A stretch of 64,000 nucleotides of DNA from an uncultured Spirochaetota bacterium (GCA_963734545.1 CAVTHO010000003.1:256001-320000); one strand, 5' to 3'; counted from the first letter of the stretch, positions 1 to 64,000 are shown. The notes: generated by a model not told the origin, from the sequence alone. Program-made: numbers and translations.

Positions 1-1
1 G

Positions 2-904
2 GGGCTCGCCTCGGGCTACAGCCGGTTCGTGCCCCGCGAGTTCCTGAGCCTCCTGGGAAAGGAGTCGATCATGAACGTGGAGCTCGGCGATCAGATCGAG
101 ATGAATCTCACGGTCCTGTTCGCCGACATCCGCGCGTTCACCGCCCTCTCCGAGAAGATGACCCCGAGGGAGAATTTCAACTTCCTCAACTCCTTTCTCA
201 GCAGGATCTCTCCCGTCATCCGGCGCAACAATGGCTTCATCGACAAGTACATGGGAGACGGCATCATGGCGCTGTTCCCGCGCGCGCCTGACGACGCGCT
301 CCACGCCGGGGTGGAGCTGCTGGAGACGGTGCGGCTGTTCAACCGGCATCGGGCCAACTCGGGCTACCAGCCCATCTTCATCGGGGTCGGGATCAATTGC
401 GGCAGGCTCATGCTCGGCACGGTGGGCGAGGCGTCCCGAATGGAAGGCACCGTCATCTCCGACGTGGTGAACCTCACCTCGCGCCTGCAGGGCCTCACGA
501 GATTGTACGGCCCCAACATCATCGTGAGCAATCATCTGATTGAATCCTGCCCGGAAACCGCCGGCTATCCGCGGCGCTATCTCGGCAGCGCTCCCGTCAG
601 GGGGAAATCCGAGGTCGTGGCATTGTACGAGATCATCGACGTGGTGGACGAAAGCCGCGTCCGCACGAGCCGGCGCTTCGAGACGGCCGTCCTGAGCTTC
701 GAGCAGGAGCGGTACCCCGAGGCAGCGGCGGGATTCCGGGCGGTCCTCGCGGAAGATCCCGCCGACGTGGCGGCCCGTCACTATATCGATCGCCTGCTGG
801 ACATCGCCCGCGCAAGAAGCGGGCGCCCCCGGCGCGTGGGAGTTCAGGGCGGCCGGCTGATCCACCCTGTGCGGCCGCGCGGCCGGTCTCGATTGTCGGA
901 TTGA
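2..904 (+). CDS. Class III adenylate/guanylate cyclase, C-terminal part (5' truncated by window edge)
   Basis: Motifs TVLFADIRAFT, FIDKYMGDGIMALF, IGVGINCG, GTVISDVVNLTSRLQ and VRGK. The frame is open back to the window start. Confidence 0.9.
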   Translation, partial: GLASGYSRFVPREFLSLLGKESIMNVELGDQIEMNLTVLFADIRAFTALSEKMTPRENFNFLNSFLSRISPVIRRNNGFIDKYMGDGIMALFPRAPDDALHAGVELLETVRLFNRHRANSGYQPIFIGVGINCGRLMLGTVGEASRMEGTVISDVVNLTSRLQGLTRLYGPNIIVSNHLIESCPETAGYPRRYLGSAPVRGKSEVVALYEIIDVVDESRVRTSRRFETAVLSFEQERYPEAAAGFRAVLAEDPADVAARHYIDRLLDIARARSGRPRRVGVQGGRLIHPVRPRGRSRLSD

Positions 905-929
905 TCCCCGGATGGCCTGCGCGGCGCGG

Positions 930-2429
930 CTATCTCCGATTTGCCCTGAAAAGGTCCGCGTACAACTGCTCATATGTGCCGAGGAGATCCCGGTAGAGCG
1001 CACTGCGCGCCTGGTCGGGTTCCTGCTTCCCTGCAAGATCGACAAGAGCGGTGGACTCTTCGAGGCTCCTGATGGCGCCGAGCGCGCGCAGGCCGAGGAG
1101 CACGCCGCCCCACGCGGCGGCTTCAGGCACGCGCGGCAGCCAGAGGGTTCTTCCGAAGAAGTCGGCCACGATCTGCAGCCAGGCAGGCGACTTCAGAATT
1201 CCACCGGTGACGACGAGATCGAGCTCCGAGTCCGGCACCAGCATTCGATAGACGGAGTAGAGATTATACGCGAGCCCTTCCATGAGAGCACGCACAAGGT
1301 GCGCGCGGGTGTGGCTGAAGGTGAGTCCGTACAGGGCGCCCCGGGCCTGCGGTCGATAGTGGGGGCACCTTTCGCCGCCCAAGAGGGGAATGAAACAGAG
1401 ACCCTCGGCTCCGACCGGGATCTCCGCGGAAAGGCTGTTCATCAGGCTGAAGACATCCTCGCCTTCTCCTGCCGGCGGCATCAGGGTGTCTGCGAACCAG
1501 CGAAGGGCGTTTCCCGCATCGTGGAGGACGCCGCCGAGAAGCCAGTTGCCCTCCGCGAGGTAGTAGCACCACGCCTCGGTCCCCGGCAGGATTCCGGGGG
1601 AGGGGAGACGCCTGCGCAGCGCGGCCCCGGTGCCGACTGTGAGGCTCATCCTTGTCTCTGCCAACCCGGCGCTTCCGAGGTGCGAGTGGGCCCCATCAGC
1701 GGCGCCAATGACGCACGGGGTGCCTTCGCGCAGCCCGAGCCGGGAAGCAGGCTCCCGCCTCAGCCCCGGGAGAACGAGGGTCGGCTCAACGCATTCGGAA
1801 AAACGGTCCGGCCCAAGGCCGACTTCGGAGAGCAGGCCGGCATCCCAATCCAGGGTGCTCATGTTCAACAGCCCGGTGCCTGACGCAATGGAAAGGTCCA
1901 CCTTGCGCGCGCCGAACAGGCGCTGAATGACATACTCCTTGATCGAGACAAACCTGTCGGCGCGCTTGAACACCTCGGGCGCTTCCTCGCGCATCCACGC
2001 AAGGCGGGAAGGGAAATACATCGGGTGCAGAGAGCAGCCTGTCCGCCGCTTGACGTCCTCCGTGTCGAGGCGCTCCCTGAGCCGCTCGTTCTGCGGGAGG
2101 GACCGGGTATCCGCCCAGATCGAGGCGCGCGAAAGAGCCACTCCGTCACGGTCAACCGGCACCATGCTCTGCCACACCCCGTCGAATACGATTGCATCGA
2201 TCTCACCCGGTGATATGCGGGAGCTCTCCACGAGGCGGCGGATTGCGCGCCCCACTGCCGCCAGGACCTCTTCCGGGTCCTGCTCGACGCAGCCGGGTCC
2301 GGGGTACACCGTGTCGTAGGGCTCGGTTTCCAGCCCGTCGACACCTGATTCCTGCCGATACAGGACTGCTTTCGTGCTCGTTGTACCGATGTCAACGGAA
2401 ATGAGCCGGATGCCTTTCTTGCTGCGCAT
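930..2429 (-). CDS. gntK: FGGY-family carbohydrate kinase, gluconokinase-like
   Basis: SVDIGTTSTKA, YPGPGCVEQDPEE, RRTGCSLHPM, GERCPHY and VTGG motifs. True start is the ATG at 2429, inside the longer 930..3212 ORF. Confidence 0.8.
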   Translation of the reverse strand: MRSKKGIRLISVDIGTTSTKAVLYRQESGVDGLETEPYDTVYPGPGCVEQDPEEVLAAVGRAIRRLVESSRISPGEIDAIVFDGVWQSMVPVDRDGVALSRASIWADTRSLPQNERLRERLDTEDVKRRTGCSLHPMYFPSRLAWMREEAPEVFKRADRFVSIKEYVIQRLFGARKVDLSIASGTGLLNMSTLDWDAGLLSEVGLGPDRFSECVEPTLVLPGLRREPASRLGLREGTPCVIGAADGAHSHLGSAGLAETRMSLTVGTGAALRRRLPSPGILPGTEAWCYYLAEGNWLLGGVLHDAGNALRWFADTLMPPAGEGEDVFSLMNSLSAEIPVGAEGLCFIPLLGGERCPHYRPQARGALYGLTFSHTRAHLVRALMEGLAYNLYSVYRMLVPDSELDLVVTGGILKSPAWLQIVADFFGRTLWLPRVPEAAAWGGVLLGLRALGAIRSLEESTALVDLAGKQEPDQARSALYRDLLGTYEQLYADLFRANRR

Positions 2430-2452
2430 AAGGTGGTTCCCGGGCTTCTCGC

Positions 2453-3484
2453 CTACGGCTCCAGGATGACCTTCATGAGACCGGGCTCCTCCCGGTAGAG
2501 CCTGTCGAACCAGGCTGCGCCCTCGGAGAGTGGGGCGCGGGCGCTGATGAATGACTCCACGTTCACGCGCCCGCGCGCGATCAGGTCGAGGCTGGCCGGG
2601 TATTCCCCCTGGGAGGCGCAGGAACCGAGAAGAGAGAGCTGGCGGGTAACGACCGTCTGGAGACCGAGCTCGATCCGGGGCGAGAGGTTGCCCACCAGGA
2701 CCACCCTTCCCCCCATGCGTACCGCGCTCAGGGCGCTGCCCACCGCCGCGCTGATCCCGACTGCTTCCAGGGCAAAGTCCGCGCCCCGGCCTTCCGTCCT
2801 CTGGAGCACCTGCTGCACCGATTCCGGTGAACGGGAGTCGAGACCCACATCCGCTCCGAGCTCGCGGGCCCGGCGCAGCTTGTCCGGGTCGATGTCGAAT
2901 GCCGCGATCGTGCCGCATCCCGATGCCCGCAGGACCTGGATGATGAGGAGACCGATCATCCCGGCCCCGACGACGACCGCGCACTCGCCCACCTCGGGAC
3001 GGGCCAGGCGCACCGCGTGGAAGGCGACGGCCAGCGGCTCGGTCATCGCCGCGTGAGCGAACGAGACTTCGGCCGGGATCCGGCAGAGGATGTGCGCGGG
3101 CACGGCAACGTACTGGGCAAAGGCCCCATTGCGCCGATAGTCTGCGCATGATACGCCGAGCACCCTGCGGCGCTCGCAGAGGTTGATCTCTCCCCTGCGG
3201 CAGCGCCAGCACTCACCGCACCAGATGGTGGAATCGAAGGTGACCCGGTCTCCGACGCTCCACCCCTTCACGCGCGCGCCGGTCTCTGCGATTGTCCCGG
3301 ACGCTTCGTGGCCCATGATGACAGGTGGGAGCCGGCGGCCTGTCGAGCCGTCCATTCCATGTACGTCGCTGCCGCAGATTCCGCACGCCTTGACCGCGAC
3401 CCGCACCTCGTTCTCCTCGATCTGCGGGTCAGGCACGTCACCATACACGAGCTTGCCGTACTCCTGCAGTGTCAACGCCTTCAT
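2453..3484 (-). CDS. Zn-dependent MDR polyol/sugar-acid dehydrogenase (galactitol-1-P / L-idonate / sorbitol DH-like)
   Basis: GICGSD, GHE, CGECWRCRRGEINLC and GAGMIG motifs. ATG at 3484 overlaps the stop of the upstream gene. Confidence 0.88.
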   Translation of the reverse strand: MKALTLQEYGKLVYGDVPDPQIEENEVRVAVKACGICGSDVHGMDGSTGRRLPPVIMGHEASGTIAETGARVKGWSVGDRVTFDSTIWCGECWRCRRGEINLCERRRVLGVSCADYRRNGAFAQYVAVPAHILCRIPAEVSFAHAAMTEPLAVAFHAVRLARPEVGECAVVVGAGMIGLLIIQVLRASGCGTIAAFDIDPDKLRRARELGADVGLDSRSPESVQQVLQRTEGRGADFALEAVGISAAVGSALSAVRMGGRVVLVGNLSPRIELGLQTVVTRQLSLLGSCASQGEYPASLDLIARGRVNVESFISARAPLSEGAAWFDRLYREEPGLMKVILEP

Positions 3485-4275
3485 GTCGTTCCTTTTCGAG
3501 GGAGTGCCCTGATGGCGCCCACGGACAGCCCGCCGTCCACGAGGATGGTCTGTCCCGTCAGGTAGCGGCTTTCCTCCGAGGCAAGGAAGAGCGCCGCGCC
3601 GTCCAGGTCGTTCGGGGCGCCCGGCCGTCCGAGCGGGATCCTCTCGGAGAGGTACTCCACCCAGCCCGGATCCTCGTACAGGGCCGCGTTCTGCGCCGTC
3701 TTGAACCACCCGGGGGCGAGGCAGTTCACCGTGATTCCGTACTCGCCCCAGTCGTGCGCAAGGCTCATCGTGAGCTGTCGGATGCCCCCGCGGCTGGCCC
3801 CGTACGGGCCCAGACCCGCGTAGCCGGCCACGGATGTCTCGGAGCCGATGTTGATGATGCGGCCGTAGCGCGCTTCGATCATGAACCGGGCGATGGCCTG
3901 GGCCACGAAAAACGTCCCTCTCAGGTTCGTGTCCAGGATCAGGTTCCAGTCCTCCCACGTGACATCGACCGCCCGCTTTCGCACGTTGCACCCCGCGTTG
4001 TTGATCAGGATATCGATCTTTCCGAACGCCTTCTTCGCGGCAGCGGCCATGCGCTGAATGCTCTCGTAGTCACGCACGTCGAGCTCGACGGGAACTGCCC
4101 TGCGGCCGATCTCCTCGATCTCCCGGGCAAAGGCCGCCAGAGTGTCGATGTGCCGGCTCGTGATGATCAGGTCCGCACCGGCCCGGGCCAGCGCCCGGCC
4201 GAAGTACTGACCGAGCCCGCGGCTCGTCCCTGTCACCAGTGCAACTTTTCCTGAAAGATCGAACGGCCGGGCCAT
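3481..4275 (-). CDS. SDR oxidoreductase, gluconate 5-dehydrogenase / KduD-like
   Basis: FDLSGKVALVTGTSRGLG, NNAG, YGASR and NCLAPGWFKT motifs. Confidence 0.85.
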   Translation of the reverse strand: MARPFDLSGKVALVTGTSRGLGQYFGRALARAGADLIITSRHIDTLAAFAREIEEIGRRAVPVELDVRDYESIQRMAAAAKKAFGKIDILINNAGCNVRKRAVDVTWEDWNLILDTNLRGTFFVAQAIARFMIEARYGRIINIGSETSVAGYAGLGPYGASRGGIRQLTMSLAHDWGEYGITVNCLAPGWFKTAQNAALYEDPGWVEYLSERIPLGRPGAPNDLDGAALFLASEESRYLTGQTILVDGGLSVGAIRALPRKGTT

Positions 4276-4376
4276 TTCGCGTGCCTCCCTCATGGTGCCG
4301 GGCATGATATGCCCAGTCAGGATATATCGCAAGACGACGGGCTGCCGAATGCCGGGCGGCGAGGCCGGGGCGGTCG

Positions 4377-5795
4377 TCAGACCACAAGGACAATCTGGAT
4401 GTCGCAGACGTTGGTCCCTGTCGGCCCCGTGATGAACAGGCCGTCAAGCCGTTTCAGAAGGGTATGGGAATCGTTTTGTCGGAGGGAGTCCTGGACGCTC
4501 AGACCCGCTGCCCGCGCAGCCTCGACAAACGACGCACGGGCAAACCCGCCCGCCGCATTTGTGGGCCCATCCTCGCCGTCCGTGGAGAAGGAGAGGACGT
4601 ACGTCCCGGAAAGCAGGGCGGGCTCCTTTTCCATCTCCTGGAGGAATGCGACGGCCAGCTCCTGGTTTCTTCCCCCCTTTCCATGGCCTCTCAGCGTGAC
4701 GGTCGTCTCTCCGCCGGCGAGTATGCAGGCCGGCCGCGCGCGGGGCAGGCCCGAGGCTGCCACGTCCGCCGCCACCGCGGCAAGCAGCCGGGCGGCTTCG
4801 CGCGCCTCGCCTGTCATGCGGGAGGTGAGGATGAGGGTGTTGTAGCCGAGCCGCCTGGCCTCGTCGTCGGCGCTTTTCAGCGCGAGGAGGTTCGTGCCGA
4901 CCAGGACGTGGGATGCCGTGGAGAGCTCCGGCGTCCCGGGCTTTGGCGTCTCCGGGATCCTTCCCGCGGCGCCGTCCCTGAGCACCTTCAGGACCGGCGT
5001 CGGGAGCGTGGAGTCGATCCCGTAGCGGGTGATGATCGACAGGGCGCGCTCGTAGGTGGTCGAGTCGGGAAAGGTCGGCCCCGAAGCGATTGTCTGCAGG
5101 TCATCGCCCACGACGTCGGACAGCACGAGGCTGACAGATGTGGCAGGAGCAATACGCCGCGCGAGCCTGCCCCCGGCAAGGAGAAGGAGATGCTTGCGGA
5201 TGCAGTTCATCTCGTCGATGGCCGCGCCGCAGGCCAGAAGCTGTCGGGTGGTCTCCTGGATGTCCGCCAGAGTGATGCCCGCGTTCCCCTGGCCCAGGGG
5301 CGCGGCAAGGAGGGAGGAGCCGCCGCCTGAGATGAGAACTATCACGAGGGTGGATTCGTCTGCCTCATCCGCAAGGGCGGCGATCTCGGCTGCCGCCCGC
5401 ACGCTGTTCTCATCCGGAACAGGATGCCCTCCCGGAACCGTGCGGATCCGCCGCAGCCCGCCGACGTACCCGACGGACGGGGTACTCCCCGAACGGGTAC
5501 TCCCGTACCCGGCGGATTGGCGCTGCTCATGTCCCGGTTTCACGACGATCAGGCCCCTGTCGATCCGTGTTCCGAGCGTCTCCTCGACGGCCCGGGCCAT
5601 GGGTCCGGCCGCCTTGCCGAAACCCATCACGAAGATCTTCCGGAACCGGGCAAGATCGAAATCCTGCCGCGCGTTTCCCGCCTGCACGCGCAGCGCCCCG
5701 TCGTCGATGCGGACGCTCCTGGCGACGATTGCGTACGGATCCGCCGCCTCCAGGGACGCCTGGGCGATCCGCCGCAGGTCTTTCACCGGATCCAT
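4377..5795 (-). CDS. Glycerate 2-kinase (MOFRL/DUF4147 type)
   Basis: GFGKAA, HPVPDENS, LISGGGSSL, SDVVGDD-IASGP, GGETTV, GGRNQE, TDGEDG and GPTGTNVCD motifs. Confidence 0.92.
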   Translation of the reverse strand: MDPVKDLRRIAQASLEAADPYAIVARSVRIDDGALRVQAGNARQDFDLARFRKIFVMGFGKAAGPMARAVEETLGTRIDRGLIVVKPGHEQRQSAGYGSTRSGSTPSVGYVGGLRRIRTVPGGHPVPDENSVRAAAEIAALADEADESTLVIVLISGGGSSLLAAPLGQGNAGITLADIQETTRQLLACGAAIDEMNCIRKHLLLLAGGRLARRIAPATSVSLVLSDVVGDDLQTIASGPTFPDSTTYERALSIITRYGIDSTLPTPVLKVLRDGAAGRIPETPKPGTPELSTASHVLVGTNLLALKSADDEARRLGYNTLILTSRMTGEAREAARLLAAVAADVAASGLPRARPACILAGGETTVTLRGHGKGGRNQELAVAFLQEMEKEPALLSGTYVLSFSTDGEDGPTNAAGGFARASFVEAARAAGLSVQDSLRQNDSHTLLKRLDGLFITGPTGTNVCDIQIVLVV

Positions 5796-5831
5796 GACGT
5801 CAGCCCGGATGCAGAGAAGGCGCGGAGGGAG

Positions 5832-6806
5832 TCATGGCTCTCTTCTCCGGTAGCGCTCGGGATGGGCCCGGCACTCTTCGGCAAAATCCGCGATCATGCG
5901 CGGCAGGGAGTACTCGGGCTCCCACCCGAGCTCTCGACGGGCGCTCCCCTCGTCGAATGACAGCCCTTGAAGCTTCTCGTGAAACTCCATGGGGAAGGCC
6001 TCCGGCTTGAAGCCGATGGCGGCCCCGGGGAACTGCTCGCGAATGGCGGCAGCCAGCTCTCCGGCGGAAGGCGCCGGCGCGACGCCCGCGAGAATGTAGC
6101 AGACTGCCTTCACCGCTTCCCGGGGAGCTGCATCGAGAACGAGGAGGGACCGGGCCGCATCCTTGAAGTAGAGAACCGGGCACCGGATGTGCGGCTCCAC
6201 GAAGATGTCATAGGGCTCTCCGCGGACCGCCTTCTCTATGGCCCAGGAATTATAGATCGAGACGTGCGGAACAGAGGCGCCGGGACCGACGACCGAGGGG
6301 AAGCGCACTGCCCTGAAGTCGAGGCCGAAACGAGTGCCATAGAACCTGCCCATCAGCTCGCCGAATACCTTTGTCGTGCCGTACAACGTGCCGGGGCGCT
6401 GCAGGGTCCGGTCACCGATGGACTGCCCCTCGATGTCGAGGCCGTACGTGGCGGTGGTGCTCGTGAACCGCACGTGCTCCACCTCGAGCAGCCGGGCGGC
6501 CTCGAGGACGTGGAATGTACCCTCGACGTTGGCCGCAAATGCGGCCGGCGGGTCGGCGTTGGCGGGGATCGACAGCATTGCCCCGAGGTGGTAGATGACG
6601 CCTGGCCTCGACTGCTTCACCGCGTCCAGTACGTGAGAGAAGCGCTCCAGCTCCCCTCGGATCGTCCTGACCCTGTCTTCGATCCCGGAAAAACGCTGCG
6701 GCACGATGGCCTGGTCGAAAACCCAGACGAGCTCGCCGCGCGCTGCCAGCATCCGCGCAAGCGTGGACCCGATGAGCCCGGATCCCCCTGTGATGAGCAC
6801 CGACAT
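5832..6806 (-). CDS. NAD-dependent epimerase/dehydratase (extended SDR, threonine dehydrogenase-like)
   Basis: ITGGSGLIG and YGTTK motifs. GGAGG RBS precedes the ATG at 6806. Confidence 0.85.
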   Translation of the reverse strand: MSVLITGGSGLIGSTLARMLAARGELVWVFDQAIVPQRFSGIEDRVRTIRGELERFSHVLDAVKQSRPGVIYHLGAMLSIPANADPPAAFAANVEGTFHVLEAARLLEVEHVRFTSTTATYGLDIEGQSIGDRTLQRPGTLYGTTKVFGELMGRFYGTRFGLDFRAVRFPSVVGPGASVPHVSIYNSWAIEKAVRGEPYDIFVEPHIRCPVLYFKDAARSLLVLDAAPREAVKAVCYILAGVAPAPSAGELAAAIREQFPGAAIGFKPEAFPMEFHEKLQGLSFDEGSARRELGWEPEYSLPRMIADFAEECRAHPERYRRREP

Positions 6807-6817
6807 GGCCACCTCCC

Positions 6818-7243
6818 CTAGGAAGGCTGTTTCACGTCCTCAGCCGGTGACCGCATCCGGCGGGCGGACTCCGCCTTCCGCGCGCGCTCGGCGAGGAGAC
6901 GGTAGGCTTCCTCGGGGTCAGTGACCTCGCGCAGCAGGTTCTCCGTGCCGCAGTCGATTTCTTCCACGAGCACGTCCCACGTGCAGGCCACTCCCGCGCG
7001 GTCGAGGACCTCCTTTCCCAGGCGGCTCAACATTCCCGCGTGCGTCCTGCGCGCACCCAGCCTTGCGATCAGAAAGGCCGAGCCCCGGCCGACCACCTTG
7101 TCGCGAATCTCGCCTTGGGAGGCGTTGATCCCGCGAATCTTCAGGAACTGCTCCAGCTCGAACAATGGATGAAGCCATTTACCGGCGCTGGCAAAGAGCA
7201 CCTGGCCGTCCATGAGAAACTCGAGCGATGCGTCCGATGCCAT
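6818..7243 (-). CDS. DUF1893-like protein
   Basis: GKWLHPLFEL and DKVVGRGSAFL patterns, plus a C-terminal CxTE motif. Confidence 0.65.
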   Translation of the reverse strand: MASDASLEFLMDGQVLFASAGKWLHPLFELEQFLKIRGINASQGEIRDKVVGRGSAFLIARLGARRTHAGMLSRLGKEVLDRAGVACTWDVLVEEIDCGTENLLREVTDPEEAYRLLAERARKAESARRMRSPAEDVKQPS

Positions 7244-7420
7244 AGTGTCCTTTCAGAGAGTGGACCGTGTGCTCCATCATACCCGACAGGGGGCTGTCCG
7301 TCACGGGCCTCGGGTCCTTTTCCTGTGATCATATTCCGGCATTACTATGGAGGATATCGATGCCGCCGCGGCGTGCCGTCCGGCCTTCCTTCGCGCGGCA
7401 GCTTCTGCTATCCTCTGCCC

Positions 7421-8434
7421 ATGAAAGCCCTCTTCATCGGCGGCACCGGCCTGATCAGCTCCGCAGTGTCCCGGCTCGTCGTCGAGCGGGGAATCGAGCT
7501 CACCCTGCTGAACCGCGGTCAGAAGGGGGAGTTTTTCCCCCGGGGCGCGCGGCAGATCATTGCAGACCACAGTGATCCGAACGCGGTGAAGGAGGCGCTT
7601 CGCGGACAATCCTTCGACGTCGTCGCGGACTGGATCGCCTTCACCCCCGCGCAGGCCGCCCGGGACATCGAGCTGTTCTCCGGGCGCGCGGGCCAGTTCT
7701 TCTTCATCAGCTCGGCCAGCGCCTACCAGAAGCCGGCGACCCACTACCTCATCACCGAGTCGACGCCCCTGGCAAACCCCTTCTGGCAGTACAGCCGGGA
7801 CAAGATCGCCTGCGAAGAGCTTTTCCTGCGCGAGTACCGGGAAAGGGCCTTTCCGGTGACGATTGTGCGGCCGAGCCTCACCTACGGCGTCACCCAGATC
7901 CCCGCCGCGTTCGGGAGCTGGAACCACCCGTGGACGCTCGTGGACCGCATGCGGAAGGGCCGCCCGATCGTCGTTCCCGGAGATGGTACCTCGCTGTGGA
8001 CAATGACGCACAACTCCGACCTCGCGAAGGGCTTTGTCGGGCTGATGGGAAACATCCGCGCCATCGGCCATGCCTTCCACATCACGTCCGACGAGGTGCT
8101 GACCTGGAACCAGATCTACGGGCTCATCGGGGCCGCGGCCGGCGCGCAGCCCGACATCGTGCACGTCACTTCGGATTTCATCGCGGCGTTCGACCCCGAG
8201 GAACGCGGCAACCTCACCGGCGACAAGGCGCAATGCGGCGTCTTCGACAACTCGAAAATCAGGGCCTTTGTGCCGGGCTACACGGCCACGGTGCCCTTTG
8301 CGCAGGGCGTGCGGGAGTCGGTCCAGTGGTTCGAGAGGCACCCCGAGCGCTGCACGATCGATGACAGGTTCAACGCCCTCTCGGACCGCATTCTCGGGGC
8401 GCATCAGGCCGCGCTCGCTTCGGCGCGATCCTGA
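7421..8434 (+). CDS. NAD-dependent epimerase/dehydratase family protein
   Basis: MKALFIGGTGLIS, ISSASAY, YSRDK and VRPSLTYG motifs. Confidence 0.88.
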   Translation: MKALFIGGTGLISSAVSRLVVERGIELTLLNRGQKGEFFPRGARQIIADHSDPNAVKEALRGQSFDVVADWIAFTPAQAARDIELFSGRAGQFFFISSASAYQKPATHYLITESTPLANPFWQYSRDKIACEELFLREYRERAFPVTIVRPSLTYGVTQIPAAFGSWNHPWTLVDRMRKGRPIVVPGDGTSLWTMTHNSDLAKGFVGLMGNIRAIGHAFHITSDEVLTWNQIYGLIGAAAGAQPDIVHVTSDFIAAFDPEERGNLTGDKAQCGVFDNSKIRAFVPGYTATVPFAQGVRESVQWFERHPERCTIDDRFNALSDRILGAHQAALASARS

Positions 8435-8453
8435 CAGGGCCGGGAGGCGGGCT

Positions 8454-9315
8454 TTGGCTCCTGAAACCAGGAGGAACGCGCTGGTATTCCTTCTCATTTC
8501 CCTGATCCTGACCGTGCTGATCGGGGCAGGGTTGCCGCACCTGAAGTTCAAGCCCGGCATGCCGCTTCCCTCTTTTGAGAACGGCCAGGTGGCCCTGCCT
8601 GCAGAGGATGCCGCTCCGGTGGGCCTGCCGATGACTGCCTTTGCGGGAATCTTCTCCTTGATCATCCTGGCTGTACTCCTGGTTTTCCTGATCATCCAGG
8701 CGGTCAGGGGCGTCCAGTGGAAGAAGCTTTTATCGAGACTGTGGTCTTTCTTCTGGAAGCTCCTGCTCGTCATCCCCTTCCTTGTTCTGGTCCTGGCACT
8801 GCTGCCGAAGCCAGTGGGCGTTGCCCCCGCGGAACCACTGCCTCCCCCAAAACCTCTGGTAACCGCGCCGCTGGGCCGGGTGCCGACAGCTCTCATCTGG
8901 CTCGCGGGGCTCGGTCTGCTCGCCGTGATTCTCTACCTCGGCGCGCGGATGATCGCTGCAAAGCGCCGTCCCGGTCCCCGCTCCTGGGAGTGGGAAGCAG
9001 AAAAAGCCCGGCAGGCCCTCCTGGATGGCCAGGACCTCCGGGAGGTGATCATCCAATGCTACCGGCGCATGGGCCAGGCGCTCCAGGAGGAAAAGCAGAT
9101 CGAGAGGGAATCGTTCATGACCACCGGGGAGTTCGAGGTGCTGCTGTCCGCCCGGGGAGTCCCCCGTGACCCGGTCCACCAGCTGACACGGCTCTTCGAC
9201 GCCGTGAGATACGGTCGCGGCCAGCCGGCCCCCGGGGAGGAGCAGAGAGCCCTGCACTGCCTGGATGCCATCCTTGCGTACAGCCGCCAGTCGGGGCAAT
9301 CGAGGTGCAGGATGA
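8454..9315 (+). CDS. DUF4129 domain membrane protein; appears fused to the next gene, probably by an indel
   Basis: Several TM segments, then IIQCYRRM...MTTGEF...LTRLFDAVRYG. An ATGA stop/start overlap at 9312-9315 suggests two separate genes. TTG start inferred. Confidence 0.65.
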
Positions 9316-10014
9316 AAAAGCGTCTGCGGTACCTGCTTCTCGCCTCCTTCATCGGTCTCCTGCTCGCGCTGACGCTCCTTTTCCCGCAATTCGTGCTGGA
9401 CGGCATTCTCCTGCCCGCCGCGACCGCCCTCTGGATTCTTCTGCGCATTTTCATCTTGAGCATTCACCAGCACGCTTTCTGGTGGGGCGTGATTTTCCTC
9501 CTGGTGATAGTGACATTCCGCGGCCTTTACCGGAGATCGGCGGTCGATTCCCGCGCTCCAGACCTGGATCACGGTCCCGGCGCGGGACCGTGTCACCGCC
9601 TGGCGGGATTCTCTCCTGCTCAACCTGCGCGCCGCCGTCGACGAGGATTCGTTCCGGCGTGATCTGATGTGGTTGTTTACATTGCTGTATTTTTCTCCTC
9701 ACCAGGGGAAAGCGAAGTACCAGATTCGGGAGGAGATCCTGGAACACCGAATCCCTGTTCCCCAATCCATCTACAGGTATCTGTTCTATTCTCCGCGGCC
9801 GGCCCTGAAGCGCTCCTTTGTGAGGCACCCTGTTGAACGATTGGAGCTGATGAGCGAATCTTTCGCGAGGGCTGTTCGAAAATGGGTCCGCAGACGGACG
9901 GGCCGCGAGATCGCGGAATGCATGCGTGCGATCGACGACGTACTGACGTTCATGGAAAACTCTCTCGAGATGAGGCAGGAACATGATGCAACCCAAGACC
10001 ATCGCGTGTCGTGA
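9312..10014 (+). CDS. Membrane protein of the MoxR operon (frameshift near 9570)
   Basis: MKKRLRYLLL plus TM helices. Continues in the frame of the 9667..10014 ORF (RDRVTAWRDSLLLNL...RRDLMWLF). Confidence 0.5.
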
Positions 10015-10969
10015 AACCGCCGACATATGCGCCCGGGTCATTCAGGAAGTCGAAAAGGCCGTTGTCGGCAAGCGGCCGGTGCTGGGCCTGATGATGGCGG
10101 CGCTGTTGTCCTCGGGCGGCCACATCCTTCTGGAGGACTTCCCCGGCCTGGCCAAGACACTGATCGCCAACAGCTTCGCCGCGGCCCTCGGGATGAGCTT
10201 CAAGAGGATACAATTCACTCCCGATCTTCTGCCCGGGGACATCACGGGCGGCTACGTATTCAACAGCAGCCAGAACCAGTTCATGCTTCGCAAGGGCCCG
10301 ATCTTCGCCAATATTCTCCTCGCAGACGAGATCAACCGGGCTTCCCCCAAGACCCAGTCCGCCCTGCTGGAAGCCATGCAGGAATACCAGGTGACCCTCG
10401 AAGGGGAAACCCAGGGGCTGCCGCTGCCGTTCATCGTCATCGCCACCCAGAACCCTATCGAGTACGAAGGCACTTTCCCCCTGCCCGAGGCCCAGCTGGA
10501 CCGTTTCTTTGTCAGGTTGTCGATCGGCTATCCCAATCCCGAAGAGGAAGACGAGATACTGAGGCAGCGCACGGAACGCAGGAAAGACAGCGTGGACCTG
10601 CAGGCAGTGGTCAGCCCGGAGGTCTTCATGGCAATGCGGGCGGCGGCGGAGGAGGTGTACGTGGATCCTGACGTCCGCCGCTACATCGTCGACCTGGTGG
10701 CAAAGACCCGGCAGCACCGCCAGGTCGTGGTCGGCGCCAGCCCGCGCGCGTCGATCGCGCTCCTGAAGCTGTCCAAGGCGTGGGCCGCCATCCAGGGAAG
10801 AGACTTCGTCCTGCCGGACGACATCAAGCCGTTCATCCAGCCGGTCCTTGCCCACCGCATCGTGCTGGACCCGACCCTGTGGGACGTCAAGACATCGGAC
10901 CGGGCAGTGATCGACGAGGTGATCCGCACCGTTCCCGTGCCGGTGCTCCCCCAGCGAAATGAACGATAA
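9983..10969 (+). CDS. moxR: MoxR-family AAA+ ATPase
   Basis: HILLEDFPGLAKT, RIQFTPDLLPGD, LADEINRASPKTQSALLEAM and ATQNPIEYEGTFPLPEAQLDRF motifs. Confidence 0.95.
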   Translation: MMQPKTIACRETADICARVIQEVEKAVVGKRPVLGLMMAALLSSGGHILLEDFPGLAKTLIANSFAAALGMSFKRIQFTPDLLPGDITGGYVFNSSQNQFMLRKGPIFANILLADEINRASPKTQSALLEAMQEYQVTLEGETQGLPLPFIVIATQNPIEYEGTFPLPEAQLDRFFVRLSIGYPNPEEEDEILRQRTERRKDSVDLQAVVSPEVFMAMRAAAEEVYVDPDVRRYIVDLVAKTRQHRQVVVGASPRASIALLKLSKAWAAIQGRDFVLPDDIKPFIQPVLAHRIVLDPTLWDVKTSDRAVIDEVIRTVPVPVLPQRNER

Positions 10970-12235
10970 AGTCCTCACCCTGGCCCTGCTCAGCGTCGGC
11001 CTTCTGGTGACCGCGCTGATGACCCAGAACGGCACGCTGGCCTTCATGACGCTGCCCGTCCTGGTGTACCTGGCAGTCGGGATACTGGAATCACCGCTCC
11101 CGGGGAAGATCCGGCTCACCGCGGAACGCTCTCTCGGGATCAGGCAGACCGAGGAGGGTGCGGCAGTCGAAGTGTGCGTCGCGGTCCGGAATACCGGATC
11201 CGCGCTCGGCCGGCTCAGGCTTTCCGACGAGCCTCTGCCCGCCATGGTCATCACGGAGGGCGCCCTCCGGCAGCTCGCCGATCTGAAATCCGGGGAAGAG
11301 ACGAAGCTCACCTACACGTTCCGGACCGCGCGCGGCGGCTTTCAATGGAATACGCTGCACGCGGCCGCGAGTGACCCGTTCGGCCTGTTCGAGATCGAGC
11401 TCCAGCTGCCCGCGGCCGCCGAGGTCCTGGTCCAGCCCCGGGTGAAGAGGTTTCGCTCTTTTCCGCTCCGGCCGGCAAGCACGCTGCATTCGCCGGGCTC
11501 GATCCCCGCCCGGATCGGGGGCAGCGGCACGGACTTCTGGGGCGTGCGGGAGTACCACGCGGGCGACCCGCTCCGCCGGCTGGACTGGCGCCGCACTGCC
11601 CGGCACCCGCGCCAGTTCTTTACAAAGGAGTTCGAGCAGGAGGAGATCGCCGATATCGGGCTGATCCTGGATGCGCGTCAAAGGAGCGATTTTCGCTGCG
11701 GTGAAGACTCTCTCTTCGAGCATACTCTCCAGGCAACAGCTTCCCTGGCTGAATTGTTCCTGCGGCACGGGAACCGCGTGAGCCTGGCCCTGCCGGGGAA
11801 CCAGATGACGATCGTGTACCCCGGATACGGCAAGGTCCAGTTGAACAGGATCCTGCACAACCTTGCGAAAGCGCGGCCCGCCGGGGCGCACGGGCAGCTC
11901 TCCCTGGACCAGGTACCCCTGCGCGTGTTTGGAAGCCGCGCCCTGATCGTGATCGTGAGCCCGCTCGCATTCGGCGATCTGCCCGTTTTCCCCCGACTGC
12001 GGGCGCGAGGCAACCAGGTCCTGCTCATTTCTCCTGATTGGATCACCTTCAGGAAAAGCAGTTCCCCCCCGGATCCGCCGGCCGGCTCGCCGTGCGCCTT
12101 GCCCGCATTGAACGCCGCCTGGAGCTGCGCGGCATTGCCCAGCTCGGCATTCACGTGATCGACTGGCAGGTTCACCGGCCGCTGCCGCCCCTGGTCCGGG
12201 ATGCGCTGGGCGCGGCGCGCGCGCGGCGCGGATGA
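10959..12235 (+). CDS. DUF58 domain protein (frameshift near 12050-12070)
   Basis: DPFGLF and FWGVREYHAGDPLRRLDWRRTAR...TKEFEQE motifs. C-terminus (...GIHVIDW) is in the 12038..12235 frame. Confidence 0.88.
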
Positions 12236-12249
12236 GAAGGAGCGGGCGC

Positions 12250-12741
12250 ATGTCGCTTCGAAAAATCCTGCTTCTGCTCTGCCTGGCCGGCTCGACGGCC
12301 TGCCTGGCGGCCGCATACATCCTGGCCGGGCACTGGTGGGGGGCCTGCGCGGTGATCCTCCCGGGCGCGCTCCCCTTGTTCCACGGAAAGATTCGCGGCC
12401 GCTGGCTGCCGCCGGCATACCTGGCGGGCATGTTCGGTGCCGCCGCAGCCGGTCTTTACTCAGGAGCCTCGCCGCATCTGATGCTCCTGGGCGCCGCCCT
12501 TGCGTTGGCCGGCTGGGACCTGATGAATCTGGACCGCGCGATGGCGGGCAGCGGATCCGCGCAAACCGCCGGGCGGCTCGAAACGAGGCATGCGCGGTCT
12601 CTCGCGCTGGCCCTCGGCCTCGGCCTGTTGTCGGCGGAGGGCGGCATGGCGTTGTCTCTCCCGCTGCCATTTCCGATCATGCTCCTGCTCGTGATCCTGG
12701 TCGTTTTCAGCCTGAGCCGGGTTTTCCGCGCGCTGAGTTGA
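12250..12741 (+). CDS. Small integral membrane protein of the MoxR operon
   Basis: Highly hydrophobic, contains ALAGWDL, and lies directly after the DUF58 gene. Confidence 0.6.
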   Translation: MSLRKILLLLCLAGSTACLAAAYILAGHWWGACAVILPGALPLFHGKIRGRWLPPAYLAGMFGAAAAGLYSGASPHLMLLGAALALAGWDLMNLDRAMAGSGSAQTAGRLETRHARSLALALGLGLLSAEGGMALSLPLPFPIMLLLVILVVFSLSRVFRALS

Positions 12742-12764
12742 GGGCCGGAGCAGGGACGGCTGCC

Positions 12765-13475
12765 ATGCCGCGCTTTGACGTAATTGCATTCGACGCGGAC
12801 GATACGCTGTGGCATTCGGAGCGTCTCTATGTGGAGGCGCAATCCGAGTTCAGGAAGCTCCTGGCGCGCTACGATTGTCCGGTCGACGAGCGCCTCCACC
12901 AGGTGGAGATGCGCAACCTGCGGCATTTTGGATACGGCATCAAGGGATTCGCCCTCTCCATGATAGAAACCGCGGTGGAGCTGACGGGCGGCCGGATCTC
13001 CGGCCCGGACATACAGGCCATCATCGACCGGGCAAAGAGAATGCTCGCGGCTGACGTGGAGCTGCTCGCGCACGTGGACGAAACCCTCAGGAGCCTGGCG
13101 GACAGGTACCCCCTGATGGTGATCACCAAGGGCGATCTCTACGACCAGGAGGGAAAGATCGCCCGCTCGGGGCTGGCCGCCCGGTTCCGCCACGTGGAGA
13201 TCGTGAGCGACAAGACCCGGGAGAGCTATGAGGCGATCCTCCGTCGTCACGGCATGGCGCCGGAGCGTTTTCTGATGGTGGGCAATTCACTGCGCTCGGA
13301 CATCCTGCCGGTGCTCGCACTGGGGGCAGTGGCGGTGTACGTGCCGCACGAGCTCACGTGGGCGCACGAGATGTCGGAGCCGCCCCCGGTCGGCCAGCCG
13401 GGCTATCACGAGATCGCGCACATCGGCCTGCTGCCGGCCCTGCTCGAGGGGCTGGAACGCCGCCGGGCGGCGTAG
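12765..13475 (+). CDS. HAD-superfamily hydrolase
   Basis: IAFDADDTLW, ITKGDL and MVGNSLRSDI motifs. Confidence 0.9.
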   Translation: MPRFDVIAFDADDTLWHSERLYVEAQSEFRKLLARYDCPVDERLHQVEMRNLRHFGYGIKGFALSMIETAVELTGGRISGPDIQAIIDRAKRMLAADVELLAHVDETLRSLADRYPLMVITKGDLYDQEGKIARSGLAARFRHVEIVSDKTRESYEAILRRHGMAPERFLMVGNSLRSDILPVLALGAVAVYVPHELTWAHEMSEPPPVGQPGYHEIAHIGLLPALLEGLERRRAA

Positions 13476-13506
13476 CTGTCCGCCTCGCGTAGCCGTCCGC
13501 CTCCCG

Positions 13507-14544
13507 TCAGCCCGGTGACTTTCCCTGCCGGGAAAAGATCATGAGCGCCACCGGGAGATAGAGCACCAGAAGGATCACGAGAGGAGCGATCATCTGCCCC
13601 GGCGGGCGCTGGCCGATGAGCCCTCTGACCACGTAGGCGGCAATCAACAGGATGCCCATCAGGTTGTGCGCGCGGATCGTGAGCATGTTCGCCGGTGCCA
13701 TGGCAGCGGGGTTCATGTAGTTCCTGCGCAGCACGACGTATGCCTTTGCGAACAGCGGAAACGTGAGAAGGCTGACGTACGTCCAGAAGGTGGTCAGGCC
13801 GAGAATCGGGGAGACGAGGATGACGAGATACGCAATTGCCCCCGAGGCCCCATAGAGCCACACCCCCGCCTCGCGCCCGAACAGGACGACGAGGGTCCGC
13901 TTTCCTCCTGTCCCGTCGCTTTCCGAGTCGGGAATCTCGTTGATCGTGATCATGGCGAACATCATCAGGCCGAGAGGCAGAACGGCGAACACCGCTTCCC
14001 AGGAAAGCGCCCGGGTCTGAACGAAATACGATCCCAGGCCGATCACCACGCTGAAGTTGAGGAGCTGGGATACCTCGCCGAAGCCGCGATACGCGTAGCG
14101 AACCGGCGGTGCCGTGTAGAAATACGCGGACAGCACGCCGATGAGCCCGAACACGAGGACCGGCCAGCCGCGCGCCACGGTGAGGAACACCCCTGCCGCG
14201 ATGGTGAGAAAATACAGGGACAGGAACACGCCACGCATGTGCGCGGGCTTGATCGCACCCGATGTGAGAAGACCGCTGCCGCCCGAGTAGGGATTCTCGA
14301 TGTGACCCGCCGCGCGGTCCACGGACTGCTTGTAGTCGTAGTAGTCGTCGGTCATGTTGAGCGCCATGTGGTTCAGCGTGACGGCAAGGGTTACCACGAC
14401 GAAGTATCCAAGTGAAAACTCGCCGAGAATCGACCAGGCCACCACCGCTCCGAGAATGGCCGGCAGAGAGCTGGGGGGAACGAAATGGTATCGACAGGCA
14501 CGCCACCAGATCGCAAGCCTTTGGAAGGCCGTGTATGAGCCCAT
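13507..14544 (-). CDS. menA: UbiA-family prenyltransferase, MenA (DHNA polyprenyltransferase)-like
   Basis: NMTDDYYDYKQSVD, NPYSGGSG, YTAPP-YAYRGFGE and NEIPDSESDGTGGKRTLVV motifs, with many TM helices. Confidence 0.8.
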   Translation of the reverse strand: MGSYTAFQRLAIWWRACRYHFVPPSSLPAILGAVVAWSILGEFSLGYFVVVTLAVTLNHMALNMTDDYYDYKQSVDRAAGHIENPYSGGSGLLTSGAIKPAHMRGVFLSLYFLTIAAGVFLTVARGWPVLVFGLIGVLSAYFYTAPPVRYAYRGFGEVSQLLNFSVVIGLGSYFVQTRALSWEAVFAVLPLGLMMFAMITINEIPDSESDGTGGKRTLVVLFGREAGVWLYGASGAIAYLVILVSPILGLTTFWTYVSLLTFPLFAKAYVVLRRNYMNPAAMAPANMLTIRAHNLMGILLIAAYVVRGLIGQRPPGQMIAPLVILLVLYLPVALMIFSRQGKSPG

Positions 14545-14630
14545 TTGAGAACCTCCCTTTGAAAGAAATGATAATACACGCCGAATCGGGTTAGAAGAAC
14601 GGCCCCGGGTTCCTTCCGGAGCTTTTCCAC

Positions 14631-14675
14631 TTGACCCGGTCCCATGATGCTCATAGAATACATAGACTGTCTATG
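14631..14675 (+). promoter_or_regulatory. sigma70 promoter followed by a palindromic operator
   Basis: TTGACC-17bp-TAGAAT (14631-14659), then the palindrome CATAGACtGTCTATG (14661-14675). Confidence 0.7.
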
Positions 14676-14717
14676 CAAAGACAGGCTACGCCAAGCGGTA
14701 CCCCGCATGGAGGTGGT

Positions 14718-16007
14718 ATGTACGATGTCGTCGTGGTGGGAGCAGGCTGCGCGGGCCCTGCAGCCGCCCGCAAGGCAGCGGGCCTGGGACTGCGAACCCT
14801 CCTGATAGAGAAAGCGCTGCACCCGGGTGCCAAGAACGTCTCCGGCACCTGTCTGAACACTGCCGCGCTCGCCGATCCGGACCTGCACTATCTCCTCGAG
14901 GGCCCTGTCGAGCGGGAGATCCGCTCCATGCGCACATACCACGTGAGCGCGGGGCGTACCACCGTGTTTCACGAGATACCTGCCCGCGGAATCCTCCTTC
15001 TCTCGATCCGCAGGGACCATTTCGACGCGTGGCACACCGAGCAGGCGCGCAAGGCAGGGGCCGAGGTGAAGCTGGGGTCCGCCGTGGTGGACCTCGTCGA
15101 GGAGCACGGCGCCGTGTGCGGCGTGGTGACCGACAACGGCGAACGCCACATGGCGCGGGTCGTCATTGACGCGGGCGGCGTGAACTCGCTGGTCGGCCGC
15201 AAGGCGGGGCTGATCGGACGGAGAAGCGGGACGGACATGATCCTGTATGTCAGCGTCGCGGTGCACCTGGGAAAGAGGCGCGTGGACGAACGGTTCGGCG
15301 ACACCATCGAGTACTACCTGGCCCCCGGATGCCAGCACAAGACGTGGCCGTGGATCTTCCCCAAGCGCGAGGTGATCACCCTCGGCACGGGCGGCTACAT
15401 GACGGCGGAGCTCATCAACAAGGACTTCCCGTCGGTCAATACGTACATGCAGAACTTCATGGACCTGCCGCCGGTCCGCGCGCGCCTGGAAGGGGGAAGA
15501 ATCGTCAACTGGGGGGTACACCTCGAATACGACGAGCCGGCGGCCGTGAGGGTACGCGACGGGTTGATCCTTTCCGGAGAGGCGGGAGGCTTTGTGACGC
15601 CTTTCCTCGGGGAGGGCATGCCGGAAGCTTTTTTCACCGGCATTTACGCGGCGGAAGCGGCCGCGAAGGCTGTCGAGGCGAACGACACGTCCGCCGCGCG
15701 CCTGCAGGGCGCGTACGAGGAGCGGCTCGATGGCAACCTCTTCATGAAGTCCTTCATGTACGTCGCGGCATGCAACAAGGCGTCGATCCTTTCCCGGTCG
15801 GACGTCGAGACCTCGACCATGATGCAGAGCGTGGCAATGGGGGGAGGATTCATCACGAGCGCCGTGCACGGCGGATGGATGGCCGCTGCGGAAGACGGGG
15901 ACATCGAAAAGGTGAGGCAGGCACGGGACTTCCTCGAGCTCCTGCAGCCCTACCGCACCATCGGGGCGGACTTCGAAGAGATCTATGAGGCGAGGAAAAG
16001 AAAATGA
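14718..16007 (+). CDS. FixC / geranylgeranyl-reductase-family FAD oxidoreductase
   Basis: YDVVVVGAGCAG, EKALHPGAKNVSG (FixC-like), RDHFDAW, WIFPK and GEAGGFVTPFLGEGM motifs. GGAGG RBS. Confidence 0.85.
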   Translation: MYDVVVVGAGCAGPAAARKAAGLGLRTLLIEKALHPGAKNVSGTCLNTAALADPDLHYLLEGPVEREIRSMRTYHVSAGRTTVFHEIPARGILLLSIRRDHFDAWHTEQARKAGAEVKLGSAVVDLVEEHGAVCGVVTDNGERHMARVVIDAGGVNSLVGRKAGLIGRRSGTDMILYVSVAVHLGKRRVDERFGDTIEYYLAPGCQHKTWPWIFPKREVITLGTGGYMTAELINKDFPSVNTYMQNFMDLPPVRARLEGGRIVNWGVHLEYDEPAAVRVRDGLILSGEAGGFVTPFLGEGMPEAFFTGIYAAEAAAKAVEANDTSAARLQGAYEERLDGNLFMKSFMYVAACNKASILSRSDVETSTMMQSVAMGGGFITSAVHGGWMAAAEDGDIEKVRQARDFLELLQPYRTIGADFEEIYEARKRK

Positions 16008-16265
16008 AGCTGGAAATGCGGGTTCGTTCCTACCCGGGGGAGACGGGAGAGTTCCTCGAGGTCGATGAGGCGCGGTGCAGCGGGTGCGGCGAATGCGCCC
16101 GGTTCTGCGTCCGCGGCGTCTGGCAGAGGGACGGGGCGGTGTATCGTCCCAGTCGTCTCTCCCTCTGCGCCGAATGCGGCGCGTGCTGGAACATCTGCCC
16201 CGCGGATGCCGTGCATTTTCGGCGAGCCTCGCGGCGGCACGGGGATCCGCTTCACGCACGGTTGA
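16004..16265 (+). CDS. FixX-like 2x[4Fe-4S] ferredoxin (1-nt frameshift near 16217)
   Basis: CSGCGECARFC and CAECGACWNICP. The FixX-type tail EPRGGTGIRFTHG lies in another frame. Confidence 0.8.
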
Positions 16266-16278
16266 GAGGAGGCAGCAG

Positions 16279-16620
16279 ATGGCAACTCGACAGGAAGTGC
16301 TCGATACCCTGAAGGCGCAGGGTGAAAGGTTCCATCACGAAAAAATCGTTTCCTCGTTCAAGGGATGGAGCAGGGTCATGCAGTACCGTTTCCCCGACCT
16401 CGACCTCTCCCTTGCTCTTCCCGTCACGGAGGGCATGGCCGGCGCCGTGGTGGAAGGAACGGTCGAGGGGGCGCAGATCGTGTACGAGATGTCCAGCGAC
16501 ACGTTCCTTGCCATCGCCCGCAAGGAGCTGAGCGGGATGAAGGCATTCACGCAGAAGCTCGTCAAGGTGAAGGCATCCATGCCGGACCTCATGAAGCTGC
16601 AGAAGCTGGATTCGGTCTGA
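16279..16620 (+). CDS. Stand-alone SCP2 (sterol carrier protein-2) lipid-binding domain protein
   Basis: MSSDTFLAIARKELSGMKAFTQKLVKVKASMPDLMKL matches the SCP2 C-terminal pattern. AGGAGG RBS. Confidence 0.75.
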   Translation: MATRQEVLDTLKAQGERFHHEKIVSSFKGWSRVMQYRFPDLDLSLALPVTEGMAGAVVEGTVEGAQIVYEMSSDTFLAIARKELSGMKAFTQKLVKVKASMPDLMKLQKLDSV

Positions 16621-16673
16621 GCCCGCCCCGGGGTGCCGCCGCGCGGAGCGCGGCAGCTGCGGCGAGGCCTGTC

Positions 16674-19600
16674 TCACTCCTGGGTGTGAATGGGCCCCCG
16701 CCACGCGGCCAGGTCCTCGACGTACTGACGGTAGTCCTCGAATCCCGCATCGAGACCGTACTGATAGACGAAACTGCTCGCAATGCTGCGGGCGAGGATG
16801 GCCCTCTGGTAGCTCTCCGGGAGCCGGTTCATGAGCCCTTCCAGGCCGACCTTGTCCACGAGGGCGGCGGGCACGTGCATGCGGAGGGAGTTCCTGCGCA
16901 CGGCGTCATTGGCAAAGAGAGTCGAACGCTCTATGGCGATCGTGATCTCATTGATCTTTCTGCTGACCGTCTCGGACAGCTCGGAGAGGGGCGCGCCGGT
17001 CGCGGCGCGGGTCTTCCACAGGAGGTCGAACTCCAGGTCCGCTTTCCGCCGTATGGCCTCGAGGACCTCCTCGATGTACCGCTCGCGGAATGCCGGCGCC
17101 GCTGATCCCGGGCGCACGGTCATGAGCTGATCGTGCTCATCGTCCGCGAGGCCCAGGCCGGCGAGAACCTCGAAAGAGGAGGAGATGACGCCGCCCTTGT
17201 TCGTGGAGCTGTCCTTGAAGAGAACGACTCCCTTCTCCTCGAGCTTCAGCCGTGCCTCCTGGGTGATGAAAAGGTTTGCGCCTTCCACGATCCAGCGGAA
17301 GAGGGGCCGGCCCTCCGCATCGATCAGCGAGCGCCAGTTCGAGAGATTGATCGACTTCGGTCTCCCGCCGCAGGGCACGAAGAGATCGGCCTTCATGCGA
17401 GGGTCCAGGTGGAACGTGTTGCGGAACCCCAGGCCGGATGCCACGCGCGTCCCGTCGGGCAGCGTCACGTCATGGTCCTTCACGCCGACCAGGAAACCCC
17501 TCGGTCCGAGCCGCGCGCGGTCGAAATGCGAGCTGTCACTGCCGGTGCGCGCCAGGCGCGCGAGCTCGTCCCGGGGCAGGCCGTCAGGATCATAGAGGAC
17601 GCCTCCCCCGTCCACGAGGGCGATGGTCTTGTCCTTCGAGATGAGGATCTCGTTGGAGCCGAGGTCCCCGTCAGGCCCGCCCGTCTGCGCCTTCCTGATC
17701 GTCTCCTCGGAGATCCCCAGCTCGCGGAGGATTCCCAGGACGTAGCGGTGAATGCCCTGGGTTGTCATGCCGTATTCCTTGTGCGAGATTCCTCCGAGAT
17801 TCGCTTCCTTGCCCGTCGTCACGGCCTTCCAATAGCGGTACCCCCGCTCGCGGGCGCGCAGGCACGCCCAGTCCATGAAGTCCGCCGTGCCTTCGTCCGG
17901 GCCGAAAAAGAGGATTTCCTCCTCCCAGCCGACTATGGTCTTGCTGTCCCCGGGGACGAGCAGGTCGAGCAGGGCATCGATGTAGCAGCGGAACGCCTGG
18001 CGGGCGTCCTCGCGGCTGGTGCCGAAAGCCGGCAGGATGATCCCCTTCGAGCCCCCCTCCGGGATGTCCTTGTTCTTCTTGTTCTGGGTGAAGGCGAGGT
18101 TGTAGCACTCCTCGAACAGCGAGTCCGCATTGTGGTGGTACTCGTCGTACGTGGCCGCGTGCAGGAGACGGATGCCTCCGCGCGCGATGTCCTTGAAGCG
18201 CACGTGGAATCCGTGGAAATCGCGGCCGACAACGAAGAACACGCCGAAGGGCACGCTCTCCATTGCGGCGCGGGAGAAGAAGCCGCTTGCCAGGCGGAAC
18301 GAGAGGGCTGATTTCACCGGCAGGAAGAAATTCGTCCGTACGATGGCATCCACGAAGCGCACCGAGCAGCGGATCACTTCCGCCTCCTCGGAGGTGAGGG
18401 TGGAGGAGGCCAGGACCGCGTCCAGTCGGGCGCGGGCGCTCCTCTCCGCCTCCGGATCCTGGTCCCCCGGGGTGAATCGGGCCGTGAACAGGCCGAAAAG
18501 GTCGTGGACGATATCCGGTCTCTCCCTGTACACCTGTTCGATGACCGCCAGTGGATACATGTCGCGGTCGATGCGCGCCTGGATCGAGGCCAGGATTCCC
18601 GAGAGCTCCCTGTCAGAATGGAAACGCTCGGAGAGGAGGCCGATGTCGGGATCCGGCACCGTGATGAACTGGTGGATGAAGGGAACCGCCGCATTCACGA
18701 AGTTCGCCTCGGCCGGCGAGTAGGTCCCCTTTTCCACGAGCGCGCCGATCTGCCCCGGCGGGTACAGGCTGACCTCCACGAGCTGGCGAAGAAGGTCCGC
18801 CGGGAAATCCGTCCGCGCATAGAGGGTCGCGACGATCACGGGCCGGGCTCCCCCGAAGGTCACCGTGTACTTCCGCGTGAGCTCGATCCCGTTCCTCGCC
18901 ATGACCCGGGTGATGTTCGCCTGGAAATGATTGATCCTTCCGCGGGGGAACCCGATCATGACCCTGTTCTCCCGGGTCTCCGCCTTGAGGGAATGCGCGA
19001 TCACAATGCTCCCTGTCGAGAGCACGGCGTCGCGCACCGCGACATAGCGCTCCCGCGCGGCGGAGTCGGTGAGACTGAGGAAGCTGGCAGGGGCGATTTC
19101 ACCGATCGTCTCGCCCTGCTGCGGATCGGAGCCGCGGTACACCACGTACAGGAGCAGGTTCGCCAGCGGCGAATAGACGGCGACGTTCAGAAGGCGCCCG
19201 CCGGCGTAGTATTCCCGCTCGATCTCCTCCTCCACCTCGAGGCCCCGGCGGCGGTGCACCCAGTGGACGGACGTGCCGTCGGGCGAGGTCGAGGATACCT
19301 TCATCTGCGCATAGGTCTCGGAGTCGAGACCGGAAAGCTCATAGGAGCGGTTCAACATGATCTGGCGCGCCATGAGCGGGGCGGGGGTGTTCCGAAGATA
19401 GTACTCGGGGAATTTCAGATCCGTCAGCCACCACTTCATCTCCTGAAGGATGCGCTCTTCGGTGAGATCGGCGATCTGGGTGTAATCCTCGGTGCTCCCT
19501 TTGCAGGAGATTTCGTCGTAGACCTGCGAGAGGAAATCCGGGTCGAGCCCCGTCCGCGCCTGAATGACGTCGAGAACGACTCTCCGCGGATACAGGACCG

Positions 19601-19865
19601 CGCGGGACAGCTCTTCCTCCGTGAGGGAAGGCTTGTGCGTGAAGAGGCGGATCCCCTCCGCTTCAGGTCTCGTCGTATCCACCAGCCACAGGAAGCGGGA
19701 AATGATGACTCGGAGGTCCAGGCACGAGCACAGCCAGGCCTTCTTCAAAGCCCGCGCGCAATGCTCACGGCTGAGGGGAAGGGGATCGGGGAGGCGGTTG
19801 AGCCATCCTTCGAGCAGGTTCTGCTGCTCCTTTGAAAATGTCCGCTTCTCTTGCGACACAGGCAT
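16674..19865 (-). CDS. Large NAD-specific glutamate dehydrogenase (~1060 aa, GDH2-like)
   Basis: GFHVRFKDIARGGIR, KNKDIPEGGSKG, FFGPDEGTA, QTGGPDGDLGSNEI, VEGANLF and NKGGVISSSFEVL motifs. GGAGGAG RBS. Confidence 0.9.
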   Translation of the reverse strand: MPVSQEKRTFSKEQQNLLEGWLNRLPDPLPLSREHCARALKKAWLCSCLDLRVIISRFLWLVDTTRPEAEGIRLFTHKPSLTEEELSRAVLYPRRVVLDVIQARTGLDPDFLSQVYDEISCKGSTEDYTQIADLTEERILQEMKWWLTDLKFPEYYLRNTPAPLMARQIMLNRSYELSGLDSETYAQMKVSSTSPDGTSVHWVHRRRGLEVEEEIEREYYAGGRLLNVAVYSPLANLLLYVVYRGSDPQQGETIGEIAPASFLSLTDSAARERYVAVRDAVLSTGSIVIAHSLKAETRENRVMIGFPRGRINHFQANITRVMARNGIELTRKYTVTFGGARPVIVATLYARTDFPADLLRQLVEVSLYPPGQIGALVEKGTYSPAEANFVNAAVPFIHQFITVPDPDIGLLSERFHSDRELSGILASIQARIDRDMYPLAVIEQVYRERPDIVHDLFGLFTARFTPGDQDPEAERSARARLDAVLASSTLTSEEAEVIRCSVRFVDAIVRTNFFLPVKSALSFRLASGFFSRAAMESVPFGVFFVVGRDFHGFHVRFKDIARGGIRLLHAATYDEYHHNADSLFEECYNLAFTQNKKNKDIPEGGSKGIILPAFGTSREDARQAFRCYIDALLDLLVPGDSKTIVGWEEEILFFGPDEGTADFMDWACLRARERGYRYWKAVTTGKEANLGGISHKEYGMTTQGIHRYVLGILRELGISEETIRKAQTGGPDGDLGSNEILISKDKTIALVDGGGVLYDPDGLPRDELARLARTGSDSSHFDRARLGPRGFLVGVKDHDVTLPDGTRVASGLGFRNTFHLDPRMKADLFVPCGGRPKSINLSNWRSLIDAEGRPLFRWIVEGANLFITQEARLKLEEKGVVLFKDSSTNKGGVISSSFEVLAGLGLADDEHDQLMTVRPGSAAPAFRERYIEEVLEAIRRKADLEFDLLWKTRAATGAPLSELSETVSRKINEITIAIERSTLFANDAVRRNSLRMHVPAALVDKVGLEGLMNRLPESYQRAILARSIASSFVYQYGLDAGFEDYRQYVEDLAAWRGPIHTQE

Positions 19866-19936
19866 CTCCTCCCCCAAGTATGCCCCAATGCTTCCTCGAT
19901 CAGAAGAGGCCGGTCGCGACCGCTGGAACAGTCGGC

Positions 19937-20233
19937 TCACCGGAACTCCTCGCACGACCAGACTCCGCCCGGAGGCTTGGGGAATGTGCAGGTTGGCCTG
20001 TTGTCACACAGGGGGCAGAGCCCCGGCTCGTGCTCAGGTGGAGCCGCGTCATCCCTCTTCAGGTGGGTAAAGGCCCCTGCCCGGACTTCCTCGTGCAGAC
20101 TCTCACCCTCGAACTCCATGCACTGCACGACGGGCACTCCCGGCTTCCGCGGGAATGTGCACAGCGGATCACTGCTGCACGTTGAGCACAAACCGACGTA
20201 GTCCATTCTGGCGCGTTTGACGCTTTTTGGCAT
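19937..20233 (-). CDS. Small Cys-rich protein with two copies of GLCxxCxxxxxCTFP...CxEF
   Basis: GLCSTCSSDPLCTFP...CMEF and GLCPLCDNRPTCTFP...CEEF. GAGGAGG RBS before the ATG at 20233. Confidence 0.75.
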   Translation of the reverse strand: MPKSVKRARMDYVGLCSTCSSDPLCTFPRKPGVPVVQCMEFEGESLHEEVRAGAFTHLKRDDAAPPEHEPGLCPLCDNRPTCTFPKPPGGVWSCEEFR

Positions 20234-20282
20234 GACGATCCTCCTCGGGCTCGACAGATCTCTGCCCAGCCTGAAGATAGGA

Positions 20283-20299
20283 AGCAATTGGCGTGCCAA
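20283..20299 (-). promoter_or_regulatory. sigma54 (-24/-12) promoter
   Basis: Minus strand reads TTGGCACG-CCAA-TTGCT, a full match to TGGCACG-N4-TTGC, next to an NtrC-family activator gene. Confidence 0.88.
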
Positions 20300-20416
20300 C
20301 GCCTGCCAGCGCAAAAGCGCCGGTTTTCCCTTGTTTTCAGGGCTGTTTCTGAAGTGCGAGGCCTGCCGGAGAGAATCAGGATGAGGCGAAAACACCCAGT
20401 GAGGAGAAATTCCCCA

Positions 20417-21757
20417 TCAGGGAAGGCGGGAGATCTTCGCAGCAAGGGTCTTGCGATCGATACCCATAATCTTGGCAGCCCGGGAGCGATTGCCCCCCAC
20501 CGAGGCAAGGACAGCCGCGACGTGCTCGAGCTCGACCTCGGCGAGGGAACGGTCCAATCGGCGGCCCGGTGAAGCGGTGAAACGCATGAGCTCGGGAAGG
20601 TCGGCGGCCTCGATTGACCCGCCTTCGCTCAGAAGCACTATTCTCTGGATGGTGTTTTCCAGCTCGCGGACGTTGCCCGGCCAGTTGTAGCGCCGCAGGG
20701 CATTGAGGGCGGCATCGCTGAACCGCGATTCCTCTTTTCCGTACTCGCGGGCGTAGCGCGTGGCGAAATGTCTCGCGAGCAGCAGCAGGTCTTCACCCCT
20801 GTCGCGCAGCGGCGGAAGCGCAATGCCCACCACATTCAGGCGGTAGTAGAGGTCCTCGCGAAAGAGCCCGCGCTGGATGAGCCCGGCAAGGTCCTTGTTC
20901 GTCGCCGCGATGATCCGGACGTCCACCTTGATGGCCTTTCGCGAGCCGATCATGGCGATCTCCCCGTCCTGCACGACGCGCAGGAGCTTCACCTGCATGG
21001 CCGGGCTGGTTTCCGAGACCTCGTCGAGAAAAATGGTTCCCCGTTCCGCCGTCTGAAAATAGCCGGCCCGCGTCTGATCCGCGCCGGTGAAGGAACCCTT
21101 CACGTACCCGAAGAGCTCGCTCTCGATGAGGGTCTCGGGAATGGCCCCGCAGTTCACCGCCACGAACGGCGCGGACGCGCGGGGTCCCGAGTAGTGGATG
21201 GCCCGGGCGACCATCTCCTTTCCCGTCCCGCTCTCTCCGCTGACAATCACGGGCGCCGAGACCGGTGCGGCCTTTTCAATCAGGCGGAACACGGTCTTCA
21301 TTGCCTCGGACTGCCCGATCAGGCCCTGGGGCGCGCGCGGGACCGAAGGGCCGCGCCCGTGGCCGAGTCGACGGAGCGCCAGCTTCTCCAGCGCCCTGCG
21401 CACGGCGGTGGTAAGCTCCTCTTCGGTGAACGGCTTGGCGAGGTATTCGGCTGCCCCCGACTTCATCGCGCTCACCGCGTTGTCGATGGATCCGTAGCCG
21501 GTGATCATGACGACCTCGGTGTCGCGCTGGTTCTCCCGCACGTGGCGGGTGAGCTCCATGCCGTCGATGCCCGGCATCCTGAAGTCGGTGACCACGAGGT
21601 CCACCGGGCTCGACCCGAGGATCGTCAGGGCCTCCGCCGCGCTCCCCGCCGTCAGGATGGTGTAGCCCTGGCCGGCGAGCGTTCTGCCGAGCACTTCCAG
21701 CGTATCCGGGGAGTCGTCGACCACGAGGATCCGTTCCATGCGGTGAAGGGCGCTCAC
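20417..21757 (-). CDS. NtrC-family sigma54-dependent response regulator (REC-AAA-HTH)
   Basis: ILVVDD, TDFRMP, GESGTGKE, ESELFGYVKGSFTGA (GAFTGA variant), WPGNVRELEN and a Fis-type HTH. GTG start overlaps the kinase stop; alternative ATG at 21739. Confidence 0.92.
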   Translation of the reverse strand: MSALHRMERILVVDDSPDTLEVLGRTLAGQGYTILTAGSAAEALTILGSSPVDLVVTDFRMPGIDGMELTRHVRENQRDTEVVMITGYGSIDNAVSAMKSGAAEYLAKPFTEEELTTAVRRALEKLALRRLGHGRGPSVPRAPQGLIGQSEAMKTVFRLIEKAAPVSAPVIVSGESGTGKEMVARAIHYSGPRASAPFVAVNCGAIPETLIESELFGYVKGSFTGADQTRAGYFQTAERGTIFLDEVSETSPAMQVKLLRVVQDGEIAMIGSRKAIKVDVRIIAATNKDLAGLIQRGLFREDLYYRLNVVGIALPPLRDRGEDLLLLARHFATRYAREYGKEESRFSDAALNALRRYNWPGNVRELENTIQRIVLLSEGGSIEAADLPELMRFTASPGRRLDRSLAEVELEHVAAVLASVGGNRSRAAKIMGIDRKTLAAKISRLP

Positions 21758-22912
21758 GGGGAAGCCTCCTCCGGCGGGGCCGGGCTCAGGGGGAGCCGCA
21801 CGGTAAAGCGCGAGCCCGCGCCGACCTTGCTGTGTACCGTGATGGTGCCCCCGCGGGACGTGAGGATCCCATGCACCACGGGAAGTCCCAGGCCGGTCCC
21901 CCTGCCCTCGTCTTTCGTCGTGAAGAAGGGTATGAAGATCCTGTCGAGGACCTCCGGGGTCATCCCGATCCCCGTGTCCTCCACGGTGAGAATACAGGCT
22001 TCCTCCACCTCCTCGATGCGCAGCGTGAGCCTTCCGCCTCCCGGGCATTGCCTGGAGCGCGTTCACGGCGAGGTTGACAATCACCTGGCGCAGCTCCGTC
22101 GGCTCCGCCCTGATCGTGAGCTTCTTCCGCGCAAGCTCCCTCCGTACCTCGATGCCGGCTGACCGGCAGCGGGGCTCGAGGAAATCCAGGACGCCGGCGG
22201 CGATGGCGCTCACGTCGCAGTATTCCACCCGGGCGGGAGCCACGTGGCCGAAGCCGAGGAGCTTCTGCACGATCTCGCGCGCGTGCAGTGAGGCCTCCAC
22301 GATTCGGGAGAGATCGCGCTGAGCGCCGGGAGAGAGCCCGGAGTCCTTCTGCACGAGCTGGGCGAACCCGAGGATCCTGGAGAGGGGGTCGTTCAGCTCG
22401 TGGGCGATGCCTGCCGCGAGCACACCGATGGTTGCCAGCCGGTCCGCGTGCCGAAGCTGGCTCTCGAGCAGCGAGTTGTCCTGGGCCGCCCGCACCCTTC
22501 CGGCAGCCAGGGAGATCTCGCCGGCGATCTTCTCGATCAGCTGCTCCTCTTCCGGCAGGAAGGGCGCAGCGTCCGTGCCCTCGATCGAAGACGGGTAGGA
22601 AACCTCGATAAGGCCTGCCGGATTTCCCGCCCCGCCGATCGATGCGGCCAGGTGGAAGCGGCTTTCCTGGAAGCTCCTTGTCTGCTGGCAGATGCTGCCG
22701 ACCCGGATGCGCGCCCCGGCGAGCTCGGAGTACTGGAACCCGCGGGGGAGGATTTCCACGATCGTGGCCATGGTCTTTTCGATGCTCGTGTCCGCGTGAC
22801 GCAGGACGCGCGAAATCTCGTAGAGGCACTCCAGCTCCTTGACCCTCTTCCGGAGGTCCTTCTCGATGGTGTCCTCTCTGTTCCCGTTGTTTTCCGGCTT
22901 TTCCGCCCTCAT
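21754..22912 (-). CDS. Cytoplasmic sensor histidine kinase (frameshift near 22040)
   Basis: AGIAHELNDPL H-box and NLAVNALQA N-box. DTGIG, FFTTK and GTGLGL are in a second frame (21754..22008). No TM segment. Confidence 0.88.
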
Positions 22913-23044
22913 GCTTTCCGGTCTGCTCCGCGGCAAGTATACCCGCAACCGACCGGCGCCGCCACATGATGGCCCCAGGCTTTCCCGGGCGCGTGGACTT
23001 GTTCGCCATGGAGCAATCCGCTACCTTTGCTCCTGGATGGCACA

Positions 23045-24775
23045 ATGAACAACCGTGAGCTGGCCGAGGTCTTCACCCTGATCGCCGACCTCTCCGAAAT
23101 CAAGGGCGAGATCGTCTACAAGACGCTGGCCTATCGAAGGGCTGCCGAGACCCTGTCCACCCTGGGCCGGGACGTCAACGAGCACTGGAAGGAAGGAACG
23201 CTGCGCGAGATCCCGGGCGTCGGCCAGGCCATCGCGGAGAAGATCGACGAGCTGCTGCGTACAGGCAGGCTGAAAGCCCTCGAGAAGCTCGAGCAGGAAG
23301 TTCCGGCAGCGCTGGCCGAATGGCTGAAGGTTCCCGGCCTGGGTCCCAAGAAGGTGGCTCTCATTCACAAGACACTGGAGATCACCACCCTGGCTGAGCT
23401 GGAGAAGGCCGCGCGCGCCGGCGGGCTGCGCGAGCTTCCGGGCATGGGCGCGAAGTCCGAGGCCCAGATCATCGCCGGGATCGAGTCGCTTTCCCGTCGT
23501 TCCTCGCGCATCCCGCTCGGCCGGGCGTACCCCCTTGCGCAGCAGATCGTCGCGACTCTGAAGAAGGTTCCCGGCGTGGTTGCCGCGGAACCGGCGGGTT
23601 CGCTGCGGCGCATGCGCGCGACGGTCGGAGACCTGGACATCCTGGTTGCGGCAGCCGACGCCGCTCCGGTCATGGAGGTCTTCACCACGCTTCCCGGGGT
23701 GGTGCGCGTCCTGGGCAAGGGTGAGACAAAGTCTTCGATAGAGTTCGGCGATGGTGTGCGCGCGCAGGTGTGGGTCCATCCGCCGGAGAAATTCGGAACC
23801 GCGCTCCAGTACGCAACAGGATCCAAGGAGCACAACATCCGCCTGCGCGAGATCGCGCTGGACAAGGGCCTGTCGCTCTCCGAGCACGCCCTGACCAGGA
23901 CGGACGGCTCCGGCGAGATCCTTTGCGCAACCGAGGAAAAGGTCTATGAGACTCTCGGCCTGGTCTGGGTCCCGCCCGAGCTGCGCGAAGACCGCGGCGA
24001 GGTGCAGGCCGCCAGGAAGGGTCAGATGCCGAGGCTTGTCGAGCTCAGGGACATACGCGCGGACCTGCAGACGCACTCCACGTGGTCCGACGGCAAGCTC
24101 TCGATGCTCGAGATGGCGCGGGCGGCAGCCCGGCGCGGCATCAAGGTCATTGCCTTCACGGATCACTCGGCAAGTCTCGGTATGGTCGGCGGCCTGACCA
24201 TGGAAGATCACGCGCGGCAGCAGAAGGAGATCGAGCAGGCGCAGGCCGAAGCTGGGGGACACGATCCGCATCCTGCACGCCTCGGAGGTCGAGATCAAGG
24301 CCGACGGGACTCTCGACTATCCGGACGATTTCCTTGCCACGCTGGACCTGGTCGTGGCGTCACTGCACACCTCGCTGCGCCAGCCGCGGGATCGCGTCAC
24401 CGAGCGGGTGATCAAGGCAATCCGCAACCGGCACGTGGACATCATCGGCCACCCGACCGGGCGGTTGATCCCGGACCGCGAGGGCGCGGACCTGGACATG
24501 GAGGCCGTGCTGGCCGCTGCCGCCGAGAGTCCGGCGTGGCTCTCGAGATCAATGCCCATCCCGCGCGGCTGGACCTGGAAGACGTGTACGCTGAGCGCGC
24601 GAAGAAGCTGGGCATTCTGCTCAGCATCAACACGGATGCGCACAGCGAAGCGGACCTCGACATGCTGCACTTCGGCGTGGCCATGGCGCGCCGCGCGTGG
24701 CTGGAGCCTCAGGACGTCATCAACACCTGGCCGACGGAGAAGCTGCTCGACTGGCTCTCGAAGCGCGGCGGCTGA
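23045..24775 (+). CDS. polX: DNA polymerase X / PHP 3'-5' exonuclease (two compensating indels near 24255 and 24525)
   Basis: IPGVG, AGSLRR-TVGDLDIL, ATGSKEHN, HSTWSDG, TDHS, GHPTGR, EINAHPARLD and NTDAH motifs. Confidence 0.92.
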   Translation: MNNRELAEVFTLIADLSEIKGEIVYKTLAYRRAAETLSTLGRDVNEHWKEGTLREIPGVGQAIAEKIDELLRTGRLKALEKLEQEVPAALAEWLKVPGLGPKKVALIHKTLEITTLAELEKAARAGGLRELPGMGAKSEAQIIAGIESLSRRSSRIPLGRAYPLAQQIVATLKKVPGVVAAEPAGSLRRMRATVGDLDILVAAADAAPVMEVFTTLPGVVRVLGKGETKSSIEFGDGVRAQVWVHPPEKFGTALQYATGSKEHNIRLREIALDKGLSLSEHALTRTDGSGEILCATEEKVYETLGLVWVPPELREDRGEVQAARKGQMPRLVELRDIRADLQTHSTWSDGKLSMLEMARAAARRGIKVIAFTDHSASLGMVGGLTMEDHARQQKEIEQAQAEAGGHDPHPARLGGRDQGRRDSRLSGRFPCHAGPGRGVTAHLAAPAAGSRHRAGDQGNPQPARGHHRPPDRAVDPGPRGRGPGHGGRAGRCRRESGVALEINAHPARLDLEDVYAERAKKLGILLSINTDAHSEADLDMLHFGVAMARRAWLEPQDVINTWPTEKLLDWLSKRGG

Positions 24776-24849
24776 AGTCCCGACCCCCCCCTCGCCGCAA
24801 GCCCCGGCGGCCCTTGATTCGTTATATTCTCCGTCAGGGAGGCATTCTC

Positions 24850-25668
24850 ATGGCGGAGCGAGGTATTGAGTTCAGCGACGATGACCTGCAGTACCTCGTG
24901 CGGGTGCTCATGCCGGAGTCGGATGACAGGCAGCGGATGGTGCGCGTGCTTCGTGAGGACGCGGAGATCCGCGAGGCAATGCTCGCCGATGAAAGGGTGT
25001 TCCGCCGGATGCTCACGGATCCACTGTCCGTCCTGAGGGTGTCTCCCGCGCTCTTCTTTGCCATCCTGCTTGCCCGTGTGCGCGCCGACCTGGAGCATGA
25101 GCCCTACACGCTGGAGCGGAGCAGGACACTCTCCATGGTGCTCTTCGACGTGCCCCGGATCGTCGAGCTGCTCGACGACCGGCAGCTTCGCAGCTATCTC
25201 ACGGAGCTTCTCGTTTCATTCGTGCGCATCAACAGCTTTTCCTTCAGCGTCAGGGTGAGGCCGGGATTGTGGCGCCGCGTGCGCTTCAGCGACTTCGATA
25301 TCGACAGCCTCGTGAGGTATGGCAGCGCCATCGACGAGTCGGAGCGTTTTCCCGTCTACAAGCGGATTGCGGACATCTGCCTCTTCACGCTGGGTATCCT
25401 CTCCGCCCCCGCGCCCGCGGATGCGCCGCAGGACACTCTGAAAATCGAGGGCATGAGGATCCGGGCGAATCGCACGCGGGATGACTACGTGCAGGAGGGC
25501 GTCACGTTCTACCGGCTGGCCGCCCGGCACAGTGACGTCAGGGCGAAGGGACGAAGCGAGGTGCTTGCGACGCTCGCGGACAAGTTCACCCTTGCCGTCA
25601 AGCCGCTCGCCGTCATGTCCGCCCGCTATCTCCACCCGTTCAAGGACAACGTCTTTCTGCAGGCGTGA
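24850..25668 (+). CDS. Conserved hypothetical protein
   Basis: Natural composition, GGAGG RBS, VSPALFFAILL and YKRIADICLFTLG segments. Confidence 0.65.
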   Translation: MAERGIEFSDDDLQYLVRVLMPESDDRQRMVRVLREDAEIREAMLADERVFRRMLTDPLSVLRVSPALFFAILLARVRADLEHEPYTLERSRTLSMVLFDVPRIVELLDDRQLRSYLTELLVSFVRINSFSFSVRVRPGLWRRVRFSDFDIDSLVRYGSAIDESERFPVYKRIADICLFTLGILSAPAPADAPQDTLKIEGMRIRANRTRDDYVQEGVTFYRLAARHSDVRAKGRSEVLATLADKFTLAVKPLAVMSARYLHPFKDNVFLQA

Positions 25669-25785
25669 AAGCCGCGCGATCTGCAGGTCTGCCTGTCCTG
25701 TCAGTTGCTCTGCGCAGACGGTGCCTTCATAATGTCTCCCACTAAGGACGAGGGTCAGTCGATTCATCCCGGCGTCGGGTAATCC

Positions 25786-26143
25786 CTACGCCCCCCTGCC
25801 TTCAAGGAACTCTTTCAGGGCCCGGGCGTTGGAAAGCTGCGGTTCTCTGGCCGCAAACACCAGGGTAACCACTCCCTTTCGCGCTGCCTCCCGAATGGGA
25901 GCAAGGGCGTCCGGGACCCGCCGTCAGCTCCGCGAAATAGCGGCGGCGAAACTCGGTCCACTTTGCCGCATCATGGCCGTACCATTTACGAAGCCCATCG
26001 CTCGGCGCCGCTTCTTTCAGCCACCCGTCCAGCCTGGCCTTCTCTTTGGTGATCCCCCGGGGCCAGAGCCTCTCGACGAGAAACCGCGTCCCATCTGTCT
26101 CGTCCGGCGGCTCGTAGACGCGCTTCAGCTTCAGCTGAATCAG
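25786..26143 (-). pseudogene. DUF488/YeaO-family gene; no clear start codon and one frameshift near 25920
   Basis: Manual translation gives [53 protein letters not shown]...[10 protein letters not shown], then [23 protein letters not shown]. Not in the ORF track. Confidence 0.75.
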
Positions 26144-26188
26144 ACGAAGTCTAGTGGACAGCTCGCACGGTGAGCCGAGCGGAAGATC

Positions 26189-26821
26189 TCACGCTTTCAC
26201 GCTGGTCTCGAACCGGCAGCTTGGACATTCCCCGTGGCTGCATCGCTCGGTTATCTGCAGTCCCGTGATACGGCCCAGGAGCGCTTCCATGGCCGCGCAC
26301 GAACGCTCATCTGCGCTCACCGCCTTGCTGATGAGACAGCCGTGCCCCTGTATGACGAGCTTGCCATCCTCCTCGCTCACCTCGGCGAGGGAGCCGAGGG
26401 ACTGGAGGAAGCCCACGGCGCCGATCATGCGTTCCCGCGGAGATCCGGTGAGCCGGGGAATCGAATCGGCGATATCCCGCCCGGCTGCCTTCATGATGCC
26501 GCGGAACTCACTGGAGGGAACCTTGCGGGCCAGGACATTCACGAGGTGGGCCAGGAAGAGAGGATATGCCTTCGAAAAAAGCACGTCCGCGCCGGGGCGC
26601 ACGCGATAGAGCGCGGCCGGCCTGCGGCTCCCCCTGACCTCTCCCTGGATATCGACGAGCCCCTCCCTCTGGAGGAGCGCTATTTGCGACCGCACCGCAT
26701 TCTTCGTGATCATGAGCTCCTTCGAAAGATGCTCGATGGTCTGCCCGCCCTTCATCAGGAGCTGGATGATACGCTCCCGCGTGCCGAAGCGCTTTTCAAC
26801 AGTCGTGTCCGATGGCCTCAT
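26189..26821 (-). CDS. Winged-HTH transcriptional regulator with a Cys-containing C-terminal domain (ArsR/SufR-like)
   Basis: TRERIIQLL...LMITKNAVRSQIALLQREGLV...RRPAALY, followed by GCLI, SCAAME and CSHGECPSCRF. Confidence 0.8.
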   Translation of the reverse strand: MRPSDTTVEKRFGTRERIIQLLMKGGQTIEHLSKELMITKNAVRSQIALLQREGLVDIQGEVRGSRRPAALYRVRPGADVLFSKAYPLFLAHLVNVLARKVPSSEFRGIMKAAGRDIADSIPRLTGSPRERMIGAVGFLQSLGSLAEVSEEDGKLVIQGHGCLISKAVSADERSCAAMEALLGRITGLQITERCSHGECPSCRFETSVKA

Positions 26822-26870
26822 GGTTGTCCTCTTTCTTTCTGCTCACGGTAGGACAATAACGGATAAAGCC

Positions 26871-26936
26871 AATAAAATCAATAAATATAAATAATTACAA
26901 TTTTTATTTGACTTATTATGTTAACTTCAGTACGCT
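26871..26936 (+). promoter_or_regulatory. AT-rich divergent control region with sigma70 promoter and imperfect inverted repeat
   Basis: TTGACT (26908)-17bp-TACGCT (26931). Arms AATAAAATCAATAAATA and TTTTTATTTGACTTATT. Confidence 0.6.
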
Positions 26937-26981
26937 TGTCCTGACCGAAAGACAAGACAGACCAAGCAGGAGGAACGAGAC

Positions 26982-27638
26982 GTGAAGAGATTGGTTTTGA
27001 TTCTGGCCATTGCGGCCGCGGCGGTCGTGGTCCCTTTTGAAGCGACTGCTGCAGGGAATGAAGCGCAGAAGATGGCGATGAAACCGGTGGTCTACACCCA
27101 GGCGGTTGTGGATCTGCGGAACGCCATGCGGATGCTCTGGGAAGAGCATATCGTCTACACGAGGACCTTTATCATCAGCGCCCTCGCCGGACTCGATGAC
27201 ACGAGCAAGGTGGCGGAGCGGCTTCTGAGAAACCAGGATGATATCGGAAACGCCATCAAACCGTACTACGGTGATGCGGCGGGGACCGCCCTCGCAGGCC
27301 TTTTGAGGACCCATATCCTGATAGCGGCCGACATTGTCAGCGCTGCAAAATCGGGAGATAATGATGGCGTGGCAAATGGCGAGAAAAAGTGGTCCGCAAA
27401 TGCCGAAGACCTTGCGACATTCCTGAGCAGCGCAAACTCCAACTGGCCCAAGTCATCCCTGAGGGACATGCTGGACATTCACCTGGCGTATACCACGACC
27501 GAGGTCGTCTCACGCCTTGGCAAGAATTGGGCAGCGGACATGGAGGCCTACGACAAGGGACACGCGCACATGCTCATGTTCGCGGACATGCTTTCTGACG
27601 GAATTGTGAAGCAGTTCCCGGCGAAGTTCACCAAATAG
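26982..27638 (+). CDS. Exported all-helical His-containing protein of unknown function
   Basis: Signal peptide, then LWEEH, RLLRNQDDIGNAIKPYYG, LLRTH, MLDIHL and HAHMLMFADMLSDGIVKQFP. AGGAGG RBS. Confidence 0.75.
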   Translation: MKRLVLILAIAAAAVVVPFEATAAGNEAQKMAMKPVVYTQAVVDLRNAMRMLWEEHIVYTRTFIISALAGLDDTSKVAERLLRNQDDIGNAIKPYYGDAAGTALAGLLRTHILIAADIVSAAKSGDNDGVANGEKKWSANAEDLATFLSSANSNWPKSSLRDMLDIHLAYTTTEVVSRLGKNWAADMEAYDKGHAHMLMFADMLSDGIVKQFPAKFTK

Positions 27639-27719
27639 CCGGGACAGTCTGCCGTCGAGGACCGGGTTCCGAGCGAGGCCTACCGACCTCGGAACCCCTG
27701 CAGGAACGCAACCATGAAA

Positions 27720-27749
27720 GAGCGGAGGGTGCGGAAGCATCCTCCGCTC
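27720..27749. terminator. Strong GC hairpin (possible terminator)
   Basis: GAGCGGAGGGTGC-GGAA-GCATCCTCCGCTC, with only a weak U-tract. Confidence 0.5.
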
Positions 27750-27919
27750 CTCTTGCGGGCGGTTCAATTCGTTGTGAACGCTCCACGGTGAAGGGTGGGC
27801 GGGCAGGGAAGCCACGGACTACTGCGTCGAGATCACCTGATTGCCTGATGCGCCGCGCCGGCGCCCGCGCGCTCGGCCGGAAATTTGCTTTTTCCCAGCC
27901 GGTCGCGCACCTTATATCC

Positions 27920-29159
27920 ATGAAGTACAATGTAGATGCAGGTGTTTCCACTCTCGTTCACGACTTCATCCTAGAGAAATCTGCCGCGAAGGAAGAGACA
28001 CGAGTGTTTCCCGCCGACCCGTTCTGGAAGGGCCTGAGGGACACGGGCACGGGGCTGTGGCTGGACACGGGGGACATGGAGGCGGCGGCGCGGCAATGGA
28101 CGGACGAGTTCAGCGCCCTTACCACGAACAACACCCTGCTGAACAAGGAAGTGCAGAAAGGCATCTACGACGAGGTCATCAGGGAAGCCGGGAGGCTGCT
28201 GGGACCTGGACACGGAGACCAGCGCGTCATGGAGGTTGCCTTCATCCTCAACGCCCTGCACGGCCTTCGGCTCGTGAAGGTGTTCAATGCTCAGGTGAGC
28301 GTGGAGCTGCACACGGCCACGGCGGATGACGTGGAGGCCGCCGTCGCCTACGGACGGCGATTCGCGCGCATTTCACCTTCGCATTTCATCGTCAAGGTGC
28401 CGCTGACGGCCGCCGGGTTCATCGCCACCCGCATTCTTCGGGCGGAGGGAATTCCCGTCAACTTCACGCTCGGATTCAGCGCGCGACAGAATTATCTCGT
28501 CGGCCGCTTTCGCCTGCCCCAGCTACGTCAACGTGTTCCTCGGGCGGCTGAACGCGTACGTTGCGACAACGCCCTCGGCGACGGTCTCCTGGTCGGAGAG
28601 AAGGCCACGCTGGCGAGCCAGGCGGCCGTGTCTCGGCTCGCAGGGGAAGGAAGACGCTGCAGATCGCCGCGAGCATGCGCGGCGGCACGCAGGTGCGGGA
28701 CCTCGCCGGAGTGGACGTGATGACCATGCCCCTTGCCACGGCCGCCGAGGCGCGCTCCAAGCTCGACGGGAGGTGGGAGTCAAAGGTCCGCGAAGTCTAC
28801 CGCGTGAGCCTTGCCACAGGGGTAGAGGAAAGCCAGTGCGCCTCGCGGCGCTGTGGGACGTCACCGACCGCGAGGAGAGGCTCGCCAAGCTCCCTGATTG
28901 ACCGATGTGCCCGGCTCGGCCGAGGAGCTCGTCGACCGGGCCCACCAGCTTGGCGCGGGAGACCTGTTCCCCCGGCTCGGCAAAGACGGACCTCGCCGCC
29001 CTCGCGGCCGATGGAAAGATCCCGAAACATTCACGGTGGAGCGAGCGAATCGCGCGGGGCGAGCTCGCCGTAGATACCCTGTGCACGATGGCAGGCTTGC
29101 AGTCCTTCAGCGCAGATCAGGAGGCCCTGGACGAAAGGATCCGCCGGCTCATCGGCTGA
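27920..29159 (+). CDS. tal: Transaldolase-family protein, several frameshifts in 28500-28900
   Basis: LWLDTGD, TTNNTLL, VSVEL, IVKVPLT (Schiff-base Lys), VNFTLGFS, NVFLGRLN and IAASMR, spread over three frames. Confidence 0.8.
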
Positions 29160-29164
29160 GGCAT

Positions 29165-29255
29165 TCACATCCGCCGGACCCCGCGCGCTTGGGGGAGACC
29201 GAGCAGCGTCTGTACGGACTGGATGCATGGCGGGAGGCTCCGTGCCACACTTCTC
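29165..29255 (+). pseudogene. Fragment of a carboxymuconolactone decarboxylase/AhpD-like gene
   Basis: ARLGETEQRLYGLDAWREAP resembles the family motif GETEQRLY-L-AWRE-P. No start or remainder. Confidence 0.55.
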
Positions 29256-29297
29256 CTCCGGCCGTTGCAGCTCGTAGACCCGCTTCAGCCTCATCAT
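29256..29297 (-). pseudogene. 5' remnant of a second DUF488 gene
   Basis: MMRLKRVYE; DNA ctcgtagaccCgcttcagc closely matches 26111-26129. Confidence 0.5.
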
Positions 29298-29451
29298 AAT
29301 TCAATGATACTTGCCCATCCACGGCCGCAAAGCCCTGATCCGACGCGCTTCGCGGATATGTGCCGGAATGCGCGAAAATGGAAAGAAGGCTGTTTTTTTC
29401 GGCCGCGGTGTATATATTTACCACTATGTTGGAGTCTCGGGAGGACCACGT

Positions 29452-31232
29452 TTGAAGCTCTCATTCCGGAAACACCTCCTGCCTGTCGTCGCCTTGACGG
29501 CAGCGGTGATGATGGCGGGCTGTCCGCTCCCCTTCGAGTACAATGGCCCAGGCACAGGCACCTCCCACACCACAGATCCGAGCAGCCCCAACATTACGGC
29601 CCCCGTGACGGTGTCCTATTCCGTGCAGGGCGGGCCATCAGGGACCGTCGGGGACGGCGGCTCCTTCTATGCGGGCCAGACGATGACCGTGACCCTGTCC
29701 ACTGCCACCGTGAGTGCTCTCATCTTCTATACCGACGACGGGACTCCGCTCTCGCTCTCCAGCCTGGGCTCGGTCAAAAAGATAAGCGCGTCGAGCGGTG
29801 AGATCACGATCACCCGGGCCACCTCTCTCCAGTCCCTGGACATTCGCGCCATCGCGATCGGCCCCAATATGCTGCCCAGTGCGGCCGTCCACGCGACTGT
29901 GGGCGTCAGCCCCTACCCGATCCTTTCGATCACCCGGGACAAGGCCTCCGTGAGCGAGGATGGGGGAACGGCGACATTCACGATTACCTCCTCCAGCGCT
30001 CCGGCCAGCGACATCACCGTGCACCTCTCGACCAGCGGTGACCCCGCGGCGAACTACGTGACGACCGGCGGGACACCCTTCCCCTCGTCCTTTACCGCGA
30101 CGCTCCTCGCAGGCGCGACCACGATCAGCCTCCCCATCACCGGGCAGCCTGATGCCGACGGCGTCAACGAGACTGTCACCCTGACGATCCAACCGGACCC
30201 CAGCAACCCCCCTGCCTACACGGTCGGCGCGCCCGCGAGCGCGAGCGTGGTTATCCAGGACAACCGGGCGCCCGTGCTCACGTTGAGCGGGTCCCCCACC
30301 AGCCTTGTGGACGGACAGATTTCGGTTTTTACGGTTCATGCCAGCTTTGCACCGGACGCAGACCACACGGTGAATATCTCGTCGAGCGGCTACACCGCCG
30401 GCAAGGTGTCTGTTCCCACGAGCGTGACAATACCGGCCGGAGCCACCAGCGCGCAATTCCAGGTGGTCGGGCCGTCCGAGGTCGGCTACGAGGTGCAGAA
30501 CCCGACTGTGTCTCTTGTTCCAGGGATCGGGCATACCATCGGCTCCCCCGGCGCGGTGACCCTTCAGATACGTGACGACACGATGGGCGTCTTCGAGTAC
30601 GACGGCGTCTGGGGCTTCACTACGGGCACCGGAAGCAACGTCGGCACGGGCGCCAGTTGGAACTTGACGGGCAACGTTACCCTCGGGAGCGGGGGCCTGA
30701 CCTTCGGCGGGGTGTATGGCAGCGACGATGCCACGGTCGCCGTCTCCAATGGGTCCGCGGACTTCGACAAGAACCGTTTCACGCTGGCGGTGAAATTCAC
30801 CATGGCCGATCTGAGCCAGGCTCGCCCCATCATAGCCGGGGGGCCGGCGACCGCTGGATAATAGCGCAGAGCGACACCGCGGGCGCCCTGTCGGTGGACT
30901 TCAACAACCACGGGCTTATCGGCGGCAATCCCGTCGATCCCGCCTACAATCTGGACCTCGGGATGACGATTGCGGCCGGCACGACCTATACCCTTGTGCT
31001 CAACGTAGACGTCGCCGCGCACACACTCACGGCGTGGCTGAACGGGGTGAGCGTCACCAGGTCGCTGCCCTCGTACTTCGCGTGGGAGAACCCGACGGGA
31101 GACGAGGTCCTTACGGCCAATGACTACTCGCGCGGCCGCGCCTTCAAGGGCACATGGGACTGGGTCTTTGCGGCGAACGGTCTTCTGGACAACACCGAGG
31201 TCAATCAGATCGCGGCGGCCTCCGGCCTGTAG
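29452..31232 (+). CDS. Surface lipoprotein A: Fn3-associated/chitobiase-C-like and Calx-beta/Ig-like domains with a LamG-like C-terminus (frameshift in G-run at ~30840)
   Basis: Lipobox VMMAGC, IFYTDDGTP, VSEDGGTATFTIT, and a C-terminal FTLAVKF...AWLNG...FKG segment. TTG start after GGAGG. Confidence 0.75.
29484..30265 (+). repeat. Copy 1 of a ~780-bp direct repeat (5' half of lipoprotein)
   Basis: Near-identical to 32460..33238, mostly third-position differences, more divergent toward the 3' end. Confidence 0.95.
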
Positions 31233-31446
31233 GCGCCCGGGGCCGACGGGAAGACGAAGCGCATCAAGGAGCCCACGGCGGCCCCCGCCGCGCTCGGGCC
31301 GTTGTGCATAATCCCTTCCTCGGAAGAGAGCAATCCGGTTCTTGCTGCATTGGTGAGCCGCCTTGTCTCAGGGGATCTTCCCGCCTACAATAGAGGACCT
31401 TCCGCGGGAAAATGGAGGGATGGGAACCTCCGGAAGGACGGGAACC

Positions 31447-32302
31447 ATGCAGTGGCAGGGAAGACGGAAGAGCGACAATGTCGTTGACAAGCGGCGCATC
31501 GGCGGCCGAGGTCTGGCGGTCGGAGGGGGTCTCGGCGGCGTCGTGATCCTCGTCGTGTATCTCCTTCTCGGTGGTGACCCGGGCAAAGATCACGCAGAGC
31601 CTTCAGGCAGAAAACCCGGCGTCGCCTGCCGAAGTCGGCCAGCCGCTCAGCGAGAAGGACAAGGAGCTTGGCGATTTCGTCTCCGTTGTCCTTGCCGACA
31701 CCGAGGACGTCTGGGGTGGGCAGTTCAGGCAGCTGGGAGAGGAGTATCGAAATCCGCGCCTGGTCCTGTTCACGGGCGAGGTTGATTCGGCCTGCGGCTT
31801 CGCCGGTGCCGCCGTCGGCCCCTTCTATTGTCCCGGTGACGAGAATGTCTACATCGACCTCGCATTCTTCGAGGACATGCAGCGCGAGCTCGGCGCGCCG
31901 GGCGATTTTGCCCTTGCCTATGTCATTGCCCACGAGGTCGGCCACCACGTCCAGAAACTGCTCGGGATCAACGAGGAGGTCGCGGCGCAGCGGAGCCGCA
32001 TGAGCGAACGGAACGCCAACAAGCTCTCGGTCCGCATGGAGCTGCAGGCAGATTTCCTGGCCGGCGTCTGGGCGCATTATGCCCGGGAGTCGAAAGGCTT
32101 CATCGACTCGGCCGACATCGAGGAGGGGATCAACGCGGCCGGCGCGGTGGGTGACGACAGAATCATGAAGCGGACGCGGGGCAGCGTCGTGCCCGACGCA
32201 TTCACCCACGGCACCTCGGAACAGCGCGTCCGCTGGTTCAGGAAGGGGCTGGAGACCGGGGATATCCGCCAGGGAGACACGTTCGGCGCCGCCAGGCTCT
32301 GA
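31447..32302 (+). CDS. ypfJ: Neutral zinc metallopeptidase, YpfJ family (frameshift near 31585)
   Basis: MQWQGRRKSDNVVDKR, GPFYCPGD, AYVIAHEVGHHVQ, ELQADFLAG and FTHGTSEQR motifs. Confidence 0.9.
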
Positions 32303-32427
32303 CAGTTCCCCGCCGCGCGCAATCCTGGCCAGGAAATGATGCCGGGCGCAAGGCCGCCGCTTCATTGGGTTTTTGCGTCCGCGAGTGTATAGTTAATGGT
32401 ATGCCGGTGTCCGGGGGAGAACGACGC

Positions 32428-34665
32428 ATGAAGGTCTCTTGCAGGAAGTCCCTTCTGCTTGTCGTCGCCTTGACGGCCGTGGTGATGATCGCGGGCTGTC
32501 CGCTCCCCTTCGAGTATAACGGCCCGGGCACGGGCACCTCCCACACCACAGATCCGAGCAGCCCCAGCATAACAGCCCCTGTGACGGTGTCCTATTCCGT
32601 GCAGGGCGGGCCATCGGGGACCGTCGGGGACGGCGGTACCTTCTATGCGGGCGACACGATGACCGTGACCCTGTCCACCGCCACGGTGAGCGCTCTCATC
32701 TTCTATACCGACGACGGGACTCCGCTCGCCCTCACCGGCCTGGGCTCGGCCAAAAAGATAAGCGCGTCGAGCGGAGAGATCACGATCACCCGGGCCACCT
32801 CTCTCCAGTCCCTGGACATTCACGCCATTGCGATCGGCCCCAATATGCTGCCCAGTGCGGTTGTCCACGCGATTGTGGGTGTCAGCCCCTACCCGATCCT
32901 TTCGATCACCCGGGACAACGCTTTCGCGAGCGAGGATGGGGGAACGGCGACCTTCACCATTACCTCCTCCAGCGCTCCGGCCAGTGACATCACCGTGAAC
33001 CTCGCGACCAGCGGCGACTATGAGTCGGGCGACGTGGCCGGCCTCCCCGCGTCGGGCTCGCCTCTCTCCGCGACGCTCCTCGCAGGCGCGACCACGATCA
33101 CTATTCCCATCACCGGGCAGCCGGATGCTGACCTCGTCAACGATACGGTCACCCTGATGCTCCAGGCCGGCTCGACAACGCCCCCTCTCTACACGGTTGG
33201 CGCGCCCGCGAGCGCGAACGTGGTGATTCAGGACAACCAGACGCCGAAGTACACGGTGACGTACGACGGCAACGGAAACACCGGCGGAAGCGTCCCGACG
33301 GACAGCAACAGCTACCTGCAGGGAGCGCCAGTTACCGTCAAGGGCAACACGGGCAGCCTGGTCAGGACAGCCTATGCCTTCACAGGCTGGAACACCCAAG
33401 CCGGCGGTGGCGGGACAACGTACACTGTTGGGGCAACTTTCCCGATGGGTACATCAAATGTGACCCTGTACGCGGTCTGGACGCCGACCTACACGGTGAC
33501 GTACAACGGGAACCTGAGCACCGGGGGCACAGTGCCGACCGACAGCAACAGCTATCTGTCCGGCGCAACGGTCACCGTGAAGCTTCCTGGCACAATGGTC
33601 AGAGCCGGATTCACCTTCAACGGGTGGAATACGGCTGCCGATGGGACCGGCACTCCTCGTGCCGCCGGCTCCACCATGACGATGGGATCGGCAAACGTAA
33701 CCTTGTACGCCATGTGGATAAGATATTTCGTGACGTACAACGGCAATGGAAATGACGGCGGCGGGGTGCCGATCGACGGCAATGGCTATCCCGCGGGCGG
33801 GACCGTGGCGGTTCTCGGTGCGGGCACTATGTCGCTCAGCACGGGCTTCTTCGTGGGCTGGAATACCGCCGCAAACGGGTCAGGAACAACCTATCTGGGC
33901 GGTCAGACGTTCACGATGGGCTCCGCAAACGTGACTCTCTATGCGATGTGGGCCATAGTGACCGGTACGACGCTCACCTCTGTTCCATTGAATGCGACGA
34001 ACGTCGTGGTTCCTGAAGGCGTCACGGACATTGGCACTGCCCTCAGGGATCTTCCCAACCTGGTCAGCGTGACCCTTCCGTCCACTCTTGCCACCGTCAC
34101 CCTTCAGGCCTTGTACGTGTGTCCCCAGCTGACCACGATCATCAGCAACAGCACGCGATTCCAGGTCATCAACGGGGCGTTGGTCGATACTGCAGCCAAC
34201 AGACTCATTCAGGTTCCCGTAAAGCTGAGCGGCGCATTTGCCATTCCCGCGGGAGTGACAAACATCGACGCTTACGCCTTCGGCGACTGCGCGAATCTCA
34301 CCAGTATCTCGATTCCCGCCTCCCTGACGACGATCAGCGGCAATGGCTTCTCCGGTCTGCACAGCTATATTCCTATTGTCCTTCCCTCTACGGTCACGAA
34401 CATCGGTGCCTACGCCTTCATATACAGCTGGGTCACGAGCATCACCATTCCCGCGAGCGTCACCTTCATCGGCACGAAAGCCATGGCAGGCAGCACGTAT
34501 CTCACGAATGTCTACATGGCAGCGAGCACCCCACCCACGCTTGGCGCGGCTGACGTGTTTTCTTCGTCCTCCCCGACCGTCCATGTGCCCACCGCCGCCG
34601 CGGTGGCCGCCTATCAAGCTAACGCGAACTGGGCTGCGAGCGGAGTCTCGATCGTGACCCCGTAG
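32428..34665 (+). CDS. Surface lipoprotein B: same N-terminal half as A, then 3 Listeria-Bacteroides (Flg_new) repeats and BspA-type LRRs
   Basis: Lipobox VMIAGC; three YxVTYxGN...GWNT...TLYAxW repeats; IPAGVTNIDAYAFGDC and LPSTVTNIGAYAF. Confidence 0.88.
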   Translation: MKVSCRKSLLLVVALTAVVMIAGCPLPFEYNGPGTGTSHTTDPSSPSITAPVTVSYSVQGGPSGTVGDGGTFYAGDTMTVTLSTATVSALIFYTDDGTPLALTGLGSAKKISASSGEITITRATSLQSLDIHAIAIGPNMLPSAVVHAIVGVSPYPILSITRDNAFASEDGGTATFTITSSSAPASDITVNLATSGDYESGDVAGLPASGSPLSATLLAGATTITIPITGQPDADLVNDTVTLMLQAGSTTPPLYTVGAPASANVVIQDNQTPKYTVTYDGNGNTGGSVPTDSNSYLQGAPVTVKGNTGSLVRTAYAFTGWNTQAGGGGTTYTVGATFPMGTSNVTLYAVWTPTYTVTYNGNLSTGGTVPTDSNSYLSGATVTVKLPGTMVRAGFTFNGWNTAADGTGTPRAAGSTMTMGSANVTLYAMWIRYFVTYNGNGNDGGGVPIDGNGYPAGGTVAVLGAGTMSLSTGFFVGWNTAANGSGTTYLGGQTFTMGSANVTLYAMWAIVTGTTLTSVPLNATNVVVPEGVTDIGTALRDLPNLVSVTLPSTLATVTLQALYVCPQLTTIISNSTRFQVINGALVDTAANRLIQVPVKLSGAFAIPAGVTNIDAYAFGDCANLTSISIPASLTTISGNGFSGLHSYIPIVLPSTVTNIGAYAFIYSWVTSITIPASVTFIGTKAMAGSTYLTNVYMAASTPPTLGAADVFSSSSPTVHVPTAAAVAAYQANANWAASGVSIVTP
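32460..33238 (+). repeat. Copy 2 of the ~780-bp direct repeat
   Basis: Near-identical to 29484..30265. Confidence 0.95.
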
Positions 34666-34707
34666 GGGTGATCAGCTGATGAACGCAGCTGCTGAAGGCA
34701 AAACGCC

Positions 34708-35439
34708 CTATCTTCTCTGCGCGGATATCTTGATGCTATAGCGATCGCTGCGGATGAATAATTCTGACAGAAGAACTGGAAGGCCTCGTTTATCGTGTAC
34801 GATCGTTCTGACATGCAAGAGGGGGTGGCCCTGGCGGCAGGAAAGGGTCTTGGCAAGCTGCGGAGTTGCCAGAATCGCCCTGACATCCTTCTCACCGTAG
34901 AGCAGGGCTATTCCGCTTGACTCCAGCTTGACGAACAGGGACTCGTTCTCGCCCAGCTCGGAAATCCGGGCCTGTTCGGCAATCGCCAGCGGCAGGAAAG
35001 TGTCGTCGCGCAGCAACACTTCATTGTCTACGTAGCGGATGCGTTGGAGGTGATGAATCGACGGCGCGGTCTGCTGAAGGTCCCGCGCCACATTGGGGAG
35101 ATCCACAACCTCGTTTGCCCTGACGACAGATCGGACCACCCGCCCTTGAGACTCCATTTCTTCGCTCAGCCCGGCGAGGTGCTCTTGATTACGGACGATC
35201 TGACGTTTGGCCGCAAAAGTACCTATCCCTCGCTCTTTGTACAACACGCGCTCGTCGGCGAGTTCGTCCAGGGCTTTGCGCAAGGTCATCCGGCTGACGC
35301 CGTAGAACGCTACAAGCTCGACCTCAGTTGGGATCTTTGCGCCGACCACCCACTCCCCGGAGTTGATCCTGGAAATAATGTCCTCTTTGATTTGGAAGTA
35401 CGCCGAAATGCCCTTCTTGAACGAAATACCAGATTTCAT
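34708..35439 (-). CDS. GntR-family regulator, HutC/UTRA subfamily
   Basis: YFQIKEDI, IPTEVEL-YGVSRMTLRKAL, RGIGTF and a UTRA-type C-terminus. Confidence 0.92.
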   Translation of the reverse strand: MKSGISFKKGISAYFQIKEDIISRINSGEWVVGAKIPTEVELVAFYGVSRMTLRKALDELADERVLYKERGIGTFAAKRQIVRNQEHLAGLSEEMESQGRVVRSVVRANEVVDLPNVARDLQQTAPSIHHLQRIRYVDNEVLLRDDTFLPLAIAEQARISELGENESLFVKLESSGIALLYGEKDVRAILATPQLAKTLSCRQGHPLLHVRTIVHDKRGLPVLLSELFIRSDRYSIKISAQRR

Positions 35440-35466
35440 GGCAGGGTCCCCATATAGGCGAAAAGC

Positions 35467-36537
35467 TTATTCACCAGAGTCCGCACCTTGCAGTATCCCT
35501 GCTATATCGGCAGGCGTCGGCAGCGAAGGAATAACGCCTTCAATCTGCACTGCGTGCGCAGCGGCGGCTGAAGCGTAATCACCGATTGTCCGCAACTCAT
35601 TCGTGTCCAGCCGGGCGCCGCGGAGATTGGCTTTCAGAGAAATGGTTCTCGCCAGGAGGGCAGCCATATAGGCATCCCCGGCGCCTGTCGTGTCCACGAC
35701 ACGCTCTTCCGGCACTTTGGCGGCAGCGATGCGCTCATAAACAGTTCGCGAGCTGGCCAGAATTGAGCCCTTGCGCCCGTCGGTGAGTGCCAGGAGTCGC
35801 AGGTTGGGTGCATAGTCAAAAATCGCTTCCCAACGTGCGTTCTGAGCGCGGCTGTTGTGCAACACGAACTCCAATTCTCTCACATCAATCTTCAGTATGT
35901 CTACTAGTCGCAGTAGTCTGCGAATCTCCCATTGCGCTTCTGAGGAAGTCCGCCATAGACTTGCCCGAAGGTTGACATCGAAAGCGACTTGCACACCAGC
36001 GCGGCGCGCATAGTGCACCGCGGAAAAGCAGGTGGTTCGCAACGGCTTGGCCACGAGCGCCATCGAGCTCGTATAGAGGACGTGAGCGTTTCGGAGCGTG
36101 CGGAGAGGTACGTGCTGCCGGGCCAGGTAGGTGTTCGCGCAGGGGTGACGAAAGAACACATACTCAGGTACCCGCTGGGCATTCAGCGAGATGAACGCGA
36201 TCCCAGTTCGGCGTTTGGGATCTCGACTGACTGACGCCGTCCCGACGTTGAGAGTCTGCATGGTTTCCAGCAGAAAATCGCCAAAGGGATCGGTCCCTAG
36301 TCGTGTGACAATGCAGGCCGTCTTGCCGAGTCGCGACACTCCGGCGGCGACATTCCCTGCTGATCCTCCTGGGTACCGTCTGAACTGGATCGCTTCGGCA
36401 AGCCGCTGTTGCCCTGACGCAATGAAGTCGACCATCAATTCACCAAGGCACACCACATCGAACCGTTCGTTTCCTTCTGCAGGGATCCCGGTGACCTTTA
36501 CCCCAGACAGGGGAGCATCGGCCGTGTTGTTTCCCAT
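35467..36537 (-). CDS. PfkB-family carbohydrate kinase
   Basis: GELMVDF, PGGSAGNVA, FDVNLR and VVDTTGAGDAY motifs. Confidence 0.9.
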   Translation of the reverse strand: MGNNTADAPLSGVKVTGIPAEGNERFDVVCLGELMVDFIASGQQRLAEAIQFRRYPGGSAGNVAAGVSRLGKTACIVTRLGTDPFGDFLLETMQTLNVGTASVSRDPKRRTGIAFISLNAQRVPEYVFFRHPCANTYLARQHVPLRTLRNAHVLYTSSMALVAKPLRTTCFSAVHYARRAGVQVAFDVNLRASLWRTSSEAQWEIRRLLRLVDILKIDVRELEFVLHNSRAQNARWEAIFDYAPNLRLLALTDGRKGSILASSRTVYERIAAAKVPEERVVDTTGAGDAYMAALLARTISLKANLRGARLDTNELRTIGDYASAAAAHAVQIEGVIPSLPTPADIAGILQGADSGE

Positions 36538-36587
36538 CCGCTTGTCTCCGCTCTGTTCACGATGATAGCCTTGCGTTCAACAGCCTC

Positions 36588-37289
36588 TTAGAAAAGATCC
36601 GCCCAATTCTCCCTGTTGTTGAAAGCAGCGGCGGTCTCTTCCAGGATCATATGCCCGGTCTTCATTACATAAACTCGATCCGATACTCGTAATGCCTGAG
36701 GTATGTTCTGCTCAACAAGCAATATGGCAGTTCCAAGGCTCTGCCGAATCTGAAGCAGGGTATCCATCAGCACCCCGACAAGGTGAGGCGATAGCCCCAA
36801 CGAGGGCTCATCCAGGAACAACAACTGTGGATTCGTGATCAGCGCCATTCCTATGCCCAACATGCGCCTCTCTCCCCCGCTCAGGGTCGAGGAATTCTGC
36901 CCCTGTCTCTCTTCCAATATTGGAAACACGCCATATATGTCCTTCAATCTGCTCGGAATATCAGCCACTCGCACGGTATAGGCCCCCAGCTCCAGATTCT
37001 CTCTGACGGTCAAACCCGGAAACGTGAATCTCTCCTGTGGTATGAAGCTGATCCCGTCTTTCACGTTGTCCCGCGGTGATCGCTGCGTGATGACCGTTCC
37101 GTTGAAGACCACGCTTCCTGAAAGCGGAGGCAGGATTCCGAAAACACTCGCCAGGGTTGTTGTCTTTCCCGCGCCGTTGTGTCCAAGAATGGAAACGATC
37201 TCGCCCTTGTCGATACCCAGGGACACACCATCAATCACGATTCGCTTCCCGTAGCCCGCCCGGAGGTCATTGACTTCCAACAACACCAT
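36588..37289 (-). CDS. livF: LIV-type ABC transporter ATPase (LivF-like)
   Basis: GHNGAGKTT, LSGGERRML, LDEPSLGL and LLVEQN motifs. Confidence 0.9.
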   Translation of the reverse strand: MVLLEVNDLRAGYGKRIVIDGVSLGIDKGEIVSILGHNGAGKTTTLASVFGILPPLSGSVVFNGTVITQRSPRDNVKDGISFIPQERFTFPGLTVRENLELGAYTVRVADIPSRLKDIYGVFPILEERQGQNSSTLSGGERRMLGIGMALITNPQLLFLDEPSLGLSPHLVGVLMDTLLQIRQSLGTAILLVEQNIPQALRVSDRVYVMKTGHMILEETAAAFNNRENWADLF

Positions 37290-37295
37290 CGTCTC

Positions 37296-39032
37296 CTATG
37301 TCGCTATCGCTTTCCTGCCAAAATACATCTCCACGAGCTCGTCATTTGACATGAGTTCCGACGGCGTACCCGAAGCTATGACGCGCCCTTGCGCCATGAA
37401 GTACGAGAAATCAGCCAGCTTGCTGACTATCTCCAGGTTGTGCTCAACGATGCAGATTGTCTTGCCGAAAGCCGCCAGGCGGCGAATGAGCGCCAGCTCC
37501 TTGTCGATTGCCGTCGGATCCGTTCCCGATGCCACTTCGTCCAGGAGAAGGATGTCCGCACCGGTAGCCAGCGCGCAGGCGAGCACCAGCATTTTGTGCT
37601 CGGCAAATGAGAGATTGGTGGCCAGTTCCCTGGCCTTGTCGCCAAGTCCGACAAAGTTGAGACTTGTCATCGCCCGCCGGATGCTTTTTCTGTCCTGCCG
37701 CGCCACTCTCCTGGGAAGGAAGAACAGAAATCGCAGCTTCTCGCCGTCCTGTTTAGGGCAGCCGAGCATGACGTTATCGAGTACGGACAGGTTCTTGAAG
37801 AAGCGAACCTCCTGAAATGTCCGGACGATCCCGAGGCGAGCCCTCGAAAATGGTGGTAGTTTCGTGATATCCAGGCCATAGAGATACACGCTGCCCGCAT
37901 CAGGCTTGATGAAGCCGGTAATGAGGTTGAAAACCGTGGTCTTGCCGGCGCCATTGGGACCGATCAGAGCAGTAATCCTGCCTTCCCTCAAGGCAAAGGA
38001 GGCATCGTTCACGGCCGTGACTCCGCCAAAATGCTTGCTCAGTCCCTTCACCTCAAGGGTCACATCCCCGTCGTGTCTGACTGAGTCATTCGTATGCCCG
38101 AGGATTTCTTCCTTGTAACTTTCTGATGACTCGAGTGAGGGGCTTGTGGTTCCGAATCCGCTATGCTCGGGCACCAGGCCCTGGGGCCTGAATCTCACGA
38201 ACAGAATCAACAGCAAACCATACATGCCGGCCTGGATCGTTCCTATTATCCCCTGACCTCCACTTGCGGATAATCGTATGAACCGAAGAGCTTCCGGCAA
38301 TGATATAAGAAGAAAGGCGCCAAGTATGGAACCCCACACGTTGGCAGATCCTCCGACAACCACCATGGCGACAATGAGAATCGATTGGTCGGCTGAGAAG
38401 CTCAAGGGACTGATGAACCTCGTGTAGACGGCAAACAGGTAGCCGCCAACCGCTGCCAGAGCGCCGCTCATGCCGAACACCAGAAGCTTGAATCGAGCGA
38501 TATTCTTCCCCAGGGCCACCGTTGCTAATTCATCCTCGCGTATGCCTTTGAGGACACGGCCGAAAGCCGAGTGCGTGGTCCGCCACACAACGAAGACACA
38601 GGGGATGAACAAGGCCAGTATCACGGGCAAGAACGATACGGGAGCAACGGGATGGTATCCGAAAAGGACGAAAGCGGGTATGCCAGAGAGCCCGCCTCCG
38701 CCTCCGGTGACACGTGACAACGTCACTATCAATCCGCTGACAAGATTCTGAATACCCAGCGTGAGAAGGATAACGAGGTCATTCTTGACTCGGAAAACAG
38801 GAAAGCTGACCAGGATACCGAACAGCCATGCGGAAGCAATGGCGATGAGAAGCACCAGGATAGAGCCGAGGCCGAGGTTGATCGCCAGGATTGCCGATAC
38901 ATATGCGCCGACGCCGAAAAAGGCCGCCTGGCTCATCGTAAGAACGCCGGTGTAGCCCTGGAGAAGATTGAGCGAAAGGGCCAGGATCGAGAAGATGAGA
39001 GCCAGATCTATTATATGGAATATGTAAGGCAT
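37296..39032 (-). CDS. Fused LIV-type permease + ATPase (LivM-LivG-like)
   Basis: SLNLLQGYTG, FGRVLKGIREDE and RPQGL, then FGGVTAV, GPNGAGKTT and VEHN. Confidence 0.9.
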   Translation of the reverse strand: MPYIFHIIDLALIFSILALSLNLLQGYTGVLTMSQAAFFGVGAYVSAILAINLGLGSILVLLIAIASAWLFGILVSFPVFRVKNDLVILLTLGIQNLVSGLIVTLSRVTGGGGGLSGIPAFVLFGYHPVAPVSFLPVILALFIPCVFVVWRTTHSAFGRVLKGIREDELATVALGKNIARFKLLVFGMSGALAAVGGYLFAVYTRFISPLSFSADQSILIVAMVVVGGSANVWGSILGAFLLISLPEALRFIRLSASGGQGIIGTIQAGMYGLLLILFVRFRPQGLVPEHSGFGTTSPSLESSESYKEEILGHTNDSVRHDGDVTLEVKGLSKHFGGVTAVNDASFALREGRITALIGPNGAGKTTVFNLITGFIKPDAGSVYLYGLDITKLPPFSRARLGIVRTFQEVRFFKNLSVLDNVMLGCPKQDGEKLRFLFFLPRRVARQDRKSIRRAMTSLNFVGLGDKARELATNLSFAEHKMLVLACALATGADILLLDEVASGTDPTAIDKELALIRRLAAFGKTICIVEHNLEIVSKLADFSYFMAQGRVIASGTPSELMSNDELVEMYFGRKAIAT

Positions 39033-39059
39033 GCACTCTTCCTCTTGCTCCGGGTACTT

Positions 39060-39935
39060 CTATTTCCTGGGCTCGAAAATTCCCTGTGGCCTGACAAGCA
39101 CGATCAGGATGAGGATCGCGAACGTGATGACGATCTGCCATTGAGATGGTATGAAAACCAGGGGCACGTTTTGCGCAAGCCCAAGGAGGATGCCGCCCAC
39201 CACTGCGCCGGCGATGCTGCCGACTCCTCCCAGAAAGGTGACAATAATGCAGGAGAAGAATGGAGCCATGCCCATACTCGGAATAACGGCTCCCCCAAGA
39301 GAATAGAGAACTGCAGCGACAGCCGCCATTCCCGATCCCAAGCCGAAAGTCAGCAGGAACGTCCGGTTCTTGTTGATACCAATGATCTCGGACATTGTCG
39401 GGTTGCATGCAACAGCCCGCATTGTCTTGCCGGCCCCGCTCCGCGCCAGGTATATCTTGAGGGATAGAATAACGAGTCCGCTCAAGGCTATTTTGAGCGC
39501 CTGCGTGCTGTCAAATGCGATACCGCCGAAATTGAGGGACCTTGTCGTGAAGCCGCTGATTGTGCGATAGTTGGCACCGAACGCGAGCTGAATGAGGCTT
39601 TGCCCCAGGATCGCCGTTCCCATTGCCGATACAAAGATGCTGAATTGGGTGGCACCCAGCCGCCTGAGCGGAGAATAGATCCCACGCTCGATGAGGTATC
39701 CCACGGCGACTGCCGCCAGAATTGCCGCGAAGAAGCCTGCTGCGAGAGGAAGGCCCAGATTCGTTGTCGCGAACACGGCTGCGTATGCTGCAGACGTGAT
39801 AACGAGAATGTGCGCGAAATGGAATGTTCCCGTCGTGCTGTAGATGAGGCTCCAGCTCAGTCCGAAGAGAGCGTACAGCATTCCGCTTGAAAGCCCGTTC
39901 AACGCAAACTGCGCCAGCAGCATTGGCATCTGCAT
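39060..39935 (-). CDS. livH: LIV-type ABC permease (LivH-like)
   Basis: NGLSSGMLYAL, FHFAH, GKTMRAVA, LGGVGS and RPQGIF motifs. Confidence 0.9.
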   Translation of the reverse strand: MQMPMLLAQFALNGLSSGMLYALFGLSWSLIYSTTGTFHFAHILVITSAAYAAVFATTNLGLPLAAGFFAAILAAVAVGYLIERGIYSPLRRLGATQFSIFVSAMGTAILGQSLIQLAFGANYRTISGFTTRSLNFGGIAFDSTQALKIALSGLVILSLKIYLARSGAGKTMRAVACNPTMSEIIGINKNRTFLLTFGLGSGMAAVAAVLYSLGGAVIPSMGMAPFFSCIIVTFLGGVGSIAGAVVGGILLGLAQNVPLVFIPSQWQIVITFAILILIVLVRPQGIFEPRK

Positions 39936-40147
39936 TCGCTCCTTCTCAGGACTCCTTCACCAGCCACCGCGCCACCGCGATCGCCCCCACCTTATCAACA
40001 CGACGAGCGCCTGGCTACATGCACTTTCGTGATATTTTTGTCGTGTGCGCTTTAGAGCAATCATGTACAAGGCGGATGCCAGGTCCCGCACCCGATCTCA
40101 CAGACAGGTGCAGGATGACCGGCGAACCCAGCCAGCCTTCATGCCTC

Positions 40148-40181
40148 CCCTGCTGCCTGCAATGCACTGCTGGCAGCAGGG
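40148..40181 (-). terminator. Hairpin after the solute-binding protein gene (mRNA stabiliser/attenuator)
   Basis: CCCTGCTGCC...GGCAGCAGGG 10-bp stem in a ~300-bp intergenic gap. Confidence 0.45.
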
Positions 40182-40235
40182 CGAAGCTCTCATCATGTTC
40201 TTGTTCGACTTTCTACAAGCTGTGCACCATCGACT

Positions 40236-41390
40236 CTATTCGCTGCCCAGGAACACCCGTGCACTGTTCTGCCACTTGGAAAGCGCAATCGGCTTGGAGC
40301 ACGAGCCATCGTCGTTCAACGTGACTGTCGGGCCGAAAAGCGAGGGGAATGTCCGTATCTTCATGAGCGCATTTTCGAGCTGGGTCCCGTCAAAGGGATT
40401 TCCACTATTCTTCAGAACAAAGGCAACTGTATCACGCAGGATGTACATCAATTCGTAGTAGTTTGCGGAATAGTACTCCGCCTCCTCGCCATACTTCGCC
40501 TTGTACGCCGCCGCGAACTTCTTCGCCCAGTCATTCGCGGGTGCAAAGTAGTCTTCGGCCCAGATATAGCCCTCAAGCGTATCTCCGGCTATCTTGACGG
40601 ATCCCGGGTTCAGCTGGGTACCCCCGATGGGCACCGTAATCCCCATCTCTCGAGCCTGTCTGATGATGTACCCCTGGTCGGTTTCATAGGCAAAGATGAC
40701 CAGGGCATCCGGCTTGGCGGCCATTGCCTTCGAGATATATGAGCGGAAATCGGTGGTAACTGCGACCGGGTCGTACATCTCCTTGTCCACGATCGTCATC
40801 CCCAGCTGCGCAGCCAATGACTCGGTTGTGGACATCTCGCCCTTGCCTTCATTGTTGCCGCGATAGATGACCGATATCTTCTTGATTCCGGGCTGCTTGC
40901 CAAGATACTTGATCAAAGTAGGGCTGAGGCTCAGGCTCCGCGTGTTGTGCAGTCCCTTGACGTTGAGGAGATCCAGAGCGGCACCACCGCCGTTCATCAG
41001 GACAACATGGTTCTCCCAGGCGACCGGTGCAACGGTCAAGGTGATATTAGGCCACGAGCTATTGATCCAGGGGACCTGGTCCAGGGAAATCAGCTTCCGG
41101 GCGCCGTTGAGTCCCGCTGTCGCGTCTCCACTCTTCATGTCCTCGACGACGAGGGTCAATTTGAACGGTAAAGCGCCTGAGGCGTTGATCTCATCCAGCG
41201 CCAGCTGCTGACCTTGAGTCATGACTTTCCCGTAAAATGCCCCATCACCCGTCACTGCCATCAGCGCGCCGATTTTCATCTCTTTGGGAAGAGATGTCGT
41301 GGATTTCTCGGCACTCGGACCAGCAAAGCCGAAGGTTGCCACCACCACCAACACCAACAGAGCGATGAACCATCTCTTTCTCCCGTACAT
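40236..41390 (-). CDS. LIV-type ABC substrate-binding protein (LivK-like)
   Basis: Signal peptide ...TFGFAGPSAEK, KIGALMAVTG, EINASG and TDFRSYISK. TAAGGAGG RBS. Confidence 0.88.
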   Translation of the reverse strand: MYGRKRWFIALLVLVVVATFGFAGPSAEKSTTSLPKEMKIGALMAVTGDGAFYGKVMTQGQQLALDEINASGALPFKLTLVVEDMKSGDATAGLNGARKLISLDQVPWINSSWPNITLTVAPVAWENHVVLMNGGGAALDLLNVKGLHNTRSLSLSPTLIKYLGKQPGIKKISVIYRGNNEGKGEMSTTESLAAQLGMTIVDKEMYDPVAVTTDFRSYISKAMAAKPDALVIFAYETDQGYIIRQAREMGITVPIGGTQLNPGSVKIAGDTLEGYIWAEDYFAPANDWAKKFAAAYKAKYGEEAEYYSANYYELMYILRDTVAFVLKNSGNPFDGTQLENALMKIRTFPSLFGPTVTLNDDGSCSKPIALSKWQNSARVFLGSE

Positions 41391-41611
41391 TTCATGTACC
41401 TCCTTATAGAGATCTTTTGACCGGGCTTTCAGCGCGTGAGTACAGTTTCGGGGCGACTTCCTGCACGAGTTCACAACCGCCGGCTGCGTCGTTCGGGTTG
41501 GCCTCTGCCCCCTCTGGAGGGCCGGGTTCCGCGGGTCCCGGCAGGGAGGCTCGTCGGGTTCCTGCTCTGCAGCCGATGACTCCAGTTCGAACTGCCCCAC
41601 GCACCTCCTGA

Positions 41612-41665
41612 CCGTCTACCTGTATAGACGTATGCTATTCTACACGACTGTCCCCTCAGTGTCAA
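41612..41665 (-). promoter_or_regulatory. sigma70 promoter of the transporter operon with a HutC-type operator
   Basis: TTGACA (41665-41660)-17bp-TAGAAT (41642-41637). GTATAGAC at 41622-41629 fits GT-N-TA-N-AC. Confidence 0.75.
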
Positions 41666-41754
41666 GGCAGAAGTCGCGGGGATAACGGGAGGCATCGATG
41701 CGATGCCTCCAGGATCATGGAATCCGCATTGAAGAGGTCGCCTCGGCACATAAC

Positions 41755-41803
41755 TTGACAGCATGAATCCAGAGGTCTAATATGAGGTATGGACATCTAT
41801 ACA
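41755..41803 (+). promoter_or_regulatory. sigma70 promoter of the E2 gene with a related operator
   Basis: TTGACA (41755)-17bp-TAATAT (41778), then GTATGGACATCTATAC. Confidence 0.7.
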
Positions 41804-41883
41804 TTCTGTTTGCGGTGATTCTGTGAACTTCGAGCGCCAATTTGGCCATATCCATGGGTCTCTTGGAGAAAGGGAAGGACCAC

Positions 41884-42558
41884 GTGACGGAGAAAAGGAT
41901 CAAGCTGAGGGGCGTGCAGCGTCGTGTGGCCGAGCAGGTCGCGAAGAGCGCGTTTACGATCCCTCACGTGACAACGATTCGCGAAGTCAGGATGCAAAAG
42001 GTCGACGAGGTCAGGAGAAACCTTGCCGGCCAGTTCGGGAAGCTCACGACAATGCCTTTCATCATCAAGGCAGTCGTGTCGTCGATACAGCAGCAACCCG
42101 TGCTCAACGCGAGTCTTGACGGTGACGACATCGTTCTGCATGACTCGGTCAACATTGGAATTGCAGTCACGGTAGGGAATGACCTCTTTGTGCCGGTCAT
42201 GAGGGAAGTCCAGTCCATGGCTTTTCGAAATGTCGTGGAGAGCCTGGACGACCTCGTCGACAGGACGAGGTCACGAAAGCTGCAACTGGAAGATCTTCGC
42301 AATGCGACTTTCACGATCACCAACTCGGGCGCGTTGGGCGGCGAAATCTTCACGCCAATCATAAGTGTTCCGCAATCGGCGATCCTTGGTATCGGCCGAA
42401 TACAGAACAAGCCCGTGGTGGACTCAAACAATGCCATCGTCGTCTGCCCAATGATGTATCTGTGTCTCTCCTATGACCACCGAATAATCAATGGGAGTGA
42501 CGCCGTGCGTTTTCTCGACGCAATTGACAGGTGGCTCCAGGACCCGGTGCCGGACTAG
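41884..42558 (+). CDS. 2-oxoacid dehydrogenase E2 acyltransferase, catalytic domain only
   Basis: IPHVT, NIGIAV, TFTITNSGALG, AILGIG and LSYDHRIING motifs. No lipoyl or E3-binding domain. GTG start inferred. Confidence 0.88.
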   Translation: MTEKRIKLRGVQRRVAEQVAKSAFTIPHVTTIREVRMQKVDEVRRNLAGQFGKLTTMPFIIKAVVSSIQQQPVLNASLDGDDIVLHDSVNIGIAVTVGNDLFVPVMREVQSMAFRNVVESLDDLVDRTRSRKLQLEDLRNATFTITNSGALGGEIFTPIISVPQSAILGIGRIQNKPVVDSNNAIVVCPMMYLCLSYDHRIINGSDAVRFLDAIDRWLQDPVPD

Positions 42559-42580
42559 AGATCTCTCTCCGATGTTGTCC

Positions 42581-42629
42581 TTGACAATGCTTATGGGGCT
42601 GGTACAATATACGTATCGATGACTATACA
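42581..42629 (+). promoter_or_regulatory. Internal sigma70 promoter before E1 alpha
   Basis: TTGACA (42581)-16bp-TACAAT (42603), then a GACTATAC box. Confidence 0.6.
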
Positions 42630-42674
42630 ATCTCCATCTCCTCCAAGTGTTTCAAGGTGCGGAGGATCGGCACA

Positions 42675-43634
42675 ATGCTTCTAGACACAAACGCATTGCT
42701 GGATCTCTACTATTATCTTTTCCTGACGCGGAGCTTTGAGAACTCGCTTGTCGAGATGTTTGCTGATAAGTCCTTGCCCGAAAAGCCAATGACGAGCATA
42801 GGCCAGGAAGCGACAGCCGTCGGCGCCACGTTTTGCCTCCGCAAGGATGACTATGTGCTCCCTGCGTTGAGAACGCGCGGTGCCTTCTTCACCAAGGGCA
42901 TCACTGCTACAGAATACCTGCTCGAAGTACTTCGGAAGGGCACAAGCATATCAGGCGGGAGATGGACTGCGCACCACCTGGGCGACATTACTCGTGGGAT
43001 CATTCTCGGGAGTGCCGTTGTCAGCAGCTCTTTGCCAGTGGCGGCAGGCACGGCCCTGTCAGCAAAGATCCGCGGCACCGATCAGGTCACGCTTGCTTTT
43101 TTTGGCGACGGCGGAAGCAGCACCGGAGAAGTCCATTCCGCCATGAATTTTGCCGCGGTTCTGAACCTCCCGGTCGTGTTCGTCTGCGAGAACAATCGCT
43201 ATTCCCTTTCCACGCCGATAGCACTTCAAACCCGCAATGAAGACATTGCGGATCGTGCGTTCGGCTATGGGATGGAAGGAGACATCGTGGACGGCCAGGA
43301 TGTCATCGAGGTGGTTCATTCTGTCTCGAGGGCAGTCCAGCGCGCACGGCGTGGAAGCGGGCCTTCTCTGGTCGAATGCAAGACATATCACTTTCGAGGT
43401 CATTCCGAAAGCCACCATCCAGACGACGGAAGACCAGTTGAGGAGCTTGCCAGGTGGCGTGCGCGAGATCCGGTACAACTGTTCGAGGCATACCTGAAGA
43501 ATAATGGATTCTCGGATCGTCAGCTCGAATCCATCCGATCTCGGGTAGCTTCCGAGATCCAGACCGCCCGAGAGGTCGCCGCCGCCGCGCCGGAGCCTGC
43601 GACGGACGCCGTCCTCTGGAACGCGTATGCCTGA
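42675..43634 (+). CDS. TPP-dependent 2-oxoacid/acetoin dehydrogenase E1 alpha
   Basis: GQEA, FFGDGG...VCENN TPP motif and TYHFRGHS. Confidence 0.92.
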   Translation: MLLDTNALLDLYYYLFLTRSFENSLVEMFADKSLPEKPMTSIGQEATAVGATFCLRKDDYVLPALRTRGAFFTKGITATEYLLEVLRKGTSISGGRWTAHHLGDITRGIILGSAVVSSSLPVAAGTALSAKIRGTDQVTLAFFGDGGSSTGEVHSAMNFAAVLNLPVVFVCENNRYSLSTPIALQTRNEDIADRAFGYGMEGDIVDGQDVIEVVHSVSRAVQRARRGSGPSLVECKTYHFRGHSESHHPDDGRPVEELARWRARDPVQLFEAYLKNNGFSDRQLESIRSRVASEIQTAREVAAAAPEPATDAVLWNAYA

Positions 43635-43671
43635 GATCGGCCAGCCAACCGGCGATTGAGGAGTATGCACA

Positions 43672-44673
43672 ATGGTAACAACTGTGTCCGGTGCATTGAG
43701 GGAGGCACTCAAGAAGGCCTTGCGCGATGACAACACAGTCTTTCTCATGGGTGAGGACATCGCGGAATACGGGGGCATATACAGGGTCACGCGAGGTCTG
43801 AGCGACGAATTCGGCCGTGATCGAGTCATTGATACGCCGATGGCGGAGATCAGCATCGTTGGCGCAGGCATCGGGGCGGCAGTCACCGGTCTGCGACCGG
43901 TGGTGGAGATAATGTATGCCGACTTTCTGCCAATCACGATGGATCAAATAGTAAACAACGCCGCCAAGTTCTACTTCCTGTCCGGCGGCAAGACACCGGT
44001 CCCGTTGGTCGTTCGGTGCAACTTCGGCGCCGGGAAGGCGGAGGGGGCGCTCCAGAGTCAGACTCCCGAAGCATGGTTCCTCAATTTCCCTGGCGTCAAA
44101 GTGGTGATGCCCTCCAACCCGCAAGACGCCTATGGATTGCTGCTGAGCAGCATCTACGACAACAATCCCGTTTTGTTCTGCGAGCACAAGATGCTCTATG
44201 CTTTGCGCGGCGAACTCGACGTGAGTCAGCCGCTGCCTCCCATTGGCTCGGCGTCTGTCAGCAGAAAGGGCGAAGAGATCACAATCGTTTCCTGCGGACA
44301 CATGCTTCACAAATGCCTCGACGCGGCAGCCCAGCTCTCCAAGGACGGCATTTCCGCGGAGGTGATTGACGTACGTACATTGAAACCTCTCGATGAGTCG
44401 ACGGTCTGCGAATCGGTCCGAAAGACCGGTCGTCTCCTCGTTGCAGAAGAGAACCCCAGGACCGGCGGCTGGGGACTGCAAGTCCTTGAATCGGTGGTCA
44501 CGAATTGCTTCTCGGAGATGAAGGAACCACCCCGACGGATCTCTGCGATGGACGTGCCGCTTCCCGCAGCGAAGAATCTCGAAGAGTTTGCCGTGCCGAC
44601 GGTGGGCAGCATTGTCAGCGCAGTCCGGCACGTGCTTGTGCCCGGCAAGAAGCTGCAGAGGAGCCACTCGTGA
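43672..44673 (+). CDS. 2-oxoacid/acetoin dehydrogenase E1 beta
   Basis: GEDIAEYGG, DTPMAE, RPVVEIMYADF and IDVRTLKPLD motifs. Confidence 0.92.
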   Translation: MVTTVSGALREALKKALRDDNTVFLMGEDIAEYGGIYRVTRGLSDEFGRDRVIDTPMAEISIVGAGIGAAVTGLRPVVEIMYADFLPITMDQIVNNAAKFYFLSGGKTPVPLVVRCNFGAGKAEGALQSQTPEAWFLNFPGVKVVMPSNPQDAYGLLLSSIYDNNPVLFCEHKMLYALRGELDVSQPLPPIGSASVSRKGEEITIVSCGHMLHKCLDAAAQLSKDGISAEVIDVRTLKPLDESTVCESVRKTGRLLVAEENPRTGGWGLQVLESVVTNCFSEMKEPPRRISAMDVPLPAAKNLEEFAVPTVGSIVSAVRHVLVPGKKLQRSHS

Positions 44674-44912
44674 AAGAGAAAGCAGTAGTCATCCCGCGGG
44701 TCGACGATGTGCCCGAGGTCGAGATATCCAAATGGTATGTTCACGAAGGCGACCGGATAACACCTGATGCATTGCTCGCTGAATTGCTAGCCGACAAAGC
44801 AGCCGTGGAGCTTCGGTCCGAGGATTCCGGCAAAGTCGTGCGGGTCCTGAAGGCGGAGGGCGAGGTGGTCAAAGTCGGGGACACTGTCCTCATCATCGAG
44901 TGCGATGAATAA
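44670..44912 (+). CDS. Stand-alone lipoyl-domain protein
   Basis: ISKWYVHEGD...ELLADKAAVEL...G.VVKVG, with the DKA lipoylation site. GTG start overlaps the E1 beta stop. Confidence 0.85.
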   Translation: MKEKAVVIPRVDDVPEVEISKWYVHEGDRITPDALLAELLADKAAVELRSEDSGKVVRVLKAEGEVVKVGDTVLIIECDE

Positions 44913-44947
44913 CGTCCTGATCCAGCACATTTAAGGAGGATATTGCA

Positions 44948-46138
44948 ATGCGTGGCTCACTGGAAGGAATCAGGGTGCTGGACCTGTCGCGCGTAATTTC
45001 CGGACCCCATTGCTGCATGATACTGGGGGACCTGGGAGCTGAGGTCATAAAGGTGGAAAAACCCCACACGGGGGATATGTCCCGGCAGAATTATCCGAAG
45101 GTCAACGATGAAAGCACCTACTTCATGGCGTACAACCGGAACAAGAGGAGCATCACGCTGGATTTCCGACATCCGGACGCGAAGGCGCTCTTCCTGAAAC
45201 TGCTGAAAAAAGCCGATGTTGTCGTGGAGAATTTCCGCGCAGGGACGATGGAAGAGATGAAACTTGGGTATGACGAACTGAGCAAGGTCAACCCCGGAAT
45301 CATTCTCACCAGGATATCAGGATTCGGCCAGGATGGACCGAGTTCGCACCGGACATGCTTTGACCCGGTGGCACAGGCGATCAGCGGGTTGATGGATGTG
45401 ACGGGACCCGAGGACGGTCCGCCCATCGTGCTTGGAACGTATGTCGTCGATTGTGCGAGCGCCCTGTACGCGGTGATCGGCACGCTGGCAGCACTCCACG
45501 CGCGCGAAAAAACCGGCAGGGGACAAGTGGTCGATGTGGCGCTGCTCGATACCGCTGTTTCGCTTCTGCACACCGCGATACCGGACTATCAACTCCTGGG
45601 TCAGAAGCTGACGAGAATCGGCAACAACGACCGCTATGCCTGGCCGGCCAATATCTACCAGGCCAGCAACGGGCGCTGGGTCTACATCCATGCGGGCATG
45701 GACAACACCTTCTCCGCGTTGATGAAGATCATGGGGAGGGAAGAGCTGCGGGAAGACGAAAGGTACAAAACGCGCAAAGCCCGGGAGGCCAACAAGCGGG
45801 CGTGTGATGATCTCGTCCAGTCATGGGTTTCTACGCTGCCCGCTGAAGAGGTGGTCGAGGTCGTGTCCCAGGCGGGCATCCCGTGCGCCCGGATCAACGA
45901 TGTGACCGAAATGATCGTGGACCCGCAGGTAAATCACCGGGGCATGGTGGCAAAGGTCGATCATCCGAAGGTGGGCGAGCTGCATCTCACCGGTCCGGTT
46001 GTGCACTTCTCAGATACAAAAGCGAGCATACGCAGCGCTCCGCCGCTGCTGGGCGAGCACAACAAAGATGTCTATGGCGAACTGCTGGGCCTGACGGAGA
46101 AGGAAATTGCTTCCCTGTCGGCAGACGGCCTGATATAG
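44948..46138 (+). CDS. Family III CoA-transferase (CaiB/BaiF)
   Basis: LEGIRVLDLSR, NRNKRSITLD, VVENFRAG, ISGFGQDGP and PPLLGEHN motifs. Confidence 0.93.
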   Translation: MRGSLEGIRVLDLSRVISGPHCCMILGDLGAEVIKVEKPHTGDMSRQNYPKVNDESTYFMAYNRNKRSITLDFRHPDAKALFLKLLKKADVVVENFRAGTMEEMKLGYDELSKVNPGIILTRISGFGQDGPSSHRTCFDPVAQAISGLMDVTGPEDGPPIVLGTYVVDCASALYAVIGTLAALHAREKTGRGQVVDVALLDTAVSLLHTAIPDYQLLGQKLTRIGNNDRYAWPANIYQASNGRWVYIHAGMDNTFSALMKIMGREELREDERYKTRKAREANKRACDDLVQSWVSTLPAEEVVEVVSQAGIPCARINDVTEMIVDPQVNHRGMVAKVDHPKVGELHLTGPVVHFSDTKASIRSAPPLLGEHNKDVYGELLGLTEKEIASLSADGLI

Positions 46139-46174
46139 CCGCAATTTGTATTGACGGCAGGAGGGGTAGATCAG

Positions 46175-47062
46175 ATGAAGAGTAAGCTTACAGACTTGAG
46201 CACGGCAGCACGAAAGGTACCCTCCGGAAGCAGTATCGCCATTGGAGGAAGCATCATTCGCCGGCAGCCGACGGCCTTCGCGCGCGAGCTGATTCGAAAC
46301 GGAATCAAGAACCTGACGATCTATGGTTATCCATGCGGATTGGCAACCGATATGCTTGCCGGCGTCGGGGCAGTGAAACGCATCGAGGCGGTATACACCG
46401 GACTTTTCGAATACGGCATGGCCTACAATATCCGCCGCGGCGTCGAGTCGGGCGCCATAGAAATGATTGATTTTCCCGAGGTTGCGCAATGTGCACGGTT
46501 TCAGGCCGCGGAGATGGGACTCCCTTTCCTGCCGACGAGGACGCTCAAAGCGACCGGGATGGCGCACTATAACCCGGAGCAGATCAAAGAGATCACCTGT
46601 CCGTTCACGGGTGAAAAGATGCATGCGGTGCCTGCAATCAATGCGGATTTCACGGTGCTGCACGGGTACTCCGGAGACGAATACGGAAATGTCCAGTGGC
46701 CGGAGCATCGTGACGCCGACGACCTCGACCCCCTGATGGCCAAGGCCGCCCGGAGGCTCATCGTGACAGTGGAAAAGATCGTTCCGCACTCGGAAATCAT
46801 CAAGATACCAAACAGCACATACATACCGCACCACTGGGTGGAAGCCATCGTCGAGGTTCCCTTCGGCGCTCATCCAGCCCAATGTGATGCGTTCTACGAC
46901 GAGGATGAAACTCACCTGGAGTACTACCAGGAGTGTGCCAGGGACCCTCAAAGGTGGGTCGCTGAGTACGCGCAGAAGTACATCTATGGAGTGAAAAGTC
47001 ACGAGGAATACCTGAACCTGGCAGTATCGCCGTATCGGCTCGCCAAGCTCATTGTACGATAG
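46175..47062 (+). CDS. Family I CoA-transferase subunit A (glutaconate/3-oxoadipate type)
   Basis: PTAFARELIR, AAEMGLPFLP, CPFTGE, DEYGNVQ and PFGAHP motifs. Confidence 0.88.
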   Translation: MKSKLTDLSTAARKVPSGSSIAIGGSIIRRQPTAFARELIRNGIKNLTIYGYPCGLATDMLAGVGAVKRIEAVYTGLFEYGMAYNIRRGVESGAIEMIDFPEVAQCARFQAAEMGLPFLPTRTLKATGMAHYNPEQIKEITCPFTGEKMHAVPAINADFTVLHGYSGDEYGNVQWPEHRDADDLDPLMAKAARRLIVTVEKIVPHSEIIKIPNSTYIPHHWVEAIVEVPFGAHPAQCDAFYDEDETHLEYYQECARDPQRWVAEYAQKYIYGVKSHEEYLNLAVSPYRLAKLIVR

Positions 47063-47074
47063 AAGGAGTTCATC

Positions 47075-47884
47075 ATGCCGGATGTTGGCGATTACACGGT
47101 GAACGAATTGATGGTGGCCGCCACTTCTCGCGAACTGCGGGATGGCGAGCTGGGTTTCATCGGGGTCGGAACGGCGGGGCGGGCGTATACGCTGGCAGTG
47201 GGGATTCCCATGGCCGCAGCCCGTCTTGCGCAGTGCACACATGCACCCGACTTCACCATTTTCTGGAACAACCTTCTGAGCCCGGACCTGGGTCAGATCC
47301 CACCGAAACTGACCCAGAACTATCTCACGAGGTGGCCGACAGCATATCAACCGGTATGTTCGGCGGACAAGAACGGCATGCTGGCTCGGGGCGAGTTCGA
47401 TGTCTCATTCGATTCTGCTCCACAGATAGACAAGTTCGGGAACCTGAACATCACCGCGATCGGCGATTACAGGAAGCCCAAGGTGAGGCTGGTCGGCTGC
47501 CTCGCGCAGACAGACCATTTCTCGTTCATCAAGCGTCCCATCATCATCACCGATTTGAAGAAGCGCGCCTTCGTCGAGAAGGTCGATTTCATCACCAGTG
47601 TCGGGTATCTGAGCGGAGGCGACAGCCGTGTACAAGCCGGCCTGTTGCCGTACGGACCGTGGAAGGTGATCACCGAAAGATGCATCTTCAACTTCCATGA
47701 GGTGCAGAAGGTCATGCAGATTGAATCCCTGCATCCCGGCGTCACGCTGGAAGAGGTTCTGGACAATATGAGCTTCACGCCGCTCATTCCCGAGAATATT
47801 CCAGTAACGGACGCGCCGACAGACGCGGAGGTGAAGCTCATTCGAGAAGTCATAGATCCGAACAGGATCCTCTTGAGGGCCTGA
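47075..47884 (+). CDS. Family I CoA-transferase subunit B
   Basis: YTVNELMVAA, QIDKFGNLN, FVEKVDFITS and SLHPGVT motifs. Confidence 0.88.
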   Translation: MPDVGDYTVNELMVAATSRELRDGELGFIGVGTAGRAYTLAVGIPMAAARLAQCTHAPDFTIFWNNLLSPDLGQIPPKLTQNYLTRWPTAYQPVCSADKNGMLARGEFDVSFDSAPQIDKFGNLNITAIGDYRKPKVRLVGCLAQTDHFSFIKRPIIITDLKKRAFVEKVDFITSVGYLSGGDSRVQAGLLPYGPWKVITERCIFNFHEVQKVMQIESLHPGVTLEEVLDNMSFTPLIPENIPVTDAPTDAEVKLIREVIDPNRILLRA

Positions 47885-47899
47885 CAAGGAGCGCACCGA

Positions 47900-48838
47900 A
47901 TGATTATTGATACTCACTATCACTATGACGATTGGCCAAAGGACCCGGAGTCACAAAAAAGAAAGGCGTTGGGGTGGCTGTACGATGCCGAACGGTGTGG
48001 AGTGAAGAAGCCGTTGGACGAGGCCATGCCTTTCTATGCGGAGAACGTGGATGATCCCGACTGTCACAAGCTTATCAAGCGAATGGATGATTGTGGAATC
48101 AACCTGACCGTGCTGCTGATGCTGGACAACATCGATGAGGGCTTGGATGACGAGGCTGTTGTTTCCTGCAATGAAAAATGTGCCCGGGCGGCGGCCAGGT
48201 ATCCGGGCCGCCTTATTGCCATGGCGGGAATTGACCCCCGGCGCAGGGATGCGCCATCGCTATTTCGTCATTGCGTCGAGAAACTGCACATGAGCGGGCT
48301 GAAATGGCATCCAGATGTGGGCTATTACCCCAATAGCAGGGAAGCATATGCTGTTCTGGAAGTAGCAAACGAATTGGGGCTGCCGCTTGTCATCCATACG
48401 GGACCTCTTTCGGGTTCAAAAGCCAAGTATTCACATCCAATCCACCTTGATGAAATAGCCCTGGATTTCCCAAATATAAATATCGTGGCCGCACATTCGG
48501 GCGATATCTTCTGGCATGATTGGGCAGCGGTCGCGCACTACAAAAAGAACATCTATGGGGATCTCGCCATGTGGCAGCTGAGAGCTGAAAGCAAGCCTCA
48601 TCTCTTTCGCCGATATTTGAGAGAAATGCTGGATATCGTCGGGCCCGAACAAATCCTCTTCTGTACTGATGGAGTGGCATTTGACCTTCATGTGCCAGTT
48701 CAGAGATGGATAAACATAGTCAAGTCTCTGCCGGAAGATGTGCAGGATGGAATACGGTTCACCCAAAGTGAAATTGATGCGATTTTATGGCGAAATGCTC
48801 TAAAAGCCTTTCATCTGGAAAGACTTGTGCAATCATAG
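47900..48838 (+). CDS. Amidohydrolase_2 family metallo-hydrolase/decarboxylase
   Basis: IIDTHYH, GLKWHP, VIHTG, VAAHSG and ILFCTD motifs. Confidence 0.88.
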   Translation: MIIDTHYHYDDWPKDPESQKRKALGWLYDAERCGVKKPLDEAMPFYAENVDDPDCHKLIKRMDDCGINLTVLLMLDNIDEGLDDEAVVSCNEKCARAAARYPGRLIAMAGIDPRRRDAPSLFRHCVEKLHMSGLKWHPDVGYYPNSREAYAVLEVANELGLPLVIHTGPLSGSKAKYSHPIHLDEIALDFPNINIVAAHSGDIFWHDWAAVAHYKKNIYGDLAMWQLRAESKPHLFRRYLREMLDIVGPEQILFCTDGVAFDLHVPVQRWINIVKSLPEDVQDGIRFTQSEIDAILWRNALKAFHLERLVQS

Positions 48839-48893
48839 AGGAGTATGCTGCGCCCCGCGAAGTCGCACGATCGTCTCAAGAGGAATCAGGAGT

Positions 48894-48978
48894 TGCTGCG
48901 GACTGGACTTGAACCAGCACACCCTTTCGGGCACTAGCCCCTCAAGCTAGCGTGTCTACCAAATTCCACCACCGCAGC
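48894..48978 (-). tRNA. tRNA-Leu(GAG)
   Basis: Acceptor GCTGCGG/CCGCAGC-A, D-arm GGAATTTGGTAGAC, anticodon arm CTAGC-TTGAGGG-GCTAG, long variable arm, T-loop TTCAAGT. CCA not encoded. Confidence 0.97.
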
Positions 48979-48989
48979 GAGAATGGCGA

Positions 48990-49018
48990 ACTATAGCCAT
49001 TCCCGGAACGCGTGTCAA
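48990..49018 (-). promoter_or_regulatory. sigma70 promoter of tRNA-Leu
   Basis: TTGACA-17bp-TATAGT on the minus strand, 11 nt upstream of the tRNA. Confidence 0.75.
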
Positions 49019-49155
49019 TATTCGGTGCCGCCGGACACGTCCCGACCGTGTATCGGCATGCCCGCGCCCGGGCGCGAACACCCGTCCCCCGGGTACCCGC
49101 GCCGGATTCTCACCTTCCCGCGTGTCGTTTTCCTCCTTATATTGGGCCTGTGACC

Positions 49156-50379
49156 ATGCACGGCAAAGAAGCAGCTTTCCTGCTCGAGCACTGCGATGTC
49201 GTTCTGCCCGACCAGCTGGTGCGGTCAGGGGCAGTGCTCGCCGCGGACGGGAAGATCCTCTTTGCGGGCGCAGCAGCCGACCTGCCGCACCCGGTTCCTC
49301 CCGGCTGCCGGCGGATACCGGCGGAGGGGGCCCTGGCGTGCCCCGCGCTCTGGGAGACGCACGTGCATGGCTGCGGCGGGGTGAGCACGGAGAACATGAG
49401 CGCGCAATCCCTGGCTGAAATGGCGGGGTTTCTGGCGGCCCGCGGCGTCGGGGCCTTCCTGCCCACCACGGTTGCGGATGAACGCTACCTGGCGAGCCTG
49501 GGTGACGCGCTGCATTCCGCGGCTGATGACGTGCGGGACCGGGCGCTCGGCATCCACGTCGAGGGTCCGTTCGTTGCGCGTTCCCGCCGGGGCGCGATAG
49601 ACGAGGCGCTGATCCGGCCGATATCGATCGAGTACCTGGAACGGATGATCTCGCTTGCCCGGGAGAAGATCCGCATCATGACATTTGCGCCGGAGCTTTC
49701 CGGCGCCGTCATGCTGGCGGATCGGCTGCGGGGTCTCGGCATCCTGCCATCCCTTGGACATTCCGCGGCGTCCTACGAATCGCTGGGCCCGTTTGACGCG
49801 GTCTCCCCGCTCTGCGTCACGCACCTGTTCAACGGCATGAGCGGCATATCCCACAAGGAACCGGGTCTCGCGCATTGGGCGCTCCTGAACAGGGAGGTCT
49901 TCACGGAGCTCAACTGCGACGGCACGCACGTGCACGACGCCGGCGTGCGGCTCGCGCTCAGGGCGCGTCCGTGGGAGAAGCTCGTCGTCATATCCGATGC
50001 GGTGACTCCCGCCGGTCTGTCCCTGCAGGATGCCGGCGGGAGCCCCGGCCGAGCCCCGGAGCCCGCCCACTCCCTGTATGGCAGGCCGCTCGTCGAAAGA
50101 GGCAATGGGCTGTACTACGCGGATACCGGTGTGCTGGTAGGCTCCCGCTGTCTCGTGCCTGATTGCGTGGCCCGGCTGGTCTTCGAGCTCGATGTGCCCC
50201 TTCCCGCGGCGGTCGCCATGGCCGCGCTGAATCCGGCGCGGCTTCTCGGCTTCCGCCGAAAAGGCGCCCTCCTTCCCGGTTATGACGCGGATGTGGCCCT
50301 GTTCAGCCGGGATTTCAAGCGCTGCTCGTTCCTTTCCTGGGAGGGACGGACGATCCACGAGGCCGCGCAGGAGGCATGA
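49156..50379 (+). CDS. nagA: N-acetylglucosamine-6-phosphate deacetylase
   Basis: HVHGCGG, GIHVEGPF, FAPE, GHS, THLFNGM, DGTHVH and NPAR motifs. Confidence 0.88.
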   Translation: MHGKEAAFLLEHCDVVLPDQLVRSGAVLAADGKILFAGAAADLPHPVPPGCRRIPAEGALACPALWETHVHGCGGVSTENMSAQSLAEMAGFLAARGVGAFLPTTVADERYLASLGDALHSAADDVRDRALGIHVEGPFVARSRRGAIDEALIRPISIEYLERMISLAREKIRIMTFAPELSGAVMLADRLRGLGILPSLGHSAASYESLGPFDAVSPLCVTHLFNGMSGISHKEPGLAHWALLNREVFTELNCDGTHVHDAGVRLALRARPWEKLVVISDAVTPAGLSLQDAGGSPGRAPEPAHSLYGRPLVERGNGLYYADTGVLVGSRCLVPDCVARLVFELDVPLPAAVAMAALNPARLLGFRRKGALLPGYDADVALFSRDFKRCSFLSWEGRTIHEAAQEA

Positions 50380-50444
50380 AGCCTTGCCATCGAATCACCT
50401 CCCCGGTAGAGTAGCGCCATACTGGGGCAGAAAGGTGATCGATC

Positions 50445-51767
50445 ATGGCAGGGAGAAACGTCGTCATCATGGGCGCCGCGGGGCGCGATTTTCACAACTT
50501 CAACTGCGTGTTCCGCGACGATGCCTCCGTGCGTGTCGTCGCCTTCACGGCCACCCAGATTCCCGACATCGCCGACCGAAGGTATCCGCCGGACCTGGCA
50601 GGCGCGCTCTATCCCGAGGGGATACCCATTGTCGCTGAAAGCGAGCTGGAGGAGCTTTTCAAGCGGCAGAAATTCGACGAGGCGGTGTTCTCCTATTCCG
50701 ACGTCTCCCACCAGCACGTGATGGAGCAGGCATCCCGCGTGGTCGCCCTGGGCGCGGACTTCAAGCTCCTTGCCGCCGCGCCGACCATGATCAAGTCTCA
50801 CGTGCCCGTCGTGGCAGTCTGCGCGGTGCGCACGGGAAGCGGCAAGAGCCAGACCACTCGGCGGGTCGCCCAGATACTGAAGGGCCTGGGCAAGAAACCG
50901 GTGATCGTCCGCCACCCCATGCCGTACGGCGATCTTTCCGAGCAGAAGGTGCAGCGTTTCGCGACGCTGGAAGACATGCGTGTGCACAAGTGCACCATCG
51001 AGGAGATGGAGGAATACGAGCCGCACATCGACGAGGGTTTTGTCGTCTACGCCGGTGTCGACTATGCCGCGATCCTCCGGCAGGCAGAAACGGAATGCGA
51101 CACGATTCTCTGGGACGGAGGCAACAATGACCTTCCGTTCTACGCGCCGGACGTGCATATCACGGTCGTCGATCCCCATCGGCCCGGGCACGAGCTCACG
51201 TACTTTCCCGGCAGGATCAACCTGGCCATGGCGCACGTGATCGTGATCAACAAGATGGACACCGCGACCCCCGCGGGCATCGAGAAGGTCCGCGCCAGCA
51301 TACTCGCGGTGAATCCGCGCGCGCAGGTGGTGGATGCCGCTTCCCCCATTTTCGTGGACAGGGCGGGGGAGATCCGCGGCAAGCGCGTCCTTGTCGTCGA
51401 GGACGGACCCACCCTCACTCACGGGGAGATGAGCTACGGGTCCGGCACCGTTGCCGCGAAGAAGCACGGCGCCGGCGAGATCGTCAATCCGCGGCCGTAT
51501 GTCACCGGCAAGATCAAGGCCACATTCGACAAGTACCCGGGCATAGGCGCGCTGCTGCCGGCAGTGGGCTACGGGGACGAGCAGGTGCGCGATCTGGAGG
51601 ACACGATCCGCCGGGTGCCCTGTGACCTCGTGATCGTCGCGACCCCGGTGGATCTCACCCGCATCATCAGGATTGACAAGCCGATGCTCCGCGTGCGCTA
51701 CGCGCTGCAGGAGATCGGCACGCCGAATCTGGAAGACGTATTGAAAGCGAGGTTGAAATGGCGGTAG
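50445..51767 (+). CDS. arcE: Probable arginine synthetase (cyclic 2,3-DPG synthetase-like P-loop NTPase)
   Basis: IMGAAGRDFHNFN, RTGSGKSQT, RHPMPYG, EEYEPH, WDGGNND and VEDGPTLTHG motifs; overlaps the OTC gene. Confidence 0.78.
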   Translation: MAGRNVVIMGAAGRDFHNFNCVFRDDASVRVVAFTATQIPDIADRRYPPDLAGALYPEGIPIVAESELEELFKRQKFDEAVFSYSDVSHQHVMEQASRVVALGADFKLLAAAPTMIKSHVPVVAVCAVRTGSGKSQTTRRVAQILKGLGKKPVIVRHPMPYGDLSEQKVQRFATLEDMRVHKCTIEEMEEYEPHIDEGFVVYAGVDYAAILRQAETECDTILWDGGNNDLPFYAPDVHITVVDPHRPGHELTYFPGRINLAMAHVIVINKMDTATPAGIEKVRASILAVNPRAQVVDAASPIFVDRAGEIRGKRVLVVEDGPTLTHGEMSYGSGTVAAKKHGAGEIVNPRPYVTGKIKATFDKYPGIGALLPAVGYGDEQVRDLEDTIRRVPCDLVIVATPVDLTRIIRIDKPMLRVRYALQEIGTPNLEDVLKARLKWR

Positions 51768-52699
51768 ATCTCAAGGGAAGGTCCCTGCTCACGCTCAAGG
51801 ACTGGACACCGGAGGAAGTGCGCCACGTGCTGGACCTCTCGCGGCGCGTGAAGAAGGAGCGCGGGAACGGAAAGCGGCAGGAGCGTTTCAAGGGCATGAC
51901 CCTCGCCCTGCTGTTCGAGAAGCGCTCCACGCGCACGCGGTGCGCATTCGAGACTGCATTCGGCGAGGAAGGCGGGCACCCGGTGTTCCTGTCCACGGCG
52001 GACATCCACCTCGGCACAAAGGAAGCCGTGGAGGACACGGCCCGGGTCTTTGGCCGCATGTTCGACGCCATCCAGTTCCGCGGCTTTTCGCAATCGACCG
52101 TGGAGACGCTGGCGCACTGGGCGGGGGTGCCCGTGTACAACGGACTGACGGACGACTGGCATCCTACCCAGGTCCTCGCGGATCTGATGACGCTGGAGGA
52201 AACCATGGGTTCCCTTCCGGGCAGGAAGCTCGTCTTTGTCGGAGACGGAAGGAACAATGTCGCCCACACGCTGCTCGTCGGCTGCTCCCAGATGGGCGTG
52301 CACATCACGATCGTTGCGCCCGCATCATTATCGCCGGCGCAGGAACACGTGGAATGGGCGCGGGCAATGGGCGCGAAGACGGGCGCGCAGGTCCTTGTCA
52401 CGAGCGATGTGGAGACAGGCGTGAAGGGCGCGGACGCGGTCTACACCGATGTCTGGGTTTCGATGGGTGAAGAGGAGAAGAGCGCCGAACGCATCGCCCT
52501 TCTTGCCCCTTACCAGGTAAATGACGCAATGATGGAGAAGACCGGCAACCCGAAGGCCATTTTCCTGCACTGCCTGCCCGCGGTGAAAGGCAAGGAGGTC
52601 ACCGTGCAGGTGATCGAGGGAAGCAGGTCACGCGTCTGGGACGAGGCGGAGAACCGCAAGCATACGATCAAGGCGATGATGCTCGCCACGCTCCATTGA
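51758..52699 (+). CDS. argF: Ornithine carbamoyltransferase
   Basis: STRTR, HPTQ, GDGRNN, TDVWVSMG, HCLP and AENR motifs. Confidence 0.95.
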   Translation: MAVDLKGRSLLTLKDWTPEEVRHVLDLSRRVKKERGNGKRQERFKGMTLALLFEKRSTRTRCAFETAFGEEGGHPVFLSTADIHLGTKEAVEDTARVFGRMFDAIQFRGFSQSTVETLAHWAGVPVYNGLTDDWHPTQVLADLMTLEETMGSLPGRKLVFVGDGRNNVAHTLLVGCSQMGVHITIVAPASLSPAQEHVEWARAMGAKTGAQVLVTSDVETGVKGADAVYTDVWVSMGEEEKSAERIALLAPYQVNDAMMEKTGNPKAIFLHCLPAVKGKEVTVQVIEGSRSRVWDEAENRKHTIKAMMLATLH

Positions 52700-52772
52700 G
52701 AATAGCCTTGAAATGGCGTGTGAAACCACTATTATATGAGTTGTGGACTTTCACAGTGTCAGGAGGCTCCGG

Positions 52773-53189
52773 ATGAAGAAGGCAGTCATACTATTCGCGG
52801 CAGCGCTGTTTCTGCTGGCGAGCCTTCCCGTTTTCTCGCAGGCTCAGAACACCTACGCGAAGGATGTCTACTATAAGACCCTCCCGCTCCTGAAGGTCTG
52901 GGTGCACGATCTGGGCTACAAGGTGCAGTTCTTCAACAGCAATTCCCGGGTATCGGACATCTACGTGCCCCTGACCTGGTTCAACAAAGGCGGGCTTTCC
53001 AAGGCGAATATCGTGTATGGAAACGAGAAAGGCTTCCCCTACTGCTCCATCGTCTGGGTGGACGGCGCATTCGAGCACATCACCCTGTATCTTCTCAACG
53101 ATTTCGAATCCCAGACGTGGGGCGTGCTGAACGTGCCGGGTGACCTGAGCGCCCAGTTCAATGTCCAGGAAGTTCCAAAGGAGTTCTGA
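52773..53189 (+). CDS. Exported hypothetical protein
   Basis: Signal peptide, AGGAGG RBS and own promoter-like TTGAAA-16-TATTAT. Confidence 0.7.
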   Translation: MKKAVILFAAALFLLASLPVFSQAQNTYAKDVYYKTLPLLKVWVHDLGYKVQFFNSNSRVSDIYVPLTWFNKGGLSKANIVYGNEKGFPYCSIVWVDGAFEHITLYLLNDFESQTWGVLNVPGDLSAQFNVQEVPKEF

Positions 53190-53206
53190 GCCTACCGGCT
53201 CACTGC

Positions 53207-54376
53207 ATGCTTGACATCCTGAAATCGCAAAAAGCCATCCGGGAGGAAGGCCTCGCGGCATGGCTTCTCTACAATGTGTTCCACAGGGACGAGATCGCCG
53301 AGCTGGTGCTGGAGGTGCCGTCCGAGCGCACCAACACGAGGCCGTGGGTGTGCATCCTTTTCCCTGACAGGCTGCCGGTGAAGATTGCCCACGTCATCGA
53401 GCCGTCAATCCTCGGTCACGTTCCCGGCGACACGGTTCTCTATTCCTCGCGCGATGAGTTCACACGGGCGGTCGCCAAGGCGCTGCCGGCGAACGGGAAG
53501 GTGGCAGCGGATTACTCCACCGGCATTCCCGTGGGCTCGTTTCTCGACCATGGCACGGCGCTGTTTCTCCAGTCCCTGGGCGCCCAGCTCGCGCCTGCGG
53601 AAAGCCTCGTTGCCCGCTATCTCGGGACCATCGACAGGCAGGGCAGGGAATCTCACGAGAGAGCGGGCAGGGTATTGTACGCGGCAATCGAAGAGGCATG
53701 GACAAGGGTTGCGGCGGCCATGCAGGGAGGCCGTGTCGTACGCGAGGGCGAAGTGCGCGACTGGATAGCCCGCGCAATCGCGGATGCCGGGCTGGTGCAC
53801 GAGGGCCAGCCTGTTGCGGGCGCGGGCCGTCACACCGCGGATCCTCACTTCGGCGTCTCGGGCAGCGGCGCGCCGCTGGAAAAGGGTGACGTGGTCCAGT
53901 TCGACGTCTGGGCGCGGGAGAAGTCACCCGGCGCCGTCTTCGCCGACATCTCCTGGCTCGGCGTCTGCGCCTCCTCCCCGACCCCCGTTCAGAAAAAGGT
54001 GTTCGACGCCGTTCTGGAGGCGCGGGAAGCGGCACTCTCCCTTCTCCAGCGCAGCTTTGCCCAGGGGGCGCCGGTGCGGGGCGCGGATGTCGACCGCGAA
54101 GCCCGCGCGGTCCTTGCCCGGCGCGGCTTCGAGAATGCCATTCGACACAGGACGGGGCATTCCATCGGGACCCGGGTGCACGGGTTCGGGGTGAACCTCG
54201 ACTCCGTCGAGTTTCCGGATGAACGGGTCATCACCGAAGGCTCCTGCTTTTCGATCGAGCCGGGGATCTACCTGGAGCAGTTCGGCATGCGCACCGAGAT
54301 CGATTGCTGCATTCGCGGCGGACGCCCGGAGGTGACCGGGGGGGAGCGCCAGTCCGCGCTCCTCACCCTGGAGTAG
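53207..54376 (+). CDS. M24 family (Xaa-Pro) metallopeptidase
   Basis: ADPH, FDVWA, ADIS, HRTGHSIG and FSIEPGIYL-FGMRTE motifs. Confidence 0.9.
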   Translation: MLDILKSQKAIREEGLAAWLLYNVFHRDEIAELVLEVPSERTNTRPWVCILFPDRLPVKIAHVIEPSILGHVPGDTVLYSSRDEFTRAVAKALPANGKVAADYSTGIPVGSFLDHGTALFLQSLGAQLAPAESLVARYLGTIDRQGRESHERAGRVLYAAIEEAWTRVAAAMQGGRVVREGEVRDWIARAIADAGLVHEGQPVAGAGRHTADPHFGVSGSGAPLEKGDVVQFDVWAREKSPGAVFADISWLGVCASSPTPVQKKVFDAVLEAREAALSLLQRSFAQGAPVRGADVDREARAVLARRGFENAIRHRTGHSIGTRVHGFGVNLDSVEFPDERVITEGSCFSIEPGIYLEQFGMRTEIDCCIRGGRPEVTGGERQSALLTLE

Positions 54377-54380
54377 GCGC

Positions 54381-55346
54381 ATGTACGACTGCCGGGATGC
54401 TGCACAGTTCATCCGCTCGCATTCCTCTTTTCTCGTGCTCGGCCACAAGGAGCCGGATGGGGACTGCATCGCTTCGCAGCTCACCATTGCTGCCCTGCTC
54501 GAGGCCCTGGGCAAGACGGCGAGCCTCCATTCCGTCGGACCTTTCGACAGGCCGGAGATCTCGTCATTCAACTCCCTGTTCTCCGCGCGCATTCCGGATG
54601 AGAAGCGGACGGGAGCTGCCGCGATAATCGTGGACTGCTCGACCCCGGACCGCACGGGCGCCCTCGGAGAACGGGTGAAGGATCTTCCCTGCCTGGTGAT
54701 CGACCATCACTCCGCGGGGGAGCTCTTCGGGAGCGCGCGCGTCGTGGAGCCCTCGGCCCCTTCCACCACGATGCTGGTGCTCCAGCTCTTCGAGGACATG
54801 GGCGTGGCCCTGAAGGCCGAGACGGGCAGGCTGCTGCTGTTCGGTCTGTGCACCGACACCGGCTTTTTTCGTCACCTCGGTCAGAACAGCGCGGAAACCT
54901 TCCGCGCCGTCGCGCGGCTGGTGGAAACAGGCACGTCGACCGCCGAGGTGTACATGATGATGTACGGGAGGCGCGCGCTTTCCGGCAGGAAGCTGCTGGC
55001 GGAAATGCTCGCGCGGGTGGAGAGCCACTGGGACGACCGTCTGCTTCTGACCTGGCAGACGATTGCGGACCGGGCGCGGCTGGGCGAGGCCCAGCGGGGA
55101 GAGGACGACCTCTACCGGCTGCTGCAGACCATCAAGGGGAACATGGTCGTCGCGCTGGTCAAGGAGGAGGCGGAAGGCGTCTTCTCCGTGGGTCTGCGCT
55201 CCAATTCCTCCCAGGACGTGGGTGCCATCGCGGCTTCCTTCGGGGGCGGCGGGCACCGCCAGGCGTCCGGCTTCGACATTTCCGGCACGCTGGAGACCGT
55301 GAAGAAAACCCTCATCGATACATTCTCTCCGCTGCTGGCGGAATAG
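54381..55346 (+). CDS. nrnA: DHH/DHHA1 phosphoesterase (NrnA-like)
   Basis: GHKEPDGDC, IDHH, TDTGFF and GGGGH motifs. Confidence 0.88.
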   Translation: MYDCRDAAQFIRSHSSFLVLGHKEPDGDCIASQLTIAALLEALGKTASLHSVGPFDRPEISSFNSLFSARIPDEKRTGAAAIIVDCSTPDRTGALGERVKDLPCLVIDHHSAGELFGSARVVEPSAPSTTMLVLQLFEDMGVALKAETGRLLLFGLCTDTGFFRHLGQNSAETFRAVARLVETGTSTAEVYMMMYGRRALSGRKLLAEMLARVESHWDDRLLLTWQTIADRARLGEAQRGEDDLYRLLQTIKGNMVVALVKEEAEGVFSVGLRSNSSQDVGAIAASFGGGGHRQASGFDISGTLETVKKTLIDTFSPLLAE

Positions 55347-55483
55347 CCGCCGCGCGCTGCGCCCGGCGCCGGGTTTTTGTAAGCGAATGTTAAGGGAGGG
55401 GCGCGCGTTGCCCCTTCTCCGTCTTTCATCCTGGCACATCTCTTGCTCTTTCCTCCGCGCGCGTCAGTGCGCAGGAGGAAAAA

Positions 55484-56350
55484 ATGGAAAGTCTCACTGA
55501 AAAAGTGCTCCTGTATCAGAAGACCCGGGAAGGCCTGCACGACATCGTCAGCGCGCTCGCTCCCCGGGTGTACCAGTTTCCAAGGCGGAAGATGGGCTGG
55601 GATGAAGATGCCTGCGGCGAGTTTTTTGTCTTTGTCCATCCCCGCCTGATCCGGCTGCTGGATCGGTTCAACGACCAGGGCAAGCCCTTCGAATCCTATC
55701 TGTCAGCGGTGCTCAACTGGCAGCTTCGCAACTTTGCGCGCGACAGGAAGCGCGGGGAAAGATCGTGGAACGTTTCGCTGCGGCTCGACGCGGAGGATCC
55801 CGAGGCGCAGGAGACGAGGGAGAGGCTCGTGTCGGAACCGACGGCCGAAATCGTGCGCGTGCCGGGGGACTTTGCCGCCCTCATCAGGAGCGATGCGGAC
55901 CGAAGGAACTTCCTCTTTCTGGCGCTCAAGTGCGCCCGTACGATCGGTCCTGAAAATGCCCCTGCGCTGGCGGCCGCAGCCGGGATCGATGAGAGCCGGA
56001 TCCTCAGCCTGTCAGCCTCACTGAGGGAAATGCGTGCTCCACGGGAGCTCAGGCTGGAAGTCTTTCGCGCCCGGCGAAACCGGGCGTTTGCCCAGTCCCG
56101 GCTCCTTGAAACCGAGCTCCAGGCAGAAGTCGAGGCCGAGCGCGCCGCTGTTCTGCGCGCTTCGCTCGTAAAGGCCCGGCGGCGGATGCGCGCGGCCATG
56201 CACCGGATGGCGCGGGTGAAGCTCGCGCCGACCAACAGGGAGATCGCCCGGGCCGTGGGGGTGCCCAAGGGCACCGTGGATTCAGGTCTCTACTGGTTGA
56301 AGAGGAAACTCGCGTCGGTATATGATCCCGACATCCCGAGGCAGGCATGA
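55484..56350 (+). CDS. Divergent sigma70/ECF-like protein
   Basis: Region-2-like FESYLSAVLNWQLRNFARD and region-4 HTH NREIARAVGVPKGTVDSGLYWLK. Confidence 0.6.
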   Translation: MESLTEKVLLYQKTREGLHDIVSALAPRVYQFPRRKMGWDEDACGEFFVFVHPRLIRLLDRFNDQGKPFESYLSAVLNWQLRNFARDRKRGERSWNVSLRLDAEDPEAQETRERLVSEPTAEIVRVPGDFAALIRSDADRRNFLFLALKCARTIGPENAPALAAAAGIDESRILSLSASLREMRAPRELRLEVFRARRNRAFAQSRLLETELQAEVEAERAAVLRASLVKARRRMRAAMHRMARVKLAPTNREIARAVGVPKGTVDSGLYWLKRKLASVYDPDIPRQA

Positions 56351-56946
56351 TGGAAATGGAATTTCTCCTCGCATCGAATAATGCACACAAGCACCAGGAG
56401 TTCGTCCGCCTGTTCCCCGGGATTCGCATCCTCATGCCGCGCGATGCGGGCCTGGAATTCGAGTTCGAAGAGACGGCGGACACCTTCCTGGAGAACGCCT
56501 ACGGCAAGGCCATGGCCCTCTTTCACGAGGTGAAACGGCCCGTGATAGGGGACGATTCCGGGTTGTGCGTGCAGGCGCTGGGCGGGGAGCCGGGCATTCT
56601 CTCCTCACGCTACGGATCAGGGGCCGGGGGCGTGGTCCTCGACGCGCCCCGGCGCAACGCCTACCTGTTGGACAGGATGGAGGGCATCCAGGACCGCGCC
56701 GCGTATTTTGTGTGCTGCCTGGTGCTCGTCTTCGAGGAGAGTCGGTTCGTGGCGGTCCAGGAAACGGTCCACGGCCGCATCGCAGAGGGCCCCCGCGGGG
56801 AAAACGGCTTCGGCTACGACCCCCTTTTCATCGTGCCGGGGCACGAGAAGACCATCGCGGAGCTTCCCGACCAGGAAAAGGATGCGATCTCGCACCGCGG
56901 CCTGGCGGCCCGCCGCATCCTCGCCATGTTGCGCGGCGAAAGCTGA
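56347..56946 (+). CDS. rdgB: Non-canonical purine NTP (dITP/XTP) pyrophosphatase
   Basis: ASNNAHK, TFLENAYGK, DDSGL, GFGYDPLF and SHRG motifs. Confidence 0.95.
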   Translation: MMEMEFLLASNNAHKHQEFVRLFPGIRILMPRDAGLEFEFEETADTFLENAYGKAMALFHEVKRPVIGDDSGLCVQALGGEPGILSSRYGSGAGGVVLDAPRRNAYLLDRMEGIQDRAAYFVCCLVLVFEESRFVAVQETVHGRIAEGPRGENGFGYDPLFIVPGHEKTIAELPDQEKDAISHRGLAARRILAMLRGES

Positions 56947-56962
56947 AGAGAGAGGAGCGTCC

Positions 56963-58015
56963 ATGGACCTGATTTCCACGTACGTCAACGGCGTGTCCGA
57001 GCTCACCAATTTCTCCCGCTCCCTCGAGGAGGCGCCCCTCATCGTGGACGTGATAGTCAACCCGCACGCGGGGTTCTTCAAGAGCCAGGCCACCGTGCGG
57101 AAGCTGATCCAGGAGCTCGAGAGCAAGCTCGATGACCTGCGCCGCAGCCATCCCCGCCGGAAAGTGGAAATCAATACCGTTCACTTCACCGAACGTCCCG
57201 GGCACGCGCGTCTCATCACCGAGGGGATCATGAACACGGAGGTGAAATCCGCTTCGGGGATCGAGCGGCTCCTGATCGGCTGCGGGGGTGACGGGACGAG
57301 CAATGAGATCTGCTCGGCGCTGGTGCACGCGGATGCCTCCCTGCTGGAAAGGCTGAAGCTCCTTCGGCTCCCGCTGGGCACCGGCAACGATGTGGCGGAT
57401 GCGCATACGTTCGGGGACGCGTACGACCTGATCCTCGGCTCCCAGCGGACGGAGAAGACGGGCGCGCTCCTCGTGACGGCCGGAGCCGGCGAGCCGCGCT
57501 ATTCCTTCAACGTGGGGAGCATCGGGCTGGACGCCTACATCGCCGGTCTGACCAACCGGTTCAAACGCGTCATCCCCGGCGACGCATACAAGTCCCTCGT
57601 CGATTTCGGCTCCCTTTTCTACGAGCAGAGAGTGAATCCCCAGCCCATGGAGGTCACGATCCACAATGAGAACGGGGAAACGAAGATCGCCGCCTTTGTT
57701 CCGTCCATGGTGGTGGTCGGGATCAGCGGCGCACGGACCTACGGAGGACATCTGCCGGTCCTTCCGGGCAATGAGAACGTTTGCCTTATCGGCAGGATGA
57801 GCGCGCTGAGGAAGATACGCGTCAAGAAGCTGTTCTATCTGGGCAAGCATGGGGAGCTTCCCGAGGTGAGCTTCTACCGCGCGTACAAGGTGGATGTCCA
57901 CTACAATGGGCGAATCCCCATGCAGCTCGATGGGGAGCTCACCTGGCTGGACCCGGGGGATTTCCCCATCACGATGCAGATCCTGGAGCCCAAGATCAAG
58001 GTATTGCGCAACTAG
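56963..58015 (+). CDS. Diacylglycerol/lipid kinase family protein
   Basis: VNPHAG, GGDGT, PLGTGND and QLDGE motifs. Confidence 0.88.
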   Translation: MDLISTYVNGVSELTNFSRSLEEAPLIVDVIVNPHAGFFKSQATVRKLIQELESKLDDLRRSHPRRKVEINTVHFTERPGHARLITEGIMNTEVKSASGIERLLIGCGGDGTSNEICSALVHADASLLERLKLLRLPLGTGNDVADAHTFGDAYDLILGSQRTEKTGALLVTAGAGEPRYSFNVGSIGLDAYIAGLTNRFKRVIPGDAYKSLVDFGSLFYEQRVNPQPMEVTIHNENGETKIAAFVPSMVVVGISGARTYGGHLPVLPGNENVCLIGRMSALRKIRVKKLFYLGKHGELPEVSFYRAYKVDVHYNGRIPMQLDGELTWLDPGDFPITMQILEPKIKVLRN

Positions 58016-58016
58016 C

Positions 58017-59198
58017 ATGGAACACGATCCCCGCTCCGGCCGTGTCACTCTCACGGACGCGGACAGGCGCAGGGGGCTTTTCTTCGTCGCCCTGGCCGCC
58101 GCGTTCGTCGGCGTGGCGCTCACGCTCCAGATCACGCTCAACAACAACTTCCTCGTGGAGGAAATCGGCATCAGCGGCTTTCAAGCCGGCCTCCTGGAGG
58201 CGGTGCGGGAAAGCTGCGGCATCGCTGCCCTGGGGGTATTCGTCCTCATAGCCGGGCTCACCGAGCCGGTCATCGCCTCGCTCTTCCTCGTGCTGATCGC
58301 CGTGGGCATGGGCTCGTATTCCCTGGCGCCCACGTACAGGTTCGTGATGCTGCTGAGTGTCACGTGGAGCCTGGGTTTCCACGTCTGGACGCCGCTTCCC
58401 AACTCCATGACTCTCGCCCTGGCGGAGCCGGGCAGGGCGGGGGCCCGTCTGGGACAGGTCGGCGCCGCGGGCGCCCTGGGCTCCGCGGCAGGGCTCGGCA
58501 TTGCGTTCGCCCTGACCCTGCTCGGCGTGAGGATCCGGCCCTTGTACGTGATTGCCGGAGCTGCCGCGCTCCTGGCCGCGGCGGCCTGCCTGGGTATTCC
58601 GCGGCGGATCAAGGCTGCGGGCCCCAGCTTCGTCTTCCGCAGGCGCTATGCCCGCTACTACGTGCTGAACTTTCTCGAGGGCTGGCGCAAGCAGATCGCG
58701 ATAGCATTCGGCGGCTTCCTCCTGGTGAAAGTCCACAATGCGGGGCTCCTCGACATCATCGTGCTCGCCGCCCTCATCCAGACCATCGGCTACTTCGCTT
58801 CCCCGCGCATCGGGAAGCTGATCGACCGGGTGGGGGAGCGCAAGGTGCTCGTCTTCTACTATTCCCTGGTGACGGTGCTGTTCATCGGCTACGCGCTCAT
58901 CCGCGCCAAGTATGTGCTCTACGCGGTCTACGTGCTCGACAACGCCACATTCGTGTTCAATACGGGCCTCACGACGTACGTGAACAAGATCGCGCCCCCG
59001 AGCGAGCATCGCCCGACTCTGAGCATGGGCGTGGCGGCAAACCATGTCGCTTCGGTTGCCATGCCCTTTCTCGGCGGAATCCTTTGGACTATACTCGGCT
59101 ATCAGTGGGCCTTCCTGATCGGGATTCCTGCTGCCGCGGCGAGCATCGCGATCGTGCTCAAGATGCCGCGGGGGACGTCGCAAGCGGTGCAGACCTGA
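58017..59198 (+). CDS. MFS transporter
   Basis: About 12 hydrophobic segments and GKLIDRVGERK. Confidence 0.88.
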   Translation: MEHDPRSGRVTLTDADRRRGLFFVALAAAFVGVALTLQITLNNNFLVEEIGISGFQAGLLEAVRESCGIAALGVFVLIAGLTEPVIASLFLVLIAVGMGSYSLAPTYRFVMLLSVTWSLGFHVWTPLPNSMTLALAEPGRAGARLGQVGAAGALGSAAGLGIAFALTLLGVRIRPLYVIAGAAALLAAAACLGIPRRIKAAGPSFVFRRRYARYYVLNFLEGWRKQIAIAFGGFLLVKVHNAGLLDIIVLAALIQTIGYFASPRIGKLIDRVGERKVLVFYYSLVTVLFIGYALIRAKYVLYAVYVLDNATFVFNTGLTTYVNKIAPPSEHRPTLSMGVAANHVASVAMPFLGGILWTILGYQWAFLIGIPAAAASIAIVLKMPRGTSQAVQT

Positions 59199-59245
59199 CC
59201 GGCGTGCCGGTGGAGTGAACCGCGGTCTTGGGGGGGTACCGACGA

Positions 59246-62200
59246 ATGCCTGACCTCGGCATCGACATCGGCTCCATATCCATCAATACCGTCCTCATGA
59301 ACGCCAGCGGGAGCATCCTGGAGAACCACTACGACTATTGCAGCGGAAAGCCGTTCCACGTCGTGCGGACCCGGCTCGCGGACATCCTTGCGCGCCGCGG
59401 CGAGGGCTCCATAGGAACGGTTGCCGTCACCGGCACGGGGGGAGCGCTCGCCGCCGGGCTGATCGGCGGCACATTCGTGAACGAGATCGTCGCCCAGTCC
59501 ACCTCCGTCTGCCGCCTGTATCCGCAGGCCCGGACCATCATCGAGATGGGCGGCGAGGACACCAAGCTCATGTTTCTCCGCGAAGCGGCGCTCTCCGACT
59601 TCGTCATGAACAGCATCTGCGCGGCGGGCACGGGGTCGTTTCTCGATCAGCAGGCGCGCCGGATCAACGTGTCCATCGTGGAGGAGTTCGGCCGTCTCGC
59701 GCTGCTGTCCCGCGACCCGCCGCGGATCGCCGGCCGCTGCAGCGTGTTCGCCAAGAGCGACATGATCCACCACCAGCAGATCGCCACGCCGGTCCACGAC
59801 ATCATCGCGGGCCTCTGCTTCGCCGTGGCGAGGAATGTCAAAAGCACCCTCGCGCGAGGCAGGGACCTCGAGAAGCCTGTCGTGTTCCAGGGCGGCGTGG
59901 CGGCGAACGCCGGGATGGTCAGGGCGTTCCGTGAGCTGTTCGGCCTGCGGGACGGTGAGCTCATCATCCCCGACCACCACGCCTCCATGGGGGCCATCGG
60001 CGCGCTGTTTCACGTCGCGGCTCGGCCCCCTGGCGCCCGTGGGGATTTCAAGGGCCTCGCCGCGCTGGACCGGTACCTGGCCTCGGGAGGGTCCGACGGG
60101 GACCACCTCGACCCGCTCGTTCCGCCGCGCGCGGTTTCCGTCACCGAGCCCGTTCCCCTTACCGAGGGAGACCGCCGGCTGCCCGTTTTTCTCGGTGTCG
60201 ACGTCGGCTCCCTCAGCACGAATGTCGTGCTCATCGACGGGCGGAACAGGGTGATCGCCCGGCGGTACCTTCCCACGGCAGGCAGGCCCCTCGAGGCGAT
60301 CCAGAAGGGCCTGCAGGAGATCGGCGGCGAGGTGGGGGCGAAGGTGGAGGTGAAGGCGGCGGGGAGCACCGGCTCGGGCCGGTACCTGACGGGAGACTTC
60401 GTCGGCGCGGACCGGATCGTGAACGAGATCACCGCGCAGGCCACCGCGGCCATCGCTGTCGATCCCACGGTGGATACGATCTTCGAGATTGGAGGGCAGG
60501 ATTCGAAGTTCGTCTCGGTCGAGAACGGCGTGGTCGTGGACTTCGAGATGAACAAGGTCTGCGCGGCGGGAACCGGTTCGTTCCTGGAGGAGCAGGCCGA
60601 GAAGCTCGGGGTGAAAATCGCCGGAGAGTTCGGCTCACTGGCCCTTTCCGCCGGTGCTCCCGCGCACATGGGAGACCGCTGCACGGTCTTCATGGAGTCC
60701 GATCTCAACACCCGGCAGCAGAAAGGCGCGGCAAGGGAGAACCTGATCGCGGGGCTGGCCTACTCGATCGTGCAGAACTACCTGCAGAAGGTAGTCGGCG
60801 AGAAGACGATCGGGACAAGGATCTTCTTCCAGGGTGGCGTGGCGCACAACAGGGCCGTGCTGTCCGCTTTCGAAAAGGTGGTCGGCCGGCCCATCGTGGT
60901 GCCGCCTCATTTCGACGTGACGGGCGCCATCGGCGCCGCAATGCTCGCCCGGGATTCCACGAATGGCGGAGGCAGCAGGTTCAAGGGATTCGCCATCGCC
61001 TCCCGGCCCTGGTCCCAGGACAGGTTCACCTGCAAGTCATGTCCCAACCAGTGCGAGATCAGCAGGGTAAGGATCGCGGGGGAGGAGAAGCCGCTCTTCT
61101 ACGGCGGGCGATGCGAGCGCTACGAGGTGGCGGAGAGGAGGAACAGGGGAAAAGACATTCCCGATCTCTTTGCGGAAAGAATGCGCCTGCTCCTGGACGG
61201 GTTCGAGGAAGCTGGATCTGCCAATGAAAACACGCGCGCGGCACAAGGACCGGTGATCGGTCTGCCCCGGGCCCTTTCGGTCTTCCACCAGCGCTTCCCT
61301 TTCTGGCGGACGTTTTTCAGCGAGCTGGGGATGCGGGTCGTTCTTTCGCGGCCGACCGACCAGGCATTGATCTCGCGTTCCCTCGAGACGCTCGCCGCCG
61401 AGACCTGCTTCCCCGTGGAGGTGATGCACGGGCACGTGCTCGACCTTCTGGAAAAAGGCGTGGACGGGATTTTCCTTCCCTTTGTCGTGAACGAAGAGGC
61501 CGTATCCGGCAACCCGACGCACAACTGCAACTGTCCGTGGATCCAGACGTATCCCTTCATCGTGAAAAACGCGCTGAAAGAGGGACGCGATCTTTCGAAG
61601 CTCCTCATCCCCACGCTCCACTTCCGCTACTCGCGGGGGCTTCTGCACGCGGAGCTCGCCCGGTTCATGCGGGAAAAGTTCGGCGTCGTTTCGCGTGAGG
61701 TCTCGCGGGCGATGAGGAAGGCCGACCGGGCGCAGAAGGATTTCGAGCTTCGGGTGCGCACGCGCGGCAGGCTGGCCCTTGCGTCCCTGATTCCGGGAAG
61801 AACGGCGGCGGTCATCCTCGGCAGGCCCTACAACTACGGGGACCCGGCCATGAACCTGCGCATCGTGGAGAAGCTCATCAGCCTCGATGTGCTTCCGATC
61901 CCCGCGGATTTCCTGCCGCTCGAAGAGGAGGCTGTCTTCGGAGAGTATCCGTCGATGTACTGGCCGAACGGCCGCAGGATCCTGCAGGCTGCCCGTATCG
62001 TGGCGCGGGACGCGCGGCTGCAGGCCATTCACCTCGGGAACTTCCGCTGCGGTCCGGACTCGTTCATTTCTCATTTCGTGCGTGAAGAGCTCCGGGGCAA
62101 GCCCTACCTGCAGCTCGAGATGGACGAGCACAGCGCCGACGCCGGGCTCGTCACCCGGCTGGAGGCCTTCTTCGACAGCGTGAGGGGCAGGCGGGAGGCA

Positions 62201-63516
62201 GGTTCGGGAAGTCCCGTCCGGCCCCGGCGCCGCGGGCGGCCCGGCCCGATACGCGCACGACCCGGCCCCCGGCGCCGCGGACGGCCCGGCCCGATACGCG
62301 CGCGCGGACCCTCTACTTTCCGTACATGTCCGACGGCGCGTTCGCGCTTGCCGCCGCCTGCCGATGCTGTGGAATGAAAGCGGAGGTCCTGCCGGCGCAG
62401 GACGAGCGGGACATAGAGCTCGGCAGGAGGCATACGTCGTCCCGCGAATGCTTCCCCATGATCTGCACGACCGGGAGCTTTCTCCGCAAGCTTCAGGAGC
62501 CGGGTGTCGACCCCGCGCAGGTCAGCTTCTTCATGCCGGATCACAACGGTCCGTGCAGGTTCGGCCAGTACAATCGGCTGCAGCGGATCATCCTGGACAG
62601 GCTCGGATTCACCGACGCCGAGATCGTGCACCCCAGCAACGAGGACTCCTACGCGGGGCTGACCGCCGGCAGCGGCGTCAGGTTCCGGCTCGCCGTCTGG
62701 CGGGGCATCGTGGCCGTCGATATTCTGCGCAAGCTGCTGCTGGAGCGCCGCGCTTACGAGGTGCGGCCCGGCGAGGCGGAGGCGGTTTACCGGCGCCAGC
62801 TCGCGCGTGTCGTGGAATGCATCGAGCAGGGCGGCGGCCGCATCGGACGCGTGCTGAGGAGCGCGTGCGCCGACTTCTCCCGGGTCCAGGTGAACCGGGT
62901 GAAGAGGAAGCCCGTCATCTCCGTGATCGGGGAAATATTCATGAGGGACAACCCGTTCTGCAGCGGTAACCTCGTGAACAAGCTCGAGCGGCTCGGCGCG
63001 GAGATCCTCATCAGCCCCGTGCGAGACTGGGTCAGCTACTCCACCTACCGGTTCACGCGCGACAGCAGGCGGAAAGGCAGACCATGGGGGTTCGTGCGCT
63101 CGAAGCTCCAGGCGCTCCTCCAGGGCTTTATCGAAGAGAGGCTCGTTCGTCTTGCGGAACAGGGCGGAGCCGAGATGCACCGGGACATCCCCGTGCGGAA
63201 AATGCTCGAACTGTGCATGCCGTATCTCCACAGGGATTATGACGGAGAGCCCGTGATCGCGATGGGAGGTGTCGCCGGTCAGTGCATGACAGGCATATCA
63301 GGGGTCGTGCACCTCCTGCCGTTCACCTGTCTGCCGGGTACGCTGGTATCGGCCATGTCACCGGGATTCAGCCAGGACCACGAGGGGCTCCCGTGGATCA
63401 ACATCGCCTACGACGGACAGGAGGAGGCAAGCGTGGACACGCGGCTGCAGGCCTTTTTGTATCGTGCGGAGGAATACGCGCAGCGCAACGGCCACGACGC
63501 GCCCCGGGCGTGGTGA
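59246..63516 (+). CDS. Fused activase-activase-DUF2229-dehydratase/reductase protein, PlsA (plasmalogen synthase)-like; 1-nt frameshift at ~62222
   Basis: Two ASKHA activase modules (GIDIGS / GVDVGS, CAAGTGSFL twice, RCSVF / RCTVF), plus CKSCPNQC, ETCFP, FRCGPD, RECFP, GPCRFGQY and PFTCLP. Confidence 0.8.
62218..62305 (+). repeat. Two-copy ~45-bp tandem repeat in the inter-domain linker
   Basis: ccggcccc(c)ggcgccgcggRcggcccggcccgatacgcgc occurs twice; copy 1 has one C fewer. Confidence 0.9.
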
Positions 63517-63553
63517 CGCGCTCTTCTTCACGCACCGGTGCCGCGCGGGCCCC

Positions 63554-64000
63554 CTATGCGCGCCCCGTGTCGATCAGGGTCAGGAAATCGTTCCAGCGAT
63601 AACCGCTTTTCGCGGCGGCCTCCAGGAGAGGAGCGATGTCCGGCGTGCGTTCGCTGTCCGTGGATTGAACCAGCGCAGCAAGACACGAGAGCAGCAATTC
63701 CAGCGCTTCCTTGCTGAACCAGCGGACACCTTCGAACTCATTGACACGCAGGAAGCCCTCCGCAGCGGGGATTCGAAGAAGCTCCTGCATTGCCGACTGC
63801 TCCCGGATTTCTCCGCGCGTCGGCGCGCGCTTCGCCGGTGTGCGCCGGGCAGGCCGGCGGGAAACCTTTGCCGGCCGGCGCGAACTCCCCCCGAGGCTTT
63901 CGCCGTGCAGGGCAACGTCGAAAAGCGCGGGAAACGCCGCGGCTGACTGCGTGTCCCACCCCGCGCGCGCGAGGTAGTCGGAGAGAATCGGCGCGAGCAT
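63554..64000 (-). CDS. C-terminal end of a protein (truncated by window), possibly a large GH13 alpha-amylase-family protein
   Basis: FLRVNEFEGVRWFSKEALE and AAKSGYR resemble tails of large spirochaete/Chloroflexi amylase-domain proteins as I recall them. Confidence 0.45.
   Translation of the reverse strand: MLAPILSDYLARAGWDTQSAAAFPALFDVALHGESLGGSSRRPAKVSRRPARRTPAKRAPTRGEIREQSAMQELLRIPAAEGFLRVNEFEGVRWFSKEALELLLSCLAALVQSTDSERTPDIAPLLEAAAKSGYRWNDFLTLIDTGRA

Follow-up and report, generated by a model that had tools for sequence, protein, structure and literature searches.

The locus lies in a 64-kb window, by which we mean the whole stretch of DNA that was analysed, and consists of a prenyltransferase gene and, divergent from it, a coupled trio of genes for a flavoprotein, a ferredoxin and an SCP2 protein. 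Its features are as follows:

13507-14544, minus strand: MenA-like UbiA prenyltransferase, 345 aa; a divergent neighbour that comparative evidence places outside the cassette
14631..14659, plus strand: sigma-70-like promoter of the trio (TTGACC, 17 nt, TAGAAT), matching 10 of 12 consensus positions
14664..14687, plus strand: conserved 9-bp inverted repeat (AGACTGTCT, 6 nt, AGACAGGCT), downstream of the promoter and ahead of the ribosome-binding site
14718..16007, plus strand: FAD flavoprotein of the GGR/FixC superfamily, 429 aa; an isolated clade and the predicted catalytic subunit
16004..16265, plus strand: FixX-type 2x[4Fe-4S] ferredoxin, 86 aa in homologues; as assembled, the open frame runs on to 16312
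16279..16620, plus strand: stand-alone SCP2 lipid-binding protein, 113 aa, with a GAGGAGG ribosome-binding site in front

Profile and open-reading-frame evidence places all four genes where the initial annotation had put them, and the start codons confirm its divergent spacing, with the ATG codons of UbiA and the flavoprotein 173 bp apart. The junction between these two genes is real, being bridged by related-strain contigs of two other runs (X1 record 5 and X3 record 21). Two alternative gene calls were rejected: a TTG start for the flavoprotein at 14631, against which homologues and a GGAGG Shine-Dalgarno sequence favour ATG 14718, and a 181-aa open reading frame from 16075, which is not the SCP2 gene; the real gene is the one at 16279-16620 behind GAGGAGG.

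The three co-oriented genes stay together across genomes. Where there is room for it, all 23 genome loci, all 4 loci in relatives and 11 of the 12 metagenome loci have the ferredoxin gene directly after the flavoprotein gene; an SCP2 gene comes next in 21 of 22, 3 of 4 and 11 of 11 such loci, respectively. Gene order and coupling are unchanged in nearly all loci with room, and the other neighbours, biosynthetic ones included, are not conserved. A tblastn search with the genome’s own EtfB and EtfA found no ETF homologue in the window, and 51 trio loci (482 kb) contain no ETF gene. The conserved order and the ETF-free loci bear out the earlier proposal of a coupled flavoprotein, FixX-type ferredoxin and SCP2 operon with no fixAB or etf gene nearby. 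Overall, the real unit is a three-gene operon rather than a four-gene one.

The initial annotation had counted the prenyltransferase as the fourth member of a quinone-making or quinone-tailoring module built on menA, in which the trio would saturate the prenyl chain of a quinone or prenylated aromatic from the MenA-like enzyme and SCP2 would carry the intermediate, as UbiJ and UbiT do. Consistent with this reading, the divergent units lie 173 bp apart across a bridged junction, the genome encodes a quinol-using cytochrome bd, a heme o synthase and three MenA-like paralogues (this enzyme being one), and the SCP2 protein has UbiJ-SCP2 among its fold matches. MenJ is a menaquinone-specific prenyl reductase within the flavoprotein’s superfamily. 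Another such enzyme, from A. fulgidus, is mentioned in a review (PMC10821996). The neighbouring protein resembles MenA and UBIAD1 in being a UbiA-fold membrane prenyltransferase (PF01040, 87.4 bits) with both Asp-rich motifs present in its translation; MenA models top its NCBIfam matches, and UBIAD1 is its only solved match (E 3.7e-9). However, it falls under every curated MenA cut-off, with 154.1 bits against 277 for its best NCBIfam match, MenA PRK06080.1-1 (NF004749), and 89.5 bits against 102.15 for TIGR00751. In this 89%-complete genome we found no recognisable route to DHNA or the naphthoquinone head group: MenB and MenD stay below cut-off (best scores 68.6 against 342.7 and 69.7 against 244.2, respectively) and MqnA/D have no match, a result that at this completeness does not prove absence. 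The flavoprotein, for its part, scores 51.4 bits against the MenJ model NF045655, whose cut-off is 700.

Linkage and distribution also argue against a joint module. The prenyltransferase adjoins the trio in none of the 41 other loci with at least 1.3 kb of upstream room, the closest relatives (87% and 79-80% identity) included. Among 40 relatives, the genomes with a prenyltransferase orthologue (G001, G006, G014 and G023; 73-87% identity) and those with the trio (G013, G019, G024 and G038) form disjoint sets, and G038, which is 97% complete, has no MenA-like match at E 1e-10. Record titles assign the prenyltransferase’s close homologues to KSB1, Calditrichaeota, Zhuqueibacterota and Smithellaceae, and the relatives of the trio to Asgard archaea and spirochaetes. 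As judged from these comparisons, the prenyltransferase stands beside the trio only in this organism and is not part of the cassette; the cassette has landed next to it here, and nothing shows that the two act jointly. The menA linkage, and with it a quinone module built on menA, thus finds no support, and we consider saturation of a MenA-derived prenyl chain very unlikely. Of the three refuting outcomes that the initial annotation had named, the unconserved menA linkage is the only one observed.

The control region follows the same pattern. Its TTGACC hexamer is invariant in 6 of 6 spirochaete-clade loci with differing upstream genes. The arms of the inverted repeat pair in 87% of cells, compared with 30-44% when the partner is slid along; covariation in the repeat is not significant, since 62 of 500 shuffles reach the observed level. 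The repeat could be an operator or a leader hairpin. The predicted promoter and leader in the 173-bp region belong to the trio and move with it irrespective of the upstream gene, and this argues against the module built on menA.

The ferredoxin gene starts at 16004, overlapping the stop codon of the flavoprotein gene (ATGA), the same 4-nt overlap as in fixC-fixX. Its product can be aligned with E. coli FixX over the whole length (27% identity, E 7e-4), has no NCBIfam FixX model among its matches, and carries two complete CxxCxxCxxxC motifs whose eight cysteines are invariant, whereas E. coli FixX has lost the first motif. Twelve homologues are 86 aa long and end in EPxGGTGVxFxYG; the C-terminal PxGGxGVxFxYG tail is nearly invariant in the 11 intact ones and resembles the ...PRGxxGVxFxxG tail of the FixCX ferredoxins. 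In the present assembly the tail GEPRGGTGIRFTHG, with its stop, is out of frame because the T-run at 16216-16219 is one base too long. Close relatives’ contigs lack the extra base in both wetland runs that cover the site (X1 and X2; base omitted at 16215). The initial annotation had overlooked this frameshift.

The flavoprotein scores 142.3 bits against the GG-red-SF model TIGR02032, under its curated cut-off of 158.8, around which the Asgard trio orthologues fall (149.7-160 bits), and 101.6 bits against the FixC model NF007542, far from its cut-off of 610. Its best solved relative is the Thermoplasma digeranylgeranylglycerophospholipid reductase (PDB 3oz2; profile E 1.3e-37), with FixC (7koe) weaker at E 9.6e-27. 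Foldseek comparison of the predicted structure likewise gives 3oz2 as the best solved match (TM 0.71/0.77) and FixC 7koe_C as the second (E 7.5e-27), for a model that is moderate overall (mean pLDDT 75.9) and low-confidence in its C-terminal 70 residues. Across 12 sequences we find invariant the N-terminal FAD-binding GAGCAG (GxGxxG) and an RxxFD motif, R98-R99-D100-x-F-D103, that aligns with ERDKFD of 3oz2. The GGR catalytic loop, given in the available text of PMC10821996 as (P)xxYxWxFP followed by GxG, is kept and invariant as W210-P-W212-I-F214-P215-K216 ... G223-T-G225-G226, a variant in which W replaces Y and H replaces the leading P. This loop corresponds to YIWVFPK...GIG in 3oz2. It is absent at that place from T. 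maritima FixC (7koe) and from the aligned E. coli FixC sequence, and a motif scan of the tree rows found it in no row of the canonical FixC clade.

The trio family also departs from the archaeal GGRs whose loop it shares. At the LxGD position it reads L-x-G-E, with E288 nearly invariant, and its invariant Cys45 (SGTCLN) sits two positions off the GGR catalytic Cys47 in the profile alignment, an offset that by itself would decide little. Sequence identity is 29% to E. coli FixC and only 19-27% to other GGR-superfamily paralogues in trio-bearing Asgard genomes. Among 1.84 billion cluster representatives, only 22 reach E 1e-30, with a single full-length 50%-identity representative; the next relatives are at 43% and 37% identity. 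In a FastTree phylogeny the trio flavoproteins form an isolated clade of their own (100% support) outside both canonical FixC and the classical GGRs. The canonical FixC clade (34 rows including E. coli FixC, 99% support) excludes them, so that the flavoprotein does not group with canonical FixC, a grouping that the initial annotation had said would tell against its proposal. The trio clade does sit with canonical FixC in a larger group (98% support), away from the classical GGRs.

This last placement bears on a second alternative, in which the trio would be a FixCX-type module that passes ETF or ferredoxin electrons to a membrane quinone or another soluble acceptor, with no chain saturation and with SCP2 holding the quinone. 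The partner is of FixX type, in the gene order and with the 4-nt overlap of E. coli fixC-fixX; the flavoprotein has a FixC-like N-terminal GxKNVSG stretch, shared with FixC as GxKNVxG, and FixC as its second-best structural match, and its clade lies nearer FixC than the classical GGRs. Moreover, etfAB genes occur elsewhere in 10 of 10 trio-bearing genomes checked, this one included, where the sole pair found is on another contig; ETF could therefore be the donor, or the role FixCX-like. That co-occurrence carries little weight, however, because it was counted in trio-bearing genomes only, and in one Heimdall genome a separate etfAB-like pair adjoins a different superfamily paralogue. Set against the FixCX reading are also the exclusion from the canonical FixC clade, the low FixC model score, the ETF-free window and trio loci, the prenyl-reductase loop that FixC lacks and the SCP2 partner. 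On balance, we regard a FixCX-type function as unlikely.

The SCP2 protein is recognised by PF02036 (26.6 bits, above the gathering cut-off of 21.3) and is confidently modelled (pLDDT 89.2). Its model matches 46 PDB chains at E <=0.001, those listed being nearly all SCP2 proteins or domains, although by sequence it resembles solved SCP2 proteins only weakly (best E 0.38). The top Foldseek matches are the putative SCP2 AF_1534, alkylsulfatase SCP2 domains, a human SCP2-like protein and UbiJ-SCP2, and the solved relatives include binders of sterols, fatty acids and alkyl chains. UbiJ and UbiT provide a precedent for a soluble carrier that presents a polyprenylated molecule to soluble enzymes, and the same idea may apply here. 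The protein shares the SCP2 fold with UbiJ (6h6o and 6h6p, E 2e-5) but has its closest folds in the stand-alone archaeal AF_1534 and the alkylsulfatase domains, and no genes for ubiquinone or menaquinone are linked to it. Two bacterial loci (L025 and L042) have the flavoprotein-ferredoxin pair with no SCP2 gene beside it, so SCP2 may be dispensable.

The trio is patchily distributed. It occurs in 43 of 400 sampled Asgard genomes and in 4 of the 40 relatives, and in none of 400 genomes from a phylum-wide spirochaete draw; its sources are wetland and sediment metagenomes. It is an accessory gene set, scattered among Asgard archaea and, on the spirochaete side, within a single order. Flavoprotein identity across the Asgard archaea and the few spirochaetes is 58-87%, and the hypothesis of one bacterial clade is rejected in an AU test (p 0.00024). 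In our best reading, given below, the cassette would have crossed between the two domains at least twice; we judge that reading, with these transfers included, slightly more likely than not.

The closest described parallel to the trio’s architecture is MA1484-MA1485 of M. acetivorans, a GGR that requires the ferredoxin encoded beside it, according to the available text of PMC9385802, PMC12042123 and PMC10821996. As in the trio, a small [4Fe-4S] protein gene, the presumed electron donor, adjoins an FAD reductase of the same superfamily, MA1484-MA1485 being compared here from its published description. The trio differs in its FixX-type ferredoxin with the conserved C-terminal tail and in its third conserved gene, SCP2; our literature search found no described GGR with an SCP2 partner. 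Ta0326-Ta0327 and Ttx_0732, again compared by description (PMC10821996, available text), are likewise uncharacterised FixC-superfamily GGR paralogues with a downstream ferredoxin-like gene, but some loci of that type include ETF subunits, and trio loci never do.

Taken together, these data suggest that the trio is a self-contained, ferredoxin-fed reductase of isoprenoid-chain C=C bonds with a dedicated lipid carrier, a reading that we judge, from sequence, predicted structure and analogy, to have a modest edge over even chances. The FixX-type subunit would take low-potential electrons through its two [4Fe-4S] clusters, the ferredoxin pool and ETF being candidate donors, and would pass them to the flavoprotein FAD, by analogy with FixX-FixC (PDB 7koe) and the GGR-ferredoxin pair of Methanosarcina. 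The conservation of the GGR-type WxWxFP...GxG loop suggests that this loop holds the chain while the reduced flavin saturates one of its double bonds, and the fold and strict linkage of SCP2 suggest a role in extracting or solubilising the hydrophobic substrate or product, or in presenting it. Of the initial proposal, the ferredoxin-dependent reductase acting on an SCP2-presented lipid therefore stands as the best reading, and the prenylated-quinone and menA part is unsupported.

A third alternative is that the trio acts as a reductase on some hydrophobic compound other than an isoprenoid of the cell’s own. Plant or algal lipids scavenged in anoxic wetland sediment would be an example, with phytol, carotenoids, sterols and unsaturated hydrocarbons as candidates, and the purpose could be catabolism or an electron sink. 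This alternative overlaps with isoprenoid-chain reduction and is set apart from it solely by what the substrate is and where it comes from. The patchy accessory distribution in both domains, the lack of conserved biosynthetic neighbours, the wetland and sediment origin of the genes and a carrier whose solved relatives bind sterols, fatty acids and alkyl chains all fit, and GGRs are described as promiscuous in vitro in the available text of PMC9385802. Against this, no transporter, regulator or catabolic gene is linked to the trio, the catalytic loop is of the prenyl-reductase type, and nothing points to a particular substrate, and a foreign substrate seems to us unlikely.

A bolder and unlikely reading is a three-component “lipid hydrogenase”, in which SCP2 would pull a polyprenyl or other isoprenoid lipid from the membrane, or from scavenged material, and hand it to the soluble reductase with its FixX-type subunit. 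If this were true, SCP2 would act as a conserved partner in the work of this lipid-modifying enzyme of prokaryotes, and one archaeal (including Asgard) GGR paralogue would gain a function that is defined and portable and that bacteria took over on at least two occasions. The multiplicity of GGR paralogues in archaea, with substrates unassigned, is acknowledged as an open problem in a 2024 review (PMC10821996), whose available text contains neither “Asgard” nor “sterol carrier”. The cassette sharply defines one such paralogue, an isolated and highly conserved clade always accompanied by a FixX-type ferredoxin and almost always by SCP2, and is a clear-cut example of genes that Asgard archaea share with spirochaetes of sediments or wetlands. 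Our literature search found no published description of the trio, in agreement with the initial annotation, which had not recognised such a system as described; the cassette is apparently undescribed. Because its three genes are small and self-contained, it can be tested by expression in isoprenoid-making E. coli strains. Most sources label these flavoproteins “Electron transfer flavoprotein-quinone oxidoreductase”, and both this label and “menA operon” are probably wrong here.

The four genes described in the initial annotation are all present in the window, as judged by gene calls and Pfam/NCBIfam matches:

13507-14544, minus strand: UbiA-family prenyltransferase, 345 aa; best NCBIfam matches are MenA models, all below cut-off
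14718 (ATG)-16007, plus strand: FAD flavoprotein, 429 aa; GGAGG site ahead of the ATG, at which homologues also start
16004 (ATG) onward, plus strand: small ferredoxin with two complete CxxCxxCxxxC motifs
16279-16620, plus strand: SCP2 protein, 113 aa; GAGGAGG site; Pfam match of 26.6 bits versus 21.3

The ferredoxin ATG overlaps the TGA of the flavoprotein gene, and the GC content of this region is that of the genome. Measured from start codons, the divergent prenyltransferase and flavoprotein genes are 173 bp apart, confirming the annotated gap. The statement that no fixAB/etf gene lies nearby is also borne out: we found no ETF homologue in the window, and the sole etfAB pair found in its genome (G000) is on another contig. 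An EtfA-like protein of this genome (G000:C8:822313-823831) carries an N-terminal ferredoxin-type CxxCxxCxxxC stretch. Convergent to the three plus-strand genes lies a gene for a large NAD-type glutamate dehydrogenase (1093 aa, 16674-19955, minus strand; ELFV_dehydrog, Bac_GDH_CD), which is not kept next to them in relatives.

The ferredoxin's homologues span 86 aa and have EPxGGTGVxFxYG at the C terminus. In the window, similarity ends at residue 72, the tail (GEPRGGTGIRFTHG-stop) falls in a different frame, and the T-run at 16216-16219 within the gene has one base in excess. We aligned contigs from four wetland metagenome runs to the region; two runs (X1 and X2) cover the site, and the contigs of both are one base shorter at the T-run. 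These contigs differ from the window at 16 of 1115 and 27 of 1163 bases, and thus come from close relatives and not from the same strain. The window's genome contains a second split gene, one of its two cydA copies (G000:C5:472931-474235 and G000:C8:809812-811090), which lies in two frames. Since X1 and X2 lack the extra base and a cydA copy is likewise split, the frameshift seems more likely to be an assembly indel than to mark a true pseudogene. The junction between the prenyltransferase and flavoprotein genes is spanned by independent contigs from two runs (X1 record 5 and X3 record 21); we therefore rejected a misassembly and take the juxtaposition to be real in this population.

Public data contain many relatives of the flavoprotein at 61-89% identity, and the few that are named bear titles of Spirochaetia or Spirochaetales and of Heimdall-, Prometh- or "Asgard group" archaea. 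A scan of genomes, one per species, gave 24 loci, of which 3 have spirochaete titles and 21 archaeal ones, nearly all of Asgard lineages. A metagenome scan gave 23 loci, one of them excluded at 34% identity, and relatives of the window's genome gave four, one being the same record as locus L006 (behind G024, a genome of the same family as the window's). Where flanking DNA sufficed, gene order was nearly constant:

Genes adjoining the flavoprotein at loci with enough flanking DNA
Genome loci: ferredoxin after flavoprotein, 23/23; SCP2 after, 21/22; MenA-like gene upstream, 0/23
Relatives' loci: ferredoxin after flavoprotein, 4/4; SCP2 after, 3/4; MenA-like gene upstream, 0/4
Metagenome loci: ferredoxin after flavoprotein, 11/12; SCP2 after, 11/11; MenA-like gene upstream, 0/14

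The three genes are translationally coupled and inherited together, and this trio is the operative unit. In one Heimdall locus (L024, 8287-11370, with an identical metagenome twin, L087), the ferredoxin gene occurs twice, at 8287-8547 and 10757-11023, and SCP2 lies 2.5 kb further on, past the duplicate; about 2.2 kb of opposite-strand ORFs separates the first ferredoxin copy from SCP2 in L024. No SCP2 gene is recognisable downstream of the flavoprotein-ferredoxin pair in two spirochaete loci, L042:1-1244 (genome G013) and L025:8545-9900; in the G013 locus, an ORF of at least 398 aa stands in its place.

The linkage of menA to the trio, on which the initial annotation built a quinone-tailoring module, proved not to be conserved: the MenA-like gene is upstream at none of these loci, including those of the closest relatives (87% and about 80% identity), and the two components occupy disjoint sets among 40 relatives of the window's genome. 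Four relatives carry the trio flavoprotein (2/20 from the same genus, 1/4 from the same family and 1/16 from the same order), four others carry prenyltransferase orthologues (73-87% identity) with neighbours unrelated to one another, and the window's genome alone has both. The prenyltransferase's close homologues bear the titles KSB1, Calditrichaeota, Zhuqueibacterota and Smithellaceae, a phyletic pattern unlike that of the trio. The gene's best NCBIfam scores are 154.1 against a MenA cut-off of 277, and 89.5 against 102.15 for TIGR00751. In the window's genome, 89% complete, three MenA-like paralogues (UbiA paralogues lie at L001-L004) accompany cytochrome bd and heme o synthase, with no match to MqnA/D and no MenB or MenD above cut-off; the label menA is premature. 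MenA-like genes, none above cut-off, occur in 4 of 5 trio-bearing spirochaete genomes, and one such genome, 97% complete, has none. A menA-coupled quinone function, for which the real juxtaposition and the three MenA-like paralogues of the window's genome would speak, is very unlikely given the disjoint distributions.

Directly upstream of the flavoprotein gene (14631-14687), we identified a promoter-like TTGACC, 17 nt, TAGAAT arrangement together with a 9-bp inverted repeat. The TTGACC hexamer, the inverted repeat and the ribosome-binding site are common to all six spirochaete-clade loci, whose upstream genes differ. Because these elements are kept despite the differing upstream genes, most of the supposedly shared control region belongs to the trio. 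The conserved elements look like a cis-regulatory element travelling with the cassette, in which the inverted repeat may be an operator or an RNA hairpin. Covariation supporting a hairpin was not significant across the six sequences, and a search of the window against Rfam returned one tRNA as the sole family reaching gathering score and nothing credible in the 173-bp region.

The window's own genome holds no paralogue of the flavoprotein. Among solved structures, its best match by sequence is 3oz2, the digeranylgeranylglycerophospholipid reductase of Thermoplasma (E 1.4e-29; profile E 1.3e-37) and a geranylgeranyl reductase (GGR), followed by FixC of the Thermotoga EtfABCX complex (E 1.5e-16; profile 9.6e-27). 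A model built from 12 sequences (mean pLDDT 75.9) matches 3oz2 with TM scores of 0.71/0.77 and Thermotoga FixC with 0.71/0.70. At residue level, the family is a GGR/FixC hybrid. Its N-terminal GxKNVSG stretch is FixC-like. An invariant W-P-W-I-F-P-K...G-T-G-G corresponds in the alignment to the GGR catalytic loop, YxWxFP...GxG; no such loop is seen in the FixC sequences of T. maritima and E. coli aligned with it. Unlike in GGRs, the GD of the LxGD motif is GE, and the invariant cysteine is two positions away from the GGR catalytic cysteine.

Among 1.84 billion cluster representatives, only 22 matched at E 1e-30; the trio clade has one full-length representative there, and the nearest relatives beyond it share 43% and 37% identity. 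For a FastTree phylogeny of 114 rows, we removed representatives shorter than 330 aa or longer than 520 aa. Three others (P0117 and the nearest outgroups, P0124 and P0125) were kept, together with the 70 that followed in listed order. The trio clade received 100% support, with the 43% and 37% relatives as sisters. It lies neither within the canonical FixC clade (99% support; 34 rows, E. coli FixC among them) nor near the classical GGRs; its place would be somewhere among intermediate groups, in a method that readily joins long branches.

Asgard carriers of the trio have 6-9 superfamily paralogues, the others being 19-27% identical to the trio flavoprotein and having no adjoining FixX-like or SCP2 gene. 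We rejected the trio flavoprotein as the main Asgard membrane-lipid GGR, since several of these paralogues outscore it on a GGR model and just 43 of 400 Asgard-phylum genomes carry the trio. In one trio-bearing Heimdall genome, an etfAB-like pair lies directly beside a different GGR/FixC-superfamily paralogue (G041:C15:407974-411444), which looks like a separate FixABC-like cluster.

Over its full length, C-terminal tail included, the trio ferredoxin can be aligned with E. coli FixX (27% identity, E 7e-4); it retains both cluster motifs, of which E. coli FixX has lost the first. It is the kind of iron-sulfur subunit that wires FixC in EtfABCX. The SCP2 protein is modeled confidently (pLDDT 89.2), with fold matches to an archaeal stand-alone SCP2 (AF_1534), alkylsulfatase SCP2 domains, human SCP2-like proteins and UbiJ-SCP2. 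The trio thus comprises an FAD enzyme with a prenyl-reductase loop, an obligatory small 2x[4Fe-4S] subunit and a lipid-binding SCP2 protein. A FixCX-like electron-transfer role would suit the FixX-type subunit and the GxKNVSG stretch; set beside the prenyl-reductase loop and the position outside the FixC clade, it seems unlikely.

By analogy, we consider the trio to be probably a ferredoxin-fed reductase of isoprenoid C=C bonds, with SCP2 as carrier. The iron-sulfur subunit would take in low-potential electrons and reduce the flavin, the reduced flavin would add hydrogen across a C=C bond in an isoprenoid chain, and SCP2 would bring the substrate or take away the product. The precedent for this mechanism is the Methanosarcina GGR, described as requiring an adjacently encoded ferredoxin (PMC9385802, PMC12042123, PMC10821996). 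The trio's patchy distribution disfavours a core role in membrane lipids; its possible substrates are polyprenols, the side chains of quinones and scavenged isoprenoids. Asgard loci adjoin genes for a P-type ATPase, M20 peptidase, glycosyltransferase, PAC2 and the like, and spirochaete loci those for a kinase/GNAT protein, histidine kinase, ClpB, oxidoreductase and methyltransferase; no neighbour that could name the substrate is conserved across lineages, and no pathway is suggested. That the substrate is something other than the cell's own isoprenoid is improbable, given the prenyl-reductase loop. We found no account in the literature joining a GGR with SCP2, or FixC and FixX with SCP2. The cultured Lokiarchaeon MK-D1 is reported to have one SCP-2 homologue (PMC12139934), and the text of a 2024 review of GGR multiplicity contains neither "Asgard" nor "sterol carrier" (PMC10821996). 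We group the trio with ferredoxin-dependent GGR-type reductases; what is new is the SCP2 partner and the spread between domains.

Among 400 genomes sampled across the window's phylum, none was found to carry the trio flavoprotein, versus 4 of the 40 close relatives. An IQ-TREE phylogeny of 43 rows places the window among other spirochaete copies (98/96 support) and the copy from relative G038 within a Heimdall-rich group (97/99). L029, a third spirochaete copy, branches separately, and the base of the clade is a polytomy. An AU test rejected a single clade of the seven bacterial rows, a group set by taxonomy though after the tree was inspected (log-likelihood difference 54.1, p 0.00024). Together with the placements of G038 and L029, this rejection indicates that the cassette crossed domains at least twice. 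In the tree, the direction is clear for G038 only, from archaea to bacteria. The flavoproteins of L007 and L023 (Odin, Hod) and of L008 and L010 (Hermod, Prometh) are nearly identical (branch lengths about 0.01-0.03), and such near-identity across bins titled as different Asgard phyla suggests either very recent exchange or contig mis-binning.

Elsewhere in the window, positions 34000-50000 have a GC content of 0.55-0.58, versus about 0.63-0.66 in the remainder. This stretch encodes a PfkB kinase, a branched-chain-type ABC transporter with a fused permease-ATPase, E1 dehydrogenase alpha and beta subunits, three CoA-transferase genes and amidohydrolases, terminates at a tRNA-Leu (48894-48978), and may be an acquired catabolic island.
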